Assembly: GCA_963666215.2 (NCBI GenBank) | Contig: CAXWPL010000005.1 | Location: 1,312,001 to 1,376,000, forward strand | Direction: 5' to 3' | Origin: Acidobacteriota bacterium | GTDB lineage: Bacteria; Acidobacteriota; UBA890; WLXD01 | DNA: 64,000 nt | In this document: positions 1 to 64,000 of the stretch, piece after piece | How the letters are laid out: each line of letters opens with the position of its first letter | Numbering within the stretch: the stretch's first letter is position 1 | Notes under the pieces: model-generated | The model's database searches: none | What the model was told of the DNA's origin: nothing | What the model saw: the letters and a program-made list of their open reading frames with translations, nothing else | Made by a program: the position numbers and the translations under genes

Positions 1-14
1 TGCCCCGCGCCCGT

Positions 15-78
15 GTAGCGCCCGGCGTCCCTGCCGGGCGGGCGGCGGAAAACGCCTCCCAGGGGCGGGAGGCGCTAC
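15..78. repeat. GTAG-type REP-like palindromic element downstream of DUF1552 gene
   Basis: gtagcgcc...ggcgctac outer inverted repeat enclosing hairpins cgcccggc/gccgggcg and cgcctccc/gggaggcg. Confidence 0.45.
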
Positions 79-103
79 GGATCGAAATACTCACCGTCTC
101 CTC

Positions 104-1450
104 CTATAGCGAAACCGACTCCAGCAGGGTGTCGATTTTCCCGGTGCTGTCGGCGAACGACTCGAGATGCACGCCCACACTATCGAGCAACGTGAGGTGA
201 AGATTGGCGAGCGGCTTGGGTTCGGCGTACTTGATGTGACGTCCGCCGCTGGCCTTGCCGGCGCCACCGCCGGCCACCACGATCGGTAGGTTGACGTGGT
301 CGTGGTTGTTGGGGTTGCCCATGCCGCTGCCATAGAGGTAGAGCGAGTGGTCGAGAAGCGAGCCGTCTCCGTCCTCGACTGAGGCCAGCTTCTCGACGAA
401 GTAAGCGAACAGCGACACGTGGAACTGGTTGATCTTGGCGATCTTCGCGATCTTCTCCGGATCACCACCGTGGTGCGAGGTGGCGTGGTGCGGATCGGGG
501 ACGCCGATCTCGGGGTACGTTCGATTGCTCGCCTCGCGAGCCAGCTGAAAGGTGATCACCCGAGTGACATCGGCTTGCAGGGCCAACACCTGCAGGTCGA
601 ACATCAGCCGAGCGTGGTCGGCATAGGCGGCTGGTACGCCTTCCGGACGATCCAGGTCCGGCAGCGGGTTGTCGCGCGACTGCGTTTCGGCTTTCTCGAT
701 GCGGCGCTCCAACTCGCGAACGGAATCGAGATACTCGCTGACCTTGACGCGGTCGTGAGGGCCGAGGCTTCCCTGCAGGCGCGCGATGTCCTCGTGAACC
801 CTATCGAGCAGGCTGGCTTTCCTGCCCAGCGCCGCGCGCCGTTCCTCCGGGCTACCCCCTTCGCCGAACAGGCGCTCGAACACGATCCGCGGGTGCGCTT
901 CGGCCGGCAGCGGCGAGGTCGGTGACGACCACGAGAGGTTGTTCTGGTAGACGCACGCATACCCGTTGTCGCACTGGCCGACCATGTCCATCAGATCCAT
1001 CGACAGCTCGAGTGAGCGCAGCTGCGTGTCCTGACCGATCTGCTGAGCGGCGATCTGATCGACCGTCGTTCCCAGGTAGTAGTCGCTGCTCTCGGTCCAC
1101 TTCGCCTTGGCGGCGCTCAAGAAAGCAGAATTGGACGTGGCGTGGGTCCCGGGATAGGCGTTGCGCAGCTCCAGGTTGCTGACGATCGTGAGCTGATCCT
1201 TCACTGCGGCGAGTGGGCTGAGGCTCGAAGAGAGGCTCCCCAGCGCACCGCCCTCGCCCTCGACCGCCCAACGGGTGATGTCGCATCCCATCGGCATGTA
1301 GACGAAGCCCAGGCGACGCACCGGATTGGCGGGCGTCTGAGCCAGGGCTGTCATGGAAGGAACCATCGCGTCGAGCAGGGGCAGCGCCACCGCCGCACCC
1401 ATGCCACGCAGAAACGTCCGGCGCGGCAGAGCCTTCTTGGTGAGTATCAT
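104..1450 (-). CDS. DUF1552 domain protein (Tat-like signal)
   Basis: Starts MILTKKALPRRTFLRG; LELS...GQCDNGYAC and LYGSGMGNPNNHDHVNLP motifs; ATG at 1450 overlaps the upstream stop. Confidence 0.85.
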   Translation of the reverse strand: MILTKKALPRRTFLRGMGAAVALPLLDAMVPSMTALAQTPANPVRRLGFVYMPMGCDITRWAVEGEGGALGSLSSSLSPLAAVKDQLTIVSNLELRNAYPGTHATSNSAFLSAAKAKWTESSDYYLGTTVDQIAAQQIGQDTQLRSLELSMDLMDMVGQCDNGYACVYQNNLSWSSPTSPLPAEAHPRIVFERLFGEGGSPEERRAALGRKASLLDRVHEDIARLQGSLGPHDRVKVSEYLDSVRELERRIEKAETQSRDNPLPDLDRPEGVPAAYADHARLMFDLQVLALQADVTRVITFQLAREASNRTYPEIGVPDPHHATSHHGGDPEKIAKIAKINQFHVSLFAYFVEKLASVEDGDGSLLDHSLYLYGSGMGNPNNHDHVNLPIVVAGGGAGKASGGRHIKYAEPKPLANLHLTLLDSVGVHLESFADSTGKIDTLLESVSL

Positions 1451-3837
1451 GACGATCTCCTCATCTGGAACGGCTTGCTCTTCACGATGCCGACGATGAT
1501 CGACGACAGGCGATAGTCGTCCTGCTGCGCCTCGCGGAGGATGGTACGGATGGCTGCTCCATCGTAGTACTCGACTCCGCGGCCGGTCGCGAATACCAGG
1601 AGTTTCTCGGCGACAGTGGTGACGAACAACTCTGGACGCAAGAGCAGCGCCTCTTGCAGATCGGCGACACCGTCGAATGGAGTGCCGTCCCACAGTTCGC
1701 CGGCCGTATCGATCGGGCCTCCCGCCTCGGCCGTTCTGAAGCGTCCGATGGCATCGTAGTTCTCGAGTGCGAAGCCGATCGGGTCCATCAACTTGTGGCA
1801 GCTCGCGCAGGCCGGATTCGCGCGATGCTGCGCCAGGCGTTCTCGCATCGGCTGCTCTCTGCCGGCAATTTTCGCAGCTGCTAGATCCGGAATGTCAGGC
1901 GGCGGTGGTGGTGGTGGGACCCCGAGGATGTTGTCGAGGATCCATTTGCCGCGGATCACCGGCGACGTGCGGGTGGCATACGACGTCACCGCCAGAATGC
2001 TTCCGTGGCGCAACAATCCCCCCCGCGTGCCACCCGCGTCGAACGTGACGCGACGGAAGCGACTGCCGTACACGTGCGGAACTCCGTAGTGCTTGGCGAG
2101 GCGCTCGTTCAGGAACGTGTAGTTCGCTCGCAGCAGGTCGAGCACACTTCGATCCTCGCGAAGGATGCTCTCTACGAAGAGCTCCGTTTCCCGCCGAAAC
2201 GACTGCCGTAGATTCTCGTCGAAGTCCGGGAAGAGCCGTTTGTCCGGCGTGATCGACGGCAGATTGCGTAAGTGGAGCCACTGGGAAGTGAAGTTGGTGA
2301 CCAGGTTGAGCGCCCGCGGGTCAGCCAACATTCGCTGCACTTGTCGTTCGAGGACTAGAGGCTTCTTGAGCTCTCCGCGGGCGGCAGCCTCCAAGAGCTC
2401 GTCGTCCGGGATGCTGCTCCACAAAAAGAACGACAAGCGCGACGCCAACTCCAGATCGCTGATGCGATAGGGCGTGTGGGGCTCGAGGCCGGCAGGGTCG
2501 CGCTCGATCCGAAACAGGAACTCGGGACTCACGAGCACCGCGGCTAAACCCATCTCGATGCTCGCTTCGAAGCCTTCCTGGATTCGCGCCTGCCTATAGA
2601 GCTCCAAGGGCCTCGCTAGATCCTCATCGGTGACGGGTCGGCGATAGGCCCTCCGCATCAGTGTTCCGAGAATGCGTTTGGCGCAACTCTCCTCTTCGCT
2701 GGCTTCTCGGGGGCGGCAGACGAAGATGCGGCGGCTGCTCGGCGTGTCTCCTCCACGTGCCGCAGGGTCGGCGGGCACATCGTAGGGACCGAGGATCGAG
2801 ACCGAGAAGATCGCCGGCTGGACGCGGGGATGACGGTAGTAGTTGAAGTGGGACTCATAGGGTTGACGGGCCGTTTCGAGAAGCACCGACGGCTTCTTCG
2901 GAAAAGTGACGCCGAGGTTGTGCGGGCCTGCCGTCACTCGCAGGCGAACCTTGAGGTGGTCGTCCAGGTTCGGCTGTGACGGCTGGCGTTGGCGAGGGAC
3001 TTCGCCTTGTAAGGCGGCCGGCTCCACGGTGAAGACGTGCACCCGCTCCCGATCCAGCAACAGCTCCAGCTCGTGGGTCTCGTTCAAGCCCTCGACGTGC
3101 TCGTTCCGGTCTCTCGCCAGTCGAATCTTGATCTCGTATTCGCCGTCGACCGGGAACGTGTAGGGGACGAGGACTCCGCCGCGGGTGCCGATCGGAAGGC
3201 CGGCGACATGCTTCTCCTGCGTCAGATCGGGTCGGGTGCGGATGGTGGCGCCTCCCAGAGCCCGCGTGGGTTGCCCGACCGCCAGGCGGCTGATCTTCTC
3301 GGCGGCGCCGACGTAGCGTTCCAGGAGGGTGAGTGGCAGATTGCCTACCGTGACGTTGTCGAAGCCATAGCTCGACGAGTCGCCTGGCAGGAGCGTCGTG
3401 ACGTCGACCTCGAGGTCCAGCAGGTCGCGGATGGCGTTTTGGTACTCGGTCCGGTTGAGCCGCCGAAACGTATCCGTCCGTCCCGGATTCGGAGCCGCTA
3501 GAGCGAGACGATCGAGCGCGCTCTCGAGCGAGGCGAGCGCCTGTTCATAGCTGGGCTCGTCGGGTCGACGTTTGCCCGGCGGCGGCATGAGACGGGCGCG
3601 CAGCTTTCGAGCGACCGTCTCCCAAACTTCGCGGTTCTCACCCAGCTCCTGCGTGTTGATCGAGTCGAGCTCGAGGCCGGCCGTTTTCGCTCGGTCGTTG
3701 TGACAGGAGAGGCAGTACTCGTTCACCAGGGCATGGTGCGAGGCTGAGGAGACTGCAGACGCATCGCAAGCAAACCCGGCTAAGACCACGAATCCGGTCA
3801 ACCAGCGAAACGCTTGCGCTCCTCGAGGGCTCAGCAT
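1447..3837 (-). CDS. DUF1592/DUF1588/DUF1587/DUF1585/DUF1595 cytochrome c-like protein
   Basis: CLSCH, RRLNRTEYQNAIRDLL, ELASRLSFFLWSSIPD, RTSPVIRGKWIL and CASCH motifs; usual partner of DUF1552. Confidence 0.9.
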   Translation of the reverse strand: MLSPRGAQAFRWLTGFVVLAGFACDASAVSSASHHALVNEYCLSCHNDRAKTAGLELDSINTQELGENREVWETVARKLRARLMPPPGKRRPDEPSYEQALASLESALDRLALAAPNPGRTDTFRRLNRTEYQNAIRDLLDLEVDVTTLLPGDSSSYGFDNVTVGNLPLTLLERYVGAAEKISRLAVGQPTRALGGATIRTRPDLTQEKHVAGLPIGTRGGVLVPYTFPVDGEYEIKIRLARDRNEHVEGLNETHELELLLDRERVHVFTVEPAALQGEVPRQRQPSQPNLDDHLKVRLRVTAGPHNLGVTFPKKPSVLLETARQPYESHFNYYRHPRVQPAIFSVSILGPYDVPADPAARGGDTPSSRRIFVCRPREASEEESCAKRILGTLMRRAYRRPVTDEDLARPLELYRQARIQEGFEASIEMGLAAVLVSPEFLFRIERDPAGLEPHTPYRISDLELASRLSFFLWSSIPDDELLEAAARGELKKPLVLERQVQRMLADPRALNLVTNFTSQWLHLRNLPSITPDKRLFPDFDENLRQSFRRETELFVESILREDRSVLDLLRANYTFLNERLAKHYGVPHVYGSRFRRVTFDAGGTRGGLLRHGSILAVTSYATRTSPVIRGKWILDNILGVPPPPPPPDIPDLAAAKIAGREQPMRERLAQHRANPACASCHKLMDPIGFALENYDAIGRFRTAEAGGPIDTAGELWDGTPFDGVADLQEALLLRPELFVTTVAEKLLVFATGRGVEYYDGAAIRTILREAQQDDYRLSSIIVGIVKSKPFQMRRSS

Positions 3838-3909
3838 TCGGTCTCCTCCTCAGCCGGGTTTTCGAGCCCGATGGCTCAAGTCTGGCAAGCATTATAACCG
3901 AGATTTGCC

Positions 3910-5033
3910 TGTGGGGGGCGAATACCCGTCCGCCCCGAAGTCACTCACCTTCCGTAGCGGTCGGTAGAGTCGGCCTCCTATGTGGGAACTACTCCGAACC
4001 ATCGTTCGCAGTGCCGTGTCGACTCTCCGGCCGAGGTGGGATCTGGCGCTAGAGAACCTCGCGCTTCGCCACCAACTCGCAGTACTCCATCGCCGGTCAA
4101 CCAAGCCGCAACTCGAAGACCATGACCGACTCTTTTGGATCTGCCTGAAGCATGTGTGGCCCAACTGGCGCGATGGGCTCCAACTGGTCCAACCTGCCAC
4201 CATCATCAAGTGGCATCGCGCTGGATTCAGGTACTACTGGCGCCGGAAAAGCCGACCCAAGGGAGGCCGACCGAGGCTCGCTCCCGAGCAGCGCAAGCTG
4301 ATCCGCGACATTTGGAACGTCAATCCGACTTGGGGCAAGCGGCGAATCCAGTCCGAACTCGCCAAGCTCGGCATCAGCGTTAGCGATTCCACCGTCGCCT
4401 CGTACAAGCCAAAGCGGCAAACGCCACCGTCGCAAACCTGGCGAGCCTTCCTCGACAATCACATCGAGGACATGGTAGCCATCGATTTCTTCACCGTGCC
4501 GACAGCGACGTTTCGAGTCCTATACGTCCTGATCATCATGTCGCACGACCGCCGCAGAATCATCCACTCGAACGTAACCGACTCGCCGTCCAGCGCCTGG
4601 ACCGCTCAGCAACTCCTCGAGGCGTTTCCCTACGACACCGCCCCTCGTTACTTACTCCGTGACAACGACACGAAGTTCCTCGGGGAGTTTGCCAGATGCA
4701 TCGAGTCGATCGGTATCGAAGAGGTCAAGACTGCGCCCCACTCACCCTGGCAGAATCCGTACTGCGAACGGCTGATTGGCTCCATGCGTCGTGAGTGCCT
4801 CGACCATGTCTTGGTCCTCAATGAGCAGCATCTCCGCCGAGTTCTCCGCAGCTACGTCGCCTACTACCATGATGCGCGCACTCACCAGTCGCTGGACAAC
4901 GACTGTCCCATGCCCCGTGCGGTCGAGCCGCCCGAGATGGGCGACGTAGTCGCGTTCCCGCTGGTCGGTGGATTACACCATCGATACCGTCGACGACTCG
5001 CGGCCTAGGACAGTTGGGTTTTCGCCCCCCACA
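3910..5033 (+). mobile_element. Insertion sequence with integrase-core transposase
   Basis: Inverted repeats cctgtggggggcgaataccc (3908-3927) and gggttttcgccccccacagg (5016-5035), 19/20 match; TGT...ACA ends. Confidence 0.8.
3980..5008 (+). CDS. Integrase core domain (rve/DDE) transposase
   Basis: AIDFF, LLRDND, PWQNPYCERLIGSMRRECLDH, GGLHHRY. Confidence 0.9.
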   Translation: MWELLRTIVRSAVSTLRPRWDLALENLALRHQLAVLHRRSTKPQLEDHDRLFWICLKHVWPNWRDGLQLVQPATIIKWHRAGFRYYWRRKSRPKGGRPRLAPEQRKLIRDIWNVNPTWGKRRIQSELAKLGISVSDSTVASYKPKRQTPPSQTWRAFLDNHIEDMVAIDFFTVPTATFRVLYVLIIMSHDRRRIIHSNVTDSPSSAWTAQQLLEAFPYDTAPRYLLRDNDTKFLGEFARCIESIGIEEVKTAPHSPWQNPYCERLIGSMRRECLDHVLVLNEQHLRRVLRSYVAYYHDARTHQSLDNDCPMPRAVEPPEMGDVVAFPLVGGLHHRYRRRLAA

Positions 5034-5035
5034 GG

Positions 5036-5170
5036 TTCAGCGACGAGCCCGAGCGCATGGCTCGGTTCGAGCGCGAGGCCAAGGTGCTGGCCGGACTCAA
5101 TCACACGAACATCGCTACGCTCTACAGCTTCGAGGCAGACGGCAGCACTCGTTTCCTGGTGATGGAGGTG
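5036..5170 (+). pseudogene. Ser/Thr protein kinase internal fragment
   Basis: DEPERMARFEREAKVLAGLNHTNIATLYSFE...FLVME; no start or catalytic loop. Confidence 0.75.
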
Positions 5171-5970
5171 GTCTGCGGCGTCGGTCTGGCTGAGCTCGGC
5201 GCGCCTGCGCCACGTTCTCCAAGCGCATCGTTCCTCGTTTAATGGCCATCTCAGCGATTATCTCAGACTGCCCCGACTCCTCTGGCGACCCACGCCCACC
5301 CCGGGGCTGGGGTCCCACGGGGATGCGGATCCATACCGAAGGATTGATATGCCGGCCTCCCAGGGCGCGGCCTTCCAGGACGCAGCATCTCTCGTCCTCC
5401 TTCAGCAGGCACACGTCACCTAAGCTTTGAGTATGGGCGGGCGAAGGGCTCTTGGCCCGACCGTTACGCCTTGCGAGTTCGAAGCTGCTCGACGACTTCT
5501 ATCGCGGTGAGCGAGAACGGGCACATGCGGTCACAGGCATGGTCTATGACGGAGGTCATAGGGCAGGTGTAGGGAGAAGTGATACTATTCACCGGCTCCC
5601 TACATGACGGATCTGGTTCTAGCACCAGGCACCGGCCTGGGTCCTAAGAGATCGTCGAGCACCACGGCAACGGCGGTGCAGGAGGCGTGTCTTGAAGAAG
5701 AGTGCGTCGCCCCCGGGCCGGAGATGCTAGGCATCGGATGCGAGATCGCTGAGCTATTGAAAGCACCTCACCGAAGGAGAGTGGGCTTGCGAGCGGAGGA
5801 CGTTACCAAAGATCACCGCAGAAGGCCGCCTAGTCGTGAACAACAGAACTCTTCTTGCCTGCGCGCACACGAACAGAGGTGCAGGATGCAAAGTGGCTAT
5901 CTATTGAGGAGAGATTACCAATAAACAATTGCTCTCCTCTCTCAACACCTATAAACCATAGGAGCACTAA

Positions 5971-7259
5971 ATGAAGAAACTCCCCGCTACGCTCGCTATT
6001 CTTACCGGATTGATGAGCCAGGGCGTGGTGAGTGCTCAACCACTCTATATCAAAGTTGATGCCACAGGAGGCGACTGTCAACCCGTTGTGAATCCAATAG
6101 GAAATTGGAGTGCGGCAACAAAGACGTGCACCTTGACTGCTCCAGTAAACGACAGCATTCAAATCCTTGACAATGGCCTCACCCTGGATTGTGCTGGACA
6201 CGCACTTACAGGGTCTGGCTACGGCGTCAGATTGAATGGAAATTCTGTGACCGTAAAGAATTGTGTGATCTCCAACCATCAGATTGCAATCGTATCCACT
6301 GGAAACTCAAATACCATTACCAAGAATACATTGACTGGTAATCGAGGGATGAGCATATACGGCTTTGATGCAAGTAGGAACACGATAACGGACAACACAC
6401 TTTCTAGTGTTGGATTCTATAACTTACTCCTGGTTTACGGTTACGAGAATAATGTGATCGGAAACACCTTTAGCGGAGCTGCAAATGGAATAACCCTTAG
6501 AAGAAGCAACGATAATTTTGTTGCGGACAACGCCGTTAGCGATTATACCTTTTTTGGAATAGAGATCGATTTTGCGTTTTTAAATACGGTAACCGGTAAC
6601 AACCTTCGCCGTACCCATACTCCACCTCCCGGTGGCTTTGGTGGTGGTGTATTTCTTTGGCAATCCAATGACAACCTCATAGATTTAAACGACATTGACG
6701 TGACCGATTCTGGAATTCTAATTGAAAATAACTCTGATAGGAATATCGTCAGCGCCAACAGAATAACAGCGACTGATCTGGGAGTGGCTGTTGGAAGCAG
6801 ACCTAGACCAGAAAATAGTTACAATCTGATCTTCAACAACGTCATTGATTCTGAAGGTGATGGAGTCTATTTACACCTGGGTGAGGGAAACCGGGCGGAA
6901 GGAAACACCATCCAGCACGGAACTGGCAACGGAATCGTTGTGAATGCATCCAGAGATGCTGAACTCGTGAGAAACGAAGTGCACAAAAAGGGCGGAAACG
7001 GCTTAATGATTTTAAGCTCGCCAACCACCTTAGTCACACTAAACGATGTTTGGCTGAATAGTGGAGTTCCAGTTAGCAGCGACACACCTGTTGAATTATC
7101 CGTCGATGCGTTGGTAACTGGTGGAACGGCAATTGCGGACGAGGATTGTTCGTTGAAGGCTCTGATAGCAATGCGGCAGATGTAATTGACAGCAATCCGT
7201 ACAACCACGCTGTGGCACACATACCCAACCCAGGAGCACCAAGACAATGCTCTAACTAG
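5971..7259 (+). CDS. Secreted right-handed parallel beta-helix (NosD/CASH-like) protein, frameshift near 7109
   Basis: Signal peptide, SD ggag and Asn-rich repeats; alternative frame continues VGNWWNGNC...DVIDSNPY to TAG 7257-7259; visibly AT-richer than flanks. Confidence 0.75.
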
Positions 7260-7300
7260 GGCGCTTTCCTCGTTCTCAACCATGGTGGTTACCGCAAAGC

Positions 7301-8107
7301 GGCGTTGTTGCACGATTCGAGAGCGAGCCTGGGCCGCTTTTCCCAGCCCTTCCGTCACGACACAGCGTAGGACTCTGGCCTGCCGAGCCCTGCCATCCGG
7401 TTAAGGATGTGACACCCGATCATGGCCTCTCTCGTCTGCGCCTTGCTGTTCCTCGCCTTCAGGTCGCGTCCGAGCAGTGACTTGTATCGGAAGAACCCGT
7501 TCTCAACGCGAGCCTGCTGTCGGTAACCCGACTCCTTCTGCCACTCTCGTCGTCCGACCTCACGAATCCTCTGAAGAGCCGCTTCTCGCTGCGCCCACGG
7601 GCCGTCCGTGGGCCCCGCGCACACCGCGGAGCGACGAGGTGGGATCACGATCATGAGGTCCTCTGTACCGGCCGCCCTGACCCGATCGTAGATCGACCTG
7701 TGGTCATAGGCCCCGTCTGCCGTGAAACGCTGGATTGGAACCTCAACCTGGGCAAGCAGATCAGGGAGGGTGGAGGCGTCGCCCTCGCTACTCGCCGTGA
7801 GCTCGGCCGCCACGATGAAGCCCTCGTCATCCACTCCGATGTGCAGCTTCCGCCACTCCCGGCGTTTCCTCGATGCCTTGTACCTATGCACATTCCACTC
7901 GCCAGAACCCAGGATCTTGAGCCCCGTGGAATCGACGACCAGGTGGATCGGGCCGTCGTGGGCTCGGTTCAGGGGTGGTACCTCGACGTCCTCGTTCCGG
8001 CGCGAGAGTGTGGTGTGGTCCGGGGCCTTGAGGCCCAGGCCCATCAAGCTCAGCAGCGAGTCCAGGAATCCCTCGGTCTGGCGAAGCGGCAGCCGAAAGA
8101 CGACTCG
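7301..8107 (-). mobile_element. IS5 family (IS903-like) element, 5'-truncated
   Basis: IR ggcgttgttgcacgattc 7301-7318; VDSTGLK, WRKLH and ADGAYD motifs; homologous to 20829-21797. Confidence 0.85.
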
Positions 8108-8297
8108 CCTGGTGTCGCACCTTCGCACAAAAGGCGACAAACTGTCGCCTTTCGCCCTCAGGGCACCAAGAGAATCCAGCAAATACGGGGACTTGCGGTC
8201 CTGCGTGTTGATGGAATGGACTCCTCCCGCGACTTGTAGCGGCATCTAAGATGTCAAGGTCGCACGAACCGTAACGTTCACATGAGAGGAGTCCGCT

Positions 8298-9333
8298 ATG
8301 CAGTCTACGACCATCGCCGTCGACTTGGCGAAAAACGTCTTGGAGATCGCCGTGTCCCACGTTCCCGGGAAGGTGGCCGAACGGTGTCGCTTGTCGCGGA
8401 AGAAGTTTCTGCGGTTCTTCGCGCAGCGCGAGGCTTCGCGTGTGCTTCTGGAGGCATGTGGTTCCGCCCACTTCTGGGCTGAGGAGATCCAGAAGCTCGG
8501 TCACGAGGTGGTGCTGCTACCGCCTCACCTGGTACGGCCCTACCGTCGCCGGCACAAGAAGACCGATCGCACGGATGCGAAGGCGCTGCTGGAAGCCGAC
8601 CGCAACGAGGAGATCGAGCCGGTGCCGATCAAGACCGTCGAGCAGCGCGGTGTGGGGGCCTTGCACCGGTTGCGCTCGGCCTGGATGGAGACGCGCACGG
8701 CACGGCTGAACGGCGTACGCGGCCTGTTGCGAGAGCACGGTCACTTCATCGCCCAGGGTGCCAAGAACGTAGTGCCCCGGGTACGAGAGCTGATCGCAGA
8801 TGACGCCAACGATCTGCCCGACCCCATGCGTTTGACCCTGGCGGAAGCATGTGAGGAGATCCGGGAGCTGGAGCGGCGCTGCGCGAGCGTTTCCAAGCAG
8901 CTCGAGGCACTGGCCCCGACGATGCCCGCCGTCGCGCATCTGCAATCTGTGCCCGGCATCGGCCCGCTCACCGCCACCGCGATGGTGGCGTTTGTCGGCG
9001 AGATCCACCGCTTCCCCTCGGCTCGACGCTTTGGATCGTACTTGGGCCTGACCCCGCGCGTGCACGCCACCGCCCAAAAGCGTCGGCTCGGCCACATCAG
9101 CAAACAAGGCGACGAGTACCTGCGGTGGCTTCTGATTCACGGCGCTCGGTCCTGTCTGTTGGCGGCCAAGAGAGTCCACAACCCAAGCCCTCTGTACACG
9201 TGGGCGCTGCAGGTCGTAGAAACGCCGAGGACACAACCGCGCCGCCGTCGCGCTGGCGAACAAGATCGCCCGCATTGCCTGGACGGTGTGGCGCGAGGAT
9301 CGAGACTTCACCATCGAAAGAAAAGCCGCGTAG
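8298..9333 (+). CDS. IS110 family recombinase (frameshift near 9220)
   Basis: VDLAK, LLEAC, KTDRTDA, VPGIG; shifted frame gives RGHNRAAVALANKIARIAW...TAG 9331-9333. Confidence 0.9.
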
Positions 9334-9370
9334 ATCCCCTTACTAGAACCCACCCAGTAACTGCTTCGAG

Positions 9371-9530
9371 AGACGTAACGATGGCGAACCGGTCGGACCG
9401 GGGCGGGGGAGAGCCGACGAAAGGCTGGCCTATTCAGGGCCGTGTGTCGATTGGCTCCCCGCCCGCGGAATCCATCCTGGCCAGGAGCATAGAGAAGCTC
9501 CACCAACGGGCCGAAGATACGACTGCAGTC
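9371..9530 (+). ncRNA. Putative bridge/seekRNA of IS1111-type element
   Basis: Downstream non-coding region with stems and internal-loop segments matching target (9419-9425, 9442-9449) and donor junction (9471-9476, 9515-9521); ends approximate. Confidence 0.75.
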
Positions 9531-9927
9531 AGACCTACCGTCTAGGATTCGCTCTCGAGCTCGCCCCGTGTTGATGGCTGCGAGAAAGCGCATCCCGTTG
9601 GCTGCGAGCGCAGTTTCCGGGATGGAGTGAGCTGAGGGCTTCGCGACCGCGGGAAAGCTAGGCCTTCTTCAGGAAGGGCGGCATCATCCCGCCGGAACGG
9701 CGGTCCGGGTGCGTGGTCCCGGCGGCGTGTTTGCGGTCGGAAGAGATGCGTGAGTCGGTGTAGGGCTTTGCAGTGCGGGCTCTGCTCTGATAGAGCAGGC
9801 CGACCAGAGACGGCGAGAGCCCGGGAAAGCGAAGTAGAAAACGCCCCGGGCTCTGCCCCAAACCGCAGCATTAGCTGCGCTTGCAGTATGGCAGAGAGTC
9901 GGGGTCGTCGTCGAATGGGAGGCGACG

Positions 9928-10323
9928 ATGCGACCGGACTACCGACTCTTCGACTGTGCTCGATGCCGTCGGCGTATCTCGCTGTGCTCGCACTGTGACC
10001 GTGGCCAGCGTTACTGCCGGGCTTGTGCTCTGGTGGCTCGTCGGGAATCGACTCGGGCGGCCGGCCATCGGTACCAGCGAAGCCTCCGAGGTCGGCATTG
10101 TCATGCCGCCCGTCAGGCCCGCTACCGTCGGCGCCAGCGCGAGCGGGCAGAGAAAGTGACGCATCAGGGTACCCCAGGCGGTACTTCGGGGAGGACACTG
10201 TGTCGGATCGAGACTCCGAGGCGCGAAGTGCGCTACGACCCGAGGAATCCGCGATGCATGCAGTGTGGAGAGGCCTGCCGAGAGTTTGTGCGAACGAGCT
10301 TTCGTCGTTGCCGACGGAGATAG
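9928..10323 (+). CDS. Cys/Arg-rich putative Zn-binding accessory protein of IS21
   Basis: CARC, CSHC, CRAC and CMQC motifs; GGAGG upstream of ATG. Confidence 0.6.
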   Translation: MRPDYRLFDCARCRRRISLCSHCDRGQRYCRACALVARRESTRAAGHRYQRSLRGRHCHAARQARYRRRQRERAEKVTHQGTPGGTSGRTLCRIETPRREVRYDPRNPRCMQCGEACREFVRTSFRRCRRR

Positions 10324-10327
10324 GGGC

Positions 10328-11836
10328 GTGATCGACGCACAGCTGCGCGGGGAGATCCGTCGTCTGTTCCTGGTCGAGAAGTGGAAAGTCGGCACGATCG
10401 CTCGACAGCTACAGCTGCACCCCTCAACCGTGCGCCGGGCGCTGGAGAAGTCCGGCGTGCTACCCCAGCAGCGACGAGGGAGGATGATCGATCCTTACCT
10501 GCCGTTCATCGAGCAGGTGCTCGGGACCTACCCACGACTGCCGGCGAGCCGTCTCTACACCATGGTGGTGGAGCGCGGCTATCCAGGAGGCCCGGATCAG
10601 TTTCGCCACCTGGTGGCCTCGATGCGACCGAAGCCCCAGCGCGAGGCGTTTCTCTCGCTGCGCATGCTGCCAGGAGAGCAGGCGCAGGTCGACTGGGGCC
10701 ACTTCGGTCGGCTCCGCGTCGGCCGGGCACATCGTCGGCTCTATGCCTTCGTCTTCGTGCTGTCGTTCTCGCGCACGGTCTTCGTGCACTTCACCCTCGA
10801 CACTCGTCTCGAAACCTTCTTGCACGCTCACCAGCTGGCCTTCCACTACGTCGACGGCGTCGTCAGGACCGTTCTGTACGACAACCTGCGAACCGCGGTG
10901 ATCGAGCGGCAGGGAACCGCGGTGCGCTTCCATCCCGTGCTGCTCGATTTCGCCAGCCACTACGGCTTCCTTCCCACCGTCGCCGCGGTGGCTCGGGGAA
11001 ATGAGAAAGGCCGCGTCGAGCGCGCAATCCGCTTCCTGCGAAGCTCGTTCTTCGGCGCCCGAACGGTGAGCGATTTGGATCGTCTGAATCGGCAGGTCCT
11101 GGAATGGTGCCAGAGGTCGCAGCGCAGACCCTGGCCGCAGGACCGACAGCGAACCGTGAAAAGCGCCCTGGCCCAGGAACGACCTCGACTGCTTGAGCTT
11201 CCCGGAGACGACTTCGAAACCGACCTGCGACTGGAGATCAAGGTCAGAAAGACGCCGATCGTGCGCTTCGACCTCAACGACTACTCGGTGCCGCACAGTC
11301 ATGTGCAGAGGACCGTCACGCTCCTCGCCAGCGAGCATCGGGTGCGGATCCTCGATGGCCAGGAGCTCCTCGCCGAGCACCCTCGCTCGTACTCCCGGGG
11401 CGAGCAGATCCTCGATCCTCAACACCTCGAGGAGCTCCTCGCTCACAAACGCAGGGCCCGACGACACCGGGGCTTCCATCGGCTGTTTTCCGCTGTGCCT
11501 CGATGCGAAGAGCTGATGCAGCAGCTCGCCGAGCGAGGCGAGAACCTCGGAACGCAGACCGCCGGCCTGCTCCGACTCCTGCGCCAGTACGGCCCCCAGC
11601 GACTCGACAAAGCCGTGCGCGAAGCGCTCCTGAACCACGCACCGCGATTCCAGTCCGTCCGGCTCCTACTCGAACGGCACCAGCGCGGCCTCGGTCAGCC
11701 CCCGGCTTTACCGGTGCCGCTCAGCCAGGAGCTCCAACAGCGAGATCTCTCCGTGAGACCGCACAACCTCGAGGACTACGACCAACTTGGAGGCAACGAC
11801 GATGGCCCGACCCAGGAAGAGTCCAACGATCCCTGA
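10328..11836 (+). CDS. istA: IS21 transposase IstA
   Basis: HTH N-terminus, PGEQAQVDWG, LYDNLRTAV, EKGRVER; probable GTG start at 10328. Confidence 0.93.
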   Translation: MIDAQLRGEIRRLFLVEKWKVGTIARQLQLHPSTVRRALEKSGVLPQQRRGRMIDPYLPFIEQVLGTYPRLPASRLYTMVVERGYPGGPDQFRHLVASMRPKPQREAFLSLRMLPGEQAQVDWGHFGRLRVGRAHRRLYAFVFVLSFSRTVFVHFTLDTRLETFLHAHQLAFHYVDGVVRTVLYDNLRTAVIERQGTAVRFHPVLLDFASHYGFLPTVAAVARGNEKGRVERAIRFLRSSFFGARTVSDLDRLNRQVLEWCQRSQRRPWPQDRQRTVKSALAQERPRLLELPGDDFETDLRLEIKVRKTPIVRFDLNDYSVPHSHVQRTVTLLASEHRVRILDGQELLAEHPRSYSRGEQILDPQHLEELLAHKRRARRHRGFHRLFSAVPRCEELMQQLAERGENLGTQTAGLLRLLRQYGPQRLDKAVREALLNHAPRFQSVRLLLERHQRGLGQPPALPVPLSQELQQRDLSVRPHNLEDYDQLGGNDDGPTQEESNDP

Positions 11837-12596
11837 CGAACCACTACGAGAGCTCGCCCGATCCCTCGGCTTCTACGCCCTCGTCGACGACTGGGGCACC
11901 TACCGAGAACAGCCCTGGCTCGAACAGCTGCTGCGCAAAGAAGAGGCCGAGCGCAAACGGCGCAGCCTCGAACGGCGCATCCGCACCAGCCGCGTCGGGC
12001 TCTTCAAGAGCATCGCCGACTTCGACTTCTCCTGGCCCCAGCGCATCGACCGCGAGCAGATCCAGGATCTGCTCACCCTCCAATTCCTCGACGACATCAC
12101 CAACGTCATCCTCCTCGGACCCAACGGTGTCGGCAAGACCATGATTGCCAAGAACCTCCTCTACCAGGCGCTGCAACGAGGGGCCACCGCCAGCTTCGTC
12201 ACCGCCTCCGACATGCTCAACGATCTCGCCGTCCAGGAAACCCCCTCGGCGCTCCAGAGAAGGCTCTCCAAATACACCCGACCCTCGCTTTTGGCAATCG
12301 ATGAGCTCGGCTATCTCTCCTACGACCACCGCCACGCGGATCTCCTCTTCGAGGTCGTCTCCAGGAGATACGGCAACAAGCCCATTCTTCTCACCACCAA
12401 CAAGCCCTTCGCCGAATGGGCCGAGGTCTTTCCCAACGCCTCCTGCGTCGTCACTCTCGTCGATCGACTCACCCACCACGCCGAGATCGTCAAGATCGAG
12501 GCTAACTCCTATCGCCGCAAGGAGGCCAAGGAGGCTGCTGAAAAAAAGGCCAAGGACCGCGCCAAAAGGCGGAGCGCAGCACGACGACGCTCATGA
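11802..12596 (+). CDS. istB: IS21 helper ATPase IstB
   Basis: FDF, GPNGVGKT, IDELGY, DRLTHH. Confidence 0.93.
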   Translation: MARPRKSPTIPDEPLRELARSLGFYALVDDWGTYREQPWLEQLLRKEEAERKRRSLERRIRTSRVGLFKSIADFDFSWPQRIDREQIQDLLTLQFLDDITNVILLGPNGVGKTMIAKNLLYQALQRGATASFVTASDMLNDLAVQETPSALQRRLSKYTRPSLLAIDELGYLSYDHRHADLLFEVVSRRYGNKPILLTTNKPFAEWAEVFPNASCVVTLVDRLTHHAEIVKIEANSYRRKEAKEAAEKKAKDRAKRRSAARRRS

Positions 12597-12949
12597 CCCG
12601 AAGCCACTATCGGCGCCAGCTCCTCCGCCTCTATCGACTCCTTCCCGACACCCCGCACCGCTTCCACCACGGCGACCGCGTCATCGTCGACCAGCTCTTC
12701 GACCAAGACCTGCCTCTCACCGTCCTCCAGGCCGCCCTCCTCCTCGGCTCCGCCCGACGCGCATGCCGAGATCCGCGCCTACCAAAGCTCCAGCCCATCC
12801 GATCCCTCGCCTACTTTCTCCCCATCCTCCGAGAACTCCCCACGACGCCACCCCCCGAGGGGTACCTCGACTATCTGCGCCACACCCTGAGTCACGCCTC
12901 GCGGGGACAAAAAACCGACTCGCAGCCAACTAAGTGCGCTTTCTCGTAG
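12593..12949 (+). CDS. Small accessory protein inside IS21 right end
   Basis: ATGA overlap with istB stop; IRSLAYFLPILREL; stop lies within the right IR. Confidence 0.6.
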   Translation: MTRSHYRRQLLRLYRLLPDTPHRFHHGDRVIVDQLFDQDLPLTVLQAALLLGSARRACRDPRLPKLQPIRSLAYFLPILRELPTTPPPEGYLDYLRHTLSHASRGQKTDSQPTKCAFS

Positions 12950-13017
12950 CCGGTAACACCCCGGAGGCAATGACCATGTGATCGCCCGAACTTCCTGAAG
13001 AAACAAAGGAGGAGTCC

Positions 13018-13039
13018 TTGACAGAGGAGTCCAGATACG
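13018..13039 (+). promoter_or_regulatory. -35 half of IS1111 circle-junction promoter
   Basis: TTGACA 13018-13023; joining to the left end gives a 17-nt spacer then TGGAAT (8212-8217). Confidence 0.6.
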
Positions 13040-13119
13040 TCTTTCACGGTGAGGTGCGACAACACAATTCGAGCTCTGAGCCGCTGATCCACCGGGCGAC
13101 TGTAAGATGTTGCCAACTC

Positions 13120-15795
13120 ATGGCTCTAGAACCAGGCTCCCGCCTCGGTCCCTACGAGATCGTCGAGCTGCGCGGCAAGGGCGGCATGGGAGAGGTGTAC
13201 CTGGGCCGCGATACACGCCTGGAGCGGGATGTCGCCATCAAGGTGCTACCTGAGGAGCTCGGGCAGGACACGCTCTACCGCCAGCGGCTGGAGCGTGAAG
13301 CGAAGAGCCTCTCGCAGCTGAGCCATCCCCACATCTGTACCCTCCACGACATTGGCAGCGAAGACGGTGTCGACTACCTGGTCATGGAGTACCTCGAGGG
13401 CGAGACCCTCGAGGACCGGCTGCGAAAGGGCGCCCTGCCGCTGGATGAGGTGACGGCGATCGGATCGCAGATCGCCGAGGCCATCGATGCCGCCCATCGT
13501 CACGGAGTGGTCCACCGCGATCTCAAGCCCGGCAATGTGATGTTGACTCGCGAGGGAGCCAAGGTGCTCGACTTCGGCCTCGCCAAGGGAGTCCAGGTCG
13601 GTGCCCTTAGCGGGAGCACGCAGACGCCGACCATCACCCAGCCACTGACCAGCGAAGGCTCGATTCTCGGCACGCTGCAATACATGGCGCCCGAGCAGCT
13701 CGAAGGTAAGGAGGCAGACACTCGCAGCGACATCTGGGGCCTTGGCGCCGTGCTTTACGAGATGGCCAGCGGGGCAAGGCCGTTCGAGGGGACCTCTCAG
13801 GCCAGCTTGATCGCGTCGATCATGACCGGTCGGGTGCGCGCTCTGTCGGAGCTCCAGCCGCTCGCGCCGGCCCGCTTCGACTGGGTGATCGAGCGCTGTC
13901 TCGACAAGGATCCCGATCGGCGTTGGCAGTCGGCGCGCGATGTGGCGCTGGAGCTGGGCGGCCTCGACCAGGGGACCGAGACGGCGGCGCCTACAGGAGG
14001 CACCGCCGACCGGGCCCTGCGTCCGCGAGTCGCCGCCCTGGCCGGGGGCCTCGTTCTCCTGGTCGGGCTGGTGATCGGCTTCGCGCTTCCTCGCGGCTCG
14101 AGCGTGCCGACGGTCGAGAGCGGCGCGGAGGAGTGGACCGTGACGACCCTCGACATCGCGGCCGACGAGGGATTCATGACGATCTCGGCTGACGGGCGCT
14201 CCCTGGTATTCCCGCAACCGCATGCCGATGGCGGATCGATCCTCGCTCGCCGCCCCCTCGATTCGCTGTTCTCACAGGCGATCCCGGGAACGGAGGGAGC
14301 AACCGGTGCCCTTTTCTCCCCCGACGGCGGACATCTGGTCTTCGCCGACAGAAGTGGCAAACTGAAAACAATCGCTGTCGAGGGAGGAGGAGCCACGACA
14401 CTCGTCGCGGAAAACGTCTTTCCTGGGATGTGGGCAGAGAACGGCTCGATCTACTACGGTCGCGTACCGCCGGGAACGAACCCGACCTCCGCCGAGATCT
14501 GGCGAGTCCCGGCTGCCGGCGGCGAGCCCGAGCGCATCGGTGACGGCATGCCAACCGATCTCCTTCCCGGGGGACGCACCCTCCTGGCGACGGTGACTCC
14601 GGATCGAAGAGACGGGTTCTGGGCCGACATCGTCGCCATCGATCTGGAGACCGGCGAGAGCCGCGTGCTCACCCCCGGCGTCCTGCCCTTGTACGTCGAG
14701 CCGGGGCTGATGGCCTTCTATCGAAGCGGAGCGCTGTGGGCCGCTCCCATCGACTCCTTGACCGGAGAGCTTGTGGCACCGCCTCGACAAGTCGAAGCCG
14801 AGGTGGCTCGCGCGCCAGGAGTGCCGGTCGACGTCGGCCGTTTCGCCGTCAGCCGGTCCGGGGATCTCGCCTACGTGCGCGGGCAGGTAAGCGACCAGTC
14901 TCGGCTGGTGTGGGTGAACCGCGGCGGCGGCGAGGTCGAGCCGGTGGCTCCTGAGATCAAGGCCTTCGCCGTTCCCAGGCCATCCCTCGATGGCCACAGG
15001 ATCTCGGTCCACTCGCGAAACTCGGCCGGCGACGGCAACGAGCAATGGGCCCTCGACCTCGCCACCGGCTCGTGGAGCCGACCGGCTCAGACGGGCTCCA
15101 CTTCGGTCGCGACAGAGATCCCGCCAGACGGCAAAGAGATCTTCTTCGTGGCGAATCGCGTCGACGACTACGCACAGGTGTTTTTCCAGCCGGCCGATCG
15201 TAGCGCCCCGGCGCAGAGGCTACTGCCCTCCGAGCAGGCTCAATCCTATTTCGGCGTCTCCGCCGACGGGCGCTGGGTGTTGCTCTACCACTTCTTCGAG
15301 GAGGGGTTTGTCGCCCTCGACCGCAGTAGCGGCGAGGTACGCTCTGTGGTCGACGACAGTGTCTTCGTTCGCTCGGGAGGCTTCCACCCCGATGGGGACT
15401 GGATCGCCTACGCCGGATTCGACCCCGTCGACGCTATGTCGCAGCTGTGGCTGATCCCCTTCCCGGGCCCAGGGGAGCCGCGCCAGCTCACCTTCGAAGG
15501 CGGCCAGGAAGCGGCATGGTCCTCTTCGGGAGACGAGATCTTCTACCGCGGCCCGACCCACATGATGACCATCCCGATCGAGAAGAAGGGCAGTGAGTTG
15601 GTCATCGGGCGGCCTGAGACCCTGTTCGAAGATCGGTTCCGAAGGGGTCCGAACCTAGGCATCATCAACTACGGTGTGCATCCGGACGGCCGCTTCCTGA
15701 TGGTCGAGGCCGCTGAGGACCAGGAGGAAAAAGTGATCCTGGTCCAGAACTGGCGGGCCAAGGTGCTCGAGATGTTCTCCGAGGGGGGCTCGTGA
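13120..15795 (+). CDS. Ser/Thr protein kinase with TM helix and TolB/PD40-like beta-propeller
   Basis: GKGGMGEVY, VAIK, HRDLKPGN, DFGLAK, YMAPE; repeated FSPDG-type motifs. Confidence 0.92.
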   Translation: MALEPGSRLGPYEIVELRGKGGMGEVYLGRDTRLERDVAIKVLPEELGQDTLYRQRLEREAKSLSQLSHPHICTLHDIGSEDGVDYLVMEYLEGETLEDRLRKGALPLDEVTAIGSQIAEAIDAAHRHGVVHRDLKPGNVMLTREGAKVLDFGLAKGVQVGALSGSTQTPTITQPLTSEGSILGTLQYMAPEQLEGKEADTRSDIWGLGAVLYEMASGARPFEGTSQASLIASIMTGRVRALSELQPLAPARFDWVIERCLDKDPDRRWQSARDVALELGGLDQGTETAAPTGGTADRALRPRVAALAGGLVLLVGLVIGFALPRGSSVPTVESGAEEWTVTTLDIAADEGFMTISADGRSLVFPQPHADGGSILARRPLDSLFSQAIPGTEGATGALFSPDGGHLVFADRSGKLKTIAVEGGGATTLVAENVFPGMWAENGSIYYGRVPPGTNPTSAEIWRVPAAGGEPERIGDGMPTDLLPGGRTLLATVTPDRRDGFWADIVAIDLETGESRVLTPGVLPLYVEPGLMAFYRSGALWAAPIDSLTGELVAPPRQVEAEVARAPGVPVDVGRFAVSRSGDLAYVRGQVSDQSRLVWVNRGGGEVEPVAPEIKAFAVPRPSLDGHRISVHSRNSAGDGNEQWALDLATGSWSRPAQTGSTSVATEIPPDGKEIFFVANRVDDYAQVFFQPADRSAPAQRLLPSEQAQSYFGVSADGRWVLLYHFFEEGFVALDRSSGEVRSVVDDSVFVRSGGFHPDGDWIAYAGFDPVDAMSQLWLIPFPGPGEPRQLTFEGGQEAAWSSSGDEIFYRGPTHMMTIPIEKKGSELVIGRPETLFEDRFRRGPNLGIINYGVHPDGRFLMVEAAEDQEEKVILVQNWRAKVLEMFSEGGS

Positions 15796-16186
15796 GCGCG
15801 GGCCTTGTCGCCTTTGGTGGCGGAGTGCGACAAGTATCGCGATCGGCCTATAAGGAGAAGGATCTCGCAGAGTCCCGCGAGGCAGGAGGTTCGTCGTCGC
15901 GCGGATCTACCCGAGCGGGATTCTGCTAGACCTGGCTTGAGCGGAGGCCGCCAGACGAGCGGTTGTGTATGGGGTTATCAGCCTCGTTGGCAGGCTGTGC
16001 TGCGCGCGACGCGCCCCAGGTCGAGGGTTGTGAGGTAGTTCCAGAGGTGCACTGGGTTGCGGTCAGGCGCCTGCGCGGCCCCTGGGAGGTCCACCGGCGT
16101 CTCGATTTTGGGTTCGGAGCCACCGCGGGCACACCTCCGCCTTGTCCGCGGCGGGACCGGGAGCGCGGGAAGAGAAAGGCGTGGGA

Positions 16187-16810
16187 TCACGCGGCCGCCA
16201 CCGGTGGAGGCCGGGCGTAGGCAGGAGGGTCGAGGGGGAAACGTTGGAGGCGGGGACCTTGGCAGGCGGGACAGATCGCGAGGTCGATGCCGGTGAGGCG
16301 TTGGAGGAGCTCGTTTGTGGTTTCCGACTCGATGGGGATGGGGTGGGAGGTTTCGGCCTGGGTCGCTGTGGCGGTGGACTCGAGCAGAGCGCGGGCTCGC
16401 TCGAGGCGAGAGTGGACGTTGGCCGAGGCCATGAGTCCATAGTGGCGAATCTTTTGGAATCGTCGGGGCAGGACGTGCAGCACAAAGCTGCGGATGAGCT
16501 CCTCGGGAGAGAGCGTCACGGTCTTGCCATCGCGCGTGGCGAGGGTGATGGCCTGCTCCGTGACGTTGAGGATTCTGTGGTTGGACAGTGCGACTCGATG
16601 GGTATAGCGGCCCAGGTAGGAGAAGACCTGCTGCGCACCGGCGAAGGGACGCTTGGCGTAGACGATGAAGTCCTTGGCGTAGAGCTTCGACAGCAGGCGA
16701 TCGAAGCCACCGTCCTCGGCCAGATCTCGTGGCAGGTCGAGCTGTCCGTCTTTGTAGGCACGGGCCAGGTGGCCGAGAAACTTACCGCGGTACAGCCTCC
16801 CCAGAAGCTT
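16187..16810 (-). pseudogene. IS91 family (Y2) transposase, 3' fragment
   Basis: YLGRYTHRVALSNHRI, HVLPRRFQKIRHYG, CPAC. Confidence 0.85.
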
Positions 16811-16891
16811 GACGGCGTCCTCCTCGTTGCAGGCGTCGGCATTGACGCCAAATATCGCGATCAGCTTTCCCGCACCCCACGTAGAGCGAGC

Positions 16892-17821
16892 TCACTCCTC
16901 GGCCGGCTTCACTATACGGGGAGGACCGTACCGGAAGGGCAGTTCGGCCTCCATGGCGACGGCCTGCTGCGAGAGGGCGACGGCGGTTTCCTCCTGCCCC
17001 TCATGGAGAGCGATGAGTGACTCTATCTCTTTGTGCAGGACCTGGACCGCCTCTGCATCGAGGATGATCTCGGGGTTCCCTTGTCCACCGACGTCGATCC
17101 GATCGGCCCAGCTTCTCGCCTGGTCGACGTTTCCTTGCTTCAGCGCCACGTAGGCCCGCGAGAACGGGTAGTGGGCGGCGGGAATGTCGACGCCGTCCGG
17201 CGGTGCTTTTTCTTCAGCCGACTCCCAATCCTCGGTGTCGAGGAGGTAGCGGGCGTACATCGCTCCGTAGTAGGCGCGCTCGCGGGCGAAGGGTTCTTCC
17301 CGCAGACGCTTCCACGCGCTGGCGAGAAGCTCTTCGGCCCTTTGTAGCTTTCCCTGTTGCAAGTAGCCGTACAGAAGCCAGTACACGTAGTGAGAGGCTT
17401 CACGGCTCCGCTCTCCGGGCCCATTGAGAACGGCGTACTCCAGCTCCTTCGCCCTTTCGTTTGCGCGCACCAGGTCATCCCACATGCCCAAAGCCGAGAA
17501 AATGTGAGAGGTCATGTGTTGGGCGTGGGGTGCGGCAGGTGCGATCTCCGAGTACGCACGCGCCATGGGTAGTCCGAGGACAGCGTGGACAGGGTCGTCG
17601 TAGGAGTGGATGAGGTAGTGCGCCGCACCCGGGTGCAAGCGATTCGCGTCCCAAACCTCGGTCAGCACCGCCGCTGCCTTGATGTAGGTCGCGTACTCCC
17701 GATTCGTCCGGGTGGGACTCGTGGAGATTCGAGCCGGCTCGGCACCCGCGTCACCAGCGGTTGCAGCAAGCAGCACGGCGACTATTTCAGCTACCCGAAG
17801 TGTCATAGAGCGTCGGTGCAT
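16892..17821 (-). pseudogene. Secreted TPR-like protein, probably internally deleted or truncated
   Basis: Signal peptide abruptly joined to HPGAAHYLIHSYDDP...PHAQHMTSHIF; helical repeats. Confidence 0.55.
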
Positions 17822-18048
17822 CAATTCGGTTTCTCGCTTTCCGACTATCGAATCCGGTCTCAGTCGATCCCGTAGACGTAGTCTACTAGCGGTCTTGTCG
17901 CGAGCAGGGGACGGACCCACCAGCCGGTGGCACCCTTTCTAGTGGAAGGTGCCACGTCTGGGTTCGACTTCCTGGAGCCTTTTAGGAACACCCACTTCCC
18001 GAATCACAGACCTGCCCCAGAAAAAGCCTTGACTCTGTAGGTATGTAC

Positions 18049-18246
18049 TGGACCCGCCCGGGTTTGATGGACACCTGGTTTAGCCACCCATGGTGGCAGA
18101 AAAGTAGAGTAGGGACCAGCGTAGTGAGCCGGCGATAGCCGGCGAGGGAGCTGGTCCCTCATTCTCACGCGGCCTCCTGGAGCTGCTGCTCGAAGGTCGC
18201 CGGGCTGACATATCCCAACGTCGAATGGCGCCGGGACCGATTGTAC
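18049..18246 (-). mobile_element. IS3 family right-end remnant
   Basis: Encodes YNRSRRHSTLGYVSPATFEQQ; end repeat tggacccgcccgggtttgatggacac. Confidence 0.75.
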
Positions 18247-18286
18247 AAGTCCCGATCACAGTGATCACAGGACCGAGATTCGTCGG

Positions 18287-18763
18287 GTGCAGTACCGCTG
18301 GCATCCGCAATACGGGCAGGAAGTCGTTGTCCACGGCAAGAAGAAAGGCAGGGGCGGGGTCTATCGATGTCAAGTCAACGATGACGAGACGCGCGCGAAG
18401 CTCGAGATTCCCAAATGGATGTTTGATCGGGAGCTGTGCTCTCGGATGCAGGCAACGACTTCGCCCTACGTACGTTGGGAAGCACTTGTCGATTGTTGGC
18501 AATTACTCAGCGACACCCGTCAGCAGGAGGGTCCGGGCGCGATAGAAAATCGTCTTCCACCGACTACGGAGGGAAACGATGCGACATCGACGCGCCCCAC
18601 GGGTTACCTACCAAGCCGAGCTCTTCGCGACCGAGACCGATCGGCCGAACTGGCGAGAGCTGCCCGCGACGACTCGCGAAGCGGTGATCTCTCTGCTGGC
18701 GCAGATCCTGACAGAGCAGAGCCCACCGTCATCGCCGAGCCTCGCAAAGGAGGGGAAGCATGA
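18287..18763 (+). CDS. Small accessory ORF of serine-recombinase element
   Basis: YRWHPQYG...EIPKWMFD..C motif; frame open back to the element boundary near 18242. Confidence 0.5.
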   Translation: MQYRWHPQYGQEVVVHGKKKGRGGVYRCQVNDDETRAKLEIPKWMFDRELCSRMQATTSPYVRWEALVDCWQLLSDTRQQEGPGAIENRLPPTTEGNDATSTRPTGYLPSRALRDRDRSAELARAARDDSRSGDLSAGADPDRAEPTVIAEPRKGGEA

Positions 18764-18767
18764 GTGA
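18579..18767 (+). CDS. Small helical ORF overlapping recombinase start
   Basis: QAELF...WRELPATTREAVISLLAQIL; SD ggaggg; overlaps 18760 ATG. Confidence 0.5.
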   Translation: MRHRRAPRVTYQAELFATETDRPNWRELPATTREAVISLLAQILTEQSPPSSPSLAKEGKHE

Positions 18768-20744
18768 GAAGCTCACGGTTCGCCATCTCGAGCGTCGGGC
18801 GCTGATCTATGTGCGCCAGTCGTCGCACCACCAGCTGGTGCACAACACCGAGAGCCGGCGTCTGCAGTACTCGATGGAGCAGCGCGTACGGGACCTGGGC
18901 TGGCAAGAGACCGAGGTCATCGATGAGGATCAAGGGCTTTCCGCGACATCGACACACGGTCGCACCGGGTTTCAGCGCTTGGTGGCCGAGGTTTGTCTAG
19001 GGCGGATCGGTGCCGTAGCAGCGATCGAGGTGTCCCGTTTCGCGCGCAATAACCGCGACTGGCATCAGTTGGTCGAGATGTGCGCCATGGTCGAAACGTT
19101 GCTCATCGATCACGACACGATCTACGATCCTCGTCGAGCGAACGATCGATTGCTGCTGGGTCTGAAAGGCACGATGAGCGAGTACGAGCTGGATCTTCTG
19201 CGCCAACGCTCGGTGGAGGCTCGGTGGGCCAAGGCCAAGCGCGGCGAGTTGGTGATCGAGGCCCCAGTGGGTTTCGTGAAGACCGCGGATCAACGCCTGG
19301 AGAAGGACCCTGACCTTCGCGTGCAGAAGGCCATCGAGCTCGTCTTCACCAAGTTCTTCGAGTTGGGGACCGCTCGGCAGGCCGGGCTGTGTTTCTCGAA
19401 AACGGTGTGGATCTACCCGCGAAACGGCGCGGCGTCGCGGGCTGGGAAACCTGGTGGAAGCGGCCGGCCTATCACGCCGTTATCAGCATCCTGAAAGAGC
19501 CGACCTACGCCGGTGCCTACGCCTACGGCCGTACGACGTCCAAGACCGAGCTCGTCGATGGATCCCTGCGCAAAAAAAAGGGTCGTGCGCAAGCCACTTG
19601 ACGAGTGGACGGTGTTGATCCCCGATCATCACGAGGGCTACATTGGGTGGGATCGGTTTCAGAAGGTCCAACAGATGCTCGATGACAATGTCGCTCAATT
19701 CCAGTCAGCTCGCCGTCGTGGGGCGCCGAAACGGGGAGCTGCACTGCTTGCAGGACTCTTGCGTTGCGGTCGTTGCGGTCGCAAGTTGATGGTCGGTTAC
19801 TCGGGTAAGAATGCCGCGGTCCCTCGGTACCTGTGCCATCGCGCCCGACTCGACCAGATGGCTCCGAAATGCATCTCCTTTGGCGGGCTGTCGGTGGACC
19901 AAGCCGTTGCGGAAGAGATTCTCAAGGTGGTGCGACCCTGCGCGGTCGAGGCTGCGAGGCTCGCGGTTTCGCAAGAGGCACTTCGACGCCAGGAGCGGAT
20001 CCAAGCTCTGTCCATGGAGTTGGAAGCAGCCCACTACGCGGCGGAGCTGGCCCGCCGTCGATACAACGCGATGGATCCCGACAATCGTCTCGTTGCGGGC
20101 GAGTTGGAGCGGCGCTGGGACGAGGCCTTGCAGAAGGTACGCGAGCTGGGAAGAAAGCTCGAGCAAGGATCCTCGGGCGAAGAATCGAGTGCACCGGACC
20201 CCCTCGATTTGGCAGATCTCGAGCTCGACCTCAACCGGGTGTGGAATGCGCCGGAAACGGACCCGCGTCTCAAGAAGCGTGTCCTCCGAGCTTTGATCGA
20301 AGAGATTGTCGTCGACATCGACGCTGCACAGAGTGAGGTCACCCTCGCCATTCATTGGAAGGGAGGGCTGCACAGCGAGCTGCGTATCCCACGGCGCCGC
20401 AGGGGCCAGAGCGCATCGCACACGAGTCCCGACGTGGTCGATGCGATCCGCGAGCTGGCTCGCATCTGCAAAGACCGCTTGATCGCCGGCTACCTCACCC
20501 GTAACGGCCTTCTCACCGCACGCGGGAATCGATGGTCTGCCCTGGCCGTGACCTCCTTGCGCAACAACCGTGGCATACCGGTGTACTCGCCCGCCATACG
20601 CCAGGCCGAAGGATGGATGAATCTGACCGCCGCGGCAGCCCATCTCGGTGTCGCGGCGAAGACGCTACGACGGGCTGCCGAGCGGGGCGATGTACCGGCG
20701 AAACACCCGCTCAAGGACGGTCCATGGGTCTTTAACTGCAGCGA
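18760..20744 (+). pseudogene. Large serine recombinase (frameshifts near 19385 and 19575; truncated by IS5)
   Basis: YVRQSS catalytic motif, SRFARN, recombinase domain YAGAYAYGR, Zn ribbon CGRCG, coiled coil, C-terminal HTH. Confidence 0.85.
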
Positions 20745-21855
20745 GGCGTTGGTGCATGAATCGACTTTGGCCTCGACGGTAGCATCGGTTCGGATGCCGG
20801 TGATTCCGGAGATCGAGGGGGCAGCGCCATGACCGTACGCAAGTCGAGCCGAGTCAACCGCGAGTACAAGACAAAGTACAGAGTCAGGAGGAGGGAGTAC
20901 GAGCGTGGCCTCAGGAGCCGTGGCGATGTCACGATCTGGCTCAGCGAGGCGGCGATCGCCGCGTGGACACCACCGAAGAACGGTCTGCGCGGAGGCCAGC
21001 GACGGTACTCGAACCTCGCGATTCTGACCGCATTGACGCTGCGCGTCGTCTTCCGGCTGCCGCTACGCCAGACCGAGGGATTCCTGGACTCGCTGCTGAC
21101 CTTGATGGACCTCGAGCTCGAGACCCCTGACCACACCACACTCTCGCGCCGGAACCAGGACGTTGAGGTGCCGCCCCTGACCCCAGCCCACGACGGCCCG
21201 ATTCACCTGGTCGTCGACTCGACTGGGCTCAAGATCCTGGGTTCAGGCGAGTGGAATGTGCACAAGTACAAGACATCGAGAAGACGCAGGAACTGGCGGA
21301 AGCTCCACATCGGAGTGGATGACGAGGGCTTCATCGTGGCGGCTGAGCTCACGGCAAGCAGTGGGGACGACGCCTCCACGCTCCCTGCTCTCCTCGACCA
21401 GATCGAGGTTCCAATCCGGCGTTTCACGGCAGACGGGGCCTATGACCACAGGTCGATCTACGATCGGGTCGGGGCGGCCGGTACCGAGGACGTCATGATC
21501 GTGATCCCACTTCGTCGCTCCGCGGTGTCCGCTGCGCCCGCAGATGGCCCGTGGGCGCAGCGAGAAGCGGCTCTTCAGAGGATTCGCGAGGTCGGACGGC
21601 GAGAGTGGCAGAAGGAGTCGGGATACCGACAGCAGGCTCGCGTGGAGAACGGGTTCTTCCGATACAAGTCACTGCTTGGGGACAGCCTCAAGGCGAGGCA
21701 CAGGCAGGCGCAGACGAGAGAGGCGATGATGGGGTGTCACATCCTCAACCAGATGGCCGAGCTCGGAAGGCCACAGTCCTACGCAGTAGTCTCGTGAGGG
21801 AGGGGTCGGGAAAGCGGCCCCGACTCGCTCCCGGGTTGAATCGTGCAACAAAGCC
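20745..21855 (+). mobile_element. IS5 family (IS903-like) element
   Basis: IR ggcgttggtgcatgaatc / gaatcgtgcaacaaagcc. Confidence 0.9.
20829..21797 (+). CDS. IS5 family transposase
   Basis: YERGLRSRGDVTIW, VDSTGLK, ADGAYD, YRQQARVE. Confidence 0.9.
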   Translation: MTVRKSSRVNREYKTKYRVRRREYERGLRSRGDVTIWLSEAAIAAWTPPKNGLRGGQRRYSNLAILTALTLRVVFRLPLRQTEGFLDSLLTLMDLELETPDHTTLSRRNQDVEVPPLTPAHDGPIHLVVDSTGLKILGSGEWNVHKYKTSRRRRNWRKLHIGVDDEGFIVAAELTASSGDDASTLPALLDQIEVPIRRFTADGAYDHRSIYDRVGAAGTEDVMIVIPLRRSAVSAAPADGPWAQREAALQRIREVGRREWQKESGYRQQARVENGFFRYKSLLGDSLKARHRQAQTREAMMGCHILNQMAELGRPQSYAVVS

Positions 21856-22029
21856 CTGTCTTTCAGATAATAGATTGGCTCTGCCATTGCTGCTTGCTCC
21901 TGTCTGCGCGTGTCTCTTTTGCTCGCGCTTCTATTATCTCACGCCGATTACCGGTTCTTGGGTGTTATCGGCGGTCATAAAGTGCGGGATTCCGGCTGTG
22001 TAGTCGCGCTTTTGGTTTCATCCTTCGCG

Positions 22030-22184
22030 AGAATGGACCGGTACCTGCTGCGCTCCACTCACCACCGAGAACTACGAGAGCGTTCCTTCCTCGTTTGGCG
22101 ACAGGAGACGTGCGTCTGCTGAACTCGGTATCAAGGCTCGTCCGCGGCACAAGCTCGCACCGGCAGGATTAACTTGACAGTGCC
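22030..22184 (+). mobile_element. IS6 family right-end remnant
   Basis: HHRELRERSFLVWRQETCVC tail and IR aacttgacagtgcc. Confidence 0.65.
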
Positions 22185-22604
22185 CTTTCGGCGGCCCTTC
22201 GCCTGCTGATCGCGTCTTTTATCAGGCACGTGGCCTACTCGATGGACTGGCCGCGTCGGGACGGTTTTTGGGCATCAGACCCTCGAGAGCATCGCGCTGC
22301 TTCCGCTGCTATCCGAGCGCATCGACCACATCCTGGCGTCGAAGGACCTTCTCGAAGGCTGGGAGGTGACCTCGGCCCGGGCGTTTCCACTCGGCGCCGG
22401 AGGGCCTGAAGAGAGAGTCTCTGACCACCCGGCGCTACTGGTCGAGCTTCACCGCCGAGCCCTGGAGCAACCGCCATCCGCGCCCCGCTAGCGCCCAGGG
22501 CGAAGACGGCGTCTGATACCATCACTGTTCTCGGTTGACAAGTGGATCGGCTTCGTAGGGCGGAAACCGCTTTTGGCCTATCGCCCTCACCAAGGAGAAA
22601 GCAC

Positions 22605-22952
22605 ATGGGCAAGAGAGTACTTATCGTGTCCCTCGTTCTCACCCTTATGTCCGGCCTGGCCGGTTTCGTCTTCGCTCTCGATCAGTGGAGTGGCGAGGGA
22701 GAGGTGGTCGAGATCAGCTGTCCCATGACAGACAACGCACGCGGGCCAGACCACGCCGCCTGCGCCAAGAAGTGCCTCAGCGGCGGATCCCAGATGGGTC
22801 TCCTGCTGGAGGATGGCACCATCGTCAAGCTGGTCGCCGGAGACGACGAGGCGCCCTACAAGAGCCTCATCGACCTCGCCGGTAAGCAGGCGAAGGTGAG
22901 CGGTAGTCAGGGCGACGACGTCGTCACTGTAGCTACGGCAGCCGCGGGCTAG
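22605..22952 (+). CDS. Small secreted Cys-containing OB-fold-like protein
   Basis: SD aaggag, signal peptide, GEVVEISC...HAACAKKCLSGG. Confidence 0.7.
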   Translation: MGKRVLIVSLVLTLMSGLAGFVFALDQWSGEGEVVEISCPMTDNARGPDHAACAKKCLSGGSQMGLLLEDGTIVKLVAGDDEAPYKSLIDLAGKQAKVSGSQGDDVVTVATAAAG

Positions 22953-23017
22953 AAGCCTGGGCCGCAGGCGACTGAGCCGCGCCCGCAGGGCGTTCGGCGG
23001 GAGACATGCCACGTACC

Positions 23018-23828
23018 GGTACTGTCAAGTTGAGAGTTGAGCTCATGGCTGGCAGAGTCGGCGGATGCACAACAGCGCACCCAGCTACTGCGGCCATCGG
23101 TTCCCACGCGAGATCATCAGCCACGCCGTCTGGCTGTACCATCGGTTCTGCCTGAGCTTCCGCGACGTCGAGGATCTCTTGGCGGAGCGCGGAATCGATG
23201 TCTCCTATGAGGCCATCCGTGAATGGTGCAGGAAATTCGGCTCCGAATACGCTCGCGGCCTGAAGCGGCGTCAGGGTCGTCTGGGTGACACTTGGTTCCT
23301 GGACGAGCTCTTGGTCTCGATCCAGGGCAGGAGGCAGTATCTTTGGCGTGCCGTGGACCAGGACGGCGACCTGATCGACATCCTCGTTCAGTCCCGCCGC
23401 GATCGGCGTGCCGCAGAACGCTTCTTCCGCAAGCTATTGAAGGGCCAAGGAGCCGAGCCACTGCGGCTGGTGACCGACAAGCTGAGGAGCTACGGGGCAG
23501 CCCACCGAACCACCATGCCTTCGGTCAGGCACGACACGAAGCAGTACGCGAACAATCGGGCTGAGGTGTCGCACCAGCCGACCCGACAGCGGGAGCGGCA
23601 GCTGCGGAGGTTCAAGTCTGCCGAACACGCGCAGCGATTCCTCTCTGTTCACGGGATCATCCTGAACCTGTTCCGTCTTGGCCGTCATCTCGCCAGCGCA
23701 CCCAACCATCGCACGCTGCGAGATCGTTCCCTCGGCGTCTGGCGGTAGGTGACGTGCGTCTGCTGAACGCGGACTCTGCCATCGACCGCGGCACCGACTC
23801 GCTCCGACAGCGCTAAGTTGACAATACC
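23018..23828 (+). mobile_element. IS6 family element (CDS 23065-23748, stop six codons early)
   Basis: IR ggtactgtcaagtt / aagttgacaatacc; WFLDE, VTDKLRSY, NNRAEVSHQ. Confidence 0.9.
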
Positions 23829-23901
23829 GACGGTGTCCTTGCCAGTCGACATTCTTGCGCGTCAAGGCCGCGAGCTCGCCGCCCGCATCCGCAAGTCTTC
23901 G

Positions 23902-24648
23902 CTAACGCGGTAACAGACGACCGACGAACGACTCGGCGAAGGACCCAGGAGGCGACGGCGTCAGCTGCTCCGGGGCACAGATCTGTCGGATCGTGCCACC
24001 TTCGAGGATGGCTACCCGGTCGGCCAGGGCGCCGGCCTCGTCGGGATCGTGGGTGACCAGAAGCGTCGGCACCTGGCGCTCGGCAAGCAGCTCACGCACC
24101 AAACCGATGAGCTGTTCCTTCAGCGCGATGTCCAGACTCCCAAAAGGCTCGTCGAGCAGCAGAGCTGTTGGCTCGTAGACCAAAGCGCGCGCCAGAGCTA
24201 CCCGCTGACGCTCGCCTCCAGACAAGTCTCCAGGGTAGGCGCGACCTCGGTCGCCCAGGCCCACTCTTTCCAGCCACTCATCCACCAGCACCTGTCGATC
24301 GGACCTCTTGAAGCCTTTGGCCGAGAGCACGAACCCGAGATTGCGCGCGACGGTGAGGTGCGGCCACAGAGCCAGATCCTGAAAGACGACGGCGAGGTTC
24401 CTCTCCTCCGGAGGAACGAGAATCCGCGCGCCTCGGCTCACCTCGCGTCCCGCGATACGGACGACACCCTGGCGCGGCCGAGCTAGACCGAGCACGGCAC
24501 GCAAGAGAGTCGTCTTGCCAGTTCCCGAGGCTCCCGCCACCGCGACCACCTCGCCTTGCGCGACGGCGAGCGAGAGATCGTGGACGACGGCCCTAGTGCC
24601 GAATGCGAGCTCGAGGCCCTCGATCTGGAGAACGGTCGATTCTTTCAC
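23902..24648 (-). CDS. ABC transporter ATP-binding subunit (Fe3+/polyamine family)
   Basis: GASGTGKT, LSGGERQR, LLLDEP; GTG overlaps permease stop. Confidence 0.88.
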   Translation of the reverse strand: MKESTVLQIEGLELAFGTRAVVHDLSLAVAQGEVVAVAGASGTGKTTLLRAVLGLARPRQGVVRIAGREVSRGARILVPPEERNLAVVFQDLALWPHLTVARNLGFVLSAKGFKRSDRQVLVDEWLERVGLGDRGRAYPGDLSGGERQRVALARALVYEPTALLLDEPFGSLDIALKEQLIGLVRELLAERQVPTLLVTHDPDEAGALADRVAILEGGTIRQICAPEQLTPSPPGSFAESFVGRLLPR

Positions 24649-26267
24649 CGGCGTCGAGCCCCCAACGACAGCAGCAGCGAGCCCACGGTCACCGCCCCGG
24701 CTACCAGCACCACTTGAACCAGCGCCAGTGCGGCCACGAGCCGCGGAGGTCCGTTGGCTTCGAGGGTAAAGAGGCGCACCGTTAGCGGCTCTGCGCCAGG
24801 CGGATAGAAGAGGATGACGGTATCGAGGTCTCGCATACAGAAGACAAGAGTGAGCAGAAAGGCCAGCGCCAACCCCCGCCAGTGGGGCCGTAGCACTAAC
24901 ATGACGAGCCGGCGCAAGAAAGACGCGCCGGCAACCTGGCCGGCCTCCTCCAGCTGCGGCGAAGACTGCGCGAACGCAACGGCCGAGGAGCGGACCGCCA
25001 GAATCGCGTACCGACCACAGCCGGCGATCACCAGAATCGCGGTCGTTGTATACACCCACTGAGTCGCCGGCCGGTTCCAGGCCGAGATCAACCCCACGCC
25101 GAGCACAGCCGACGGCATCACGAAAGCGAGAAAGAGACAGCCGTCCAAGATCGACGCAATCCTCGACCTCCGCACCAGGGCGTGCCCGACAACGCAAGCG
25201 ATCGCGGTGGCAGCGGCGGCCGCTATAAACGCCGTCGACAGGCTCGTCCAAAGACTGTCGCCCAACGCCAGCTTCTGCCCTGGCCGAATCGGGCCTACCA
25301 TCGCACGCCAGACCAGGCCCGCGAGCGGAGCCACCCCCGCTGCCGCCAATGCGAGCACGACCGCTGTCGCAAGGCTCCGCCAACGTCCCAGCTCTATCGG
25401 CTGTCGTGACTCGCGAAGGCCGAGCAGATCGAAGCGGCGCCGACCGAAGAGTCGGCGCTCGGCGACGACCAGGAGAAGACCGGCGACAAGCAGCGGCGTC
25501 GCCAGTGCGACCGCCTCGCCGGGGTTGAAGTCGATCCCCGCCAAGCGGGAAAACACGACTTCGCTGTAGGCGCGCGTGCCAAAAAACAGAGGCACCCCGA
25601 GCTCGGAGATGGCCAGCGAAAAGACGACGACAGAGGCGAGGGCGACGGCAGGCGCGGCGCCCGGGAGCAGGACCGAGCGGAACACGTGCAGCGGCCTAGC
25701 CACCACCAGAGCCGCCTCTTCGAGAGAAGGCTCGATGCCGCGCAGCGCAAACGCGGTCAGGGTGGTCACGATCGGCGCCAGCGCGAAGGTCAGCACCCAA
25801 GTCACGGCCGGCTCACCAGAGAGCGAACGACCGCCGATACCGGCGCCGGCCACACCGCTCAGATCGACGAGGTGAAACCAACCCAGTGCCAGTAGGAAAG
25901 GCGGCAGAAAGAGCGGGAAGGCATGGACCAGCCACAGTATGCGCCGCAGCGGAAGATCACTGCGGCCGAAAAGGCACCCCAGCGGGATGCCGACGGCCAG
26001 GGAAAGGAGGGTCACGAGGAGAGCTCGTGCTGCAGAGCGAAGAAAAAGCGCCCACAGATCCCACCGCTGAAGAAGGCTGAGACTGTCGACAGTAGACGAA
26101 GTCAGCTCGGCCACGAGGGCGAGAAGAGGCAGGGAGGCGACGAGCGCGACGCAGACCGTCGCGAGCACGAGCGCGCCGACTCGCTGGTAACGTCGCCAGC
26201 GTTCGTGCACGGCCGTGTGCAGCCAGCCGTGACCGACCCCAGCGCCAAGGCTCAGAGACCGACCCAT
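24645..26267 (-). CDS. ABC transporter permease (Fe3+-type, two TM domains); start uncertain
   Basis: Two EAA loops (LEEAALVV, LEEAGQVAGA); many TM helices. Confidence 0.85.
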   Translation of the reverse strand: MGRSLSLGAGVGHGWLHTAVHERWRRYQRVGALVLATVCVALVASLPLLALVAELTSSTVDSLSLLQRWDLWALFLRSAARALLVTLLSLAVGIPLGCLFGRSDLPLRRILWLVHAFPLFLPPFLLALGWFHLVDLSGVAGAGIGGRSLSGEPAVTWVLTFALAPIVTTLTAFALRGIEPSLEEAALVVARPLHVFRSVLLPGAAPAVALASVVVFSLAISELGVPLFFGTRAYSEVVFSRLAGIDFNPGEAVALATPLLVAGLLLVVAERRLFGRRRFDLLGLRESRQPIELGRWRSLATAVVLALAAAGVAPLAGLVWRAMVGPIRPGQKLALGDSLWTSLSTAFIAAAAATAIACVVGHALVRRSRIASILDGCLFLAFVMPSAVLGVGLISAWNRPATQWVYTTTAILVIAGCGRYAILAVRSSAVAFAQSSPQLEEAGQVAGASFLRRLVMLVLRPHWRGLALAFLLTLVFCMRDLDTVILFYPPGAEPLTVRLFTLEANGPPRLVAALALVQVVLVAGAVTVGSLLLSLGARRR

Positions 26268-27274
26268 TCGCGGAGCCACGGTTGCAAGCTCTCCATCATT
26301 TTCGCTACTTCGGCGTAGTCGACCTGCATCGCGTTCAGGCTCGACACCGCTGGTACCGAAGCAGGGGCCACCGTGTCGTCGCGGAGCGGCATGTGAGCGG
26401 CGCTCACTGCCAACAGACCTTCGCTTGTGGCAGAGAGAAGACAGTCGACGAGGCGTCTGCCCGCAGCAGGATGTGGCGCACCCGCGATCAGCACCACGGA
26501 GGTCGGCATCACCAGGGTTCCGATGCCGTCCTGGTCCGGATAGACAACCTCGACGGGATCACCTTCCGAGAGCGCGACGAACGCATCGTCGGTGTCAGTC
26601 AGTCCGAAAGCCACCTGCCCAGAAGCGACGAGACGTCTCACCTCACCGTTCGAGCTGGCAACGCGCACCTGGTTGTCCTGAAGGGCCTCGAGGAAGGCGC
26701 GTGCCTCATCTACGCCCCAGATCACCGCCAGCGCGGCGACGTGCATGGTGGTGGTGCCAAAGAGCGGATTGGCGATGGCGCTCTGCCCACGCCAGCGCGG
26801 ATCGGCAAGATCGCGGATCGAGTCGGGGCGATCCCACTCGGAGAGGAGCTCACGATTCACCAGCAAGACGCGGGCCCGCGCCGCGATGCCAGTCCAGGTT
26901 CCGTCCTCGGCGCGGAACCCCACCGGCACGGCAGCCGCCTCCGGAGAGACGTAGGGGTCGATGAGATCACGTTCGTCGAGCAGAAACGGCCGCACCGGGT
27001 CTCCGGACCAGAAGACGTCGGCCTGCGGATGGTCGGCCTCGGCGAGGAGACGATTGAGAATGCCGGTGCTCTTCGTCTCCTCGGTGTCGAAGACGCCCCT
27101 GACACGGAGCCCGAGGCGTTCCTCGCACGAGCGGAAGACGGGCTCGGAGAACACCTGATCGACTGAGGTGTAGACCACGACTTCGCCCTCGCCACTGCCA
27201 GAGCCACATGCGAGGGCGAAGACGGAAACTAGCGCGAAGCCGAGCAAGGCACAGTTGCTGACAGGTTTCCTCAT
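26252..27274 (-). CDS. Fe3+-type ABC substrate-binding lipoprotein
   Basis: Lipobox ALAC, VVVYTS, ADVFWS, GLTDTDD. Confidence 0.85.
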   Translation of the reverse strand: MRKPVSNCALLGFALVSVFALACGSGSGEGEVVVYTSVDQVFSEPVFRSCEERLGLRVRGVFDTEETKSTGILNRLLAEADHPQADVFWSGDPVRPFLLDERDLIDPYVSPEAAAVPVGFRAEDGTWTGIAARARVLLVNRELLSEWDRPDSIRDLADPRWRGQSAIANPLFGTTTMHVAALAVIWGVDEARAFLEALQDNQVRVASSNGEVRRLVASGQVAFGLTDTDDAFVALSEGDPVEVVYPDQDGIGTLVMPTSVVLIAGAPHPAAGRRLVDCLLSATSEGLLAVSAAHMPLRDDTVAPASVPAVSSLNAMQVDYAEVAKMMESLQPWLREWVGL

Positions 27275-27278
27275 GGCA

Positions 27279-28100
27279 TCAGTCGCCTTCGGTCAGATCG
27301 GCGGCCTCGCCGCTTGCCCCTTCATCAAAGGTCGCCAATCGCAGATCGTCGAACCAGGTGACGCTGTCGGCTTTGGTCCACAGGCCCACGCGCCCCGGAT
27401 TCTGGAAAGTCTCGTCAGTCACCTGGAACAGCTCGCGACCGTCGAGAAAGGCAGTGAAGAGCTGCGCCTCTGCGCGCACGCCGAGCTTCGACCAGGACCG
27501 CAACGGCACGTCGACGTCTATGCCGTAGGAACGTCCCTTGCCGAGGAGAGGAAGATCTGTCCGCTCGCCGTTCTCCATCTTGTAGAGGACCACATTGTCT
27601 TCGAGAGCGTTCGCCCGCAGGACATAGTAGTTGTCGGGGTCCTGGTACCTCCATATCAAGCCGATGGCCTGGTCCTTTGTGCCCGAGACTGGATGGCCCA
27701 TCACCGACAGCTCCACATCGCGCGCCCGAGGCGCGTCGAGCACCAACAGCGGAAAGCGGTAGTTGGTGCGATCGACGTCGAGCTGCGCGACTGCGAGGTG
27801 GCCGGACGGAGCGCCGGCCTCGATCACCTCCCACCGGCCCTCGGCACCGCGACCTGAGTGGGCCGCTGAGAAGCCGTGGGGAAGCATGCCGACCGTGTCT
27901 CCCTCGAAGTCGTACAGATGTGAAGACGGCACGCCGTCCAGGCGAGCCTGCTCGCCTGCGGCGGCTGGCGGTGTGGCAGGGGCGGACCTCGCATCAGGTC
28001 GCGCACTCGCCGCCGCCGGGTCATCGCTGCCCCCGGATTCACTGCAGGCGACAGCCCAGAGAAGCAATAGGACGGTCGGACCGAGCGTTCTGTGTTTCAT
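27279..28100 (-). CDS. Lipoprotein with LamG/DUF1080-like jelly-roll domain
   Basis: Lipobox AVAC; YQDPDNYYVLRANALEDN, GRVGLWTKADSVTWFDD. Confidence 0.7.
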   Translation of the reverse strand: MKHRTLGPTVLLLLWAVACSESGGSDDPAAASARPDARSAPATPPAAAGEQARLDGVPSSHLYDFEGDTVGMLPHGFSAAHSGRGAEGRWEVIEAGAPSGHLAVAQLDVDRTNYRFPLLVLDAPRARDVELSVMGHPVSGTKDQAIGLIWRYQDPDNYYVLRANALEDNVVLYKMENGERTDLPLLGKGRSYGIDVDVPLRSWSKLGVRAEAQLFTAFLDGRELFQVTDETFQNPGRVGLWTKADSVTWFDDLRLATFDEGASGEAADLTEGD

Positions 28101-28222
28101 GCAGGGCACCTTTCTAGCCAGCCACTCTACAACCGGGCTACTTGTAACACGATCGTTAAGAGAAAGTGAGCGCCTTTGGGTGTTAGTCTCCGCCGAATGC
28201 CAGCCGTGACGGGAGAGAGCTG

Positions 28223-29002
28223 ATGAGCCTGCGGGAGGGCGGTAGTCGAAATCGTGCTGCTATCGGCTCTGCGCTCCTCTGGTTTGCCATCGCTCAATTC
28301 GCCGGCGCTCCGGGAATCCTGGCTCAGGGCGGACCCCCCCTCCTCACCGACGATCCCGGGACCCCGGGCGATGGCAACTGGGAGCTCAACCTCGCCATCG
28401 AGTTTTCAGACGGGGACGGGGAGATCGTCTGGGCAGCGCCGGTCGTCGACCTCAACTATGGTGTGGGTGAGCGGGTGCAGCTCAAGTTCGAGGTGCCCTG
28501 GCTGTTGGTGGACGAGTCTGGTCGCACGCGGAGCGGTATCGGACCTTCGAACGTAGGCGTCAAATGGCGATTCTACGATAGCGGCGATACCGGCAGATCG
28601 ATTTCCATCTACCCACAGCTCGAGTTCGCGAGCCCCGGCTCTTCCGTCGAACGAGGGTTAGTGGAGGGGGACACAACCCTCTTCTTGCCGGTTGAGTTCG
28701 TGCAACCCCTGGGTCCGGTCTCGATGAACCTGGAGGTCGGGTACCTGGTGTCGGATCCAGGCGACGAGCTCGTCCTCGGCGTAGCGCTGGGACGAGAGCT
28801 AGGGGCTAAACTGGAGCTCCTCGCGGAGGTGTGGGGCTCCGAGCCGGTTTCCGGGGGAGAGGGCGTCTGGGTAGCCAACCTAGGGATACGCTACGACTTG
28901 AGAAGAGGGTTGGTACTCCTCGTGGCTGGGGGGCGTGGTGTTGCCGGAGCCCGTGTCGAGGCCGGCGGGTTAGGCTTCCTGGGACTTCAGTTAACCTTCT
29001 GA
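28223..29002 (+). CDS. Outer-membrane beta-barrel (MetA-pathway-like transporter)
   Basis: Signal peptide, GGPPLLTDDPGTP, amphipathic strands, C-terminal F. Confidence 0.7.
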   Translation: MSLREGGSRNRAAIGSALLWFAIAQFAGAPGILAQGGPPLLTDDPGTPGDGNWELNLAIEFSDGDGEIVWAAPVVDLNYGVGERVQLKFEVPWLLVDESGRTRSGIGPSNVGVKWRFYDSGDTGRSISIYPQLEFASPGSSVERGLVEGDTTLFLPVEFVQPLGPVSMNLEVGYLVSDPGDELVLGVALGRELGAKLELLAEVWGSEPVSGGEGVWVANLGIRYDLRRGLVLLVAGGRGVAGARVEAGGLGFLGLQLTF

Positions 29003-29036
29003 GCGGCGGACAGCACGAACGAAAGGAGCGCACGCG

Positions 29037-30335
29037 ATGCGATGCTCATTCAGGCACCGGAGAAGAGCCGGCCTCGAGACCCGAGGGCGACGGGACAGCC
29101 TACGGCTCCGACCCCTTGCGAAGCTGGGGTACGCAGCCGTTCTCGCATTGATCGTTCTCCAAGTTCCGGCTGCCGGGCAGGTCGAGCCTCCTGCCGAAGA
29201 TACCGGCAAGGCTTTTGTCGGCTCGGAGGCCTGCGGGTCCTGTCACAGGAGCCTCTATAGCCGCTGGAAAAACACTCGGATGGCCAACATCCTGCAAGAC
29301 GTCAAGGAGCGCCCCGAGGCCATCAAAGGCGACTTTTTGACACCCCATGAGTTGGTGACCTTCAGTAAGGAAGACATCGTCTTCACCTACGGCAGCAAGT
29401 GGAAACAACGCTACTTCACCAAGATCGGCAGCGATTACTACGTCTTTCCCGCCCAGTGGGACGTGACCAACCGGGAGTGGCGTACCTACTACGTCAGAGA
29501 GGGCACCGACTGGTGGGTGGAGCACTACCCCGCGGATCAGATGCAAAGGCCTACCGGGCCTCTCTGTGATGGCTGTCATTCGACCAACTACGACATCGAG
29601 ACCAAAGAAGTCACCGAGTGGAATGTCGGCTGTGAGAAGTGCCACGGCGCTGGGAGCGCACACGCCGCCGATCCGCAGAGCGAGAACATCACCAATCCAG
29701 CCCGGCTCGACTACGTGCGAGCGGCCGACGTCTGCATTCAATGCCACTCTCAGGGGCAGCCCCTCACCAACCCGATCGCCGGCACGTACTATGACTGGCC
29801 GGTCGGATACGAGCCCGGCGATCGGCTCAGTGACTTCTGGAAGCTAGAGGAGCACCATCTCGGCGAGGAGTCGTTCACTCATTGGCCCGACGGATCCGCC
29901 CACAAGAATCGAATGCAGGGGAACGACTATGTCTCCAGCGTGATGTACACGCGAGGAGTGAAGTGCTCCGCCTGTCACGACGTACACGGAACCGAGCACG
30001 GCGCGGAGCTGACCAGACCCGACAATGCTCTGTGCCTGCAGTGTCATGGCCCTCGCTCCCCGAACGGTCCCGGCGGTACGCTCGAAGAGCACACCCATCA
30101 TGCTCCGGAAAGTGAAGGAAGCCAGTGCATCGCCTGTCATATGCCGAAGATCGCCAAAACGATCGGCGAGGTCAAGGTGCGCAGTCACACTTTCAAGTTC
30201 ATACCCCCATCGATGACGGAGCAGTACGGCATCCCGAGCCCGTGCACGTCCTGCCACACAGACCAGAGCTCGGAATGGGCCCGCGAGGAGCTCAAAGGCT
30301 GGCCGAGTACTTCGCCATGGCGAGTGGCCCAGTAG
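29037..30335 (+). CDS. Multihaem cytochrome c (8 CxxCH); start uncertain
   Basis: CGSCH, CDGCH, CEKCH, CIQCH, CSACH, CLQCH, CIACH, CTSCH. Confidence 0.9.
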   Translation: MRCSFRHRRRAGLETRGRRDSLRLRPLAKLGYAAVLALIVLQVPAAGQVEPPAEDTGKAFVGSEACGSCHRSLYSRWKNTRMANILQDVKERPEAIKGDFLTPHELVTFSKEDIVFTYGSKWKQRYFTKIGSDYYVFPAQWDVTNREWRTYYVREGTDWWVEHYPADQMQRPTGPLCDGCHSTNYDIETKEVTEWNVGCEKCHGAGSAHAADPQSENITNPARLDYVRAADVCIQCHSQGQPLTNPIAGTYYDWPVGYEPGDRLSDFWKLEEHHLGEESFTHWPDGSAHKNRMQGNDYVSSVMYTRGVKCSACHDVHGTEHGAELTRPDNALCLQCHGPRSPNGPGGTLEEHTHHAPESEGSQCIACHMPKIAKTIGEVKVRSHTFKFIPPSMTEQYGIPSPCTSCHTDQSSEWAREELKGWPSTSPWRVAQ

Positions 30336-30464
30336 AAGGAAAGCCAGACTTCCACGAGCCCGTTCGGCAAGTCAGAGCCCGGGAGCGGCCCGTCTAGCTA
30401 GTACCACCAGTGCCATCGGCTCTCCCGCGCGGAACAACGCGCCGGAGAGCCGACGAGACGCGAG

Positions 30465-31238
30465 CTACTTCCAGGTCACCTCCATGGCGAAGAAATGGTC
30501 GAAGACCTTTCGTGTGGGGTTGTTGCGGTCATCGGTCTCTGGACTGCGGATGAAAAAATCGAGCTGCTGCGTCGCTGGGTTCACAGCTCCCGCCTGCGAT
30601 TTCTTATTCAGAAGGGGGTAGTCGACCTTGAGGGTCTCCCGATCCCGCATGCCCTGCGTCACCATGAAGTGGATCTCATAGTTCTCGTAGAGCGCTTCGC
30701 CATCGAGAGTGGCTTTACCAAAGCCCCACCCCGCAATGTAGATCACGGTCTTTGGCCAGTTCGTATCCCCGCATCCTGAGTCACCATGCTCGTAGATGAA
30801 CGCGGCTACACCTCCGTTCTGGCAGGGATTGGACTCGTGAAAGCGCTCGAGCTCAATGACGAGCTGTCCCTCTGGTAGCCCGAGCCTGGCCACGAAGGTG
30901 CCCGTGTTCTCCCGTTCATTGACATCGATCTCTACCGTTCCTTCAACCTTCCGTACGGCAGAGGCGTCGTTACCCAGGTGGTTCCACCCAGGGGAGTCCG
31001 AGAGGGTTCCCACCTGGTAGACACCTCCTGCAGAGAGCACGAAGTGGCCATCGTACAGATCGTGCTGCTCAGGCGTGTAGAGAGTCATCTCTGTCCCGGG
31101 CTGTTGCCGGAGGCTCGTCGGTTGAGCGTCGGTGCTGCTGTCCTCTTGAGCTCCGCTACCACTGGTTGCAGTTCCGTTGGTGCAGGACACGAGCAAGAGA
31201 ACCAGCGCTGTACAAGAGAAGATTCTGATCGCAGTCAT
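30465..31238 (-). CDS. Hypothetical lipoprotein
   Basis: Lipobox LVSC, SD gagga; beta-rich mature part. Confidence 0.7.
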   Translation of the reverse strand: MTAIRIFSCTALVLLLVSCTNGTATSGSGAQEDSSTDAQPTSLRQQPGTEMTLYTPEQHDLYDGHFVLSAGGVYQVGTLSDSPGWNHLGNDASAVRKVEGTVEIDVNERENTGTFVARLGLPEGQLVIELERFHESNPCQNGGVAAFIYEHGDSGCGDTNWPKTVIYIAGWGFGKATLDGEALYENYEIHFMVTQGMRDRETLKVDYPLLNKKSQAGAVNPATQQLDFFIRSPETDDRNNPTRKVFDHFFAMEVTWK

Positions 31239-31259
31239 ACTTCTAACCCTCCTCACTTT

Positions 31260-31991
31260 CTAGTTCGTCGGACCGGTTTCTAATGCGAATTCAAATGCTA
31301 CCGTCTCAGTTCTGCCGGCGACAACCTTCACGTTCAGCTCCTGCGTGCCGAGCCTCTCGTGCCATGCTTCCAGGGTGTAGTCACCTGGCGGAATGCCCTC
31401 GATCCTAAAGCTGCCTTCCGCATCACTCACGGCGTGGAAGGGGTGCGGGTCAACACGAACGAAGGCCTGCATCCAACCGTGAATGTCGCACTTGACGATG
31501 ATCATCCCGGGCTTGTCCAATACCTCGTAGGCACGGCTGCCTTGAAACGGCAGAGCGATGTTGGATTCGATTGGCCCGTAGAGGTGAGTGGTGTGCAGGA
31601 CGCTATCGCTGTTGAGCGCCTCGAGAGTGCTCCCCACGGTAAGCACCGCGGCGTGAGGGGAGAAGCGGCACTCGACATTATCCATCACGAGCCGCTCTGG
31701 CTCGAGCTCCGGGATCTTGTCAGGGGTGACTCCGCTGATGGAGAGAATGACGTTCTGGATGCCACGAGTCCGAGCGGAGGCCAACAAGTCTTCCAGCGAA
31801 TGCTCGCAACCGCACTCCTCAGGGTCAGTGGTGTTCTCGACCACCGTAGCGGTCGGTACTCCCTCTCCGAGTAGCCGAATGTGTCCAGCGAGAGATCCCA
31901 AAGAAGTCGAGCTCGTTTCTTGAGCTCCGTTGGTGCAAGACACGAGCAAAAGGACTAGTGCTGTACAAAAGGAAACTCGGATCGCGGTCAT
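31260..31991 (-). CDS. Lipoprotein with cupredoxin-like and carboxypeptidase-regulatory-like domains
   Basis: CRFSPH, NSDSVLHTTH, KCDIHGWM, GDYTLEAWHE. Confidence 0.75.
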   Translation of the reverse strand: MTAIRVSFCTALVLLLVSCTNGAQETSSTSLGSLAGHIRLLGEGVPTATVVENTTDPEECGCEHSLEDLLASARTRGIQNVILSISGVTPDKIPELEPERLVMDNVECRFSPHAAVLTVGSTLEALNSDSVLHTTHLYGPIESNIALPFQGSRAYEVLDKPGMIIVKCDIHGWMQAFVRVDPHPFHAVSDAEGSFRIEGIPPGDYTLEAWHERLGTQELNVKVVAGRTETVAFEFALETGPTN

Positions 31992-32120
31992 GACTCGGGC
32001 TCGCTGTCCGAAAATACCATCCAACAACAACGCTACGATTGCGCGAAATCTCGCTGCGAGCGTCGTGCTAGGGGCGATCTACTACCTGCTCACTAAAGGT
32101 CAAGGAATTGTGGGCCGTTG

Positions 32121-32663
32121 ATGAAGACAGCTTGGTATCTATCGCTACTCCTTGCATGTGCCATACCTGGCTGGGCGATCCCACCCTTGGTCTCCGGCGA
32201 TGTCCCTACAGCCGATCGAGGCACATACCTTGGGTTCAAGGGGTCGTCGCAACGTTGCCTTGGTGAGCAGAGTGTACAAGCTCATCGAAGACTTCGGCAG
32301 GGGTTCTCCAGCCGAGGGTCTTGCGGGGTCGGCCGTTGAGGGCGAGCGCGACCCTCGAGGTGAAGCTACCGACCGGCTATTCCGATCGGGGCTGGGGTGC
32401 TGGTGCGGTCAATGTGGATCTGCGTCTCAGGGGAGGATGGGAGTTCGGTCGCGAAGTCTTCTATCTGAACCTTGGGCACACATGGATCGGGGAGGATGAA
32501 GAGCCTAAGAAGAACACCTGGTTCTATGCGGCTGTGTGGGACCATCCTGTAGGGGAAAGGTTGCGGTTGTTGACCGAGCTTTACTGGGAGACCGCCAAGC
32601 TCGGTGCTCCAGACAGGCTGGCGGCATCGGTTGGAGTCAAGTGGCGCTTCCCTCAGCGCCAAC
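32121..32663 (+). pseudogene. Fragmented beta-barrel transporter gene
   Basis: IPPLVSGDVPTADRG N-terminus and EVKLPTG...FYLNLGH...RLLTELY C-part, separated by an IS30 remnant and cut by IS6. Confidence 0.55.
32230..32345 (-). mobile_element. IS30 family right-end remnant
   Basis: Encodes ALNGRPRKTLGWRTPAEVF...VATTP-stop, then gaacccaag end. Confidence 0.7.
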
Positions 32664-33468
32664 GGCATTGTCAAGTTGAGGCGGTCGTGGTCAGACTGGA
32701 CCGATGAAGAGCGACAAACCCAGCTACTGCGGACACCGGTTCCCGCCGGAGCTCATCACTCATGCCGTGTGGCTCTACTACCGATTCTGTCTGAGCTTCC
32801 GAGATGTCGAGGATCTCATGGCGGAGCGCGGGATCACCGTCTCCTACGAGACGATCCGCCAGTGGTGCTGGAAGTTCGGTACCGAGTACGCCAGAAAGCT
32901 GAAGCGGAGAGAAGGGCGATTAGGTGACACTTGGTTCCTGGACGAGCTCTTCGTAACCATTCAGGGCAAGAGGCAGTATCTCTGGCGTGCCATCGATCAG
33001 GACGGAGATGTGATCGACATCCTCGTGCAGCCACGCCGTGATCGAAAAGCAGCGGAACGCTTCTTCCGCAAGCTCTTGAAGGGCCAAGGGGCAGAACCGG
33101 TGCTCCTGGTGACCGACAAGCTGAGGAGTTATGGCGCAGCGCATCGGACCACCATGCCCTCCGTCAGGCACGATACGAGCCAGTACGCGAACAATCGGGC
33201 TGAGGTCTCCCATCAGCCGACCCGGCAGCGAGAGCGACAGATGCGCCGCTTCAAGTCGCCCGGCCAGGCGCAACGATTCCTCTCCGCTCACGGAGTCATC
33301 CAGAACCTTTTCCGCGTCGGGCGGCACCTCGTGAGCGCAGGCGACCACCGTACGCTGAGAGATCGTTCTTTCGGCGTCTGGCGTCGGGTGACGTGTGCCT
33401 GCTGAATCCGAGCTGGCACCTTCGACAGCGCCACATCTCACTTCAAACGAAGACAACTTGACAGTACC
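32664..33468 (+). mobile_element. IS6 family element (CDS 32704-33405)
   Basis: IR ggcattgtcaagtt / aacttgacagtacc; intact 233-aa transposase. Confidence 0.92.
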
Positions 33469-33579
33469 GTTGACATGAGAGAACTCTTAGGCACGGGTAC
33501 CGCTGCTGCCGGTGTCGCTGACGATCGAAGTCGGTAGCTCCTAGAAGGCAAGCCTGCGGAGGCTGAAGAGGAGCTGGGT

Positions 33580-33645
33580 CCGTCGGCAGCCTTCCGCCAC
33601 CCGTAACGGTGATGGAGTCCCCCGAGACGAGGCATTGCCACGGTC
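33580..33645 (-). pseudogene. Integrase-core transposase C-terminal remnant
   Basis: MPRLGGLHHRYGWRKAA, compare 3980-5008. Confidence 0.55.
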
Positions 33646-33678
33646 TTCGCGGTCGGCGACGGCGCCTGTCCCTCTTCA

Positions 33679-33705
33679 TGTCAACGGCGCTTAGGAAACG
33701 CGTTT
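33679..33705 (+). repeat. 27-bp direct repeat, copy 1
   Basis: tgtcaacggcgcttaggaaacgcgttt; 24/27 identical to 34169-34195. Confidence 0.7.
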
Positions 33706-33888
33706 ATGTAGAGCTCGACATAACGCGCGATTTCTCGTCGCCGTTCACAGCGTTGCTGTGGGTCTTTGGGGCACTTTCGTCGCAGCAGCTCTACGGCCAC
33801 TTCGAGATCGCGGGCGCCTCGGTGACCGGCTCTGAGGAAGCACGCCACAATCCATACACTTAAATATGTCGGCGTTCTTGATGCCCAC

Positions 33889-34140
33889 ATGGAAGTCCAT
33901 TGCATCTACTGCGGGCAGGCGATCAGCGGACCTCGAGCTTACCTGCGGCATCTATGCCGGGACTGCAGTCAGAGAGAACGATACGAGCTAGCCTCCCCAG
34001 GTCCAGGCTTCCGAGACGAGTGCCACCTCTTCTGCCGAAAATGTGGCGTGCGCTTAGGCCGGGACGGGGGTGGAAAGGAGCGACAGGCTCCTTCAGCTGT
34101 CTGCTCTGAGTGCCGGAGGCTGTCAGGCCTGCTCGCCTAG
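33889..34140 (+). CDS. 83-aa multi-CxxC Zn-finger protein, paralogue A
   Basis: CIYC, CRDC, CRKC, CSEC; GPRAYLRHLC shared with 35509-35760. Confidence 0.75.
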   Translation: MEVHCIYCGQAISGPRAYLRHLCRDCSQRERYELASPGPGFRDECHLFCRKCGVRLGRDGGGKERQAPSAVCSECRRLSGLLA

Positions 34141-34168
34141 GCCGAGCGCCCCGCACTTTGGAGGCGAC

Positions 34169-34195
34169 TGTCAACGGCGTTTAGGAAGCGCGCTT
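34169..34195 (+). repeat. 27-bp direct repeat, copy 2
   Basis: tgtcaacggcgtttaggaagcgcgctt. Confidence 0.7.
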
Positions 34196-34348
34196 TCTGA
34201 CCGCCGATAACAGGCGACCGGCTCCCCGATGCCCGAGGGCTGTCCCCACACTTACTTCGGCCGGATGGAGCCTCCCGTTCTCGGTCCGGGCCTGGACGAG
34301 GGGGTAGACTGACCCTCCCTCGCTGACACCCTTGAAAGGAGCATTCCT

Positions 34349-34957
34349 ATGCAGCTCTACACGCTGGTGCACATCTGCTGGGGCCTGCGCCGTTGGCAGG
34401 TCGCAGCCGAAGATCCAAGGGCCGCCGTTGACTGCTGGAAGACCGGAATGGAGAGCCTGGTGCCTTCTGATGATCGACCACCGCTACCTATCGACCTGAG
34501 CGCTCTGCAGCGGGATGAGACCGCCGCATACTGCTGGAAACTCGGGTGGCAAGAGAGGCACTTCTCTGCGAGCAGTCTGCCCGGTGGGCGAGCCGACTTT
34601 GGGCAGGAGGCTCTGGTATGGGTGATCCCGACGCTTCCGACGATCGAAGTAGTCAGCAGCACCAGCGCGGCGGTGTACGTTGAGTGGTCAGCTAGCCACT
34701 ATGAGCATCGGGCAGTTGTAGTCAGGTCGGAGATGTCGATCGAGGAGAGAAGAGAGGCCTACGCGATCCACTCTTCCAGCGGGCTAGGGTTGCTTCTGGC
34801 TACGTCACCATCGTTTGTCTGTGGCCTCTGCAATGGTTCGGGGCGACGGTCGAGTCCATCGGCGCCTTGCTTGTGCCAAGGCGGCAGGGTTCTGACGTTA
34901 CATGGCAGGGTCGCCATCATCCCGGGCAGTACACGCAAACCGCCCTCGTGGGCCTAG
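34349..34957 (+). CDS. Hypothetical protein with C-terminal CxxCxGxG motif
   Basis: SD aaaggag before ATG; CGLCNGSG...CLCQGG. Confidence 0.5.
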   Translation: MQLYTLVHICWGLRRWQVAAEDPRAAVDCWKTGMESLVPSDDRPPLPIDLSALQRDETAAYCWKLGWQERHFSASSLPGGRADFGQEALVWVIPTLPTIEVVSSTSAAVYVEWSASHYEHRAVVVRSEMSIEERREAYAIHSSSGLGLLLATSPSFVCGLCNGSGRRSSPSAPCLCQGGRVLTLHGRVAIIPGSTRKPPSWA

Positions 34958-35508
34958 CCGCACCGATCCGCGCATCCGTTCGATATAGTGACCGGATTTC
35001 CGCAAGAATTAAGTACTGGTACTCAAACTTTAAGATCGCCGGCATTCGCCCAAGGGGGTGACCCACCCGGCGATCGCCCGCGCCCCGCGAGGAGTCCACT
35101 TCGCCGGGATGCGGCTCCACGAATCCCCTGCTTGGATGGCCCCCTGAGTCCTCCTCCGCTTCAGTGGAACGTGTCTCGCACCGACTGCAGTCCTGAATAG
35201 CGAGACCTCGCGGAGATCGTTGGTACTCGCCAGCTCAAGGTCCGGGACTGGTAGTTGAACTCAACGCCGAGGAACGATCCGGTCCGCTCGAGAAAGTGGG
35301 GTCGAGCGCTTGGGCGCCTTTGTTCCGCTCGACAACTTCTACGAGTCCATCACTTTCGTCGAGGGATTGTGGTCCTCGAAACCACTGGCGCTTACTCGTC
35401 GCGTCAAGGCTTCGCCGAAGACATAGCCGGTCCCTGCGCCCCCAGAAGGTGGCTGCGTGCCTAGGAAGACAGGAAGAATTAAGTAGTCCGCGGCCCAGGG
35501 TGGTCTTT

Positions 35509-35760
35509 GTGAAAGACCACTGCCCGAGTTGCGGCCTGCCGATCGACGGTCCCCGCGCATACCTTCGGCATCTCTGTAGGTCCTGCAGCCGCAGAGAGCG
35601 CTACCAGCTGACGTCATGCGGCCTTAACCTGCTCGGCGAGCACTATCTCTTCTTCTGGAGGTGTGGGACGAGGCTTTGCGCCAAGGGAGCCGCGACTGCG
35701 TCGCGACCGAGCTCTGCAGTTTGCCCGGAGTGTCGAACGCTCTTCGGCCCGCTAACCTGA
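35509..35760 (+). CDS. 83-aa Zn-finger protein, paralogue B
   Basis: GTG start; CPSC, CRSC, CPEC; same length as 33889-34140. Confidence 0.7.
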   Translation: MKDHCPSCGLPIDGPRAYLRHLCRSCSRRERYQLTSCGLNLLGEHYLFFWRCGTRLCAKGAATASRPSSAVCPECRTLFGPLT

Positions 35761-36050
35761 AGGGCCCCTCGTGGCAATCGGCATGCGGTATCGAAAGATT
35801 CAAATAGTCGACTGATCTCAGCAACTGTAAGAAGGGTGTGCGCCACAGTGCTGCCCGGCATCCACACACCTGGCTGGCGCCGGCCTCCCGCCCTTCCCTT
35901 GAACGATTGAAGTGGCCGATGCCCACCGAATCTGCGGAAACAGTCTAGTGCCCGGACGGGGCATTCGACCCTTTTCGCAGATCGGCGGGGACAACGGCAG
36001 GCAAATCAGGCGAGCACCCATAAGGGGCCAGCGCCCACTCCCAGTGAAGC

Positions 36051-37247
36051 ATGAAACGAGATCCCTATAATCACAAGCGTCGCTACCTGGCTTGGAAGAT
36101 GTCGACAAGAGAGGGCATCCCAGATCTCACAGTGGCGGATTCTCGCCTGGTTCTGAACTTCATCGGAGACATGGAAGTGGGCAGAAACATCGGGCGGGGA
36201 ACGAAGAAAGGGCCGAGAGGCTATGCCCGCCTCAACAACCTTCGGCACCGACTCGTCTTCTTAGCGAAGCAGGCTGAGGCTAGGTACCTACTAGGCGGGA
36301 TGACTGAGGTCAATGATGAGCAAATTCACGACCTGTTCGGGAGCATGCGTAGCGGAGCTCTCCCGCGTCGAGATGGCCGTCCCTACCGATCTACTGGGGA
36401 CTACGTGAAGGTCTTCAAGGCGTTCTGGCACTGGCACATGAAGGTGCAACGAAAGCGGGGTGTAGAGATCCCCGACATCTGCCTGGATCTGGACCCGCGG
36501 ACCGAGAAGCCCCCTTGGGTCTATCTGACGTACGAGCAAGTCCAGTTGCTCAGCCAGCACGCGAAACATCGATATCGCGTACTAATGCTCTTCCTGTTCG
36601 ATTCGGGCATCCGGAGCCCCACCGAGCTAGTGAACGTCCGCGTCAACGATCTTTCACACGACTGTTCGAAACTTCAGATCCGGGAGGAGACGAGTAAGAC
36701 GTTCGGCCGGAGAATCAATCTGCTCCTCTGTAGAGACCTCCTGAGGAGCCATATCAACAGTCACCAATTGTGTGGCGACGACTACGTCTTCCCGATCAAT
36801 CCCACCGTCGTCAACCGTTACTTCAAAGACCTCGCACGACGAGTGCTGGGGGATGGGCGAAGCCCTGGAGGGTCATGTTTTCCCAGGCTCACGCTCTACG
36901 ACTTCCGGCACTCGGCGGCCTGCTATTGGCTGGCTCGCTACAAGTCCGAGTCAGCCTTGAAGTTTCGCTTCGGCTGGAAGCGCGGCAGCATGATCGAGTA
37001 CTACACGCACTTCCTCGGCATGACGGACACAATCACGGAGGACGATCTCCACATCGGTGAAGAGCGAACGGAGATGGAGAAACGCCTGGCCGACGCCGAA
37101 AGCTGCAGGACCCTCCTAGAGGAACGACTGGAGGCCATGGAGGGGCAGATGAAGCGGATGCTCTTGGTTGTCAGGAAGGTCTCGGACGGGGCGGACCTCC
37201 CTCTTTCAGTGGAGGCTGCTTTGCCTCACCGCAGCTCTCCTTCCTGA
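36051..37247 (+). CDS. Tyrosine recombinase/integrase with C-terminal coiled coil
   Basis: DSGIRSPTE (R), SKT (K), YDFRHS, FGW, IEYY (Y). Confidence 0.88.
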   Translation: MKRDPYNHKRRYLAWKMSTREGIPDLTVADSRLVLNFIGDMEVGRNIGRGTKKGPRGYARLNNLRHRLVFLAKQAEARYLLGGMTEVNDEQIHDLFGSMRSGALPRRDGRPYRSTGDYVKVFKAFWHWHMKVQRKRGVEIPDICLDLDPRTEKPPWVYLTYEQVQLLSQHAKHRYRVLMLFLFDSGIRSPTELVNVRVNDLSHDCSKLQIREETSKTFGRRINLLLCRDLLRSHINSHQLCGDDYVFPINPTVVNRYFKDLARRVLGDGRSPGGSCFPRLTLYDFRHSAACYWLARYKSESALKFRFGWKRGSMIEYYTHFLGMTDTITEDDLHIGEERTEMEKRLADAESCRTLLEERLEAMEGQMKRMLLVVRKVSDGADLPLSVEAALPHRSSPS

Positions 37248-37373
37248 GGCGAACGACCTTCTTCTCGAGTAGCGCTAGTTCGCGCAGAATCAGTTCTCCT
37301 AAGTCTCCGCGAGAGGCGCCTGATTGCGTATCTGGGGGCACGTTCGCCGGCGACCGGTTCTGTTGGCGAAGGC

Positions 37374-37559
37374 TCACGGGATCCTCGGTGGCATGGACGG
37401 CGTGTCTTCGAAGTGCCGGACGAGACAGGCCTCCGAACATAGGACAATCGGCTTATCCAGAGGCACAAAGCCCCGGGGGCCGAGAACGCCGTGCTGGCCG
37501 ACGACGACGTCGTCGCCTAGTTCTATCTTTGCTCTGCAATAGGTACATCTGCTTGCCAT
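37374..37559 (-). CDS. 61-aa TRASH-like Zn-binding protein
   Basis: CTYC...CSEAC. Confidence 0.6.
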   Translation of the reverse strand: MASRCTYCRAKIELGDDVVVGQHGVLGPRGFVPLDKPIVLCSEACLVRHFEDTPSMPPRIP

Positions 37560-37818
37560 GGTGCTCGTCAGTTCGCCGTTTCCTAAGTACCTTGAACTGA
37601 GGCCCCGGCTGCAGATGACCGCTGCCTGAAGAACGAGGGCTCGGCTCGGCCCAAGGGCCTGTTACCACTGCGAAGGAGAAACACTTAAGTACTCGCCCCC
37701 ACTCCCGTTGTCTACCGGCGAATCGGTTGAACCCTCAAGAGAGTGACGCGGCTGGAGAGGCCTCATGGGCTTTTTGCAGACGAACGTCCGACATCCAGCC
37801 AGAATCCGCCGGCTGACG

Positions 37819-38383
37819 ATGAAAGCCAACCTTGCTAGCGATAGCTCTCCTCCTACTGAACGCGCTCAATTGGTGGAGGACGCGCTAGGCCAGCTGGCAG
37901 ACCCCCTCACTGTGAAGCAGTTGAGTCGGAGACTGTCGCTGTCGCTCGACGAGAGTGGATCAGCGGTGCGAACGCTACGCCGGCGGGGGTTGGTTCGTTG
38001 CCTCAACCCTGAAGCTCGGCGAAGCCGCGTTTACCGGAGGTGCTCCCTAGAACATCCCGAGCGTGAGACTGCAGTGGCCCAGGATTGGGGGCTCTACGGT
38101 TGGGTCTGTTTCAGTCACCGCGCCGCAGTTCTGAAGGCTCTTGATCAGCCGAGACGGCCCGCCGACATCAAACGTCGAGCGCGCTTCTTGGACCCCGAGT
38201 ATTCGAATGAGCGCCAACAATGTTCGCGATGTCATCCGGCTATTCGTCGAGAAGGGCGTTGTTCGCCCTGTTCGGCAGCGGATGGAAGCTCATCCGCGAT
38301 ACGAGTTGACCGACATAGGCGCCCGACTCCAGCGACTGTTGCACGTTGCCGACGGCAGGAGGGATAGTGGATCGGCCGCCTAG
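37819..38383 (+). CDS. Tandem winged-helix protein (frameshift near 38196)
   Basis: PLTVKQLS...GLVRCLNPEARRSRVY and HRAAVLKAL...SANNVRDVIRLFVEKGVV...YELTDIG after joining two frames. Confidence 0.7.
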
Positions 38384-38792
38384 CCGTGGGCAGGGGCGGT
38401 CATCACCCTTGCGCCGCCTTGAGAGCCAAGCACGGCGTATCGCGTTCGAAGCACTCACTCAGCCGTGTGACGACGAGATCGCACTGGCGCTCGCCGCAGA
38501 GATCGGCTCCGCTCTCGAGAGGCTTGACAAGGAGAGGGCGCTCTTTCTCCACCTCCGGGATTCCATCGTGGCCGACGAGTGCATTGTAGGAAGCGACCTC
38601 GCGTTGATCCGTCAGATGTCTCCCCCCTTTTCCAAGGAAGAGCTGGCTTTGAAGAAGAGCCTACTCAGCCTTGCAAGTGAGCGACGTCGACTCGCACTTC
38701 AGGAAGCCGAGGCCCTGCAGCGGGATGGACTCGAACTCCTCTCGCTAGTTCAACGCTACAACCAGGTGGTTCCTCTTGATGAAGACCGATGA
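38367..38792 (+). CDS. Coiled-coil hypothetical protein
   Basis: SD ggaggg plus GTG; overlaps both neighbours; helical heptads. Confidence 0.55.
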   Translation: MDRPPSRGQGRSSPLRRLESQARRIAFEALTQPCDDEIALALAAEIGSALERLDKERALFLHLRDSIVADECIVGSDLALIRQMSPPFSKEELALKKSLLSLASERRRLALQEAEALQRDGLELLSLVQRYNQVVPLDEDR

Positions 38793-40731
38793 CTTGCTCA
38801 GAAAACTCGCACCGTTGGAGCCTCGTCGGGTGCCTCGATGGAGACGTGCACTGGACTTTGGAGACGCCAAGACAGTCTCCCTCTTGGAACGTCAGATTGC
38901 CTTCACCGCATATCGACGGCTAGGAGATCCCAGGAAACTCTTCCTGTCGCTGCCTTCGAAGAGAAAGATCGCTGGGCCGATCCGGCTCGGCATGGTCCGG
39001 TACGAAGAGCCCAAGTGGCCGGCCGGCCTCAGGGATTCAGAACTCCTTCAGAACGTAGCTATCTTCGGCCGGTCCGGCGCCGGCAAGACCAACGTCTGCT
39101 TTCATCTTCTCGAACAGCTGGCCCGGAACGAGATCCCGTTCGTCTTTCTGGACTGGAAGCGGACCGGCCGACACTTGATTCCGCTGCTGAAAGGGAAGGT
39201 GAACGTTTTTACTCCCGGTCGCAGCCTTGCGCCGTTCTCGTTCAATCCGCTGCTGCCTCCACCGGGCCTCGAATCCGAGGTCTACACGAACCTCGTAGTC
39301 GACGCGCTTGGTGACGCCTTCACTCTGGGGGACGGTGCTCGCAGCCTCCTGCAACGGGCTCTCCTCGACGAATTCAACGAGGAGAGAGAGCCAACTCTAA
39401 AGTCGCTGCAGGAGAGACTGCGCTCAATTCCCGATCGAGAGCGGGTGAGGGGGTGGAAGATCTCTGCGATGCGGGCTCTCGAAACTGCATCTCTCGCTGT
39501 GCCCAGCACGGACGGATTTACGCAGGCCCGAATGGTCGCGAACCTCCTAGAGAGTAGCTCCATCATCGAGCTCGACGCTCTGTCGGCGGCGAACAAGAGA
39601 TTCCTTCTGCCTCTGCTTTCGCTATGGATTTACCACGCGCGCCTCGCGGCTCCTGAGCGGGAAAAGCTCAAGCTTGTGTTGGTGGTGGAAGAAGCACACC
39701 ACGTTCTTCACCACCACCGAAACCAGCGCGAGTCTGTGATGGAGATGCTCCTCCGGCAATGCCGTGAGATTGGCATGGCGATGATCGTTGTCGATCAGCA
39801 CCCGCACCTCATGTCTAGTGCTGCACTCGGCAACACATACGCCAGCATCTGTCTCAACCTGAAGGACCCGAAAGACATGGCGAAAGCCGGGGCTCTTTCG
39901 TTGATGAGCCCGGACGACGCCAAGCACTTCAGCCGGTTTCCTGTTGGGCGCGGAGTTGTGAAGCTCCAGGACCGATGGCACGAGCCCTTTCTGGTCGACT
40001 TTCCGCTGGTTCCGATCAAGAAGGGGTCCGTCACCGATGAGAGGCTGAGGACCCATCTGCAGAGGAAGGAGGCGCTCTCGGCACCCGCATCCCCTCAGAA
40101 GTCTGCGAACGACGCTCTCGCGCGCTCTCTTGTGCCTGATGAGGCCTGCGAAGAGCTGTCTGCGCTTCTACTCTCTGACATCTATGCTTTTCCGAACGAC
40201 GGTGTTGATAGCCGATACAAGCGCCTCGGTGTGTCCGCCGACAAGGGGCATCGACTCAAGCAGAAGATGCTTGCGCTAGGTGTGATTGAAGAGCAAGAGG
40301 TCTCGGTGGGCTCGACCCGGCGGAAGGTGCTCCGGGCCAATTCGAAGTCCCGATGCTCGAACCGCAGCAAAGGCGAGAGGCCCGAGTCCATTGCCCACGA
40401 GTTCTGGAAGCGTCGCTACGCCGAACGGTTTCGTTGCGAAGGGTACGACGTTGCTCTCGAGGCTGAGCGCAACGAGGGGCGGATGGACGTGCTAGCGAGT
40501 CGGGACTCCGAGAGCGTTGCCATCGAGGTCGAGACTGGCTTGAGCGATGTCTTGCACAACGTCAGGCAAGACCTGCTCTTCGGCGTTTCCCGGGTGGTCG
40601 TCGTTGCCACCGCTGAGAAGGCGTGGGCGAGAGTCCAGCGACAGTTGGAAGGGGCGGGGCTCCTCTCGGGTCGTGTGGACTTGGTTCTTCAGGACGGAAT
40701 CGGAATGTTTGGCGGTCCACCAGACGGTTAG
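38779..40731 (+). CDS. HerA/FtsK/VirB4-clade (DUF87-like) ATPase with C-terminal PD-(D/E)XK-like domain
   Basis: GRSGAGKT, FLDWK, LVVEEAH, QCREIG...DQ; C-terminal ESIAHEFW...MDVLA...AIEVETG. Confidence 0.8.
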   Translation: MKTDDLLRKLAPLEPRRVPRWRRALDFGDAKTVSLLERQIAFTAYRRLGDPRKLFLSLPSKRKIAGPIRLGMVRYEEPKWPAGLRDSELLQNVAIFGRSGAGKTNVCFHLLEQLARNEIPFVFLDWKRTGRHLIPLLKGKVNVFTPGRSLAPFSFNPLLPPPGLESEVYTNLVVDALGDAFTLGDGARSLLQRALLDEFNEEREPTLKSLQERLRSIPDRERVRGWKISAMRALETASLAVPSTDGFTQARMVANLLESSSIIELDALSAANKRFLLPLLSLWIYHARLAAPEREKLKLVLVVEEAHHVLHHHRNQRESVMEMLLRQCREIGMAMIVVDQHPHLMSSAALGNTYASICLNLKDPKDMAKAGALSLMSPDDAKHFSRFPVGRGVVKLQDRWHEPFLVDFPLVPIKKGSVTDERLRTHLQRKEALSAPASPQKSANDALARSLVPDEACEELSALLLSDIYAFPNDGVDSRYKRLGVSADKGHRLKQKMLALGVIEEQEVSVGSTRRKVLRANSKSRCSNRSKGERPESIAHEFWKRRYAERFRCEGYDVALEAERNEGRMDVLASRDSESVAIEVETGLSDVLHNVRQDLLFGVSRVVVVATAEKAWARVQRQLEGAGLLSGRVDLVLQDGIGMFGGPPDG

Positions 40732-40903
40732 TAATCATGAGTCCTTTCGCAATAACCGAATAGGAAGGGAGCCGACGATGTCGCACTTCTGCAGCAATGC
40801 TCCCCCTGAGCGGTAGACTCGGCCGGTCTTTCCGGAATCAACGGCTACCAGAGTTCGCAGCTAGGGTAAAGGCCTAGGCTCGCGGCGGCAGAGGGCTTGC
40901 AGA

Positions 40904-41284
40904 TTGGCGATCGAAACTGGCTGGGTCAAGCCTCCAAGCAGCGCCTCAGGCCTCGATCATCTAGGGGCCCAGGCGCCGTGCATCAACTTGTACGGACAGC
41001 TTCTTCCCGGCATCACAAATGTGACCGACCGGGTTCGCTACTACTCTCTGTACCCCTGGCTGATCTGGGCGATCGACAAAAGCGGTTCCGTATCGACCAA
41101 GCGCGAGTTCCGCCGGCTTTTTCGCCGAGCCGACTGCTTGCTGACTCTCATCGCGGAGGCGATTGCCGGCTCCACTGTTTCTTCGACTGCCTCAGACGCC
41201 GAAGCCGGCGACAATAGTGCTTCTTCCGAGCGGGGTGGACGGCTCGGAGGTGCCCCGTGTCGTTGTGCACCGAGTTGGTTCTAG
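40904..41284 (+). pseudogene. N-terminal fragment of DUF6361-like protein
   Basis: GLDHLG...LYGQLLPGITNVTDRVRYYSLYPW, then degenerates. Confidence 0.45.
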
Positions 41285-41401
41285 CGTCCGCTTGGCCGAT
41301 TTTGGCGTGTCGGGGGACGAGTTTCCTTGGGCGAAGAATCACGTTCGGCAGCTCCGCTTGCCGAACTACCAGTTCCGGTCGTCGTTGCTTGGAGGCTGAA
41401 G

Positions 41402-41995
41402 CTACCCGTGTCGCCCTCCCGGGATCTGCTCCTTCTCAAGGGTGAGCTGAGCGCCGCGTAGGAGCGTGCGCTCCCAATGGTCGGGGGTATAGAACGCCGC
41501 CGGGGTCATCTCTAACTCGGGGAAAGCCTCAATCAGCTTGGCTCGGTAGGCGTCCGCGAGGGCCATCATCTCTTCCGGCGTGAGCGACCCCAGCCTGCGC
41601 ATCAGATCCTGCACGTGGCGTCTCAGTTCCTTCTGCTGGATGCTTGCGTTCAGGGTATCGAGGAGGTGGCGTGTCGTCCGGCCATTCGCTCCGCTCATCC
41701 ACTCATAGGCGGCAATCTCTGGGATCGCGGACCCTCTTCCTCGAAACACGTCGAACAAGAGCTCGCGGGCCCACTTGGTGTCCCAGGGGTCAGGCGGAAT
41801 GAGCCCGTATTCCGCCCGATGTAGATGCCTCACGAAGCGGGTCACTTCGCTGAATAGCTCGCCTGAATCTGCCGGGATCAGGCACTCTGGAACATAGTCT
41901 TCGCGGATACGCTCGTACTTGAGCATCAGGTCCCGAAGGACTGTCCAGGAGAGCTTCTGGCGGATGAGGTCCAGAGCCTCGGTGACCCTGCTCAC
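41402..41995 (-). CDS. Hypothetical helical protein, paralogue 2
   Basis: GTG overlaps upstream stop (GTGA); similar pattern to 41992-42576. Confidence 0.7.
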   Translation of the reverse strand: MSRVTEALDLIRQKLSWTVLRDLMLKYERIREDYVPECLIPADSGELFSEVTRFVRHLHRAEYGLIPPDPWDTKWARELLFDVFRGRGSAIPEIAAYEWMSGANGRTTRHLLDTLNASIQQKELRRHVQDLMRRLGSLTPEEMMALADAYRAKLIEAFPELEMTPAAFYTPDHWERTLLRGAQLTLEKEQIPGGRHG

Positions 41996-42576
41996 ATCTT
42001 CTTGTGGATCCCGACGACCTGCTCAACGAGCGCTCTGTAGTAATCCAGCGCCGCACGGGTGTTCCAGGCGAAGGTGTCTTCGTCGAACTCGTGGTCGGCA
42101 CGGGTCAGGATCGACCCGAAGCGGTTGTAGAAAGCCCGGGAGAGTTCCTTGCTGTGTTCTTTCGAGAGCACATCAATGTGTTCATGGAAGACGTCGTCGA
42201 GGTGGTTGCCGAGCGCTCGCCGCTTCAAACCGTCGGCGATCTCGTTCAGGATTCCCCTCATGCCACCGTCTGTGCCGTCGTGCGCCATCTGTTGGGCGCG
42301 AGGGTAGCCCTCCTGGTAGCGATCTTGTTCGTAGGCCCGATCGAGAATGCCCTTGGCGGTGCCGAAAGCCGCTGAGTCGCTCGGCTCTCCCTCTCCGGTG
42401 CTTACCATGTGGTGCTTCACGTAGGCGGTCACGATGTACTTGAACTTGTCGTGTTCCTCCACGATCATCTGAGGGGAGTTGAAAGACTCCCGCGCCAGGT
42501 CGTGCTGAGACAGCACTGACCTATTGATGTAGTCCTGGCCGATCAGGTCGAGGATCTTGTCGAGATCAACGCTCAT
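41992..42576 (-). CDS. Hypothetical helical protein, paralogue 1
   Basis: MSVDLDKIL start overlaps ATPase stop; HDLARESF, AHDGTDGGMRGILNEIADGLK. Confidence 0.78.
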   Translation of the reverse strand: MSVDLDKILDLIGQDYINRSVLSQHDLARESFNSPQMIVEEHDKFKYIVTAYVKHHMVSTGEGEPSDSAAFGTAKGILDRAYEQDRYQEGYPRAQQMAHDGTDGGMRGILNEIADGLKRRALGNHLDDVFHEHIDVLSKEHSKELSRAFYNRFGSILTRADHEFDEDTFAWNTRAALDYYRALVEQVVGIHKKM

Positions 42577-45046
42577 TGTTGTCGGGATCCGGCTCGAAAC
42601 GGTCGTATACGCGGGGTCTTCTGGGGCGCATTGTATCGGCAGTTCCTTCTGTCCGCACTGAAGCGTAGTGTGTTTGAGCATACTCCAGCGCGGCGCGAGC
42701 GGGATCTCTGACTCTCCGGAGCGTTGTAAGTTCGGTCTTCAGTGAAGCGACCTGAGTGCCACTAGCGACGAAGGCCTCGCCGACGCCGAGCTGGCGGAAC
42801 GAGGCCTCGTCAATGGATCCGCCCAGGATCCGCCGGGCGTGCCGGTAGTCCTCTTCGGTGGGTCGGAAGATAATTTTGGTGGCGGCGTTCCCAATTGCCT
42901 GGGCCAGAGTGCCACGGAGTTGCCCTCGCTCTTGGTGAGCCAGAACCACCGCGAGCCCGTACTTCCTACCCTCGGCAAGGATGTTTGCGATGGTCGCTGC
43001 CTGGAGTTCTTGGAACTCGTCGATGTAGAGGGGAAACGGACGTCGTTCCTTCTCGGGAATGTCGGCACGTGTGAGCGCTGCCCTGAAGATGAGCGAGATG
43101 AGAAGGCTTCCCACGAAATGTGCGTGGTCGGCACCGATACGTCCCGAGGCCAGGTTGACGAGGACGATCTTGCCTTCATCCATCCATTCGCGGGGATGGA
43201 GCGAGTTCTCTTTCTGCCGAAACATCGCGCCGAGCTGGTCGTCGAGAAGGATCCTGCTCAGCTTGTTGCGGACACTCGCAAGCTCTGAGGGGCTGAACTT
43301 CGGTAGCTCTTGCGTGAGGAACCGCTGAACCTGGGAATTCGGGATCGTCTCGAGGGCCGTTTGTCGGAGGAGCTCCCCTTGAGAGGTCTGGCCTGCGAGT
43401 TCGGCGAAGTCCTCCAGCGTTCCTCCCAGTTGGTGAACGGTGTAGGCCAACATCCGAAAGTTGTGCTCCATTCGGGGACCGGAAGTACTCGTCTGGGCGA
43501 GAAAGGCGCCGGTAATATCGTCCGCCAGCTTTCCGGCCGGCAAGTCGCTCTGGAGGGGATTCCACCGTGGCACCAACCCCTCTTCCGAGAACGAGATGTA
43601 GATGAGATCCGGCATCCTCCCTTCCGGCAACCTGGAGAGAATGTCCATGCACAGATCGCCGTGGGGATCAACCAAGCAGAACCCAAGCCCACCGGCCGCA
43701 TCGTCGCAGGCCATTCGCTCGATGAGCTTCGACTTGCCCATTCCGGTAACCCCTGCCACGTAGGTGTGACGGGCTCGGACATTCATCGGAATCTCGACCG
43801 GCCGGACCACGCCGGCGAATTCGTTGTAGCCGAGTTGAGTAGAGGGGGCCGTCCTGTCCGGCGGGTGAGGGCTCCACTCGAGCCCTCGGCGTTGCTGGAA
43901 GGCAGGGATCATTGCGAGCGAACGAGCGTTCGGGATGTGAACGAGGCTGGCAACCTCCTGAGAGGTCAGCATCAGACCCGGCCGGTGGGTCAGACGCCTG
44001 GCCACCATTCGCTCCAGTTCATGAGCGGAAAGCGGGCCAGAATTCTCGCTGAGACTCAACGTCCTGAAGGCCCGGTTTCCGAAGCGCAGCAAGCCGATAG
44101 CTGGAGCCATACCCTGGGCGAAGGCGCTTCTCGCGGTCTGGTTGTCGGACCAGATGGCGTACCTGGCGACCACGGCATAGAAGGCGACATCAATACGGAC
44201 TTTCTCGGGAACCGCTGCATCAGGCAAAGGAGGCATGATCGCGTCGTACTGGAACTTGGAAGACAGTCCGCCGAGGTGAGACAGGTGAGCGGCACGTTCC
44301 TCAGCGAGTGAGAGTTTCTCCACGTTGTAATGCCAGTCATGAGTAGGGTCTGCCGGACAGATCAACACTTGAAGAATGCCTCGGTCAGAAGGCAGCAGAG
44401 CACCAATAGCAGATGCAGCAATACCAAGAGGGCTTGCACCTTCTCTACCGAGAAGTGTCAAGCATCGGTGATACGGGCCGACCGGCACAATCTCGTGGAC
44501 TGCAGCAGGAGGGGTCAAGGGAAACGGAGAAGTCTGCTGTCGAAGTCGTAGGGCAGGGAAGTGTCCAAGGACTGCAGACCGGAATCCTGCTTCCTGGTCG
44601 AACGGAACACCAAACCGAACGGAGACGTGTCCACCAGCTCCGAATAGCTCGAAGGCAAAGGTGCCACGCAAGACCGAGAGTGCCCGCAGCAGAGTCTCCA
44701 TCCAGCCTATCGTTAGGAGATCCTCTTCGGCTGGGTAGAGATCGAAGGTGATGTAGTCAGTGGAAGCCGACGGCTGGTTGTCGTCGAGCGACGTGCCTAG
44801 TCGTGTGCTGCCTTCAAGGATCAGCTTCGAATCGAACGGCATGTAGGCCGGCTCCAGGGCACAGGGCTCGGAACAAAGGAATGGCGAACAGCCTTTACTG
44901 CTCTCTTTCTCCAGGGCCTGCTCCAGGAGGCCGACTCCGATGGCGTTGAAAGCCTTGTGGATAACTACGCTTTGAGCGTTTCTCATGGGCTCTGCCTTCG
45001 AGGGCTCGTCCTTTGTGGCGTCTCCGAAAGGAAACTCTGCGGACAA
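42566..45046 (-). CDS. VirD4/TraD/TrwB-like (coupling-protein type) ATPase with long N-terminal domain; start uncertain
   Basis: HTYVAGVTGMGKS, VDPHGD, LYIDEFQ, EGRKYGLAVVLAHQ. Confidence 0.85.
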   Translation of the reverse strand: MSAEFPFGDATKDEPSKAEPMRNAQSVVIHKAFNAIGVGLLEQALEKESSKGCSPFLCSEPCALEPAYMPFDSKLILEGSTRLGTSLDDNQPSASTDYITFDLYPAEEDLLTIGWMETLLRALSVLRGTFAFELFGAGGHVSVRFGVPFDQEAGFRSAVLGHFPALRLRQQTSPFPLTPPAAVHEIVPVGPYHRCLTLLGREGASPLGIAASAIGALLPSDRGILQVLICPADPTHDWHYNVEKLSLAEERAAHLSHLGGLSSKFQYDAIMPPLPDAAVPEKVRIDVAFYAVVARYAIWSDNQTARSAFAQGMAPAIGLLRFGNRAFRTLSLSENSGPLSAHELERMVARRLTHRPGLMLTSQEVASLVHIPNARSLAMIPAFQQRRGLEWSPHPPDRTAPSTQLGYNEFAGVVRPVEIPMNVRARHTYVAGVTGMGKSKLIERMACDDAAGGLGFCLVDPHGDLCMDILSRLPEGRMPDLIYISFSEEGLVPRWNPLQSDLPAGKLADDITGAFLAQTSTSGPRMEHNFRMLAYTVHQLGGTLEDFAELAGQTSQGELLRQTALETIPNSQVQRFLTQELPKFSPSELASVRNKLSRILLDDQLGAMFRQKENSLHPREWMDEGKIVLVNLASGRIGADHAHFVGSLLISLIFRAALTRADIPEKERRPFPLYIDEFQELQAATIANILAEGRKYGLAVVLAHQERGQLRGTLAQAIGNAATKIIFRPTEEDYRHARRILGGSIDEASFRQLGVGEAFVASGTQVASLKTELTTLRRVRDPARAALEYAQTHYASVRTEGTADTMRPRRPRVYDRFEPDPDNNER

Positions 45047-45479
45047 GTAAGTCGTGCACTATCCAGCACGACAAGTCGTTGCGGCTTGGGCGTTGGGAGC
45101 GCCTCGGGTGGTTCGTTCGACAGACCACCTAGCATGGCGAGACATCTCGGCCGGCGCGAAAGGAGAAGCGCGAGCCCGGGCAGCAAGCCTCGCTTCTCAC
45201 AGTCCTTCCCTCTCGAAGCCAGCTTGGTCACTCACCCAGGTTAGGGCTGCGCTTGGTCGCTGTAAACCTGGCCATGGCAGAAACCGAGGAGAAAGTCGGG
45301 GATCATTTCTGGTAGGACTTTCGCGGCGAGGTGATCCCTCTTACATTCCAAGGACTATCTCCCGAGTTCGTCGTTTTGTTGCTCGCGGACCGACGACTGA
45401 TTACCCCGCACAACTCGGGAGGTACGGACCCTCACTCGTGGGCAACCCTGATGACGGCCGAGAGCCCCTAGACGCGGAG

Positions 45480-45690
45480 CTCAACGTGCTGCGAACCGTA
45501 TTCCGGCTCACACCCAGCTCTACAGCCACCGAACGCCGGCTCCGGCCCTCGATCAGCACCTTGTAGCGGATAACATGAACCTGATCCATGCTCAGCATCC
45601 TTCCTCCAGTAGCTCAGTCCGTAGACAAGACCAAGCTACCGGCGTTAGGGCCGGGGGTGGATCACTTTCTAAACGTTGGGTGGATCAATT
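45480..45690 (-). mobile_element. IS21 left-end remnant with istA 5' fragment
   Basis: MLSMDQVHVIRYKVLIEGRSRRSVAVELGVSRNTVR; repeated gatccaccc end motifs. Confidence 0.7.
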
Positions 45691-46151
45691 TCCGAGCGAT
45701 GCGCCCACCTTGAGCTCGACGAGATGGTAGATGTTCGGGACAGTGTCTAACGAGATCCAGGGCGGCGTGCGCGTCTGAAACTGTAGGCCGCAGAAGAACG
45801 GATCCCGACCAGCCCGAGAGAAGGCTGCTACACCGCGCGTGTCTCGGTGTAGTCCTGTGGCGAGAAACGCGCGAATCCGATCCAGAGCCGTCTCAAGGTG
45901 CTCGACCTCTCGCCTCTCGCGATCCGCTGGAGCAGGGCAACGCGATGCTCGAGCATCGACTCCCACGCCTCTCTCCCCGCTTCGATATCGAGGTAACAAC
46001 TCAGAACCGGGGCATCACTTTCCGGCAGCGCTGCTAGAACCCGAACGTGAGACGCCAGTTCCTCCGTTGTTCGCACTAGGACTAGGTTGCTAGTCGCTGG
46101 AGTCATGGGCTCGTAGCACGGCGGGCTGGTCGTTGTGGTTAGTTCGCTCAT
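45685..46151 (-). pseudogene. baeRF (eRF1-like) family protein, N-terminal fragment
   Basis: ESDAPVLSCYLD...RGVAAFSRAG...FQ...PNIYHLVELK across a frameshift. Confidence 0.6.
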
Positions 46152-46265
46152 CGATTTGGGCTCCTGCATTTGAACTCTTGGTGTTACCCGCGTCGGTGTG
46201 AGTGCCCGAACCGGGTGCCCTCCCGCACGACCTTGCACCGACGGTACGGGACCAGCCATCCATTA

Positions 46266-46308
46266 ATCAAGAGAGAATGATCGAATGTTTCGTTCGTTTT
46301 TTCACGAA
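46266..46308 (-). promoter_or_regulatory. LysR/NhaR-type operator-promoter motif, copy 1
   Basis: atcaagagagaatgatcgaatgtttcgttcgttttttcacgaa; homologous to three other copies. Confidence 0.6.
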
Positions 46309-46524
46309 ATAGTGATGTCGATTCCATTCCTCATCTGGAAGGAGAGCGTCTAGGCGTCTCCCGCAGTAGCGGGAGGAAGACGACGTCCGTGCCACTCGTT
46401 CGCGTTCACCAGGGCTCCAGGGCTGGCTGTGGATCTAGTTGCCGTCATTCTCGGAGGTGAGTTCTTGATAGCGTGACTCTGTCGCTCTCTCGTCCGGTGG
46501 CTCACCCATCGCGAATTTGTCTTT

Positions 46525-46614
46525 GTGGAGACGGCGCTGGGCGTCGAGATCGTCGACGAGACTGACTTCTTCGAGGACCTTCGAGCTGAGGCTCGAGACG
46601 AGCGCCTACGGTAG
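46525..46614 (+). pseudogene. CNNM/CBS protein C-terminal remnant
   Basis: ETALGVEIVDETDFFEDLRAEAR. Confidence 0.45.
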
Positions 46615-46792
46615 CCGGGCCTCGAGTGGCGTGGGCTCAACGACGACACTAGCCAGCATGCTGGCAATCCAGCCGATGGCGGATGCTCGTCCGGCCGTCG
46701 TCACTAGCATCCAGCTGAGGACCGCGCTCGGCCGCGGCCCAAAACGGGTGCCTCCCAGGTCCGCTTCCCTGTAGGACCCAAAGGACAGACAC

Positions 46793-47761
46793 TCACTCCT
46801 GAAGTGCTTCTAGAGAACGCAGCTCAGTCCGACCTGGATCGAGCTGAATAGGAGTCTCAAATCCTGGCGGCTTGATGGTGAGAACCGAGCTCGTGATGCG
46901 TTGCAGAACTCTCTCGGCCGTGTTTCCGATGAAAACTCCTGCGACTCCTGTTCGGGACAACGTCCCCATCACCGTGAGATCTGCGCGGTTGGCCGAGTTG
47001 ACCAGGACGTCAGAAGGACGGCCATGCTCGACGCGGAGCTGAGGCTTGATGGTTAGCGTGCCGCACTTGGCCATCAGTCCTTCGATCTGTGTGTACGCGA
47101 GGCGATGTGCAGTGCCTCTGTAGTTCTTTAGGTTCTCTTTGAGGGCGCTTGCACGGGGGCCGCTCAACTCCGATTCATAGGGAAGCCACAGGGCATGGAG
47201 CACCTTTAGAGAGCTCTTGGAACGCTCGGCGAGCGTAGAGGCGAGCTGAAGAATCGCGACGTTGAGACCATTCTCCTCGTTTCCCTGAGGGTCGGGATCT
47301 ACGGCCGCAAGAACCCTGCCACAGTTACGGGCATCGCTAGACTTGACAACCCAGACGGGGCACGGACATTTGCGCATGAGATGGAGCCCGGTGCTCCCGA
47401 AAAGCCCCCCTTCATGTTCCTCGGCGCTCTTGATTACTAAGTCGTGGCCGCCACGGAGAACCTCCCGAATCAACTCGACGAACGGTCTTCCTGTCGGTAG
47501 GAGTGTCTTGACGCGAAGTCCTGAGGCTGCGACGTCAGCCGCGAGAGCTTTGAGTTCCCGGTCCTTCTCAAGGGTGAGGAGATGGCCAAGGCGTGCCTGC
47601 CCGGGTACAACTAACCAGGGTCCGACCGGGCTCTCCGGGAGAACATCGATGAGCGTAAGGACCGCTCCGTTGGCCCGTGCCAGCTCCCCAGCGCGCTGGA
47701 GCGCGGGCTGTGGATCTACGTCGTCGCCAACGTAGCAGAGGATCTTCTTGAAGCGGTCCAT
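46793..47761 (-). CDS. Tandem-domain universal stress protein (UspE-like)
   Basis: MDRFKKIL, GSTGLHLMRKCPCPVWVVK, MGTLSRTGVAGVFIGNTAERVL. Confidence 0.9.
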   Translation of the reverse strand: MDRFKKILCYVGDDVDPQPALQRAGELARANGAVLTLIDVLPESPVGPWLVVPGQARLGHLLTLEKDRELKALAADVAASGLRVKTLLPTGRPFVELIREVLRGGHDLVIKSAEEHEGGLFGSTGLHLMRKCPCPVWVVKSSDARNCGRVLAAVDPDPQGNEENGLNVAILQLASTLAERSKSSLKVLHALWLPYESELSGPRASALKENLKNYRGTAHRLAYTQIEGLMAKCGTLTIKPQLRVEHGRPSDVLVNSANRADLTVMGTLSRTGVAGVFIGNTAERVLQRITSSVLTIKPPGFETPIQLDPGRTELRSLEALQE

Positions 47762-47867
47762 CGTCTCTCTTGGTCTCGGGGCTTGGAGGGTCAGACCCAA
47801 GGGCCAGGGCGTTGCTTGAGTGAACCTCCCAACGGTTCTCTTGACAGTACGTAGAAGCAGACATGTG

Positions 47868-47909
47868 ATCAAGAAAGAATAAACTAACAATCCGTTCCCC
47901 CTGAGCGAA
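47868..47909 (-). promoter_or_regulatory. Operator-promoter motif, copy 2 (upstream of USP1)
   Basis: atcaagaaagaataaactaacaatccgttccccctgagcgaa. Confidence 0.5.
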
Positions 47910-47944
47910 AGGGCGACTTCGAGGGAGGACTAGGCTGCCGCCTC

Positions 47945-48847
47945 CTACGTTTCGACCTCGGCAGCGGCATCGCAGATCGCCTGGACGGCCGGATGCTCTA
48001 GCTGCCGCTCGACGGTGACGGCGTAATAGCTTACGTGGGTACCCACGAGCGAGCCCAGGTGGTCGACGCCAGCTCTTCGCTTGAGGTCGTTTGCCGTTAT
48101 CGACGGCGCCGGGAAGAGTCCAGCACCGATCTCGCCGAAGGCTCGCATCAGGGCTCCGTCTTCGAACTCTCCTACGACTCGCGGTTGGAGTTCCCGCAAT
48201 TCTAGCCAGCGACTAAACGATCGCCGGATGGAAGAGTCAGGCGTGGGCAGGAGAACAGGGGCTCCCTCAAGAGATTCCGGGAAGTTATCCAAGTACCGTT
48301 GAACCAGGTCTGGAGTTCCGAAGATCCCGATATCAGACTCTCGGAGGAGCCGACTAAAGGCGATGATGTTGGATCTCGGGTCGACGGGAGCATCGAGGAG
48401 AATCAGATCAAAACGATGCAGCGCCAACTCAGCGAGAAGAGGCTCGGGGCTACCCTCTCGACAGGTGAACCGGATCTCCGGAGAAACAGCGAAAGCAGGC
48501 TCTAGGAGCATCGTGGCGACTAGCTTTGGCACCGCATCCGCGATTCCCACCTGGAGTCTGAGCGGGCCGGACGAATCCCAGCCTGTGAGGGCGTGGGTCA
48601 GCTCACGGCCGAGCCCGAAAATCTGATCGGCGTAGCGAAAGGCGATCTGACCGACATCGGTCAGGCGAACGTTCCTTCCCACCCTCCGGAATAGCTTCAC
48701 CTGGAGCGACTTCTCCAGCTGGCTGATCTGGGCGCTGATTGTCGACGGCGAGTGATCTAGCACTTCGCCGGCGTGCGAGATTCCTCCCTCTCTGGCCGCC
48801 ATCCAGAAGTAGTAGAGGTGCTGGAAGTTCAGGAACGGAATCGCCAT
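47945..48847 (-). CDS. nhaR: LysR family activator, NhaR-like
   Basis: LNFQHLYYFWMAAREGGI, QVGIADAVPKLVA, GEFEDGALMRAFG. Confidence 0.85.
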   Translation of the reverse strand: MAIPFLNFQHLYYFWMAAREGGISHAGEVLDHSPSTISAQISQLEKSLQVKLFRRVGRNVRLTDVGQIAFRYADQIFGLGRELTHALTGWDSSGPLRLQVGIADAVPKLVATMLLEPAFAVSPEIRFTCREGSPEPLLAELALHRFDLILLDAPVDPRSNIIAFSRLLRESDIGIFGTPDLVQRYLDNFPESLEGAPVLLPTPDSSIRRSFSRWLELRELQPRVVGEFEDGALMRAFGEIGAGLFPAPSITANDLKRRAGVDHLGSLVGTHVSYYAVTVERQLEHPAVQAICDAAAEVET

Positions 48848-48852
48848 CGTTA

Positions 48853-48895
48853 GTGTGGAAAAAACGAACGTAACCTTCGATCTTTCTTTCTTGAT
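48853..48895 (+). promoter_or_regulatory. Operator-promoter motif, copy 3 (divergent from nhaR)
   Basis: ggaaaaaacgaacgtaaccttcgatctttctttcttgat is the reverse complement of the motif. Confidence 0.6.
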
Positions 48896-49050
48896 TCAAG
48901 TATATACAACCCAATACTGTGCCGGTGAGAAGTGCAGGAAGAAGAGGTCCTTCGGAAGGGGACGAAGCGATGATCAAAGCCATAAGCCTGGTCGTGAGAA
49001 ACCTAGGAGTACTCCTCGAAGGAGAAACGACGCTATACGGGAGGAGAGAT

Positions 49051-49257
49051 ATGAAGGTGAAAACACGCACACCTCGCAGACGGTCGAAGGAAAGAGACCA
49101 CAAGGCCCCCCGCACAGCGGCAGACCGCGGATCGTCGGAGTTTTGTTCGCTCTGCTGCATTGTCTTTGGTAGCAACGAACCGAGGGTCCTTGTGGGAGAC
49201 AAAGCAGCTCACCCAAACTGTTACAGGCGGCTTCAAAGTCCAGAGGCGGTGGTTTGA
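49051..49257 (+). CDS. Small basic protein with CxxC...HxxC motif
   Basis: Strong SD ggaggag; CSLC...HPNC. Confidence 0.5.
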   Translation: MKVKTRTPRRRSKERDHKAPRTAADRGSSEFCSLCCIVFGSNEPRVLVGDKAAHPNCYRRLQSPEAVV

Positions 49258-49766
49258 CTACTCCGGGGTGGGTGCAAGATGCACTCGCCGCCGATCGCCA
49301 GCGACTCGGGAGCCAGGTCACGTCCTCCGAGCACCACCTTGTTCGATCACTGATGGTCGATGGTCTTCGTCAGCGGGACCGAGGGACGACGACGGAGTCG
49401 GAACTACACCACATGCTGTTGAAGTTCGAGAAGGCACACGCGATCCTAGAACGGCTCTCTGATCCGGAATTGGATCAGGACAGAGGCCGATGCCTTACGA
49501 ACATCGGGTTCTGTCTGATGAATATGGGCGTGTACGACGAGGCCATCGGCGTCTGTAGGAGGGCCCTCGACCTGCTCGCTGGTAGCGATGTCACTTTTGC
49601 TTGGGACCAGACCGATTGTCAGGAGACGATCTCGCAATGCTACGCCCAGCTTGGCCAGGGAGCTGAAGCCAAGAAATGGGAGAAGGGGGCGGTGCGATCA
49701 CGCAGAGAGGCGGTTGCTGAGCTCCTACCCTCACTCTACAAGACGAGACGGTCAAGGCCGTGGTAG
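49254..49766 (+). CDS. TPR-containing protein
   Basis: CLTNIGFCLMNMGVYDEAIGVCRRAL; overlaps upstream stop. Confidence 0.55.
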   Translation: MTTPGWVQDALAADRQRLGSQVTSSEHHLVRSLMVDGLRQRDRGTTTESELHHMLLKFEKAHAILERLSDPELDQDRGRCLTNIGFCLMNMGVYDEAIGVCRRALDLLAGSDVTFAWDQTDCQETISQCYAQLGQGAEAKKWEKGAVRSRREAVAELLPSLYKTRRSRPW

Positions 49767-50034
49767 GGCTTTCTCTTGGAGAATCGTGTCGGTGACAGCC
49801 GCCTCGTCAAGAATGTGGGTAGATGGGTTGATACGGAAGACGTACCGACCTCGCCCTGGGGCCTGTCCTCGACGAGCTGGCTGCCAGTAACTACAGGGTG
49901 GGACGGGTGGTGCAAAAAGCGCGCCCCGCAATCTCTACGGCTGGCCAGCCCTACGAGGACAGGCCCCAGGGCGATTTCAGAAGAGGGAAGAGGGCTGACA
50001 TCTCACTAGAGAAGGGCACAAGGGAGGAGAAGAA

Positions 50035-51606
50035 TTGAATCGGAGCCTATTGGGGAGGGGAATTCTCATCTTGGTGGTAGTTGTCGGCTTCGCATTTCTC
50101 GCGTATCCGCCGTCAGAGAAGATCAACCTGGGACTCGACCTTCGCGGCGGAATCCACCTCGTCCTCGAGGTGCAGACGGAGGACGCATTACGCGCCGAAA
50201 CCGAAAAGGATCTCGAGACCCTACTACGTCAGCTCGACGATAAAGGTACTGGAGGTGTGAGCGCTACGCGGGTCGACGAGAGCTCTTTCCGGGTACGGGG
50301 AATGGGACAAGATCGGAACGACAAGGTCCAAGAGGTTGTTGACGACTTCCTTCCCTTCTGGAGTTTTCGCCGTGACGGCGAGAGCCTGCTGTTTCATCGG
50401 CGACCCGAGGAAGAGTCGGACATCAAAGAACAGGCGGTACGACAAGCGCTCCAGACAATCCGGAATCGCATCGACGCCTTCGGTGTTGCGGAGCCGGTGA
50501 TTCAGCGCCAGGGGTTCGGCACCAACCGAATCGTGCTGCAGCTTCCAGGGGTTGACGATCCCGAGCGTGTCAAAGAGCTGATCAAGAACACAGCCTTCCT
50601 CGAGTTCCGATTCGTCGACTACCCGACGCAGGGTGCAGCGGCCTCAGAGGCCGAGATCTTGGCCCAATACGGGGGTTCGCTGCCGGAGGAGGTCGAGATT
50701 TTCCCGCAAGACCAGAAGGCAGAAGACGGTACCGTCATCGCGACCGGCTTCCTTGGATTAGAGCGTCGCCAGATTATTACCGGGCGCGATCTCAAGACCG
50801 CCCGCTCGAGTCTGGGTCAGTTCAATGAGCCTGTGGTGCGTTTCTTCTTGAGTCAGGAAGGGGGGCGGCTCTTCGGCGAGGCAACCGGCGCCAACATCGG
50901 CCGCCGGCTTGCCATCCTTCTCGACGGCAGGGTGCAGTCCGCTCCAGTGGTGCAGTCAAAAATCACAGACGAAGGAGTTATCGAGGGAGGGTTCAGTCAG
51001 ACGGAGGTCGAGGACTTGGTCACCGTGCTCCGTTCCGGCGCCCTCCCAGCCGGGATCGTCTATCTCGAAGAGAGGACGGTCGGACCGTCCTTGGGGCAGG
51101 ACTCGATCGACCAGGGCCTGCGGGCTTTTGGGGTCGGTGGCGCGTTGGTGGTTCTGACGATGCTTCTGGTGTATCGGCGAACCGGTGTCAATGCAGTGCT
51201 CGCCCTAGCCTTCAATGTGGTTATTCTCTTCGGCCTGCTCTCCTATTTCGGTGCCACACTGACCCTCCCCGGTATTGCGGGCATCATCCTGACCATCGGC
51301 ATGGCGGTTGATGCGAACGTGCTCATCTTCGAGCGCATCAAAGAAGAGTTGCGGGCGGGCAAGACTGTGAAATCGGCGGTCTCGGCTGGCTTCGCCAAGG
51401 CCTGGACGCCGATCCTCGACGCCAATATGACGACCCTCATCGCTGCTCTCTTTCTTTTTCAGTTCGGTACCGGGCCAATCCGGGGCTTTGCCGTGACTCT
51501 TTCCGTCGGCATCCTCGCCTCGGTGTTTACCGCCGTCTTCAACGGCCGCTGGATTTTCGATCTCATTCTCTCGCGCCGTGATCGCGTAGAGCGACTCTCC
51601 ATCTGA
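50035..51606 (+). CDS. secD: Protein translocase subunit SecD (no intact secF follows)
   Basis: LGLDLRGG, RIDAFGVAEP, TVGPSLG, GMAVDANVLIFERIKEE. Confidence 0.95.
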   Translation: MNRSLLGRGILILVVVVGFAFLAYPPSEKINLGLDLRGGIHLVLEVQTEDALRAETEKDLETLLRQLDDKGTGGVSATRVDESSFRVRGMGQDRNDKVQEVVDDFLPFWSFRRDGESLLFHRRPEEESDIKEQAVRQALQTIRNRIDAFGVAEPVIQRQGFGTNRIVLQLPGVDDPERVKELIKNTAFLEFRFVDYPTQGAAASEAEILAQYGGSLPEEVEIFPQDQKAEDGTVIATGFLGLERRQIITGRDLKTARSSLGQFNEPVVRFFLSQEGGRLFGEATGANIGRRLAILLDGRVQSAPVVQSKITDEGVIEGGFSQTEVEDLVTVLRSGALPAGIVYLEERTVGPSLGQDSIDQGLRAFGVGGALVVLTMLLVYRRTGVNAVLALAFNVVILFGLLSYFGATLTLPGIAGIILTIGMAVDANVLIFERIKEELRAGKTVKSAVSAGFAKAWTPILDANMTTLIAALFLFQFGTGPIRGFAVTLSVGILASVFTAVFNGRWIFDLILSRRDRVERLSI

Positions 51607-51681
51607 CGGGGAGCTGCGATGGATTTTCCTTCGCGACTCTGGGGTCGGCTGCATGAAGTATCGCCATCTCATGGTGTCGTG

Positions 51682-52309
51682 ATGGCCGACGTTCCACCCG
51701 CTGCCGAGGGAGAACAGGGCAGCGGTCGACCCGTCCTGCTGACGGCGGCCAGCGTGGTGATCGCGATTGCTGGACTTCGGGCCGCCTCAGGCCTCATCCT
51801 GCCACTGCTCTCGCACTTTTCCTGGCGATGGTCACCTTTCCACTGCTGAGCTGGCTTCAGCGCAGGAAGGTGCCGACTATGCTGGCTATCCTAGGCGTCG
51901 ACTTCGCGCTGCTATGTGGGGCGCTTGCCTTCATACTGAACTACATCCCCAACCTGGGCTCGATCGCTGTCGCCATCCCAGCGACGCTGATCGCGCTGGT
52001 GCAACTGGGGCCAGGATACCTGGTCGCCACGGTGATCACCTTTGTAGTCTTGAACGTTATGCTCGGGAACCTCGTCGAGCCTTGGTTGATGGGACGACGG
52101 TTCGGGCTGTCCGATGTTGGTGGTCTTCCTCTCGCTCATCTTCTGGGGCTGGGTCTGGGGTCCGATAGGGATGCTTTTGTCGGTACCCCTAACAATGAAT
52201 TGTCAAGATCTGGCTGGAGAACACCGAGGATCTGCGCTGGATCGCGACCCTGATGGGCGGCGAGGCGTCGGGGAGGCTTCCGACGGTCGGTCAACCCGGC
52301 GTGGCCTAA
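51682..52309 (+). pseudogene. AI-2E family transporter, deleted and frameshifted
   Basis: [42 protein letters not shown] in different frames. Confidence 0.8.
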
Positions 52310-52335
52310 CGTTCAGAGACGGGAACCAAGGTAAA

Positions 52336-55300
52336 ATGATGGCTACGAACAACGGTCCCGCCGGTCTCCCACCTGGCGCGTCCCTTCGAGCTCGCCGCAT
52401 CGCCCGCCAGTTCGTTGGGCCGGTTGGGAGATTTCTTCATGTGGAAGCGTCGAGCGGGATCATCTTGCTGATCACAGCGTTGGTCGCCCTTGTCTGGGCG
52501 AATTCTCCGTGGGCGTCCGCTTACGATCACCTCCTTCACACCTCAATTTCCCTGGGCTTCGGCGAGTATTCCTTTTCGCACACAGTCCACTTCTGGATCA
52601 ACGATATATTGATGGTCGTTTTCTTTTTTGTGGTCGGGCTCGAGGTCCGACGGGAGATTTTCGAGGGCGAACTCTCTGTGTTGATGGCTGCGAGAAAGCG
52701 CATCCCGTTGGCTGCGAGCGCAGTTTCCGGGATGGAGTGAGCTGAGGGCTTCGCGACCGCGGGAAAGCTAGGCCTTCTTCAGGAAGGGCGGCATCATCCC
52801 GCCGGAACGGCGGTCCGGGTGCGTGGTCCCGGCGGCGTGTTTGCGGTCGGAAGAGATGCGTGAGTCGGTGTAGGGCTTTGCAGTGCGGGCTCTGCTCTGA
52901 TAGAGCAGGCCGACCAGAGACGGCGAGAGCCCGGGAAAGCGAAGTAGAAAACGCCCCGGGCTCTGCCCCAAACCGCAGCATTAGCTGCGCTTGCAGTATG
53001 GCAGAGAGTCGGGGTCGTCGTCGAATGGGAGGCGACGATGCGACCGGACTACCGACTCTTCGACTGTGCTCGATGCCGTCGGCGTATCTCGCTGTGCTCG
53101 CACTGTGACCGTGGCCAGCGTTACTGCCGGGCTTGTGCTCTGGTGGCTCGTCGGGAATCGACTCGGGCGGCCGGCCATCGGTACCAGCGAAGCCTCCGAG
53201 GTCGGCATTGTCATGCCGCCCGTCAGGCCCGCTACCGTCGGCGCCAGCGCGAGCGGGCAGAGAAAGTGACGCATCAGGGTACCCCAGGCGGTACTTCGGG
53301 GAGGACACTGTGTCGGATCGAGACTCCGAGGCGCGAAGTGCGCTACGACCCGAGGAATCCGCGATGCATGCAGTGTGGAGAGGCCTGCCGAGAGTTTGTG
53401 CGAACGAGCTTTCGTCGTTGCCGACGGAGATAGGGGCGTGATCGACGCACAGCTGCGCGGGGAGATCCGTCGTCTGTTCCTGGTCGAGAAGTGGAAAGTC
53501 GGCACGATCGCTCGACAGCTACAGCTGCACCCCTCAACCGTGCGCCGGGCGCTGGAGAAGTCCGGCGTGCTACCCCAGCAGCGACGAGGGAGGATGATCG
53601 ATCCTTACCTGCCGTTCATCGAGCAGGTGCTCGGGACCTACCCACGACTGCCGGCGAGCCGTCTCTACACCATGGTGGTGGAGCGCGGCTATCCAGGAGG
53701 CCCGGATCAGTTTCGCCACCTGGTGGCCTCGATGCGACCGAAGCCCCAGCGCGAGGCGTTTCTCTCGCTGCGCATGCTGCCAGGAGAGCAGGCGCAGGTC
53801 GACTGGGGCCACTTCGGTCGGCTCCGCGTCGGCCGGGCACATCGTCGGCTCTATGCCTTCGTCTTCGTGCTGTCGTTCTCGCGCACGGTCTTCGTGCACT
53901 TCACCCTCGACACTCGTCTCGAAACCTTCTTGCACGCTCACCAGCTGGCCTTCCACTACGTCGACGGCGTCGTCAGGACCGTTCTGTACGACAACCTGCG
54001 AACCGCGGTGATCGAGCGGCAGGGAACCGCGGTGCGCTTCCATCCCGTGCTGCTCGATTTCGCCAGCCACTACGGCTTCCTTCCCACCGTCGCCGCGGTG
54101 GCTCGGGGAAATGAGAAAGGCCGCGTCGAGCGCGCAATCCGCTTCCTGCGAAGCTCGTTCTTCGGCGCCCGAACGGTGAGCGATTTGGATCGTCTGAATC
54201 GGCAGGTCCTGGAATGGTGCCAGAGGTCGCAGCGCAGACCCTGGCCGCAGGACCGACAGCGAACCGTGAAAAGCGCCCTGGCCCAGGAACGACCTCGACT
54301 GCTTGAGCTTCCCGGAGACGACTTCGAAACCGACCTGCGACTGGAGATCAAGGTCAGAAAGACGCCGATCGTGCGCTTCGACCTCAACGACTACTCGGTG
54401 CCGCACAGTCATGTGCAGAGGACCGTCACGCTCCTCGCCAGCGAGCATCGGGTGCGGATCCTCGATGGCCAGGAGCTCCTCGCCGAGCACCCTCGCTCGT
54501 ACTCCCGGGGCGAGCAGATCCTCGATCCTCAACACCTCGAGGAGCTCCTCGCTCACAAACGCAGGGCCCGACGACACCGGGGCTTCCATCGGCTGTTTTC
54601 CGCTGTGCCTCGATGCGAAGAGCTGATGCAGCAGCTCGCCGAGCGAGGCGAGAACCTCGGAACGCAGACCGCCGGCCTGCTCCGACTCCTGCGCCAGTAC
54701 GGCCCCCAGCGACTCGACAAAGCCGTGCGCGAAGCGCTCCTGAACCACGCACCGCGATTCCAGTCCGTCCGGCTCCTACTCGAACGGCACCAGCGCGGCC
54801 TCGGTCAGCCCCCGGCTTTACCGGTGCCGCTCAGCCAGGAGCTCCAACAGCGAGATCTCTCCGTGAGACCGCACAACCTCGAGGACTACGACCAACTTGG
54901 AGGCAACGACGATGGCCCGACCCAGGAAGAGTCCAACGATCCCTGACGAACCACTACGAGAGCTCGCCCGATCCCTCGGCTTCTACGCCCTCGTCGACGA
55001 CTGGGGCACCTACCGAGAACAGCCCTGGCTCGAACAGCTGCTGCGCAAAGAAGAGGCCGAGCGCAAACGGCGCAGCCTCGAACGGCGCATCCGCACCAGC
55101 CGCGTCGGGCTCTTCAAGAGCATCGCCGACTTCGACTTCTCCTGGCCCCAGCGCATCGACCGCGAGCAGATCCAGGATCTGCTCACCCTCCAATTCCTCG
55201 ACGACATCACCAACGTCATCCTCCTCGGACCCAACGGTGTCGGCAAGACCATGATTGCCAAGAACCTCCTCTACCAGGCGCTGCAACGAGGGGCCACCGC

Positions 55301-57140
55301 CAGCTTCGTCACCGCCTCCGACATGCTCAACGATCTCGCCGTCCAGGAAACCCCCTCGGCGCTCCAGAGAAGGCTCTCCAAATACACCCGACCCTCGCTT
55401 TTGGCAATCGATGAGCTCGGCTATCTCTCCTACGACCACCGCCACGCGGATCTCCTCTTCGAGGTCGTCTCCAGGAGATACGGCAACAAGCCCATTCTTC
55501 TCACCACCAACAAGCCCTTCGCCGAATGGGCCGAGGTCTTTCCCAACGCCTCCTGCGTCGTCACTCTCGTCGATCGACTCACCCACCACGCCGAGATCGT
55601 CAAGATCGAGGCTAACTCCTATCGCCGCAAGGAGGCCAAGGAGGCTGCTGAAAAAAAGGCCAAGGACCGCGCCAAAAGGCGGAGCGCAGCACGACGACGC
55701 TCATGACCCGAAGCCACTATCGGCGCCAGCTCCTCCGCCTCTATCGACTCCTTCCCGACACCCCGCACCGCTTCCACCACGGCGACCGCGTCATCGTCGA
55801 CCAGCTCTTCGACCAAGACCTGCCTCTCACCGTCCTCCAGGCCGCCCTCCTCCTCGGCTCCGCCCGACGCGCATGCCGAGATCCGCGCCTACCAAAGCTC
55901 CAGCCCATCCGATCCCTCGCCTACTTTCTCCCCATCCTCCGAGAACTCCCCACGACGCCACCCCCCGAGGGGTACCTCGACTATCTGCGCCACACCCTGA
56001 GTCACGCCTCGCGGGGACAAAAAACCGACTCGCAGCCAACTAAGTGCGCTTTCTCGTAGCCGGTAACACTCTGAGCCCCGTCGAGCTGCGCTCCCTGTGG
56101 CCGCGGCGCTCGGAGGGATGCTGGTGCCGGCAGCCATCTATCTCTCGCTCAATGTGGATTCGCCTGCTGCGAGCGGCTGGGGAGTCCCGATGGCCACCGA
56201 CATCGCTTTCGCGGTCGGAGTCCTCGCTTTGCTCGGCCGGCGAGTGCCAGCGGCAATGCGTGTGCTGCTCTTGGCCCTGGCAATCATTGACGATATTGGC
56301 GCGATCCTCGTCATCGCGTTGTTCTACTCCTCCGGAATTGAAGTGACCGGTTTCGCGATCGTCGGACTTGGACTCGGGGCAGTCTTTATTATGCAGCGGG
56401 TCGGGCTGCGCAACCCGTCTCCCTATGTTGCGGCAGGTGTCGCGATCTGGGGAGGGATGTTGCATGCGGGGATTCACCCGACCATCGCGGGCGTGATCCT
56501 CGGGCTTCTAACGCCGGTGCGATCGTGGTTCGGTCATGAAGGTTTCGCCGCAGAAACGCAGCTGGCGCTTGATCGAATGCGCGAAAAAGTCGCGTCGGAA
56601 AGGGATCCGCGTATGCTCCTTCCGGAGCTCGATCGAATCAATGTCGCACGCCGCGAAGCGATCCCGCCCGTCACCCGCATTGAAGCCGCACTTCACCCCT
56701 GGGTCGCCTTCGGGATCATGCCGCTCTTCGCCCTCGCGAACGCGGGCGTTGCTTTTGGCGGCCTCAGCGGTTGGGGGGCCGAGGCGACCGGCATCGCGCT
56801 CGGTGTTGGCCTGGGCTTGGTCGTCGGCAAACCGCTGGGAATCGTCGCCTTCTGTTGGCTGGCGGTTCGTCTCGGTCTCGCTTCGTTACCGCGAGGTGTG
56901 TCGTGGGCGGGCGTGCTCGTGGTTGGGTGCGTTGCAGGCATCGGCTTTACGATGGCGCTGTTCATCGGCGCGCTTGCTTTTTCAGACGCCTCAATGTTGG
57001 CTCCCGCGAAGCTCACGGTCTTGGCCGCCTCAGCGGTTTCTGGGGCGGTGGGATTGGTCATAGGCTACAGGTGTCTGCCTCGCGGTCAGCCGCTCGCTAG
57101 TGTCACGCCGGACGCCGCCGAGAAGTCCACCACCTACTGA
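52336..57140 (+). pseudogene. nhaA: Na+/H+ antiporter NhaA interrupted by IS21
   Basis: WINDILM...GLEVRRE...GELS | EPRRAALP...[23 protein letters not shown]; frame restored on removing IS plus TSD. Confidence 0.93.
52679..56068 (+). mobile_element. IS21 family element, copy 2 (Zn ORF 53038-53433, istA 53438-54946, istB 54912-55706, ORF4 55703-56059)
   Basis: Apparently identical to 9569-12958 (offset 43110); TSD ctctg 52674-52678 / 56069-56073. Confidence 0.95.
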
Positions 57141-57257
57141 TTCCGACCTCGGTCGGCGTGCGGAATACGCAGCTCAAGAAAGGCACCCACCTCGAAGTCC
57201 CGGGGGCGGTGTCGCCCTGCCGCTCTTCGGTCTTGTCCCCTCAAATCTCTCCTAGCT

Positions 57258-59425
57258 TTAGGCCCTGCCGAGGAACGGCCTGAGCCGTCCGGCGCGGTGC
57301 GGCTCCCGCAGTTTCTGCAGCGCCTTCGATTCGATCTGTCGGATGCGCTCGCGGGTTAGGTTGAAGGATCGGCCAACCTCCTCCAGGGTGCACTCCGAGC
57401 CTTCTCCCACCCCAAATCGCATCCGCAACACCAACTGCTCCCGCGACGACAGGGAGTTGAGCGCGTTAGCCATCCGATCCTGCAAGTTCGTAGAGATCAA
57501 GGCTTCGAAGGGGGACACCGCGTTACTGTCTGCGATGATGTCGTCCAGACGCGACTCCTTCGTCTGTCCGATGGGCGTCTCGAGTGAGATCGGTTCTTGC
57601 GTGATCTTCATTAACCCGCGTGCTTCCGAGACCGAGAGCTCCATGCGATCTGCGATCTCCTTCGCTGTTGGCTCGTGGCCGAGTTCCTGGACCAGTGAAT
57701 CCTTGGTGCGTTTCAGCTTGTTGATCCGCTCGCACATGTGGACCGGAAGGCGGATGGTACGAGCTTGTACGACGATGGCACGGGTGACGGCCTGCCGGAT
57801 CCACCACGTGGTGAGAGTGAGCACGATAATCGATGGCGGTCCGATCACGATAAGTGATGGTCGCGTAGCCTTTTGAAGGACTTAGCCGAAGCTGCGTTTC
57901 GCTGCCACTTGCCTCAGACGGTCTTGTTCACAGTATTTGATGGCGATTCGAGGAAACCCGATCACGTTGTCTGGTGGGAATGGGTGTTCCGTTCAAGGTA
58001 TCTGAGGGCGCAACCAGGGGCCCAAGCGCGATGGAAGCTCGGCGAACCGCCTCGATCGCCCATCAGATAGCGTGCCGTTCATCCCATCGCTGCGTGTCAG
58101 CCCTCGTTCAGCGTGATCAGCGAAAGAACAAGTATGGACTGCGCGTCAGGCCCCGACGGCCCGCCTTCGGCGGGGATGATGCCGACGGACCTAGTCTTGA
58201 GCACACTACTTGAGGGACCAAACACCCTTCCCTCACCTACCGTGCTCAGAATGGCCAACATTCCCATCGATTATCGTGCTCACTCTCACGTGGCGTAGGT
58301 GGAGAACTTGTACCCTCGACGGTACTCGAACTTCTCAACTGCCTTCATCAGACCGATGTTGCCCTCCTGGATCAGGTCGGGGAACAGGGCACGTCTTGTG
58401 TACTTTTTGGCGATCGCTACGACCAGGCGCAGGTTGGCCACGATCAGTTGCTTCCTGGCCTGCTCGCTCATCCACTCACCACGGTGGATCTTGGTGATCG
58501 TCGTTTCAAGCTGGGCCCGAGTCGTGCCGTACCGCTGCTCCAGCTCCCGCTGCTTTTTACAGTACTTCGAGATCCGTCGGCGGTGAAGAGTCTGTAACTC
58601 CCGGCTGGATTCCTGTTTGTGTGCTGCCTCGGTGCGTCGAATGGCGACAGCGATGCGAGAGAACTCGCGATCGATCTGCTTCAGCCAGTCGGTCAGGCGG
58701 TTGCGGTGCTCCTGGTCGACGTCGACCTTGCGGATCTCGGCGGCCATCCTTGCGGCGAGACGGTCCGTTTCCCGATCGACTTCAAGGACTACATCTTGTC
58801 TCGATGTCTTCCTACACCGTCGTCGCAGCTTCTCGATCTGAGTGCCGAGCCTGCGGATCTGCTCGAAGTGCTTCATCTTGTGATCGACCGTTGCCCTCAC
58901 GTCGTCCCGAGAATCGGCGACCCAGTCTGTCTCGTCGAAGCTGAGCGCCCTCTCCAGAGAAAGCTCCTGAAGTTCGAGGAGCCGCCGCAACATCACCGAG
59001 TTCTGGCCTAGTGCCTCGAAGATGAGCCGCTCCCCCTCTTCGAGGCGGCGAGCGATCTCCACCTCGCCATCGCGATCGAGAAGCGACACTGCGCCCATCT
59101 CTCGTAGGTACATGAGGATCGGATCACCGGTTTTCTCATCAGCGCGAAACTGAAAGTCGGCTTGGACGCCATCCTCTGTCTCAAGCTCGCGAGAAGAGTC
59201 GGCCGCTTGATTGAGATAATGTTCCGGCCTTTCGATGATTGGAAGGCCGGCGTCGGACAGGGCTATGTGAATCTCGTCCCTCTTTGCAGCAGCGGCTGCC
59301 ACTTCGTCCGGAAGGAGTTCGAGGATCTCGTCGAAAAGGACATACGCCTTGTCCTTGCCGATCTCGAGGAGCCGTTTGACTGACTTGTCACGGCTTTCGA
59401 TGTTTGCAATTTCTCCAATAGCCAA
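57258..59425 (-). pseudogene. rpoD: RpoD-like sigma70 factor interrupted by MITE
   Basis: Regions 1.1/1.2 ([11 protein letters not shown]), [22 protein letters not shown] | WWIRQA, TLEEVG...RERIRQIE. Confidence 0.9.
57812..58288 (-). mobile_element. 477-bp non-autonomous IS21-like element (MITE)
   Basis: Perfect 25-bp IR tgagagtgagcacgataatcgatgg; TSD cgtgg 57807-57811 / 58289-58293; inner repeats cacgataagtgatgg. Confidence 0.9.
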
Positions 59426-59545
59426 GTCATGTCTCCCGGCTCATGGGTCTGTTCCGCGTGCGCCATCAACTCGTGAGTCGGAGTTCACGCCGAACCAGGA
59501 CTGGTACAAAGGAAAGGAACCTACGTAGGACTAGGTGGACAGAAC

Positions 59546-60518
59546 TCAAAGGTGATGTGCTTCTAGAGACGGCGGCTCGCTCTCCTCGAGCCGAACAGGG
59601 GTCACGAATCCATCCGGCTTGAGGGTGAGAACGGAGCTGGTGACGCGCCGCAGAACTCTCTCGGCCGTGTTTCCAATGAATACCCCTGCGGACCCCGTAT
59701 GGCACAGTGTGCCCATAACAGTGAGGTCCACACATTCAGCCGCGCGTGTCAGGATTTCAGCGGGATGGCCATGCTCGATCCAGAGCTCGGGTTCGACGGC
59801 CAAGGCGCCGCTCCTAGTGATCAGTTCTCTGATCAGCGCGCTCACCGCACGATGGACCCCTTCGCGGGGGTCCTCTAGTGCACCTCCGCGAGCGCTTGAG
59901 AGGTGAGTATTCAACGTCGACTGGTGAGGAACCCATAGGGCATGGAGCACCACCAGAGAACTTTCGGAACGCTTGGCGAGAGCGGAGGCCAGCTGAAGAA
60001 TCTTCACGTTGAGGCCATAGTTACCTGCGCCCCGAGGGTCAGGATCTACAGCTGCCAGTATCTTGCCACGCTTGCGGAAATCGCCAGGCTTGATGACCCA
60101 GACGGGGCATGGGCACTTCCTCATGAGATTGAGCGCAGTATTCCCGAAGAGCCCTCCGAGCCCTCCAAGAGCCCCCTCTCCGGTCTTGACCACCATGTCG
60201 TAGCTGCCGCGAAGCACCTCCTGAATCAACTCGACGAACGGTTCTCCTCTCCGCAAGAGTGTATTGACGGAGACACCAGGAAGTGTGATGTCAGCCAGGG
60301 TCTCGAGCTCATGCTGCGCCTGGACGAGGGTGATGAGTTGGTCAGGGCGCGCCTGCCCCGGAACGATCAACCAAGACCCTTCCTCATTCTCAGGAAGAAC
60401 GTCGATGAGCGTGAGAGTCGCTTTGTTCGCCAAGGCCAGATCGCCGGCGCGCTCTAGCGCGGGCCGTGGATCAACGGCGCCACCCACGTAGCAGAGGGAC
60501 CTTTTTGAGACAGTTCAT
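59546..60518 (-). CDS. Tandem-domain universal stress protein (1-nt frameshift near 60496)
   Basis: Paralogue of 46793-47761; ATG at 60518 (MNCLKK). Confidence 0.85.
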
Positions 60519-60627
60519 CGTCACTCTTGGTCTTCTAGATGTGGAGGGCTGAATGTACGGCCCAGGGCGTTGCCCGAGAGGAAGTCCCGACGGCTGTCAC
60601 GGACAGTACGCAAAAGCTCTGCATGTG

Positions 60628-60669
60628 ATCAAGAAAGAACGAACCAAAGGTTCGTTCGCTTCAACCGAA
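60628..60669 (-). promoter_or_regulatory. Operator-promoter motif, copy 4 (upstream of USP2)
   Basis: atcaagaaagaacgaaccaaaggttcgttcgcttcaaccgaa. Confidence 0.6.
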
Positions 60670-60742
60670 AGGGGTGCCAAGCCTTCGAGAGAGGAGTAGT
60701 CTGCCGCTTCTATGTTTCAACCCTAGGGGGGCGGCATCGCAC

Positions 60743-60818
60743 CAGCGACGCTGATCGCGCTGGTGCAACTGGGGCCAGGATACGCAGTCGCCACGGTGAT
60801 CACCTTTGTAGTCTTGAA
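60743..60818 (+). repeat. Duplicate fragment of the AI-2E gene
   Basis: Near-identical to 51979-52054. Confidence 0.8.
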
Positions 60819-61619
60819 GGTATTGTCAACTTAGCGCTGTCGGAGCGAGTCTGTGCCGGTCGATAGCAGAGTCCGCGTTCAGCAGACGCACGTCACCTGC
60901 CGCCAGACGCCGAAGGAACGATCTCGCAGCGTGCGATGGTTGGGTGCGCTGACGAGGTGACGTCCAAGACGGAACAGGTTCAGGATGATCCCGTGAGCGG
61001 AGAGGAATCGCTGCGCCTGACGGGCAGATTTGAACCTTCGCATCTGTCGCTCTCGCTGCCGGGTCGGTTGGTGAGAGACCTCCGCGCGGTTGTTGGCGTA
61101 CTGCTTCGTGTCGTGCCTGACCGAAGGCATAGTGGTTCGGTGGGCTGCCCCGTAGCTCCTCAGCTTGTCGGTTACCAGCCGCAGTGGCTCGGCTCCCTGG
61201 CCCTTCAATAGCTTGCGGAAGAAGCGTTCTGCTGCACGCCGATCGCGGCGCAGCTGAACGAGAATGTCGATCACGTCGCCGTCCTGGTCCACAGCCCGCC
61301 ACAGATAGTGGCGCTCGCCTTGGATCTTCACGAAGAGCTCATCGAGGTGCCAGGTATCGCCCAGGCGACCTTGGCGCCGCTTGAGGAGGCGGGCGTACTC
61401 CGTGCCGAACTTGCGACTCCACTGACGAATGGTCTCGTAGGAGACGGTGATCCCGCGCGCTGCCAGGAGATCCTCCACATCTCGGAAGCTCAGGCAGAAG
61501 CGATAGTAGAGCCAGACGGCGTGGCTGATGATCTCGGACGGGTAGCGGTGGCCGCGGTAGCTGATGCAATGGTGTTCATGGGCAGAGTCTGGCAGCGACT
61601 CCCTCAACCTGACAGTGCC
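60819..61619 (-). mobile_element. IS6 family element (CDS about 60879-61579)
   Basis: IR ggtattgtcaactt / aacctgacagtgcc; IS6 motifs. Confidence 0.9.
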
Positions 61620-61620
61620 C

Positions 61621-62139
61621 TCAAGACACATTTTCATGTGGATTCGGCGGGGGGCCCTCATCGCTGGAGCGAGTGGCCGTAGCGTCCCTGACTCTGTTGG
61701 CGGACGAGTACTGAGGAGGCACAGCTGAAGTTGGGTAGTTCGGTGGATGATCGGTTGGCTCAGCGGGAAGGCTCGCGGACCTCTTCCTGTTGACGAAAAC
61801 CCTTGCGTAGATCGCCATGTTGATCGCGATCACCAGGAGTCCCAGCACTATCTGCAGGTTGCGGCTTAGCCCGTCGGGGTAGAGAACAGGCATCAGGTAG
61901 TGCTCCACGAAACCGCCTTCGTAGCCGCGCTCGCCGGCGGCCCGGCGCCAGCGATTCTCGAGGTGGGTGAGCGGGCAGATCCAGCCCTGAAACTCGATCA
62001 GTGCCCCCCAGACGGCGGCGGGGAGATGCAGCCAGACGTAGCGAGACCGGCGCAGCACCAGAAAGCCGCCGAGGACGACGAAGAGCACGAAGCAGAAGTG
62101 AAGAAGGACCGCCAGGTCGGCGAGAAGGGAGTAGATCAT
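61621..62139 (-). CDS. DUF2784 family membrane protein
   Basis: MIYSLLADLAVLLHF...WLHLPAAVWG...CPLTHLE...GGFVEHY. Confidence 0.8.
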   Translation of the reverse strand: MIYSLLADLAVLLHFCFVLFVVLGGFLVLRRSRYVWLHLPAAVWGALIEFQGWICPLTHLENRWRRAAGERGYEGGFVEHYLMPVLYPDGLSRNLQIVLGLLVIAINMAIYARVFVNRKRSASLPAEPTDHPPNYPTSAVPPQYSSANRVRDATATRSSDEGPPPNPHENVS

Positions 62140-62769
62140 CGGGCGCCCGAGCGGAGCTAGACTACCGCTAGCCTCCTCGATCACCTTGTCTGGATCGCTT
62201 CGGGAATGATCGTCTCTTCGCAAAGCCGCGATCGTGACAGCAGCAGTCTTGCGCTCCGCCGTCACCGAACCGGTTTGCAGTTTCTGGACTAGGCCAAGCC
62301 AGGATAGGACCGCTCGCAACGCCGAAGTTCACCACCAGGCTGGCGACGATGGCCAAGGGGAGGCCGCGTGAACTGTGGGCCGATTATTGGCACCCTACGG
62401 GATCGGGGCGGCCGTATTCACGGTCCTTGTGCCGGGCACTGTGACTATCTTTCTTCCTGTCTACCTCACGCGAGGCTCCGTCCCGGAGATCCGAGCCTTC
62501 GGGTCGCTAGAACTCTTCGCCGGAGCGATATCGCCCTTCGGCGCCGCTGGCCTACCTGAGGTGCCTCCGGGACTTTGTCCGACGGGGTCGGGACGCGGTT
62601 CTCTTCAACAAGGTACTCCAGCACTTCCTGCTGATGGCGGTTGATCCAGGCAGCGAGAGAGATCAGGAGCAGGTGGGCGGGGTGCGGGAGGCTCTCATCC
62701 CGAGATTCTAGCTGTCATCAAACACTGATCTGGCAGGTACTTCCGGCACGGCGAACTTTTCGGACAGGA

Positions 62770-63058
62770 CGAGTACGCCAACAATCGAGCGGAGGTCTCC
62801 CACCAGCCGACTCGGCAGCGGGAGCGTCAGATGCGAAGGTACAAATCGCCAGGCCAGGCCCGGCGCTTCCTGTCCGTTCACGGAGTCATCCAGAACCTGT
62901 TCCGGGTTGGGCGGCACCTCGGCAGCTCAGCCAACCACCGGACGCTGCGAGATCGCTCCTTCGGCGTCTGGCGTCGGGTGACGTGTGCCTGCTGAATCCG
63001 AGCTGGCACCTTCGACAGCGCCACATCTCACTTCGAACGAAGACAACTTGACCGTACC
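62770..63058 (+). mobile_element. IS6 family 3' remnant
   Basis: Near-identical to the 3' end of 32664-33468; IR aacttgaccgtacc. Confidence 0.8.
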
Positions 63059-63135
63059 CCTGGGCCTGACTCTAGACCCGAAAGGGTCTCTTAGTGCAAA
63101 CCCCAAAACTGTCCGACTTCTGCTGACGGGAAACA

Positions 63136-63435
63136 CTAGGTGATCTGGTCGACGATTTCCAAGTAGCGCTCGTAGGGCAGGGCTTCCCAAACCTCGACTT
63201 CGAGGGCTCCTTCGTGGCGTGAGATGTAGGCCACTTTGTGGGCGGCCTCGAAGTTCGAGGCCTGAAAGATGTCCATGAAGTCGTAGTGGCCGAGCAGGGC
63301 GTAGTGGTGTTGCCACTCGACATCCGGGGAGTATTTGGACACTTTCTCGAGCCACTCCTTGCCGACGGCGCGGCGGCCGCGGGGGTCTTCCATGAGTGCT
63401 GGGGAGAGTCGGGAGAGTAGAACGAAGGTCGCCAT
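63136..63435 (-). CDS. GYD domain protein
   Basis: MATFVLLSRL...YALLGHYDFMDIF; SD aaggag. Confidence 0.8.
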   Translation of the reverse strand: MATFVLLSRLSPALMEDPRGRRAVGKEWLEKVSKYSPDVEWQHHYALLGHYDFMDIFQASNFEAAHKVAYISRHEGALEVEVWEALPYERYLEIVDQIT

Positions 63436-63769
63436 GGTATTTCTCCTTTCGGGGCTCATGAGCACCCTCAGTCAAAGAGGGTGTAGCGCACCCGTGGGCA
63501 AAGCAACGTCCAGGACGCAACGGTCATGCCGAGCGGCTGCAGGATCCATTCTCCCTCTTTTCTGCACATCCTCTCATTGGCCGCTGTGAACGTCCCGTCC
63601 CCGCGGGGAGTGACAGAGCGGCCGACGCGGTTGAATCAATGGAAGAAGGCCTGGCTCTGCCCGCGCCCCCCGCAGGTACCTGTCCCTACCAGAGACCTCA
63701 TCCGCGCTGCCGTTAAGGGAGTCGCGCGCGTGGCTGGGCTCGGCATTCGAAGAGGTGCTCGTACCACCA

Positions 63770-64000
63770 CGATCTCTTTGGCAGAATACCTACGTTAAGC
63801 GCGTCATCGGCTCCATTCGCGAGAGTGTCTCGATTACGGGATCGTGCTGAACGAGGCCCATCTCCGCCGAGTCCCGCGTTTCTTTCCTCACCTACTACCA
63901 TCGCTCACGAACCCATATTTCCTAGACAAGGATGCTCCTGAGGCACGAGAGATTCAGTCTACGAGGATGGGACGTGTGGTGGAGTTGCCCCAGGTCGGTG
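63770..64000 (+). pseudogene. Integrase-core transposase remnant
   Basis: WQNTYVKRVIGSIR...ECLD...LNEAHLRR...RTHISLDKDAP, degraded. Confidence 0.7.

Follow-up and report, generated by a model that had tools for sequence, protein, structure and literature searches.

The closest described counterparts of the element analyzed here are insertion sequences of the IS1111 group, which are guided to their targets by a non-coding RNA. In the account of Siddiquee 2024 (PMC11187229), the IS1111 seekRNA carries a match to the top strand of the target 5′ of a match to the bottom strand, and the two matches overlap in the target. According to the same paper, the seekRNA of ISKpn4 was validated experimentally and co-purifies with its transposase, while a short 82-nt ISEc11 seekRNA, which includes the target matches, suffices for transposition. 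Promoters at the joined ends are described there for the family, and ISEc11 and ISXne4 are presented as a natural case of redirection by guide replacement. In IS621, as described by Durrant 2024 (PMC11208160), a core common to donor and target is read by all four guides of the bridge RNA. Both papers describe IS1111 elements as having subterminal inverted repeats of 7–17 bp and short terminal extensions. Table 1 of a review (PMC13604230) places insertion just 5′ of CG for ISKpn4 and ISPst6 (both AA/CG) and for ISPa11 (GG/CG), and also gives the target of ISPa25 (the slash marks the point of insertion, here and below).

Here, we describe an element from a 64,000-nt stretch of Acidobacteriota DNA (the window). 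It is an ordinary, though broken, new member of the IS1111 group and belongs to the RNA-guided system described in 2024. Positions 9377–9538 very probably encode the guide RNA of an insertion sequence that occupies 8209–13037, with target guides in a loop and a DEDD transposase that would insert at GYGTGT/CGYCTTTC; we infer the donor side. Sequence comparison establishes the homology of the RNA to the seekRNA region of ISKpn4 and ISPa25, the covariation of its stems, the covariation of guides with flanks (14 lineages) and the exact empty site.

Boundaries of the element and its empty site

The whole element lies on the forward strand at 8209–13037 and measures 4829 bp, or 1434 bp without a nested IS21-family element and the 5-bp duplication that the latter created. 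Its left end begins with the terminal extension TGATGGAAT (8209–8217, +), which is TGATGNNAT in most relatives by sequence comparison, followed by the left subterminal inverted repeat GGACTCCTC (8218–8226, +). This repeat forms a perfect 9-bp inverted repeat with its right counterpart GAGGAGTCC (13024–13032), which together with the terminal extension AGATA makes up the right end (13024–13037, +). The terminal extensions thus measure 9 nt on the left and 5 nt on the right, as expected of IS1111 ends. This layout was set by relatives with uninterrupted targets and by the published ISPa25 site. The original prediction had taken gatgga and AGATACG as the two ends. The first is indeed present at 8210–8215, but the left end itself starts one position earlier, at 8209; of the second, found at 13033–13039, the last two letters (CG) lie outside the element and belong to the target.

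The empty site is preserved in public sequence data. In one contig each of runs X3 and X9, position 8208 is joined to 13038, with exactly 4829 bases missing, 0 ambiguous letters, and 40 nt (X3) or 39 nt (X9) on the shorter side of the joint. The uninterrupted target is therefore ...CCTGCGTGT/CGTCTTTCACGG..., with the empty site GCGTGT/CGTCTTTC, matching the 14-bp target GCGTGT-CG-TCTTTC that had been reconstructed beforehand. The target is not duplicated on insertion (0 letters are counted on both sides of the joint), and CG is part of the target. Since public contigs were compared over 8000–13200 at 90% likeness, the contigs of X1, X3, X8 and X9 are read for presence only. Joints with short sides (22–29 nt, for example 9535 to 13018) probably come from relatives and were set aside. 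No circle junction was found among the joints listed for 8000–13200 in these contigs.

Joining of the two ends would create a promoter, with TTGACA (13018–13023, +) as the −35 element, a 17-nt spacer, and TGGAAT (8212–8217), within the left terminal extension, as the −10 element, preceded by the TGn of an extended −10. This arrangement, foreseen in the original prediction, is present in the joined end sequence, and a TTG lies at equal distance from the end in relatives, ISPa25 and ISKpn4. By analogy with published relatives, the junction promoter would drive the guide RNA.

Transposase and condition of the copy

The transposase gene (8298–9333, +) is matched by the Pfam families PF01548 (DEDD_Tnp_IS110, E = 1.7e-9) and PF02371 (Transposase_20, E = 6.7e-25), and the D, E, D and D positions of its product align with those of relatives. 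The closest named relatives of the protein are ISPa25 (48% identity) and ISKpn4 (44%). Its C-terminal motif, GLTPRVHATA, is a TA variant of GL-P----S/T-G, in which most relatives have SSG; TA is given by Siddiquee 2024 (PMC11187229) as an occasional variant of the IS1111 nucleophile motif. The reading frame is broken by an extra T at 9217, which was recognized against a 99.8% identical copy and is missing in single contigs of X8 and X9. The corrected frame stops at the TAG at 9331–9333.

An IS21-family element (istA and istB, with Pfam matches; 9569–12958, +; 3390 bp) is nested in the 3′ non-coding region and is flanked by the 5-bp duplication CCCCG (9564–9568 and 12959–12963). Three identical 3390-bp copies of this IS21 are found in the genome, and one contig of run X1 contains the joint 9563 to 12959, free of IS21. 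With a frameshifted transposase gene, and with the IS21 lying between the RNA gene and the right end, this copy is most likely not active by itself, judging from its sequence. Neither the RNA gene nor either end of the element is damaged.

BLAST found no second copy in the own genome, only a 65% relative (C5:1578955–1580032). In collections holding one genome per species, the sole near-identical copy occurs in a metagenome-assembled genome of a Thermoanaerobaculia bacterium (G001). That copy encodes an intact transposase, which scores 304 bits with the NCBIfam model NF033542 ("IS110 family RNA-guided transposase"; cut-off, 140). It carries a different IS21 insertion at the transposase start codon, but its 3′ non-coding region is uninterrupted. 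This downstream region is 309 nt long (4033–4341 of locus L001) compared with only 89 nt upstream, as in IS1111 elements. A protein search found relatives of the transposase in 32 of 401 genomes of the phylum, and a metagenome scan added four closer relatives with 87, 85, 70 and 63% identity.

A conserved RNA downstream of the transposase gene

The non-coding regions 3′ of the transposase genes of relatives can be aligned, with conserved stems and hypervariable loop segments. A covariance model (R1) was built from 17 relatives, the check on homologous non-coding regions that had been proposed with the original prediction. It delimits the long form of the seekRNA, or bridge RNA, gene to 9377–9538 (+; 162 nt) with a score of 156.6 bits, a match that is expected by construction because the near-identical G001 copy is in the training set. 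Outside the training set, R1 matches the 3′ non-coding regions of ISPa25 (L098, 2002–2159; 102 bits, E = 1e-23) and ISKpn4 (L099, 1990–2146; 70 bits, E = 1e-15), in both cases directly downstream of the transposase gene, and it also finds more distant relatives.

RNAalifold predicts 32 base pairs from the 17 sequences, 11 of which are kept through changes on both sides. In an alignment of 39 matches (36 distinct rows), which was fitted to the model and so leans towards the structure, 92.1% of the cells are paired, versus 80.9% in shuffles, and 21 of the 32 pairs show compensatory change on both sides among the 36 distinct sequences. None of 500 shuffles reaches the observed pairing values, and controls in which the alignment was slid have 32–51% of cells paired. 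The conserved G·U pairs are consistent only with the forward strand read as RNA. Folded singly, the sequence gives a z-score of −2.47. A long-range outer stem (GTC.GAC with GTC.GAC) was also considered and rejected, as RNAalifold on the 17 sequences prefers a covarying local hairpin together with helix 1 (described below).

The RNA would fold into a long stem, in which an internal loop is topped by a small hairpin. The stem GAGCCGA (9411–9417) pairs with TTGGCTC (9451–9457) and closes the internal loop, within which lies the hairpin GGCC-TATTCAG-GGCC (9427–9441). On re-extraction, these stems and the hairpin, along with the loop segments, the sibling repeat and the copies of the element ends discussed below, were all found where the original prediction had placed them. 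By analogy with published relatives, the RNA would be made and bound by the transposase; among the public runs listed as containing this DNA, none is recorded as RNA.

Target guides covary with insertion sites

Two segments of the internal loop match the target. The 5′ segment GAAAGGC (9419–9425, +) is predicted to pair with the top strand, G plus YCTTTC, right of the crossover. The 3′ segment GTGTGTCG (9442–9449, +) reads in the same direction as the left part of the target with CG and would pair with the bottom strand, on the left side of the crossover and over CG. Each guide contains the one wobble that had been claimed for it (U·G at the second base of GTGTGTCG and G·T in GAAAGGC). The top-strand match stands 5′ of the bottom-strand match, and the two overlap at the G of CG. 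An IS1111-type RNA-guided element with the first-loop segments as target guides had been predicted, and this is borne out, in the order published for IS1111 (PMC11187229). Because the loop segments would pair with both target strands, the DEDD transposase would insert the circularized element at GYGTGT/CGYCTTTC, without duplication.

The relationship between guides and flanks was tested at 31 sites representing 14 guide lineages. The 5′ guide was taken as the 11 nt adjoining the hairpin, and the 3′ guide as the 11 nt that run up to the closing stem. Rows without a flank were left out (L012, L023, L025, L027, L094 and others), two rows entered by hand took the place of the duplicate window and G001 rows, and one such row that of the mis-parsed L042. 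Cognate guides and flanks at the 31 sites match on average at 7.29 of 8 positions for the 5′ guide and 5.71 of 7 for the 3′ guide, compared with 4.60 and 3.26 in 403 non-cognate pairings and 4.30 and 2.86 with shuffled flanks. In fixed register, shuffled flanks match both target guides at least as well as the window flanks do with a frequency of 0.0008 (200 flank shuffles per site, 31 sites). The match between guides and flanks in the window is more than chance. Individual sites fit less well, namely L016 (6/8) and L026 (2/8) for the 5′ guide and L013 (4/7), L017 (4/7) and L041 (3/7) for the left (3′) guide; the right flank of L027 also fits its guide badly.

The original prediction was to be given up if other copies sat at unrelated sites or if the loops did not covary with targets, and it withstood this test. 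The G001 copy is flanked by ...GGCTATGT/ and /CGCCTTTCTGGGTGAGAGGCGACA, at the site CTATGT/CGCCTTTC. Its right flank, GCCTTTC, pairs perfectly with GAAAGGC, while its left flank agrees with the 3′ guide GTGTGTCG at only 5 of 7 positions. In relatives, the loop segments change with the targets. The 5′ guide of the window element, GAAAGGC, corresponds to right flanks GCCTTTC or GTCTTTC, that of L041, GGAAAGAC, to GTCTTTC, that of L042, AAAAGTGC, to GCACTTTT, and that of L012, ATAGGAAGC, to GCTTTCTAT. The near-identical copies at two independent sites and the three close relatives thus all sit in the same palindrome family at TGT/CG, in keeping with the site- and orientation-specific insertion of IS1111 elements, although only a T is available of the left flank of L012. 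A sister element, L043 (70% identity), has guides TAACAAC and TTGCAGCG and occupies the site CTGCAG/CGTGTTGTTAGG.

A tree of the transposases unites the four elements that target the palindrome (support 90/87), places L043 as their sister (100/100), and leaves further attC-like lineages outside. Midpoint rooting was used for drawing only, and partial or broken rows (L027, L044, L024, L097 and L093/94) were left out. This topology suggests a switch from attC-like targets to the palindrome in the closest clade. The equivalence of the guides extends to ISKpn4, in which the segments TAACAATCA and TTTGAACG share model-alignment columns with the guides of the window, TTTGAACG being aligned to GTGTGTCG. 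These two segments match the published ISKpn4 target CGGCTTGAA/CGAATTGTTAG (PMC13604230, Table 1), and TTTGAACG matches its CTTGAA/CG.

It could be argued that the matches are due to chance, or that they are repeats at the DNA level, such as internal copies of the ends to which the transposase binds, and that RNA plays no part. The matches are short (6–8 nt), the genome has 65% G+C, and Rfam 15 gives no match at E≤1 over 7900–13400, all of which would fit such a view. It is nevertheless highly improbable given the 21 of 32 pairs with compensatory changes, the strand-specific G·U pairs, the covariation of guides with flanks across 14 lineages, and the homology of the RNA to the region that yielded the purified ISKpn4 seekRNA (Siddiquee 2024, PMC11187229). 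Furthermore, the internal copies comprise only the tips of the element, without the subterminal repeats expected in a protein site.

How far the target guides account for specificity is a separate matter. When wobble is tolerated over the 16 guide positions, the real site scores 15 of 16, and a genome scan returns 1311 sites with at least 14, three of which reach 16; the best 40 listed all score at least 15. With so many sites once wobble is counted, the 14–16 nt as read here cannot be the whole story, and stricter pairing or something more sets specificity.

The target palindrome

The target is a 27-bp palindrome, TGT/CGTCTTTCACGGTGAGGTGCGACA, with 24 of its 27 bases to the right of the element (13038–13061, +) and the left 3 bases at 8206–8208. 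The pattern TGTCGYCTTT-N(8–13)-CGACA occurs 4 times in the own genome and 14 times in G001, with 0 occurrences of the reversed control, and every match is exactly 27 nt long. To the left of the element, three palindromes follow one another (at 8113, at 8143 and the target itself), and one follows the kinase gene, at 15806. The one at 8143 contains the sibling repeat TGTCGCCTTTC (8143–8153). The neighboring IS5-family copy is truncated at 8108, adjoining the first palindrome. A BLAST search with the flanks detected no repeats in the own genome; the palindrome family emerged only by pattern search.

Six of eight G001 palindromes examined lie 48–126 nt upstream of open reading frames that start with MALE.G..LG.YE.... 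These frames probably represent paralogous Ser/Thr kinase genes, a label based on their N-terminal likeness to the Pkinase protein of the window (13120–15795). A similar gene start lies downstream of L041. The original prediction had envisaged an element programmed against the repeats of another element. IS4321 and IS5075 are IS1111 members aimed at the terminal repeats of Tn21-family transposons, and the proposal resembles them in having an IS1111 member target the repeat of another element. A repeat family does exist, in the form of the 27-bp palindromes, but no mobile element owning it was found. Unlike the targets of IS4321 and IS5075, the palindromes are not the ends of a recognizable transposon, and most of those examined precede kinase genes. 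We also considered whether the TGTCGC repeats could mark the termini of an element resembling Tn7, Tn402 or a MITE, which would have cut the neighboring IS5. This was rejected, as no other end, transposase or missing part of the IS5 was found and the copies precede kinase genes. Good unoccupied palindromes are present in the own genome (for example, CCTGCGTGT/CGCCTTTAC at C5:1490153), which fits an element that is no longer moving.

The CG dinucleotide had been regarded as the core of a variant, a reading that does not hold. CG is confined to the target, on the right side of the crossover, whereas the donor left end begins with TG, and there is no duplication. ISKpn4, ISPst6 and ISPa11 already appear in the review table (PMC13604230) with insertion 5′ of CG, and the use of CG is thus not a new variant. 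The ISPa25 copy that we examined sits at GACCTTGAG/CG. The GTTRRRY motif that marks targets of the IS1111-attC group, which lie within attC sites of integrons, is absent from the targets of both the window and G001, while flanks of the TTGTTAG type occur in the sister and outgroup lineages L043, L013, L015, L017, ISPa25 and ISKpn4.

Candidate donor guides

A second pair of segments resembles the ends of the element. The candidate 5′ donor guide TCCATC (9471–9476, +) is complementary to GATGGA of the left end (8210–8215), and the candidate 3′ donor guide AGATACG (9515–9521, +) combines AGATA, the tip of the right end, with CG, the first two bases of the target. Both lie in a multi-branch region around the second stem-loop, where they would be placed to read the left and right tips, a role proposed by analogy with published relatives.

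The alternative is that only the first loop is a guide, as in a strict seekRNA, and that TCCATC and AGATACG are parts of the scaffold. TCCATC would then be the 3′ strand of a helix, AGATACG would belong to a conserved protein-binding block, and the transposase would read the ends through the subterminal inverted repeats. Several observations agree with this. CCATC of TCCATC pairs within the RNA with GATGG at 9380–9384 (helix 1), and this helix covaries (one pair is GC in 27 sequences, CG in 5 and UA in 1; another is GC in 22, AU in 5 and GU in 4). The block GGCCGRAGATACGACTGCAGTC is conserved far past 7 nt, AGATACG has one mismatch to the joined ends (its C against AGATA/TG), and the 82-nt ISEc11 seekRNA is enough for movement (Siddiquee 2024, PMC11187229).

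A pure scaffold would not be expected to follow the ends of the element, which both segments do. The candidate 3′ segment varies in step with the tip of the right end, with at least four sequence classes among the lineages (AGATA, ATATA, ATATG in ISKpn4, and ATACA), and it ends in the first two letters of the flank (CG, GG, TG or TT), with the exception of relA and relB, where the flank is CA and the guide CG. The left ends start with a dinucleotide that is one position off (TG, GA, TA and TA; GG in ISKpn4). The candidate 5′ segment follows differences in the left end (GGG with CCC in L044, GCA with UGC in L097, and A with U in relB, L018 and L021), and its complementarity to the left end reaches 7–10 nt in relatives (L042, L013 and L016), beyond helix 1. 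On this evidence the scaffold-only reading is unlikely, although it carries some weight. Covariation with the ends, set against the internal helix and the short ISEc11 seekRNA, leads us to regard the second pair of segments as candidate donor guides, which is their likely role. The donor match claimed in the original prediction for the second loop is supported by covariation with the ends.

A further idea, which we put forward as speculative and rather doubtful, concerns the clade that includes ISPa25 and ISKpn4. Donor and target may lack a common core in this clade, with both 3′ guide segments ending in the dinucleotide of the right flank; the "donor" 3′ guide would therefore be written for the junction of right end and flank in the inserted form, and not for the joined ends. 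This could imply a geometry of strand exchange, or a control over the direction of excision and insertion, unlike that of IS621, and the GATGG–CCATC helix may be a mimic of the left end that gates donor binding.

Comparison with known systems and implications

The window element is most similar to ISPa25 and ISKpn4. The RNA lies in the same place and is recognized by the same covariance model, insertion occurs directly 5′ of CG without duplication, and the order of the guides is the same, with the top-strand match first. ISPa25 also shares the left end, TGATGGAAT-GGACTCCTCC, and the arrangement of both ends. Unlike these members of the IS1111-attC group, the window element targets the 27-bp palindrome TGTCGYCTTT...CGACA, which lacks GTTRRRY and is not attC. 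Its nucleophile motif has TA (GLTPRVHATA) and not SG, its host is an environmental, Thermoanaerobaculia-like genome, and the copy is broken.

As with ISEc11 and ISXne4, close relatives (the window element, L041, L042 and L012 versus L043) keep the stems and change the two target-matching segments with the target. They differ from that case in that the guides track sequence variants within a single palindrome family and, in one instance, show an apparent jump from an attC-like target; these changes are known from sequence comparison. IS621, as described by Durrant 2024 (PMC11208160), likewise combines a DEDD recombinase with one non-coding RNA, four segments for both strands of the target and, probably, the donor, and a promoter at the joined ends. 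In that description the RNA of IS621 lies 5′ of the recombinase gene, in the left end, whereas the window RNA (9377–9538) is 3′ of the transposase gene. The order of strand matches in the window RNA is reversed, and its donor segments would lie in a multi-branch region and not in a simple internal loop. In contrast to the IS621 core, the window element has no core common to donor and target: CG is present in the target, the joined ends would have TG, and CG terminates both 3′ segments.

RNA guidance of this kind was already known from work in 2024. A minor lead of a different sort is offered by the palindromes that precede paralogous Ser/Thr kinase genes. The present analysis adds a well-delimited IS1111 member from Acidobacteriota, and the covariance model connects elements from the environment with ISKpn4 and ISPa25, which have been studied by experiment. 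It also provides a small natural series of reprogrammed guides, in which four variants track the variants of one 27-bp palindrome and a sister lineage is found at attC-like sites. This guide series is useful for the choice of orthologues and for guide design in bridge RNA and seekRNA tools.

The element ends and the seekRNA

The left subterminal repeat of the IS1111-type element, GGACTCCTC (window 8218-8226), forms a perfect inverted repeat with GAGGAGTCC (window 8286-8294), which overlaps the ribosome-binding site just upstream of the transposase ATG at 8298. The motif GGAGGAGTCCG ahead of the start codon is conserved in relatives of the element and in ISPa25. In read-through transcripts, pairing of the left repeat with GAGGAGTCC might mask the ribosome-binding site.

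Within the seekRNA gene, GATGG (window 9380-9384) pairs with CCATC (9472-9476) of the candidate donor guide, and this helix covaries across relatives. GATGG here matches the left end of the element in sense; the helix could be either a structural stem or a mimic of the left end. In the lineages compared, the 3' segments of both the target guide and the candidate donor guide end in the two letters with which the right flank begins (CG, GG, TG or TT), and the first two letters of the left end differ from that flank dinucleotide at one position.

Related lineages and their insertion sites

Two related IS1111-type lineages, relA and relB, have transposases with 57% and 54% protein identity, respectively, to that of the window element (C5:1578955-1580032 in the same genome, G000, and loci L003, L004 and L006-L010). 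Their insertion site, CTCGGA/CACGCTCCTAG (slash, insertion point), lies in a REP-like repeat that is matched by the guides CTAGGAGCGT and CTCGGACG of these lineages and is also present in uninterrupted form beside the elements. In a further set of relatives (L016, L027, L026, L086, L087, L096 and L018), some show a poor fit between guide and site and others have changed right-junction bases: L096 has TG in place of CG, L086 has lost 2 nt and L018 reads AGATC-TG. Decay of the copies or off-target insertion may account for these cases.

Neighboring mobile elements

Both known copies of the IS1111-type element, the second being in genome G001, are interrupted at different points by an IS21-family element of 3390 bp, which lies in the 3' non-coding region of the window copy (9569-12958) and at the transposase start codon of the G001 copy (L001, 1-3002). 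This element is present in three identical copies in G000 (also window 52679-56068 and C5:1525713-1529102).

Two neighboring ORFs, encoding a resolvase N-terminal domain (window 18760-19494) and recombinase and zinc-ribbon domains (19513-20832), may together represent a large serine recombinase that has been split. IS elements are abundant in this region, with rve at 3980-5008 and IS5 at 20829-21797.

The 27-bp palindrome family

The target of the window element belongs to a family of palindromes, TGTCGYCTTT...CGACA, found at window 8113-8139, 8143-8169, 8206-8208 plus 13038-13061 (split by the insertion) and 15806-15832, and at C5:1490061-1490153. A partial IS5-family transposase gene (window 7301-8108, minus strand), lacking ∼296 bp of its 5' part, is truncated at 8108, directly next to the first palindrome; C5 carries full-length relatives, among them one at window 20745-21856. 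A pattern search returned 4 palindromes in G000 and 14 in G001, always 27 bp in length, while the reversed control pattern gave 0 matches in this search. Of the eight palindromes examined in G001, six precede paralogous Ser/Thr kinase genes by 48-126 nt; these genes are labeled as such by N-terminal likeness to the Pkinase protein of the window (13120-15795). The palindrome may be an operator or leader element.

Follow-up and report, generated by a model that had tools for sequence, protein, structure and literature searches.

Short A/T-rich boxes within a 12.1-kb integrated element of the window (the whole 64,000-nt stretch of DNA analyzed) are, on balance, probably core promoter elements of that element rather than chance A/T runs; in the same reading, they would direct synthesis of leaderless mRNAs and be used by the host RNA polymerase together with a factor encoded by the element. 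A preliminary description of this DNA had reported six boxes, three of them 22, 23 and 22 nt upstream of start codons, and direct reading confirmed all six positions and the three spacings.

33860-33866, plus strand: class-2 TATA-like box TTAAATA, 22 nt 5' of ATG 33889
33889-34140, plus strand: zn83-1, an 83-aa double zinc-ribbon gene without an SD
35009-35015, plus strand: TATA-like box gcaagaaTTAAGTA
35479-35485, plus strand: class-2 box ggaagaaTTAAGTA (TTAAGTA), 23 nt 5' of GTG 35509
35509-35760, plus strand: zn83-2, an 83-aa double zinc-ribbon gene, paralogue of zn83-1
35799-35806, plus strand: box cgaaagaTTCAAATA (TTCAAATA)
37374-37559, minus strand: zn61, a conserved core gene for a 61-aa zinc-ribbon protein, predicted leaderless
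37582-37593 (plus-strand numbering), minus strand: box aaggTACTTAGG, 22 nt 5' of minus-strand ATG 37559
37685-37691, plus strand: box gaaacacTTAAGTA in the divergent region between zn61 and the winged-helix (wHTH) gene, 32 nt 5' of the wHTH box 1

The three further copies (35009, 35799 and 37685) are not followed by a start codon at 20-23 nt. The box at 35009-35015 scored -5.8 on the family PWM and is therefore not of class 1 (see below), and TTAAGTACTKG boxes similar to gaaacacTTAAGTA occupy the equivalent place in two related loci (L003 and L053). The three genes had been described as lacking an evident Shine-Dalgarno (SD) site; GGAG, GAGG and AGGA were indeed absent from all three 22-23-nt leaders, and SD sites were present at neighbouring genes (aaaGGAGc 5' of ATG 34349 and GGAGAGG 5' of ATG 37765).

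The motifs were enriched relative to shuffled controls. TTAAGTA occurred three times in the window (0.54 expected; at least three in 5 of 100 shuffles), and TTMARTA 11 times (4.8 expected; 11 reached in 2 of 100 shuffles). Fourteen copies of TTAAGTA were found on both strands of the 4.65-Mb genome, and three of them lie within 2.7 kb here, all on the plus strand. When copies were placed at random, 0.03% of trials had at least 3 of 14 TTAAGTA within 2683 bp (p ~3e-4), and 0.001% had at least 4 of 22 TTAA[AG]TA within 3832 bp (p ~1e-5). The two zn83 genes are 53% identical paralogues under purifying selection (pN 0.30, pS 0.74), and a search for homologues of zn83-1 found none. Their common box is not a residue of duplication, because the 120 nt upstream are only 23% identical.

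The boxes had been ascribed to a mobile element, and this attribution held: they lie in an island with an integrase, and the motif recurs in related loci. The island and its remaining features are as follows.

32660-33472, plus strand: IS6/IS240-family insertion sequence adjoining the left end of the island
33415-45521: integrated element (island) of ~12.1 kb, single copy, GC ~0.60 versus 0.65 for the genome
36001-36026, plus strand: degenerate class-1 promoter of the integrase gene (GCAAATCAGgcgagc..cATAAGGG), PWM score 5.2
36051-37247, plus strand: tyrosine integrase, 398 aa (Pfam Phage_integrase 3.3e-8; PHROG 1 1.7e-17)
37580-37605, minus strand: class-1 promoter of zn61, with box 1 CAGTTCAA (plus 37592-37599) and box 2 gtACTTAGGa
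37718-37743, plus strand: class-1 promoter of the wHTH gene, with box 1 CGGTTGAA (37724-37731) and box 2 ccctCAAGAGAG
37765-38383, plus strand: tandem wHTH gene, broken
38346-38792, plus strand: p148 (family p130/p142), a coiled-coil protein with a long helical hairpin, conserved partner 5' of the ATPase
38779-40731, plus strand: HerA/DUF87-type ATPase (Pfam DUF87 and AAA_22) with a conserved C-terminal extension
41402-45046, minus strand: cargo/transfer module of p197, p229 and an 826-aa TrwB/TraD-like coupling-type ATPase

A single 12107-bp unitig spans exactly 33415-45521 in three runs from two studies, and the island is single-copy by blastn. Its depth tracks that of the left flank in the three runs (4.8, 7.6 and 10.7 versus 4, 6.4-6.8 and 10.6-10.7). 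The listed runs that hold this DNA included no RNA run. Linkage of the island to its flanks, questioned in the preliminary description, was supported at the right junction, where overlapping unitigs form a chain; at the left, unitigs break at the IS copy (transposase 32704-33405, Pfam DDE_Tnp_IS240 7.6e-36; inverted repeats 32660-32678 and 33454-33472), and this junction is unbridged by short-read contigs.

The related loci (n = 80) are mostly from Planctomycetota, with some from Acidobacteriota, and the family occurs overwhelmingly in bacterial genomes. Class-1 promoters in these loci consist, in order, of gCAAAT-CAGTTSAA (box 1, -39 to -32), an A/T-rich box (-29 to -22), Y-12/T-10 and ATG. 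When ATGs opening at least 50 codons were counted in the 80 loci and the window, the distance from box 1 to the ATG was 31 nt in 59 cases and 32 nt in 18; the background was ~6 per distance. At least seven unrelated gene families lie 3' of class-1 sites: zn61 (20), wHTH (13), p130 (9), integrase (7), ATPase (6), ArdC-like (5) and methyltransferase (2). Sites of at least 16 bits numbered 134, in 55 of the 80 loci, compared with 3 in shuffled loci. Besides box 1 and the A/T box at -29 to -22, a logo of 69 sites contained C-12 (33/69), T-10 (41/69) and C-1 (33/69); A was present at -11 in only 10/69, so there is no TANNNT, and +1 to +3 were fixed by construction, since site finding demanded an ATG and an open frame. 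Of 41 GC-rich sites, 23 had C-12 and 26 had T-10, frequently in the form CGTC. Similarly, among 99 independent sites found with a PWM that covered only -45 to -20, a pyrimidine was present at -12 in 74 and T at -10 in 54. The information in the A/T box far exceeds that in the -12/-10 element, no sigma-70 -10 hexamer was seen at the promoters, and conservation is lacking between the A/T box and the ATG.

Three kinds of feature share a common onset relative to box 1. ATGs without a leader lie at 31-32 nt, and a structured, conserved CCAATTGG leader starts at 32 nt in seven loci and at 33 nt in four; leaders with an SD appear only at 44 nt or more, and an SD was present at 3 of 60 sites with 31-33-nt spacing. 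Divergent promoters stand back to back (e.g. in L004), leaving no space for other promoters, and the divergent region also contains GTCAC..GTGAC palindromes. In the window, the zn61 promoter, which includes aaggTACTTAGG, has box 1 at 32 nt from the ATG and is orthologous to a box in ~20 loci. The integrase promoter has this distance at 36 nt, and orthologous integrases keep an intact box at 31 nt. The wHTH promoter (33 nt from box 1 to ATG 37765) scored 19.6 bits, was the sole match of at least 12 bits in the window and ranked second among only 22 such matches in the whole host genome. The host genome, with 4470 matches to box 1, showed no peak at 31 nt.

Class 2, [GC]AAA-N3-TTAAATA with ATG 21-22 nt further on, fits the previously reported sites. 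TTAA[AG]TA was followed by ATG at 21 nt at 10 sites and at 22 nt at 5 over all loci, against a background of 0-4, and at 8 and 4 sites, respectively, of 46 in loci with GC of at least 0.5. [GC]AAA lies directly upstream in at least six class-2 sites without box 1. The five TTAAGTA-type sites of the preliminary description had class-1 matrix scores of at most 1.1 and thus rest on the smaller class-2 sample.

We favour a reading in which an upstream box (gCAAAT-CAGTTSAA in class 1, [GC]AAA in class 2) would form the first part of the promoter, followed by the TATA-like box at about -29 to -22, a weak Y-12/T-10 and, at +1, the start codon. Transcription would begin at the ATG or within ~2 nt of it, and the resulting leaderless mRNAs would need no SD site. 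From the absence of TBP/TFB and of a sigma-70 -10, and from the lack of use of the motif by host genes, we infer that the host polymerase acts with an element-encoded DNA-binding factor. The best candidate is the conserved tandem winged-helix protein, whose family has two winged helices in an AF2 model (pLDDT 91.8); these could bind to box 1 and box 2, which are centred ~10 bp, or one helical turn, apart. That the sites are read by the element's own regulator had been one alternative in the preliminary description. It is the one we prefer, with the factor deduced as above; the co-occurrence of wHTH and class-1 sites among 36 full-length loci is weak (both 24, wHTH only 5, sites only 4, neither 3). 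Foldseek matched the predicted wHTH fold only to generic regulators of the MarR/ArsR type (best E 3e-3), which are usually repressors, and this would count against the protein as the factor. A factor under a promoter that depends on it would also face a start-up problem, which counts against the favoured reading. We know of no mechanism by which a bacterial RNA polymerase opens a promoter that lacks any -10-type element; the weak C-12/T-10, which often reads CGT, might serve as an ECF-like -10, with TTSAA (-36 to -32) at the -35 position.

In archaea, TBP and TFB read BRE/TATA elements, and leaderless mRNAs are common. The preliminary description had proposed a cross-domain or archaeal origin; that these are true archaeal-type promoters, in an element or grammar that is archaeal, cross-domain or recently imported into bacteria, is in our view unlikely. 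The geometry did stand up. According to a passage of PMC5316973, archaeal core promoters have an A/T box of ~8 bp within -30 to -20, an upstream A-rich element, A/T at -10 and Y-1/R+1; the element likewise has an 8-bp A/T box at ~-29 to -22, a purine/AA element upstream, T-10 and C-1/A+1, with no SD and the start codon at the presumed start site. TA signals lie ~30 nt 5' of the start codon in archaea and ~12 nt in bacteria in a part of PMC3160421, and the A/T signal of the element corresponds to the former rather than to TANNNT at ~12. However, the class-1 upstream box is a specific 14-nt word (gCAAATCAGTTSAA), and its CAGTTSAA exceeds the short, purine-rich BRE in length and specificity; the A/T box is centred at ~-25.5, not -27; and TBP and TFIIB were absent from all five bacterial host genomes searched, with controls positive only in four archaeal genomes. 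Archaeal ancestry of the element is possible, as suggested by ATPase copies in L031 (49% identity) and L072 (50%) that are binned in archaeal MAGs with TBP. The L031 copy is an island of GC 0.55-0.60 within a contig of 0.35-0.44, with a presenilin-type SPP gene on its flank; in the archaeal phylum of those MAGs, 25 of 301 genomes have a match to the ATPase profile (E<=1e-30; one flagged unpublished), and a p130-like ORF precedes two archaeal matches (E ~1e-3). The best NCBIfam names are archaeal as well (CedD for the ATPase, XerA_Arch for the integrase), though both far under their cut-offs. Against this, L072 is a 9.3-kb contig without host flank, the L031 contig bears TCA-cycle genes and a sole att-like repeat of 15 nt, and archaeal (DPANN) ATPase relatives are only 25-30% identical, with no wHTH, zn61 or integrase neighbours. 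Conservation of the promoters in at least 55 bacterial-labelled loci (GC 0.35-0.67, including a cultured Bythopirellula) implies their use in bacteria; the carrier Bythopirellula polymerisocia Pla144 (L063) has 2 class-1 sites.

ECF sigma promoters typically have a -10 box of the CGT type and a spacer of 16-17 nt. Ordinary bacterial promoters, read by an alternative or ECF-type sigma or by sigma-70 plus an activator, are a rather unlikely explanation; TTSAA would then be the -35 element, C-12 G/N T-10 the -10 element, and the A/T box a spacer or bend. The place of TTSAA agrees with this, as does the C-12/T-10 preference of GC-rich sites, repeated in the 99 independent sites. But the A/T box is far more informative than -12/-10, an AAC-type -35 is absent, and box 1 to C-12 spans 19 nt, more than an ECF spacer; moreover, the conserved element families include no sigma gene, and a sigma factor of the host would need to be common to several phyla, yet the motif is not used by host genes. 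It is quite unlikely that the boxes are instead winged-helix repressor operators, or RNA-level processing or translation signals. The usual repressor role of MarR/ArsR-like proteins, the presence of the motif at every element gene, as for a global silencer, and the GTCAC..GTGAC palindromes speak for operators, but these need no fixed distance to a start codon, and here it is fixed to within 1 nt at 77 or more sites in seven gene families; back-to-back divergent copies exclude separate promoters, and the unconserved box-to-ATG sequence argues against an RNA structure or ribosome-binding signal. That the boxes are A/T-rich words arising by chance, or that foreign (archaeal) and bacterial DNA were joined in a chimeric assembly, as the preliminary description had considered, is highly improbable: despite the unbridged left junction and an island GC 5 points under the genome, the boxes cluster and recur in related loci, depth and the right-hand unitig chain tie the island to its flanks, and related elements are embedded in bacterial contigs of 0.5-4.4 Mb.

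Activator-defined or appropriated bacterial promoters include those in which PhoB pho boxes replace the -35 and the phage T4 middle and late promoters. The sites of the element resemble them in having a specific word at ~-45 to -20, a candidate winged-helix reader and restriction to one regulon or element; those promoters keep a -10 hexamer, whereas none was seen here and the factor is a deduced one. A further example comes from acetogens, for which PMC6873888 reports an activator of the TetR family and a new promoter motif. Leaderless promoters of Actinobacteria and Deinococcus (TANNNT at ~12 nt) share the fixed start-codon distance, lack of SD and bacterial hosts, but the element has no TANNNT, and its A/T signal at -29 to -22 is in the archaeal position as given in that passage of PMC3160421.

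The core set (zn61, tandem wHTH, p130 and ATPase) matched no library family above its cut-off. zn61 was found in 41 of the 80 loci by tblastn and 42 by HMM, and the p148 family, two long helices in AF2, in 61-62; integrase homologues adjoin the module in 13. The ATPase matched NCBIfam CedD at 2e-20, far under the CedD cut-off, and PDB HerA at 1.6e-7; it matched 820 proteins at E<=0.001, and the 119 non-self ones listed are 46-60% identical. Its C-terminal extension looks like a putative winged helix plus a PD-(D/E)xK-like domain, judged from the A1 consensus. The cargo/transfer module, whose 826-aa ATPase matches Pfam TrwB_AAD_bind (2.8e-12), is shared only with L003 among the related loci. 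Actinomycete AICEs are integrative elements with FtsK/HerA-type DNA translocases. ICETh1 of Thermus is another, according to a portion of PMC7767461. Like these, the element has a tyrosine integrase, small regulators and a HerA/FtsK-superfamily ATPase, to which the window adds the TrwB/TraD-like one; unlike them, it has no recognised relaxase, T4SS or replication gene, its core set lies outside library families, and searches of plasmid, phage and IMG/VR collections found no member of its family. The copy in the window is decaying: the wHTH gene, which is without the WLTxxGxxCQR segment, is frameshifted near 38200, with its C-terminal part carried on in ORF 38141-38383, the integrase promoter has degenerated, and the left end is abutted by an IS.

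The preliminary description had proposed archaeal-style BRE/TATA motifs at fixed spacing upstream of three genes that have no evident Shine-Dalgarno (SD) sequence. All of its box coordinates were borne out on reading the window sequence:

33860-33866, plus strand: TTAAATA box, ending 22 nt before ATG 33889
35479-35485, plus strand: TTAAGTA box, ending 23 nt before GTG 35509
37582-37593 (plus-strand numbering), minus strand: aaggTACTTAGG box, ending 22 nt before minus-strand ATG 37559
35009-35015, 35799-35806 and 37685-37691: other boxes read in the window sequence

None of the three short leaders contains GGAG, GAGG or AGGA, in agreement with the description, and a clear SD precedes two neighbouring genes (ATG 34349 and ATG 37765). 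The motif was enriched, with TTAAGTA occurring three times in the window (0.54 expected) and 14 times genome-wide (4.65 Mb, 65% GC), three of them inside 2.7 kb on a single strand. Random placement reproduced such clustering in 0.03% of trials, and gave four TTAA[AG]TA within 3.8 kb in 0.001% of trials. The two genes encoding 83-aa double zinc-ribbon proteins (zn83; 33889-34140 and 35509-35760), each behind a box, are paralogues with 53% identity, and their pN of 0.30 versus pS of 0.74 indicates purifying selection. Apart from the box, the 120 nt upstream of the two genes are unrelated (23% identity), indicating that the shared box was kept by selection and does not reflect a recent duplication. 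Searches for zn83 relatives in metagenome contigs, and in the protein collection over the lengths covered, returned none. The first zn83 gene is flanked, at 33679-33705 and 34169-34195, by the copies of a 27-nt direct repeat, TGTCAACGGCGYTTAGGAARCGCG, which are 89% identical; the second copy belongs to a 30-nt palindrome.

We then analyzed the island of about 12.1 kb that carries these genes. The host genome is bacterial, with a 16S rRNA gene of bacterial type; the window comes from the central part of a 1.6-Mb contig, and its genes include DUF1552/DUF1592-type, LysR and SecDF genes as well as many insertion sequence (IS) genes. One unitig spans exactly 33415-45521 in three public runs from two studies, at the same depth as the left flank (4.8, 7.6 and 10.7 vs 4, 6.4-6.8 and 10.6-10.7). 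The island is present in a single copy, has a GC content of about 0.60 vs 0.65 for the genome, and is joined to the right flank through a chain of overlapping unitigs; the junction on the left side falls in an IS6 copy and cannot be spanned by short reads. The following genes were recognized:

Island genes: two zn83 genes and a 202-aa ORF
36051-37247: tyrosine integrase
37374-37559, minus strand: zn61, a 61-aa zinc-ribbon gene
37765-38383: tandem winged-helix (wHTH) gene
Island gene: p148, of the p130/p142 family
38779-40731: 650-aa HerA/DUF87 ATPase
Further island genes, minus strand: p197, p229 and an 826-aa TrwB/TraD-like ATPase

With a tyrosine integrase on a compositional and assembly-graph island in the chromosome, this is an integrative mobile element. 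Relaxase and mating-pair formation genes were not recognized in it, only the HerA-like and TrwB/TraD-like ATPases, and it is therefore not classed as an integrative conjugative element. We found no attachment-site direct repeats flanking the island, whose left end is taken by the IS, and neither a tRNA gene nor an Rfam match in the window. The wHTH gene has become a pseudogene in this element: it is frameshifted near 38200, its conserved C-terminus (IRMSANNVRDVIRLF...HPRYELT) resumes in another frame, and the conserved segment WLTxxGxxCQR is missing from the window copy. The element in the window is decaying.

With the HerA/DUF87 ATPase as query, 820 homologous proteins reached E<=0.001. Among these, the 119 listed that are not self matches were 46-60% identical over 86-100% of the query, and the named ones came from Planctomycetes or Brocadiales. 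A scan of one genome per species gave 379 relatives, from which 80 loci were kept; by label these are mostly Phycisphaerae, Pirellulales, Kuenenia and other Planctomycetota, with a few labelled otherwise, and the closest relatives are Thermoanaerobaculia (Acidobacteriota) metagenome-assembled genomes (MAGs). The carriers include a cultured strain, Bythopirellula polymerisocia Pla144. The recurring gene order is integrase, zn61 (reverse), wHTH, further genes, p130 and ATPase, and HMMs detected wHTH in 56, zn61 in 42 and p130 in 62 of the 80 loci; no sigma or polymerase gene was found among the families common to the loci. Distribution is sporadic: of 301 Planctomycetota genomes sampled, the ATPase profile matched 11, and of 301 genomes from the phylum of the window it matched four, among them the window's genome and one flagged unpublished. 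The ATPase was not found in the phage collection or IMG/VR, and the plasmid collection gave one weak partial match. A defence-system reading was dropped, as PADLOC returned only weak mad8/HerA matches. Literature searches retrieved no description of this family and no relevant start-site or promoter study in Planctomycetes.

Upstream of zn61, about 20 of these loci share the arrangement aaatCAGTTCAA-N4-ATTTAAGy-N19-ATG, of which the window's aaggTACTTAGG is the orthologous copy. When box 1 was defined as CRGTKSA plus one base and distances were measured in all loci to any ATG opening at least 50 codons, 59 cases fell at 31 nt and 18 at 32 nt, other distances having about six each. Sites of this kind (class 1) stand before at least seven unrelated gene families. 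The logo of 69 sites reads gCAAAT CAGTTSAA (-39 to -32), then an A/T box yTWWWWAA (-29 to -22), then ATG, with single positions favoured at C-12 (33/69), T-10 (41/69) and C-1 (33/69). Adenine at -11 occurs in just 10 of the 69 sites (1 of 28 in AT-rich loci) and there is no preference for T-7, indicating that the sigma-70 -10 hexamer TANNNT is absent. A matrix covering only -45 to -20 yielded 99 further, independent sites, many with ATG at 30-35 nt; of these, 74 have a pyrimidine at -12 and 54 have T-10. At 16 bits or more, 134 class-1 sites were detected in 55 of the 80 loci, vs three in shuffled loci. In the window, the class-1 matrix gave these promoter matches:

37718-37743: wHTH promoter, 19.6 bits, the sole window match of at least 12 bits and second best in the genome
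zn61 promoter: 8.1 bits, with a one-base offset
Integrase promoter: degenerate, 5.2 bits

The class-1 motif does not serve as a host signal. The 4470 box-1 matches in the host genome showed no 31-nt peak, and only 22 matrix matches reached 12 bits genome-wide; nor was there an A/T peak near -25 upstream of 1952 long host ORFs, a rough control with crude start calls.

The five TTAAGTA-type boxes of the window scored at most 1.1 on the class-1 matrix. In loci with GC of at least 0.5 (46 sites), TTAA[AG]TA was followed by ATG at 21 nt in eight cases and at 22 nt in four, other distances having 0-2; over all loci the counts were 10 and 5, vs 0-4 elsewhere. The word [GC]AAA stands just 5' of the box in at least six sites without box 1, as read by eye from the site listing, and the prefixes of the window boxes (ggaagaa, gcaagaa, gaaacac, cgaaaga) resemble it. 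The sequences of related loci thus support a putative second promoter class, [GC]AAA plus TTAA[AG]TA. For boxes 35009, 35799 and 37685, a start codon at the class-2 distance is absent, and leadered or non-coding transcripts may be driven from there; boxes similar to the one at 37685 (TTAAGTACTKG) occur in the corresponding intergenic region of two related loci, L003 and L053.

Leaderless ATGs lie 31-32 nt from box 1, and SD-bearing leaders are found solely at 44 nt or more (an SD is present in 3 of 60 sites at 31-33 nt). Several zn61 genes have an SD, or a conserved AACAAC...GGAGGTG leader, beginning about 32-33 nt from box 1. A third feature, the conserved leader opening CCAATTGG, begins 32 nt from box 1 in seven loci and 33 nt in four. 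This leader of about 90 nt lies upstream of the wHTH gene (L014:1209-1305, L039:1418-1514, L048:8922-9018 and 10 other loci) and contains a 7-bp hairpin with compensatory changes at five of the seven pairs, followed by AGGAGGAAGA and then by the palindromic TTAGCCGGCTAA; Rfam gave no match in six related loci with it. In short divergent regions such as that of L004, the two promoters are set back to back, so that no other would fit. From the three features equidistant from box 1 and these back-to-back promoters, we infer a start site about 32 nt past box 1, or 21-22 nt past the A/T box.

The observation in the preliminary description is thus confirmed: the boxes mark a conserved, element-specific promoter grammar of archaeal-like geometry in bacterial integrative elements. 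By a slight margin over even odds, we consider them core promoters of leaderless genes, read by the host polymerase together with an element-encoded factor, which would direct that polymerase to element promoters. The sole conserved DNA-binding candidate of the element is a 191-aa protein predicted to fold into two winged helices (pLDDT 91.8). The centres of box 1 and the A/T box are about 10 bp apart, a spacing that would suit two tandem wHTH domains on one helix face. A Foldseek search with the wHTH model matched only generic MarR/ArsR-type winged-helix regulators, p130 is a predicted helical hairpin that is not sigma-like, and PDB sequence searches gave weak matches only, for zn61 (eL24/MYM-like) and p130. 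Among 36 full-length loci, 24 have both wHTH and class-1 sites, five wHTH only, four sites only and three neither; we set this co-occurrence aside as too weak.

Bacterial promoters are thought to require a -10-type element near the start site. The boxes could be part of a bacterial promoter that depends on an alternative sigma factor or an activator and has a cryptic CGT-type -10, a reading that we consider unlikely. Promoters of ECF sigma factors have an AAC-type -35 and a CGT-type -10, 16-17 nt apart; class 1 has C-12/T-10, often as part of CGTC, with AAC lacking and a spacer of 19 nt, and the element carries no sigma gene. The class-1 TTSAA occupies -36 to -32, a place like that of the sigma-70 -35 (TTGACA-like), but its third base is C or G and it has no -10 partner. 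The sigma-54 pattern (GG at -24, GC at -12) differs in that class-1 positions -25/-24 are A/T, and only C-12 is shared. Somewhat less probable again is that the boxes are operators or RNA signals, a reading set beside the regulator-like fold matches on one side and the constant distance to ATGs of unrelated families on the other. That the boxes arose by chance, or from a chimeric assembly, is very improbable given the placement trials, the recurrence of the motif in related loci and the depth of the unitig recovered in three runs, even with a left junction closed to short reads. Other candidates were rejected: for TTGAAC as an opposite-strand -35, no conserved -10 was found 17 bp downstream; the IHF consensus WATCAANNNNTTR was only partially fitted; and the sigma-32 and sigma-28 consensus sequences misfit in words or spacing.

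Archaeal promoters proper, of archaeal descent, are a reading whose probability we place between those of a cryptic sigma promoter and of operators. According to PMC5316973, the archaeal TATA box is an 8-bp A/T element centred at about -27 and found within -30 to -20, accompanied by an A-rich BRE upstream, A/T at -10 and pyrimidine/purine at -1/+1; in PMC3160421, a survey of leaderless genes, the distance from the TA signal to the start codon is about 30 nt for archaea and about 12 nt for bacteria, where the signal is TANNNT. The layout of the element promoters resembles the archaeal one in these descriptions. The A/T box, at -29 to -22 from ATG with its centre at about -25.5, fits only if the start lies 0-2 nt before ATG, and where a BRE would lie, class 2 has [GC]AAA in at least six sites without box 1, and class 1 has AA at -33/-32, there within a specific 14-nt word. 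By contrast with the geometry, reading by TBP/TFB did not stand: TBP and TFIIB (PF00352, PF00382) gave no match in the five carrier genomes tested, among them the 91.7% complete genome of the window, with positive controls in four archaea.

A cross-domain or archaeal ancestry had also been suggested. Two of the 80 loci (L031 and L072) are in archaeal MAGs with TBP. L072 is a 9.3-kb contig holding the element only. In L031, the genes for a 508-aa integrase, the ATPase (49% identical) and a serine recombinase sit on an island of GC 0.55-0.60 (7700-14900) within a contig of GC 0.35-0.44, with a presenilin-type peptidase gene on one flank and TCA-cycle genes of ambiguous domain; the sole att-like repeat is 15 nt. 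The island may have entered an archaeon recently or may come from a mis-join, and with metabolically rich flanks of ambiguous domain and so short a repeat we did not take it as proof of an archaeal host. The ATPase profile matched 25 of 301 genomes of that archaeal (DPANN) phylum at E<=1e-30, one flagged unpublished. These ATPases are just 25-30% identical, their neighbours include no wHTH, zn61 or integrase, and a p130-like ORF (E about 1e-3) lies upstream of the two full-length matches (L088:10203-12349 and L089:9045-11439, about 30% identical). An old archaeal connection of the ATPase module is thus plausible, and a cross-domain element stays conjectural. The p130-like ORF of L089 has a TATA-like box about 24 nt before its ATG.

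A TATA-like box some 25 bp ahead of the start characterizes the promoters of archaea and eukaryotes. This rule is followed by at least 134 sites in 55 of the 80 loci, mostly bacterial-labelled, and the carrier genomes tested lack the archaeal factors. We propose, tentatively and with more doubt than assent, a widespread bacterial integrative-element lineage with TATA/BRE-style promoters, in which an A/T box lies some 25 bp before a leaderless start and there is no -10 hexamer, and which work in cells lacking TBP/TFB. If this reading is true, either a previously unknown element-encoded initiation factor of archaeal-like geometry steers bacterial RNA polymerase, or the grammar is a relic, still in use, of transfer between DPANN archaea and Planctomycetota; if borne out, this would mean a new mode of bacterial RNA polymerase recruitment or a promoter grammar that crosses the domain boundary. 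The system is small and portable, with promoters of 45 bp, one candidate factor and one cultured carrier, Pla144. The analysis also defines an undescribed mobile-element family in Planctomycetota, a phylum with few genetic tools.

Several further features were observed in the window. At 45493-45620 (128 bp), the short-read graphs of three runs contain two alleles with five differences at about equal depth; the assembly has no second copy of this segment, and the pattern suggests variation between strains where the island ends on the right. A two-gene IS (a 523-aa rve/Mu-transposase-like ORF and a 262-aa ORF) is present in two copies 43 kb apart (10265-12933 and 53375-56043), together with IS5-, IS110-, IS6- and IS3-like transposases. 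A serine recombinase is split across 18760-19494 and 19513-20832, and GC falls sharply to 0.45 at 6001-7000, over a NosD/beta-helix gene (5971-7185) between transposase genes.
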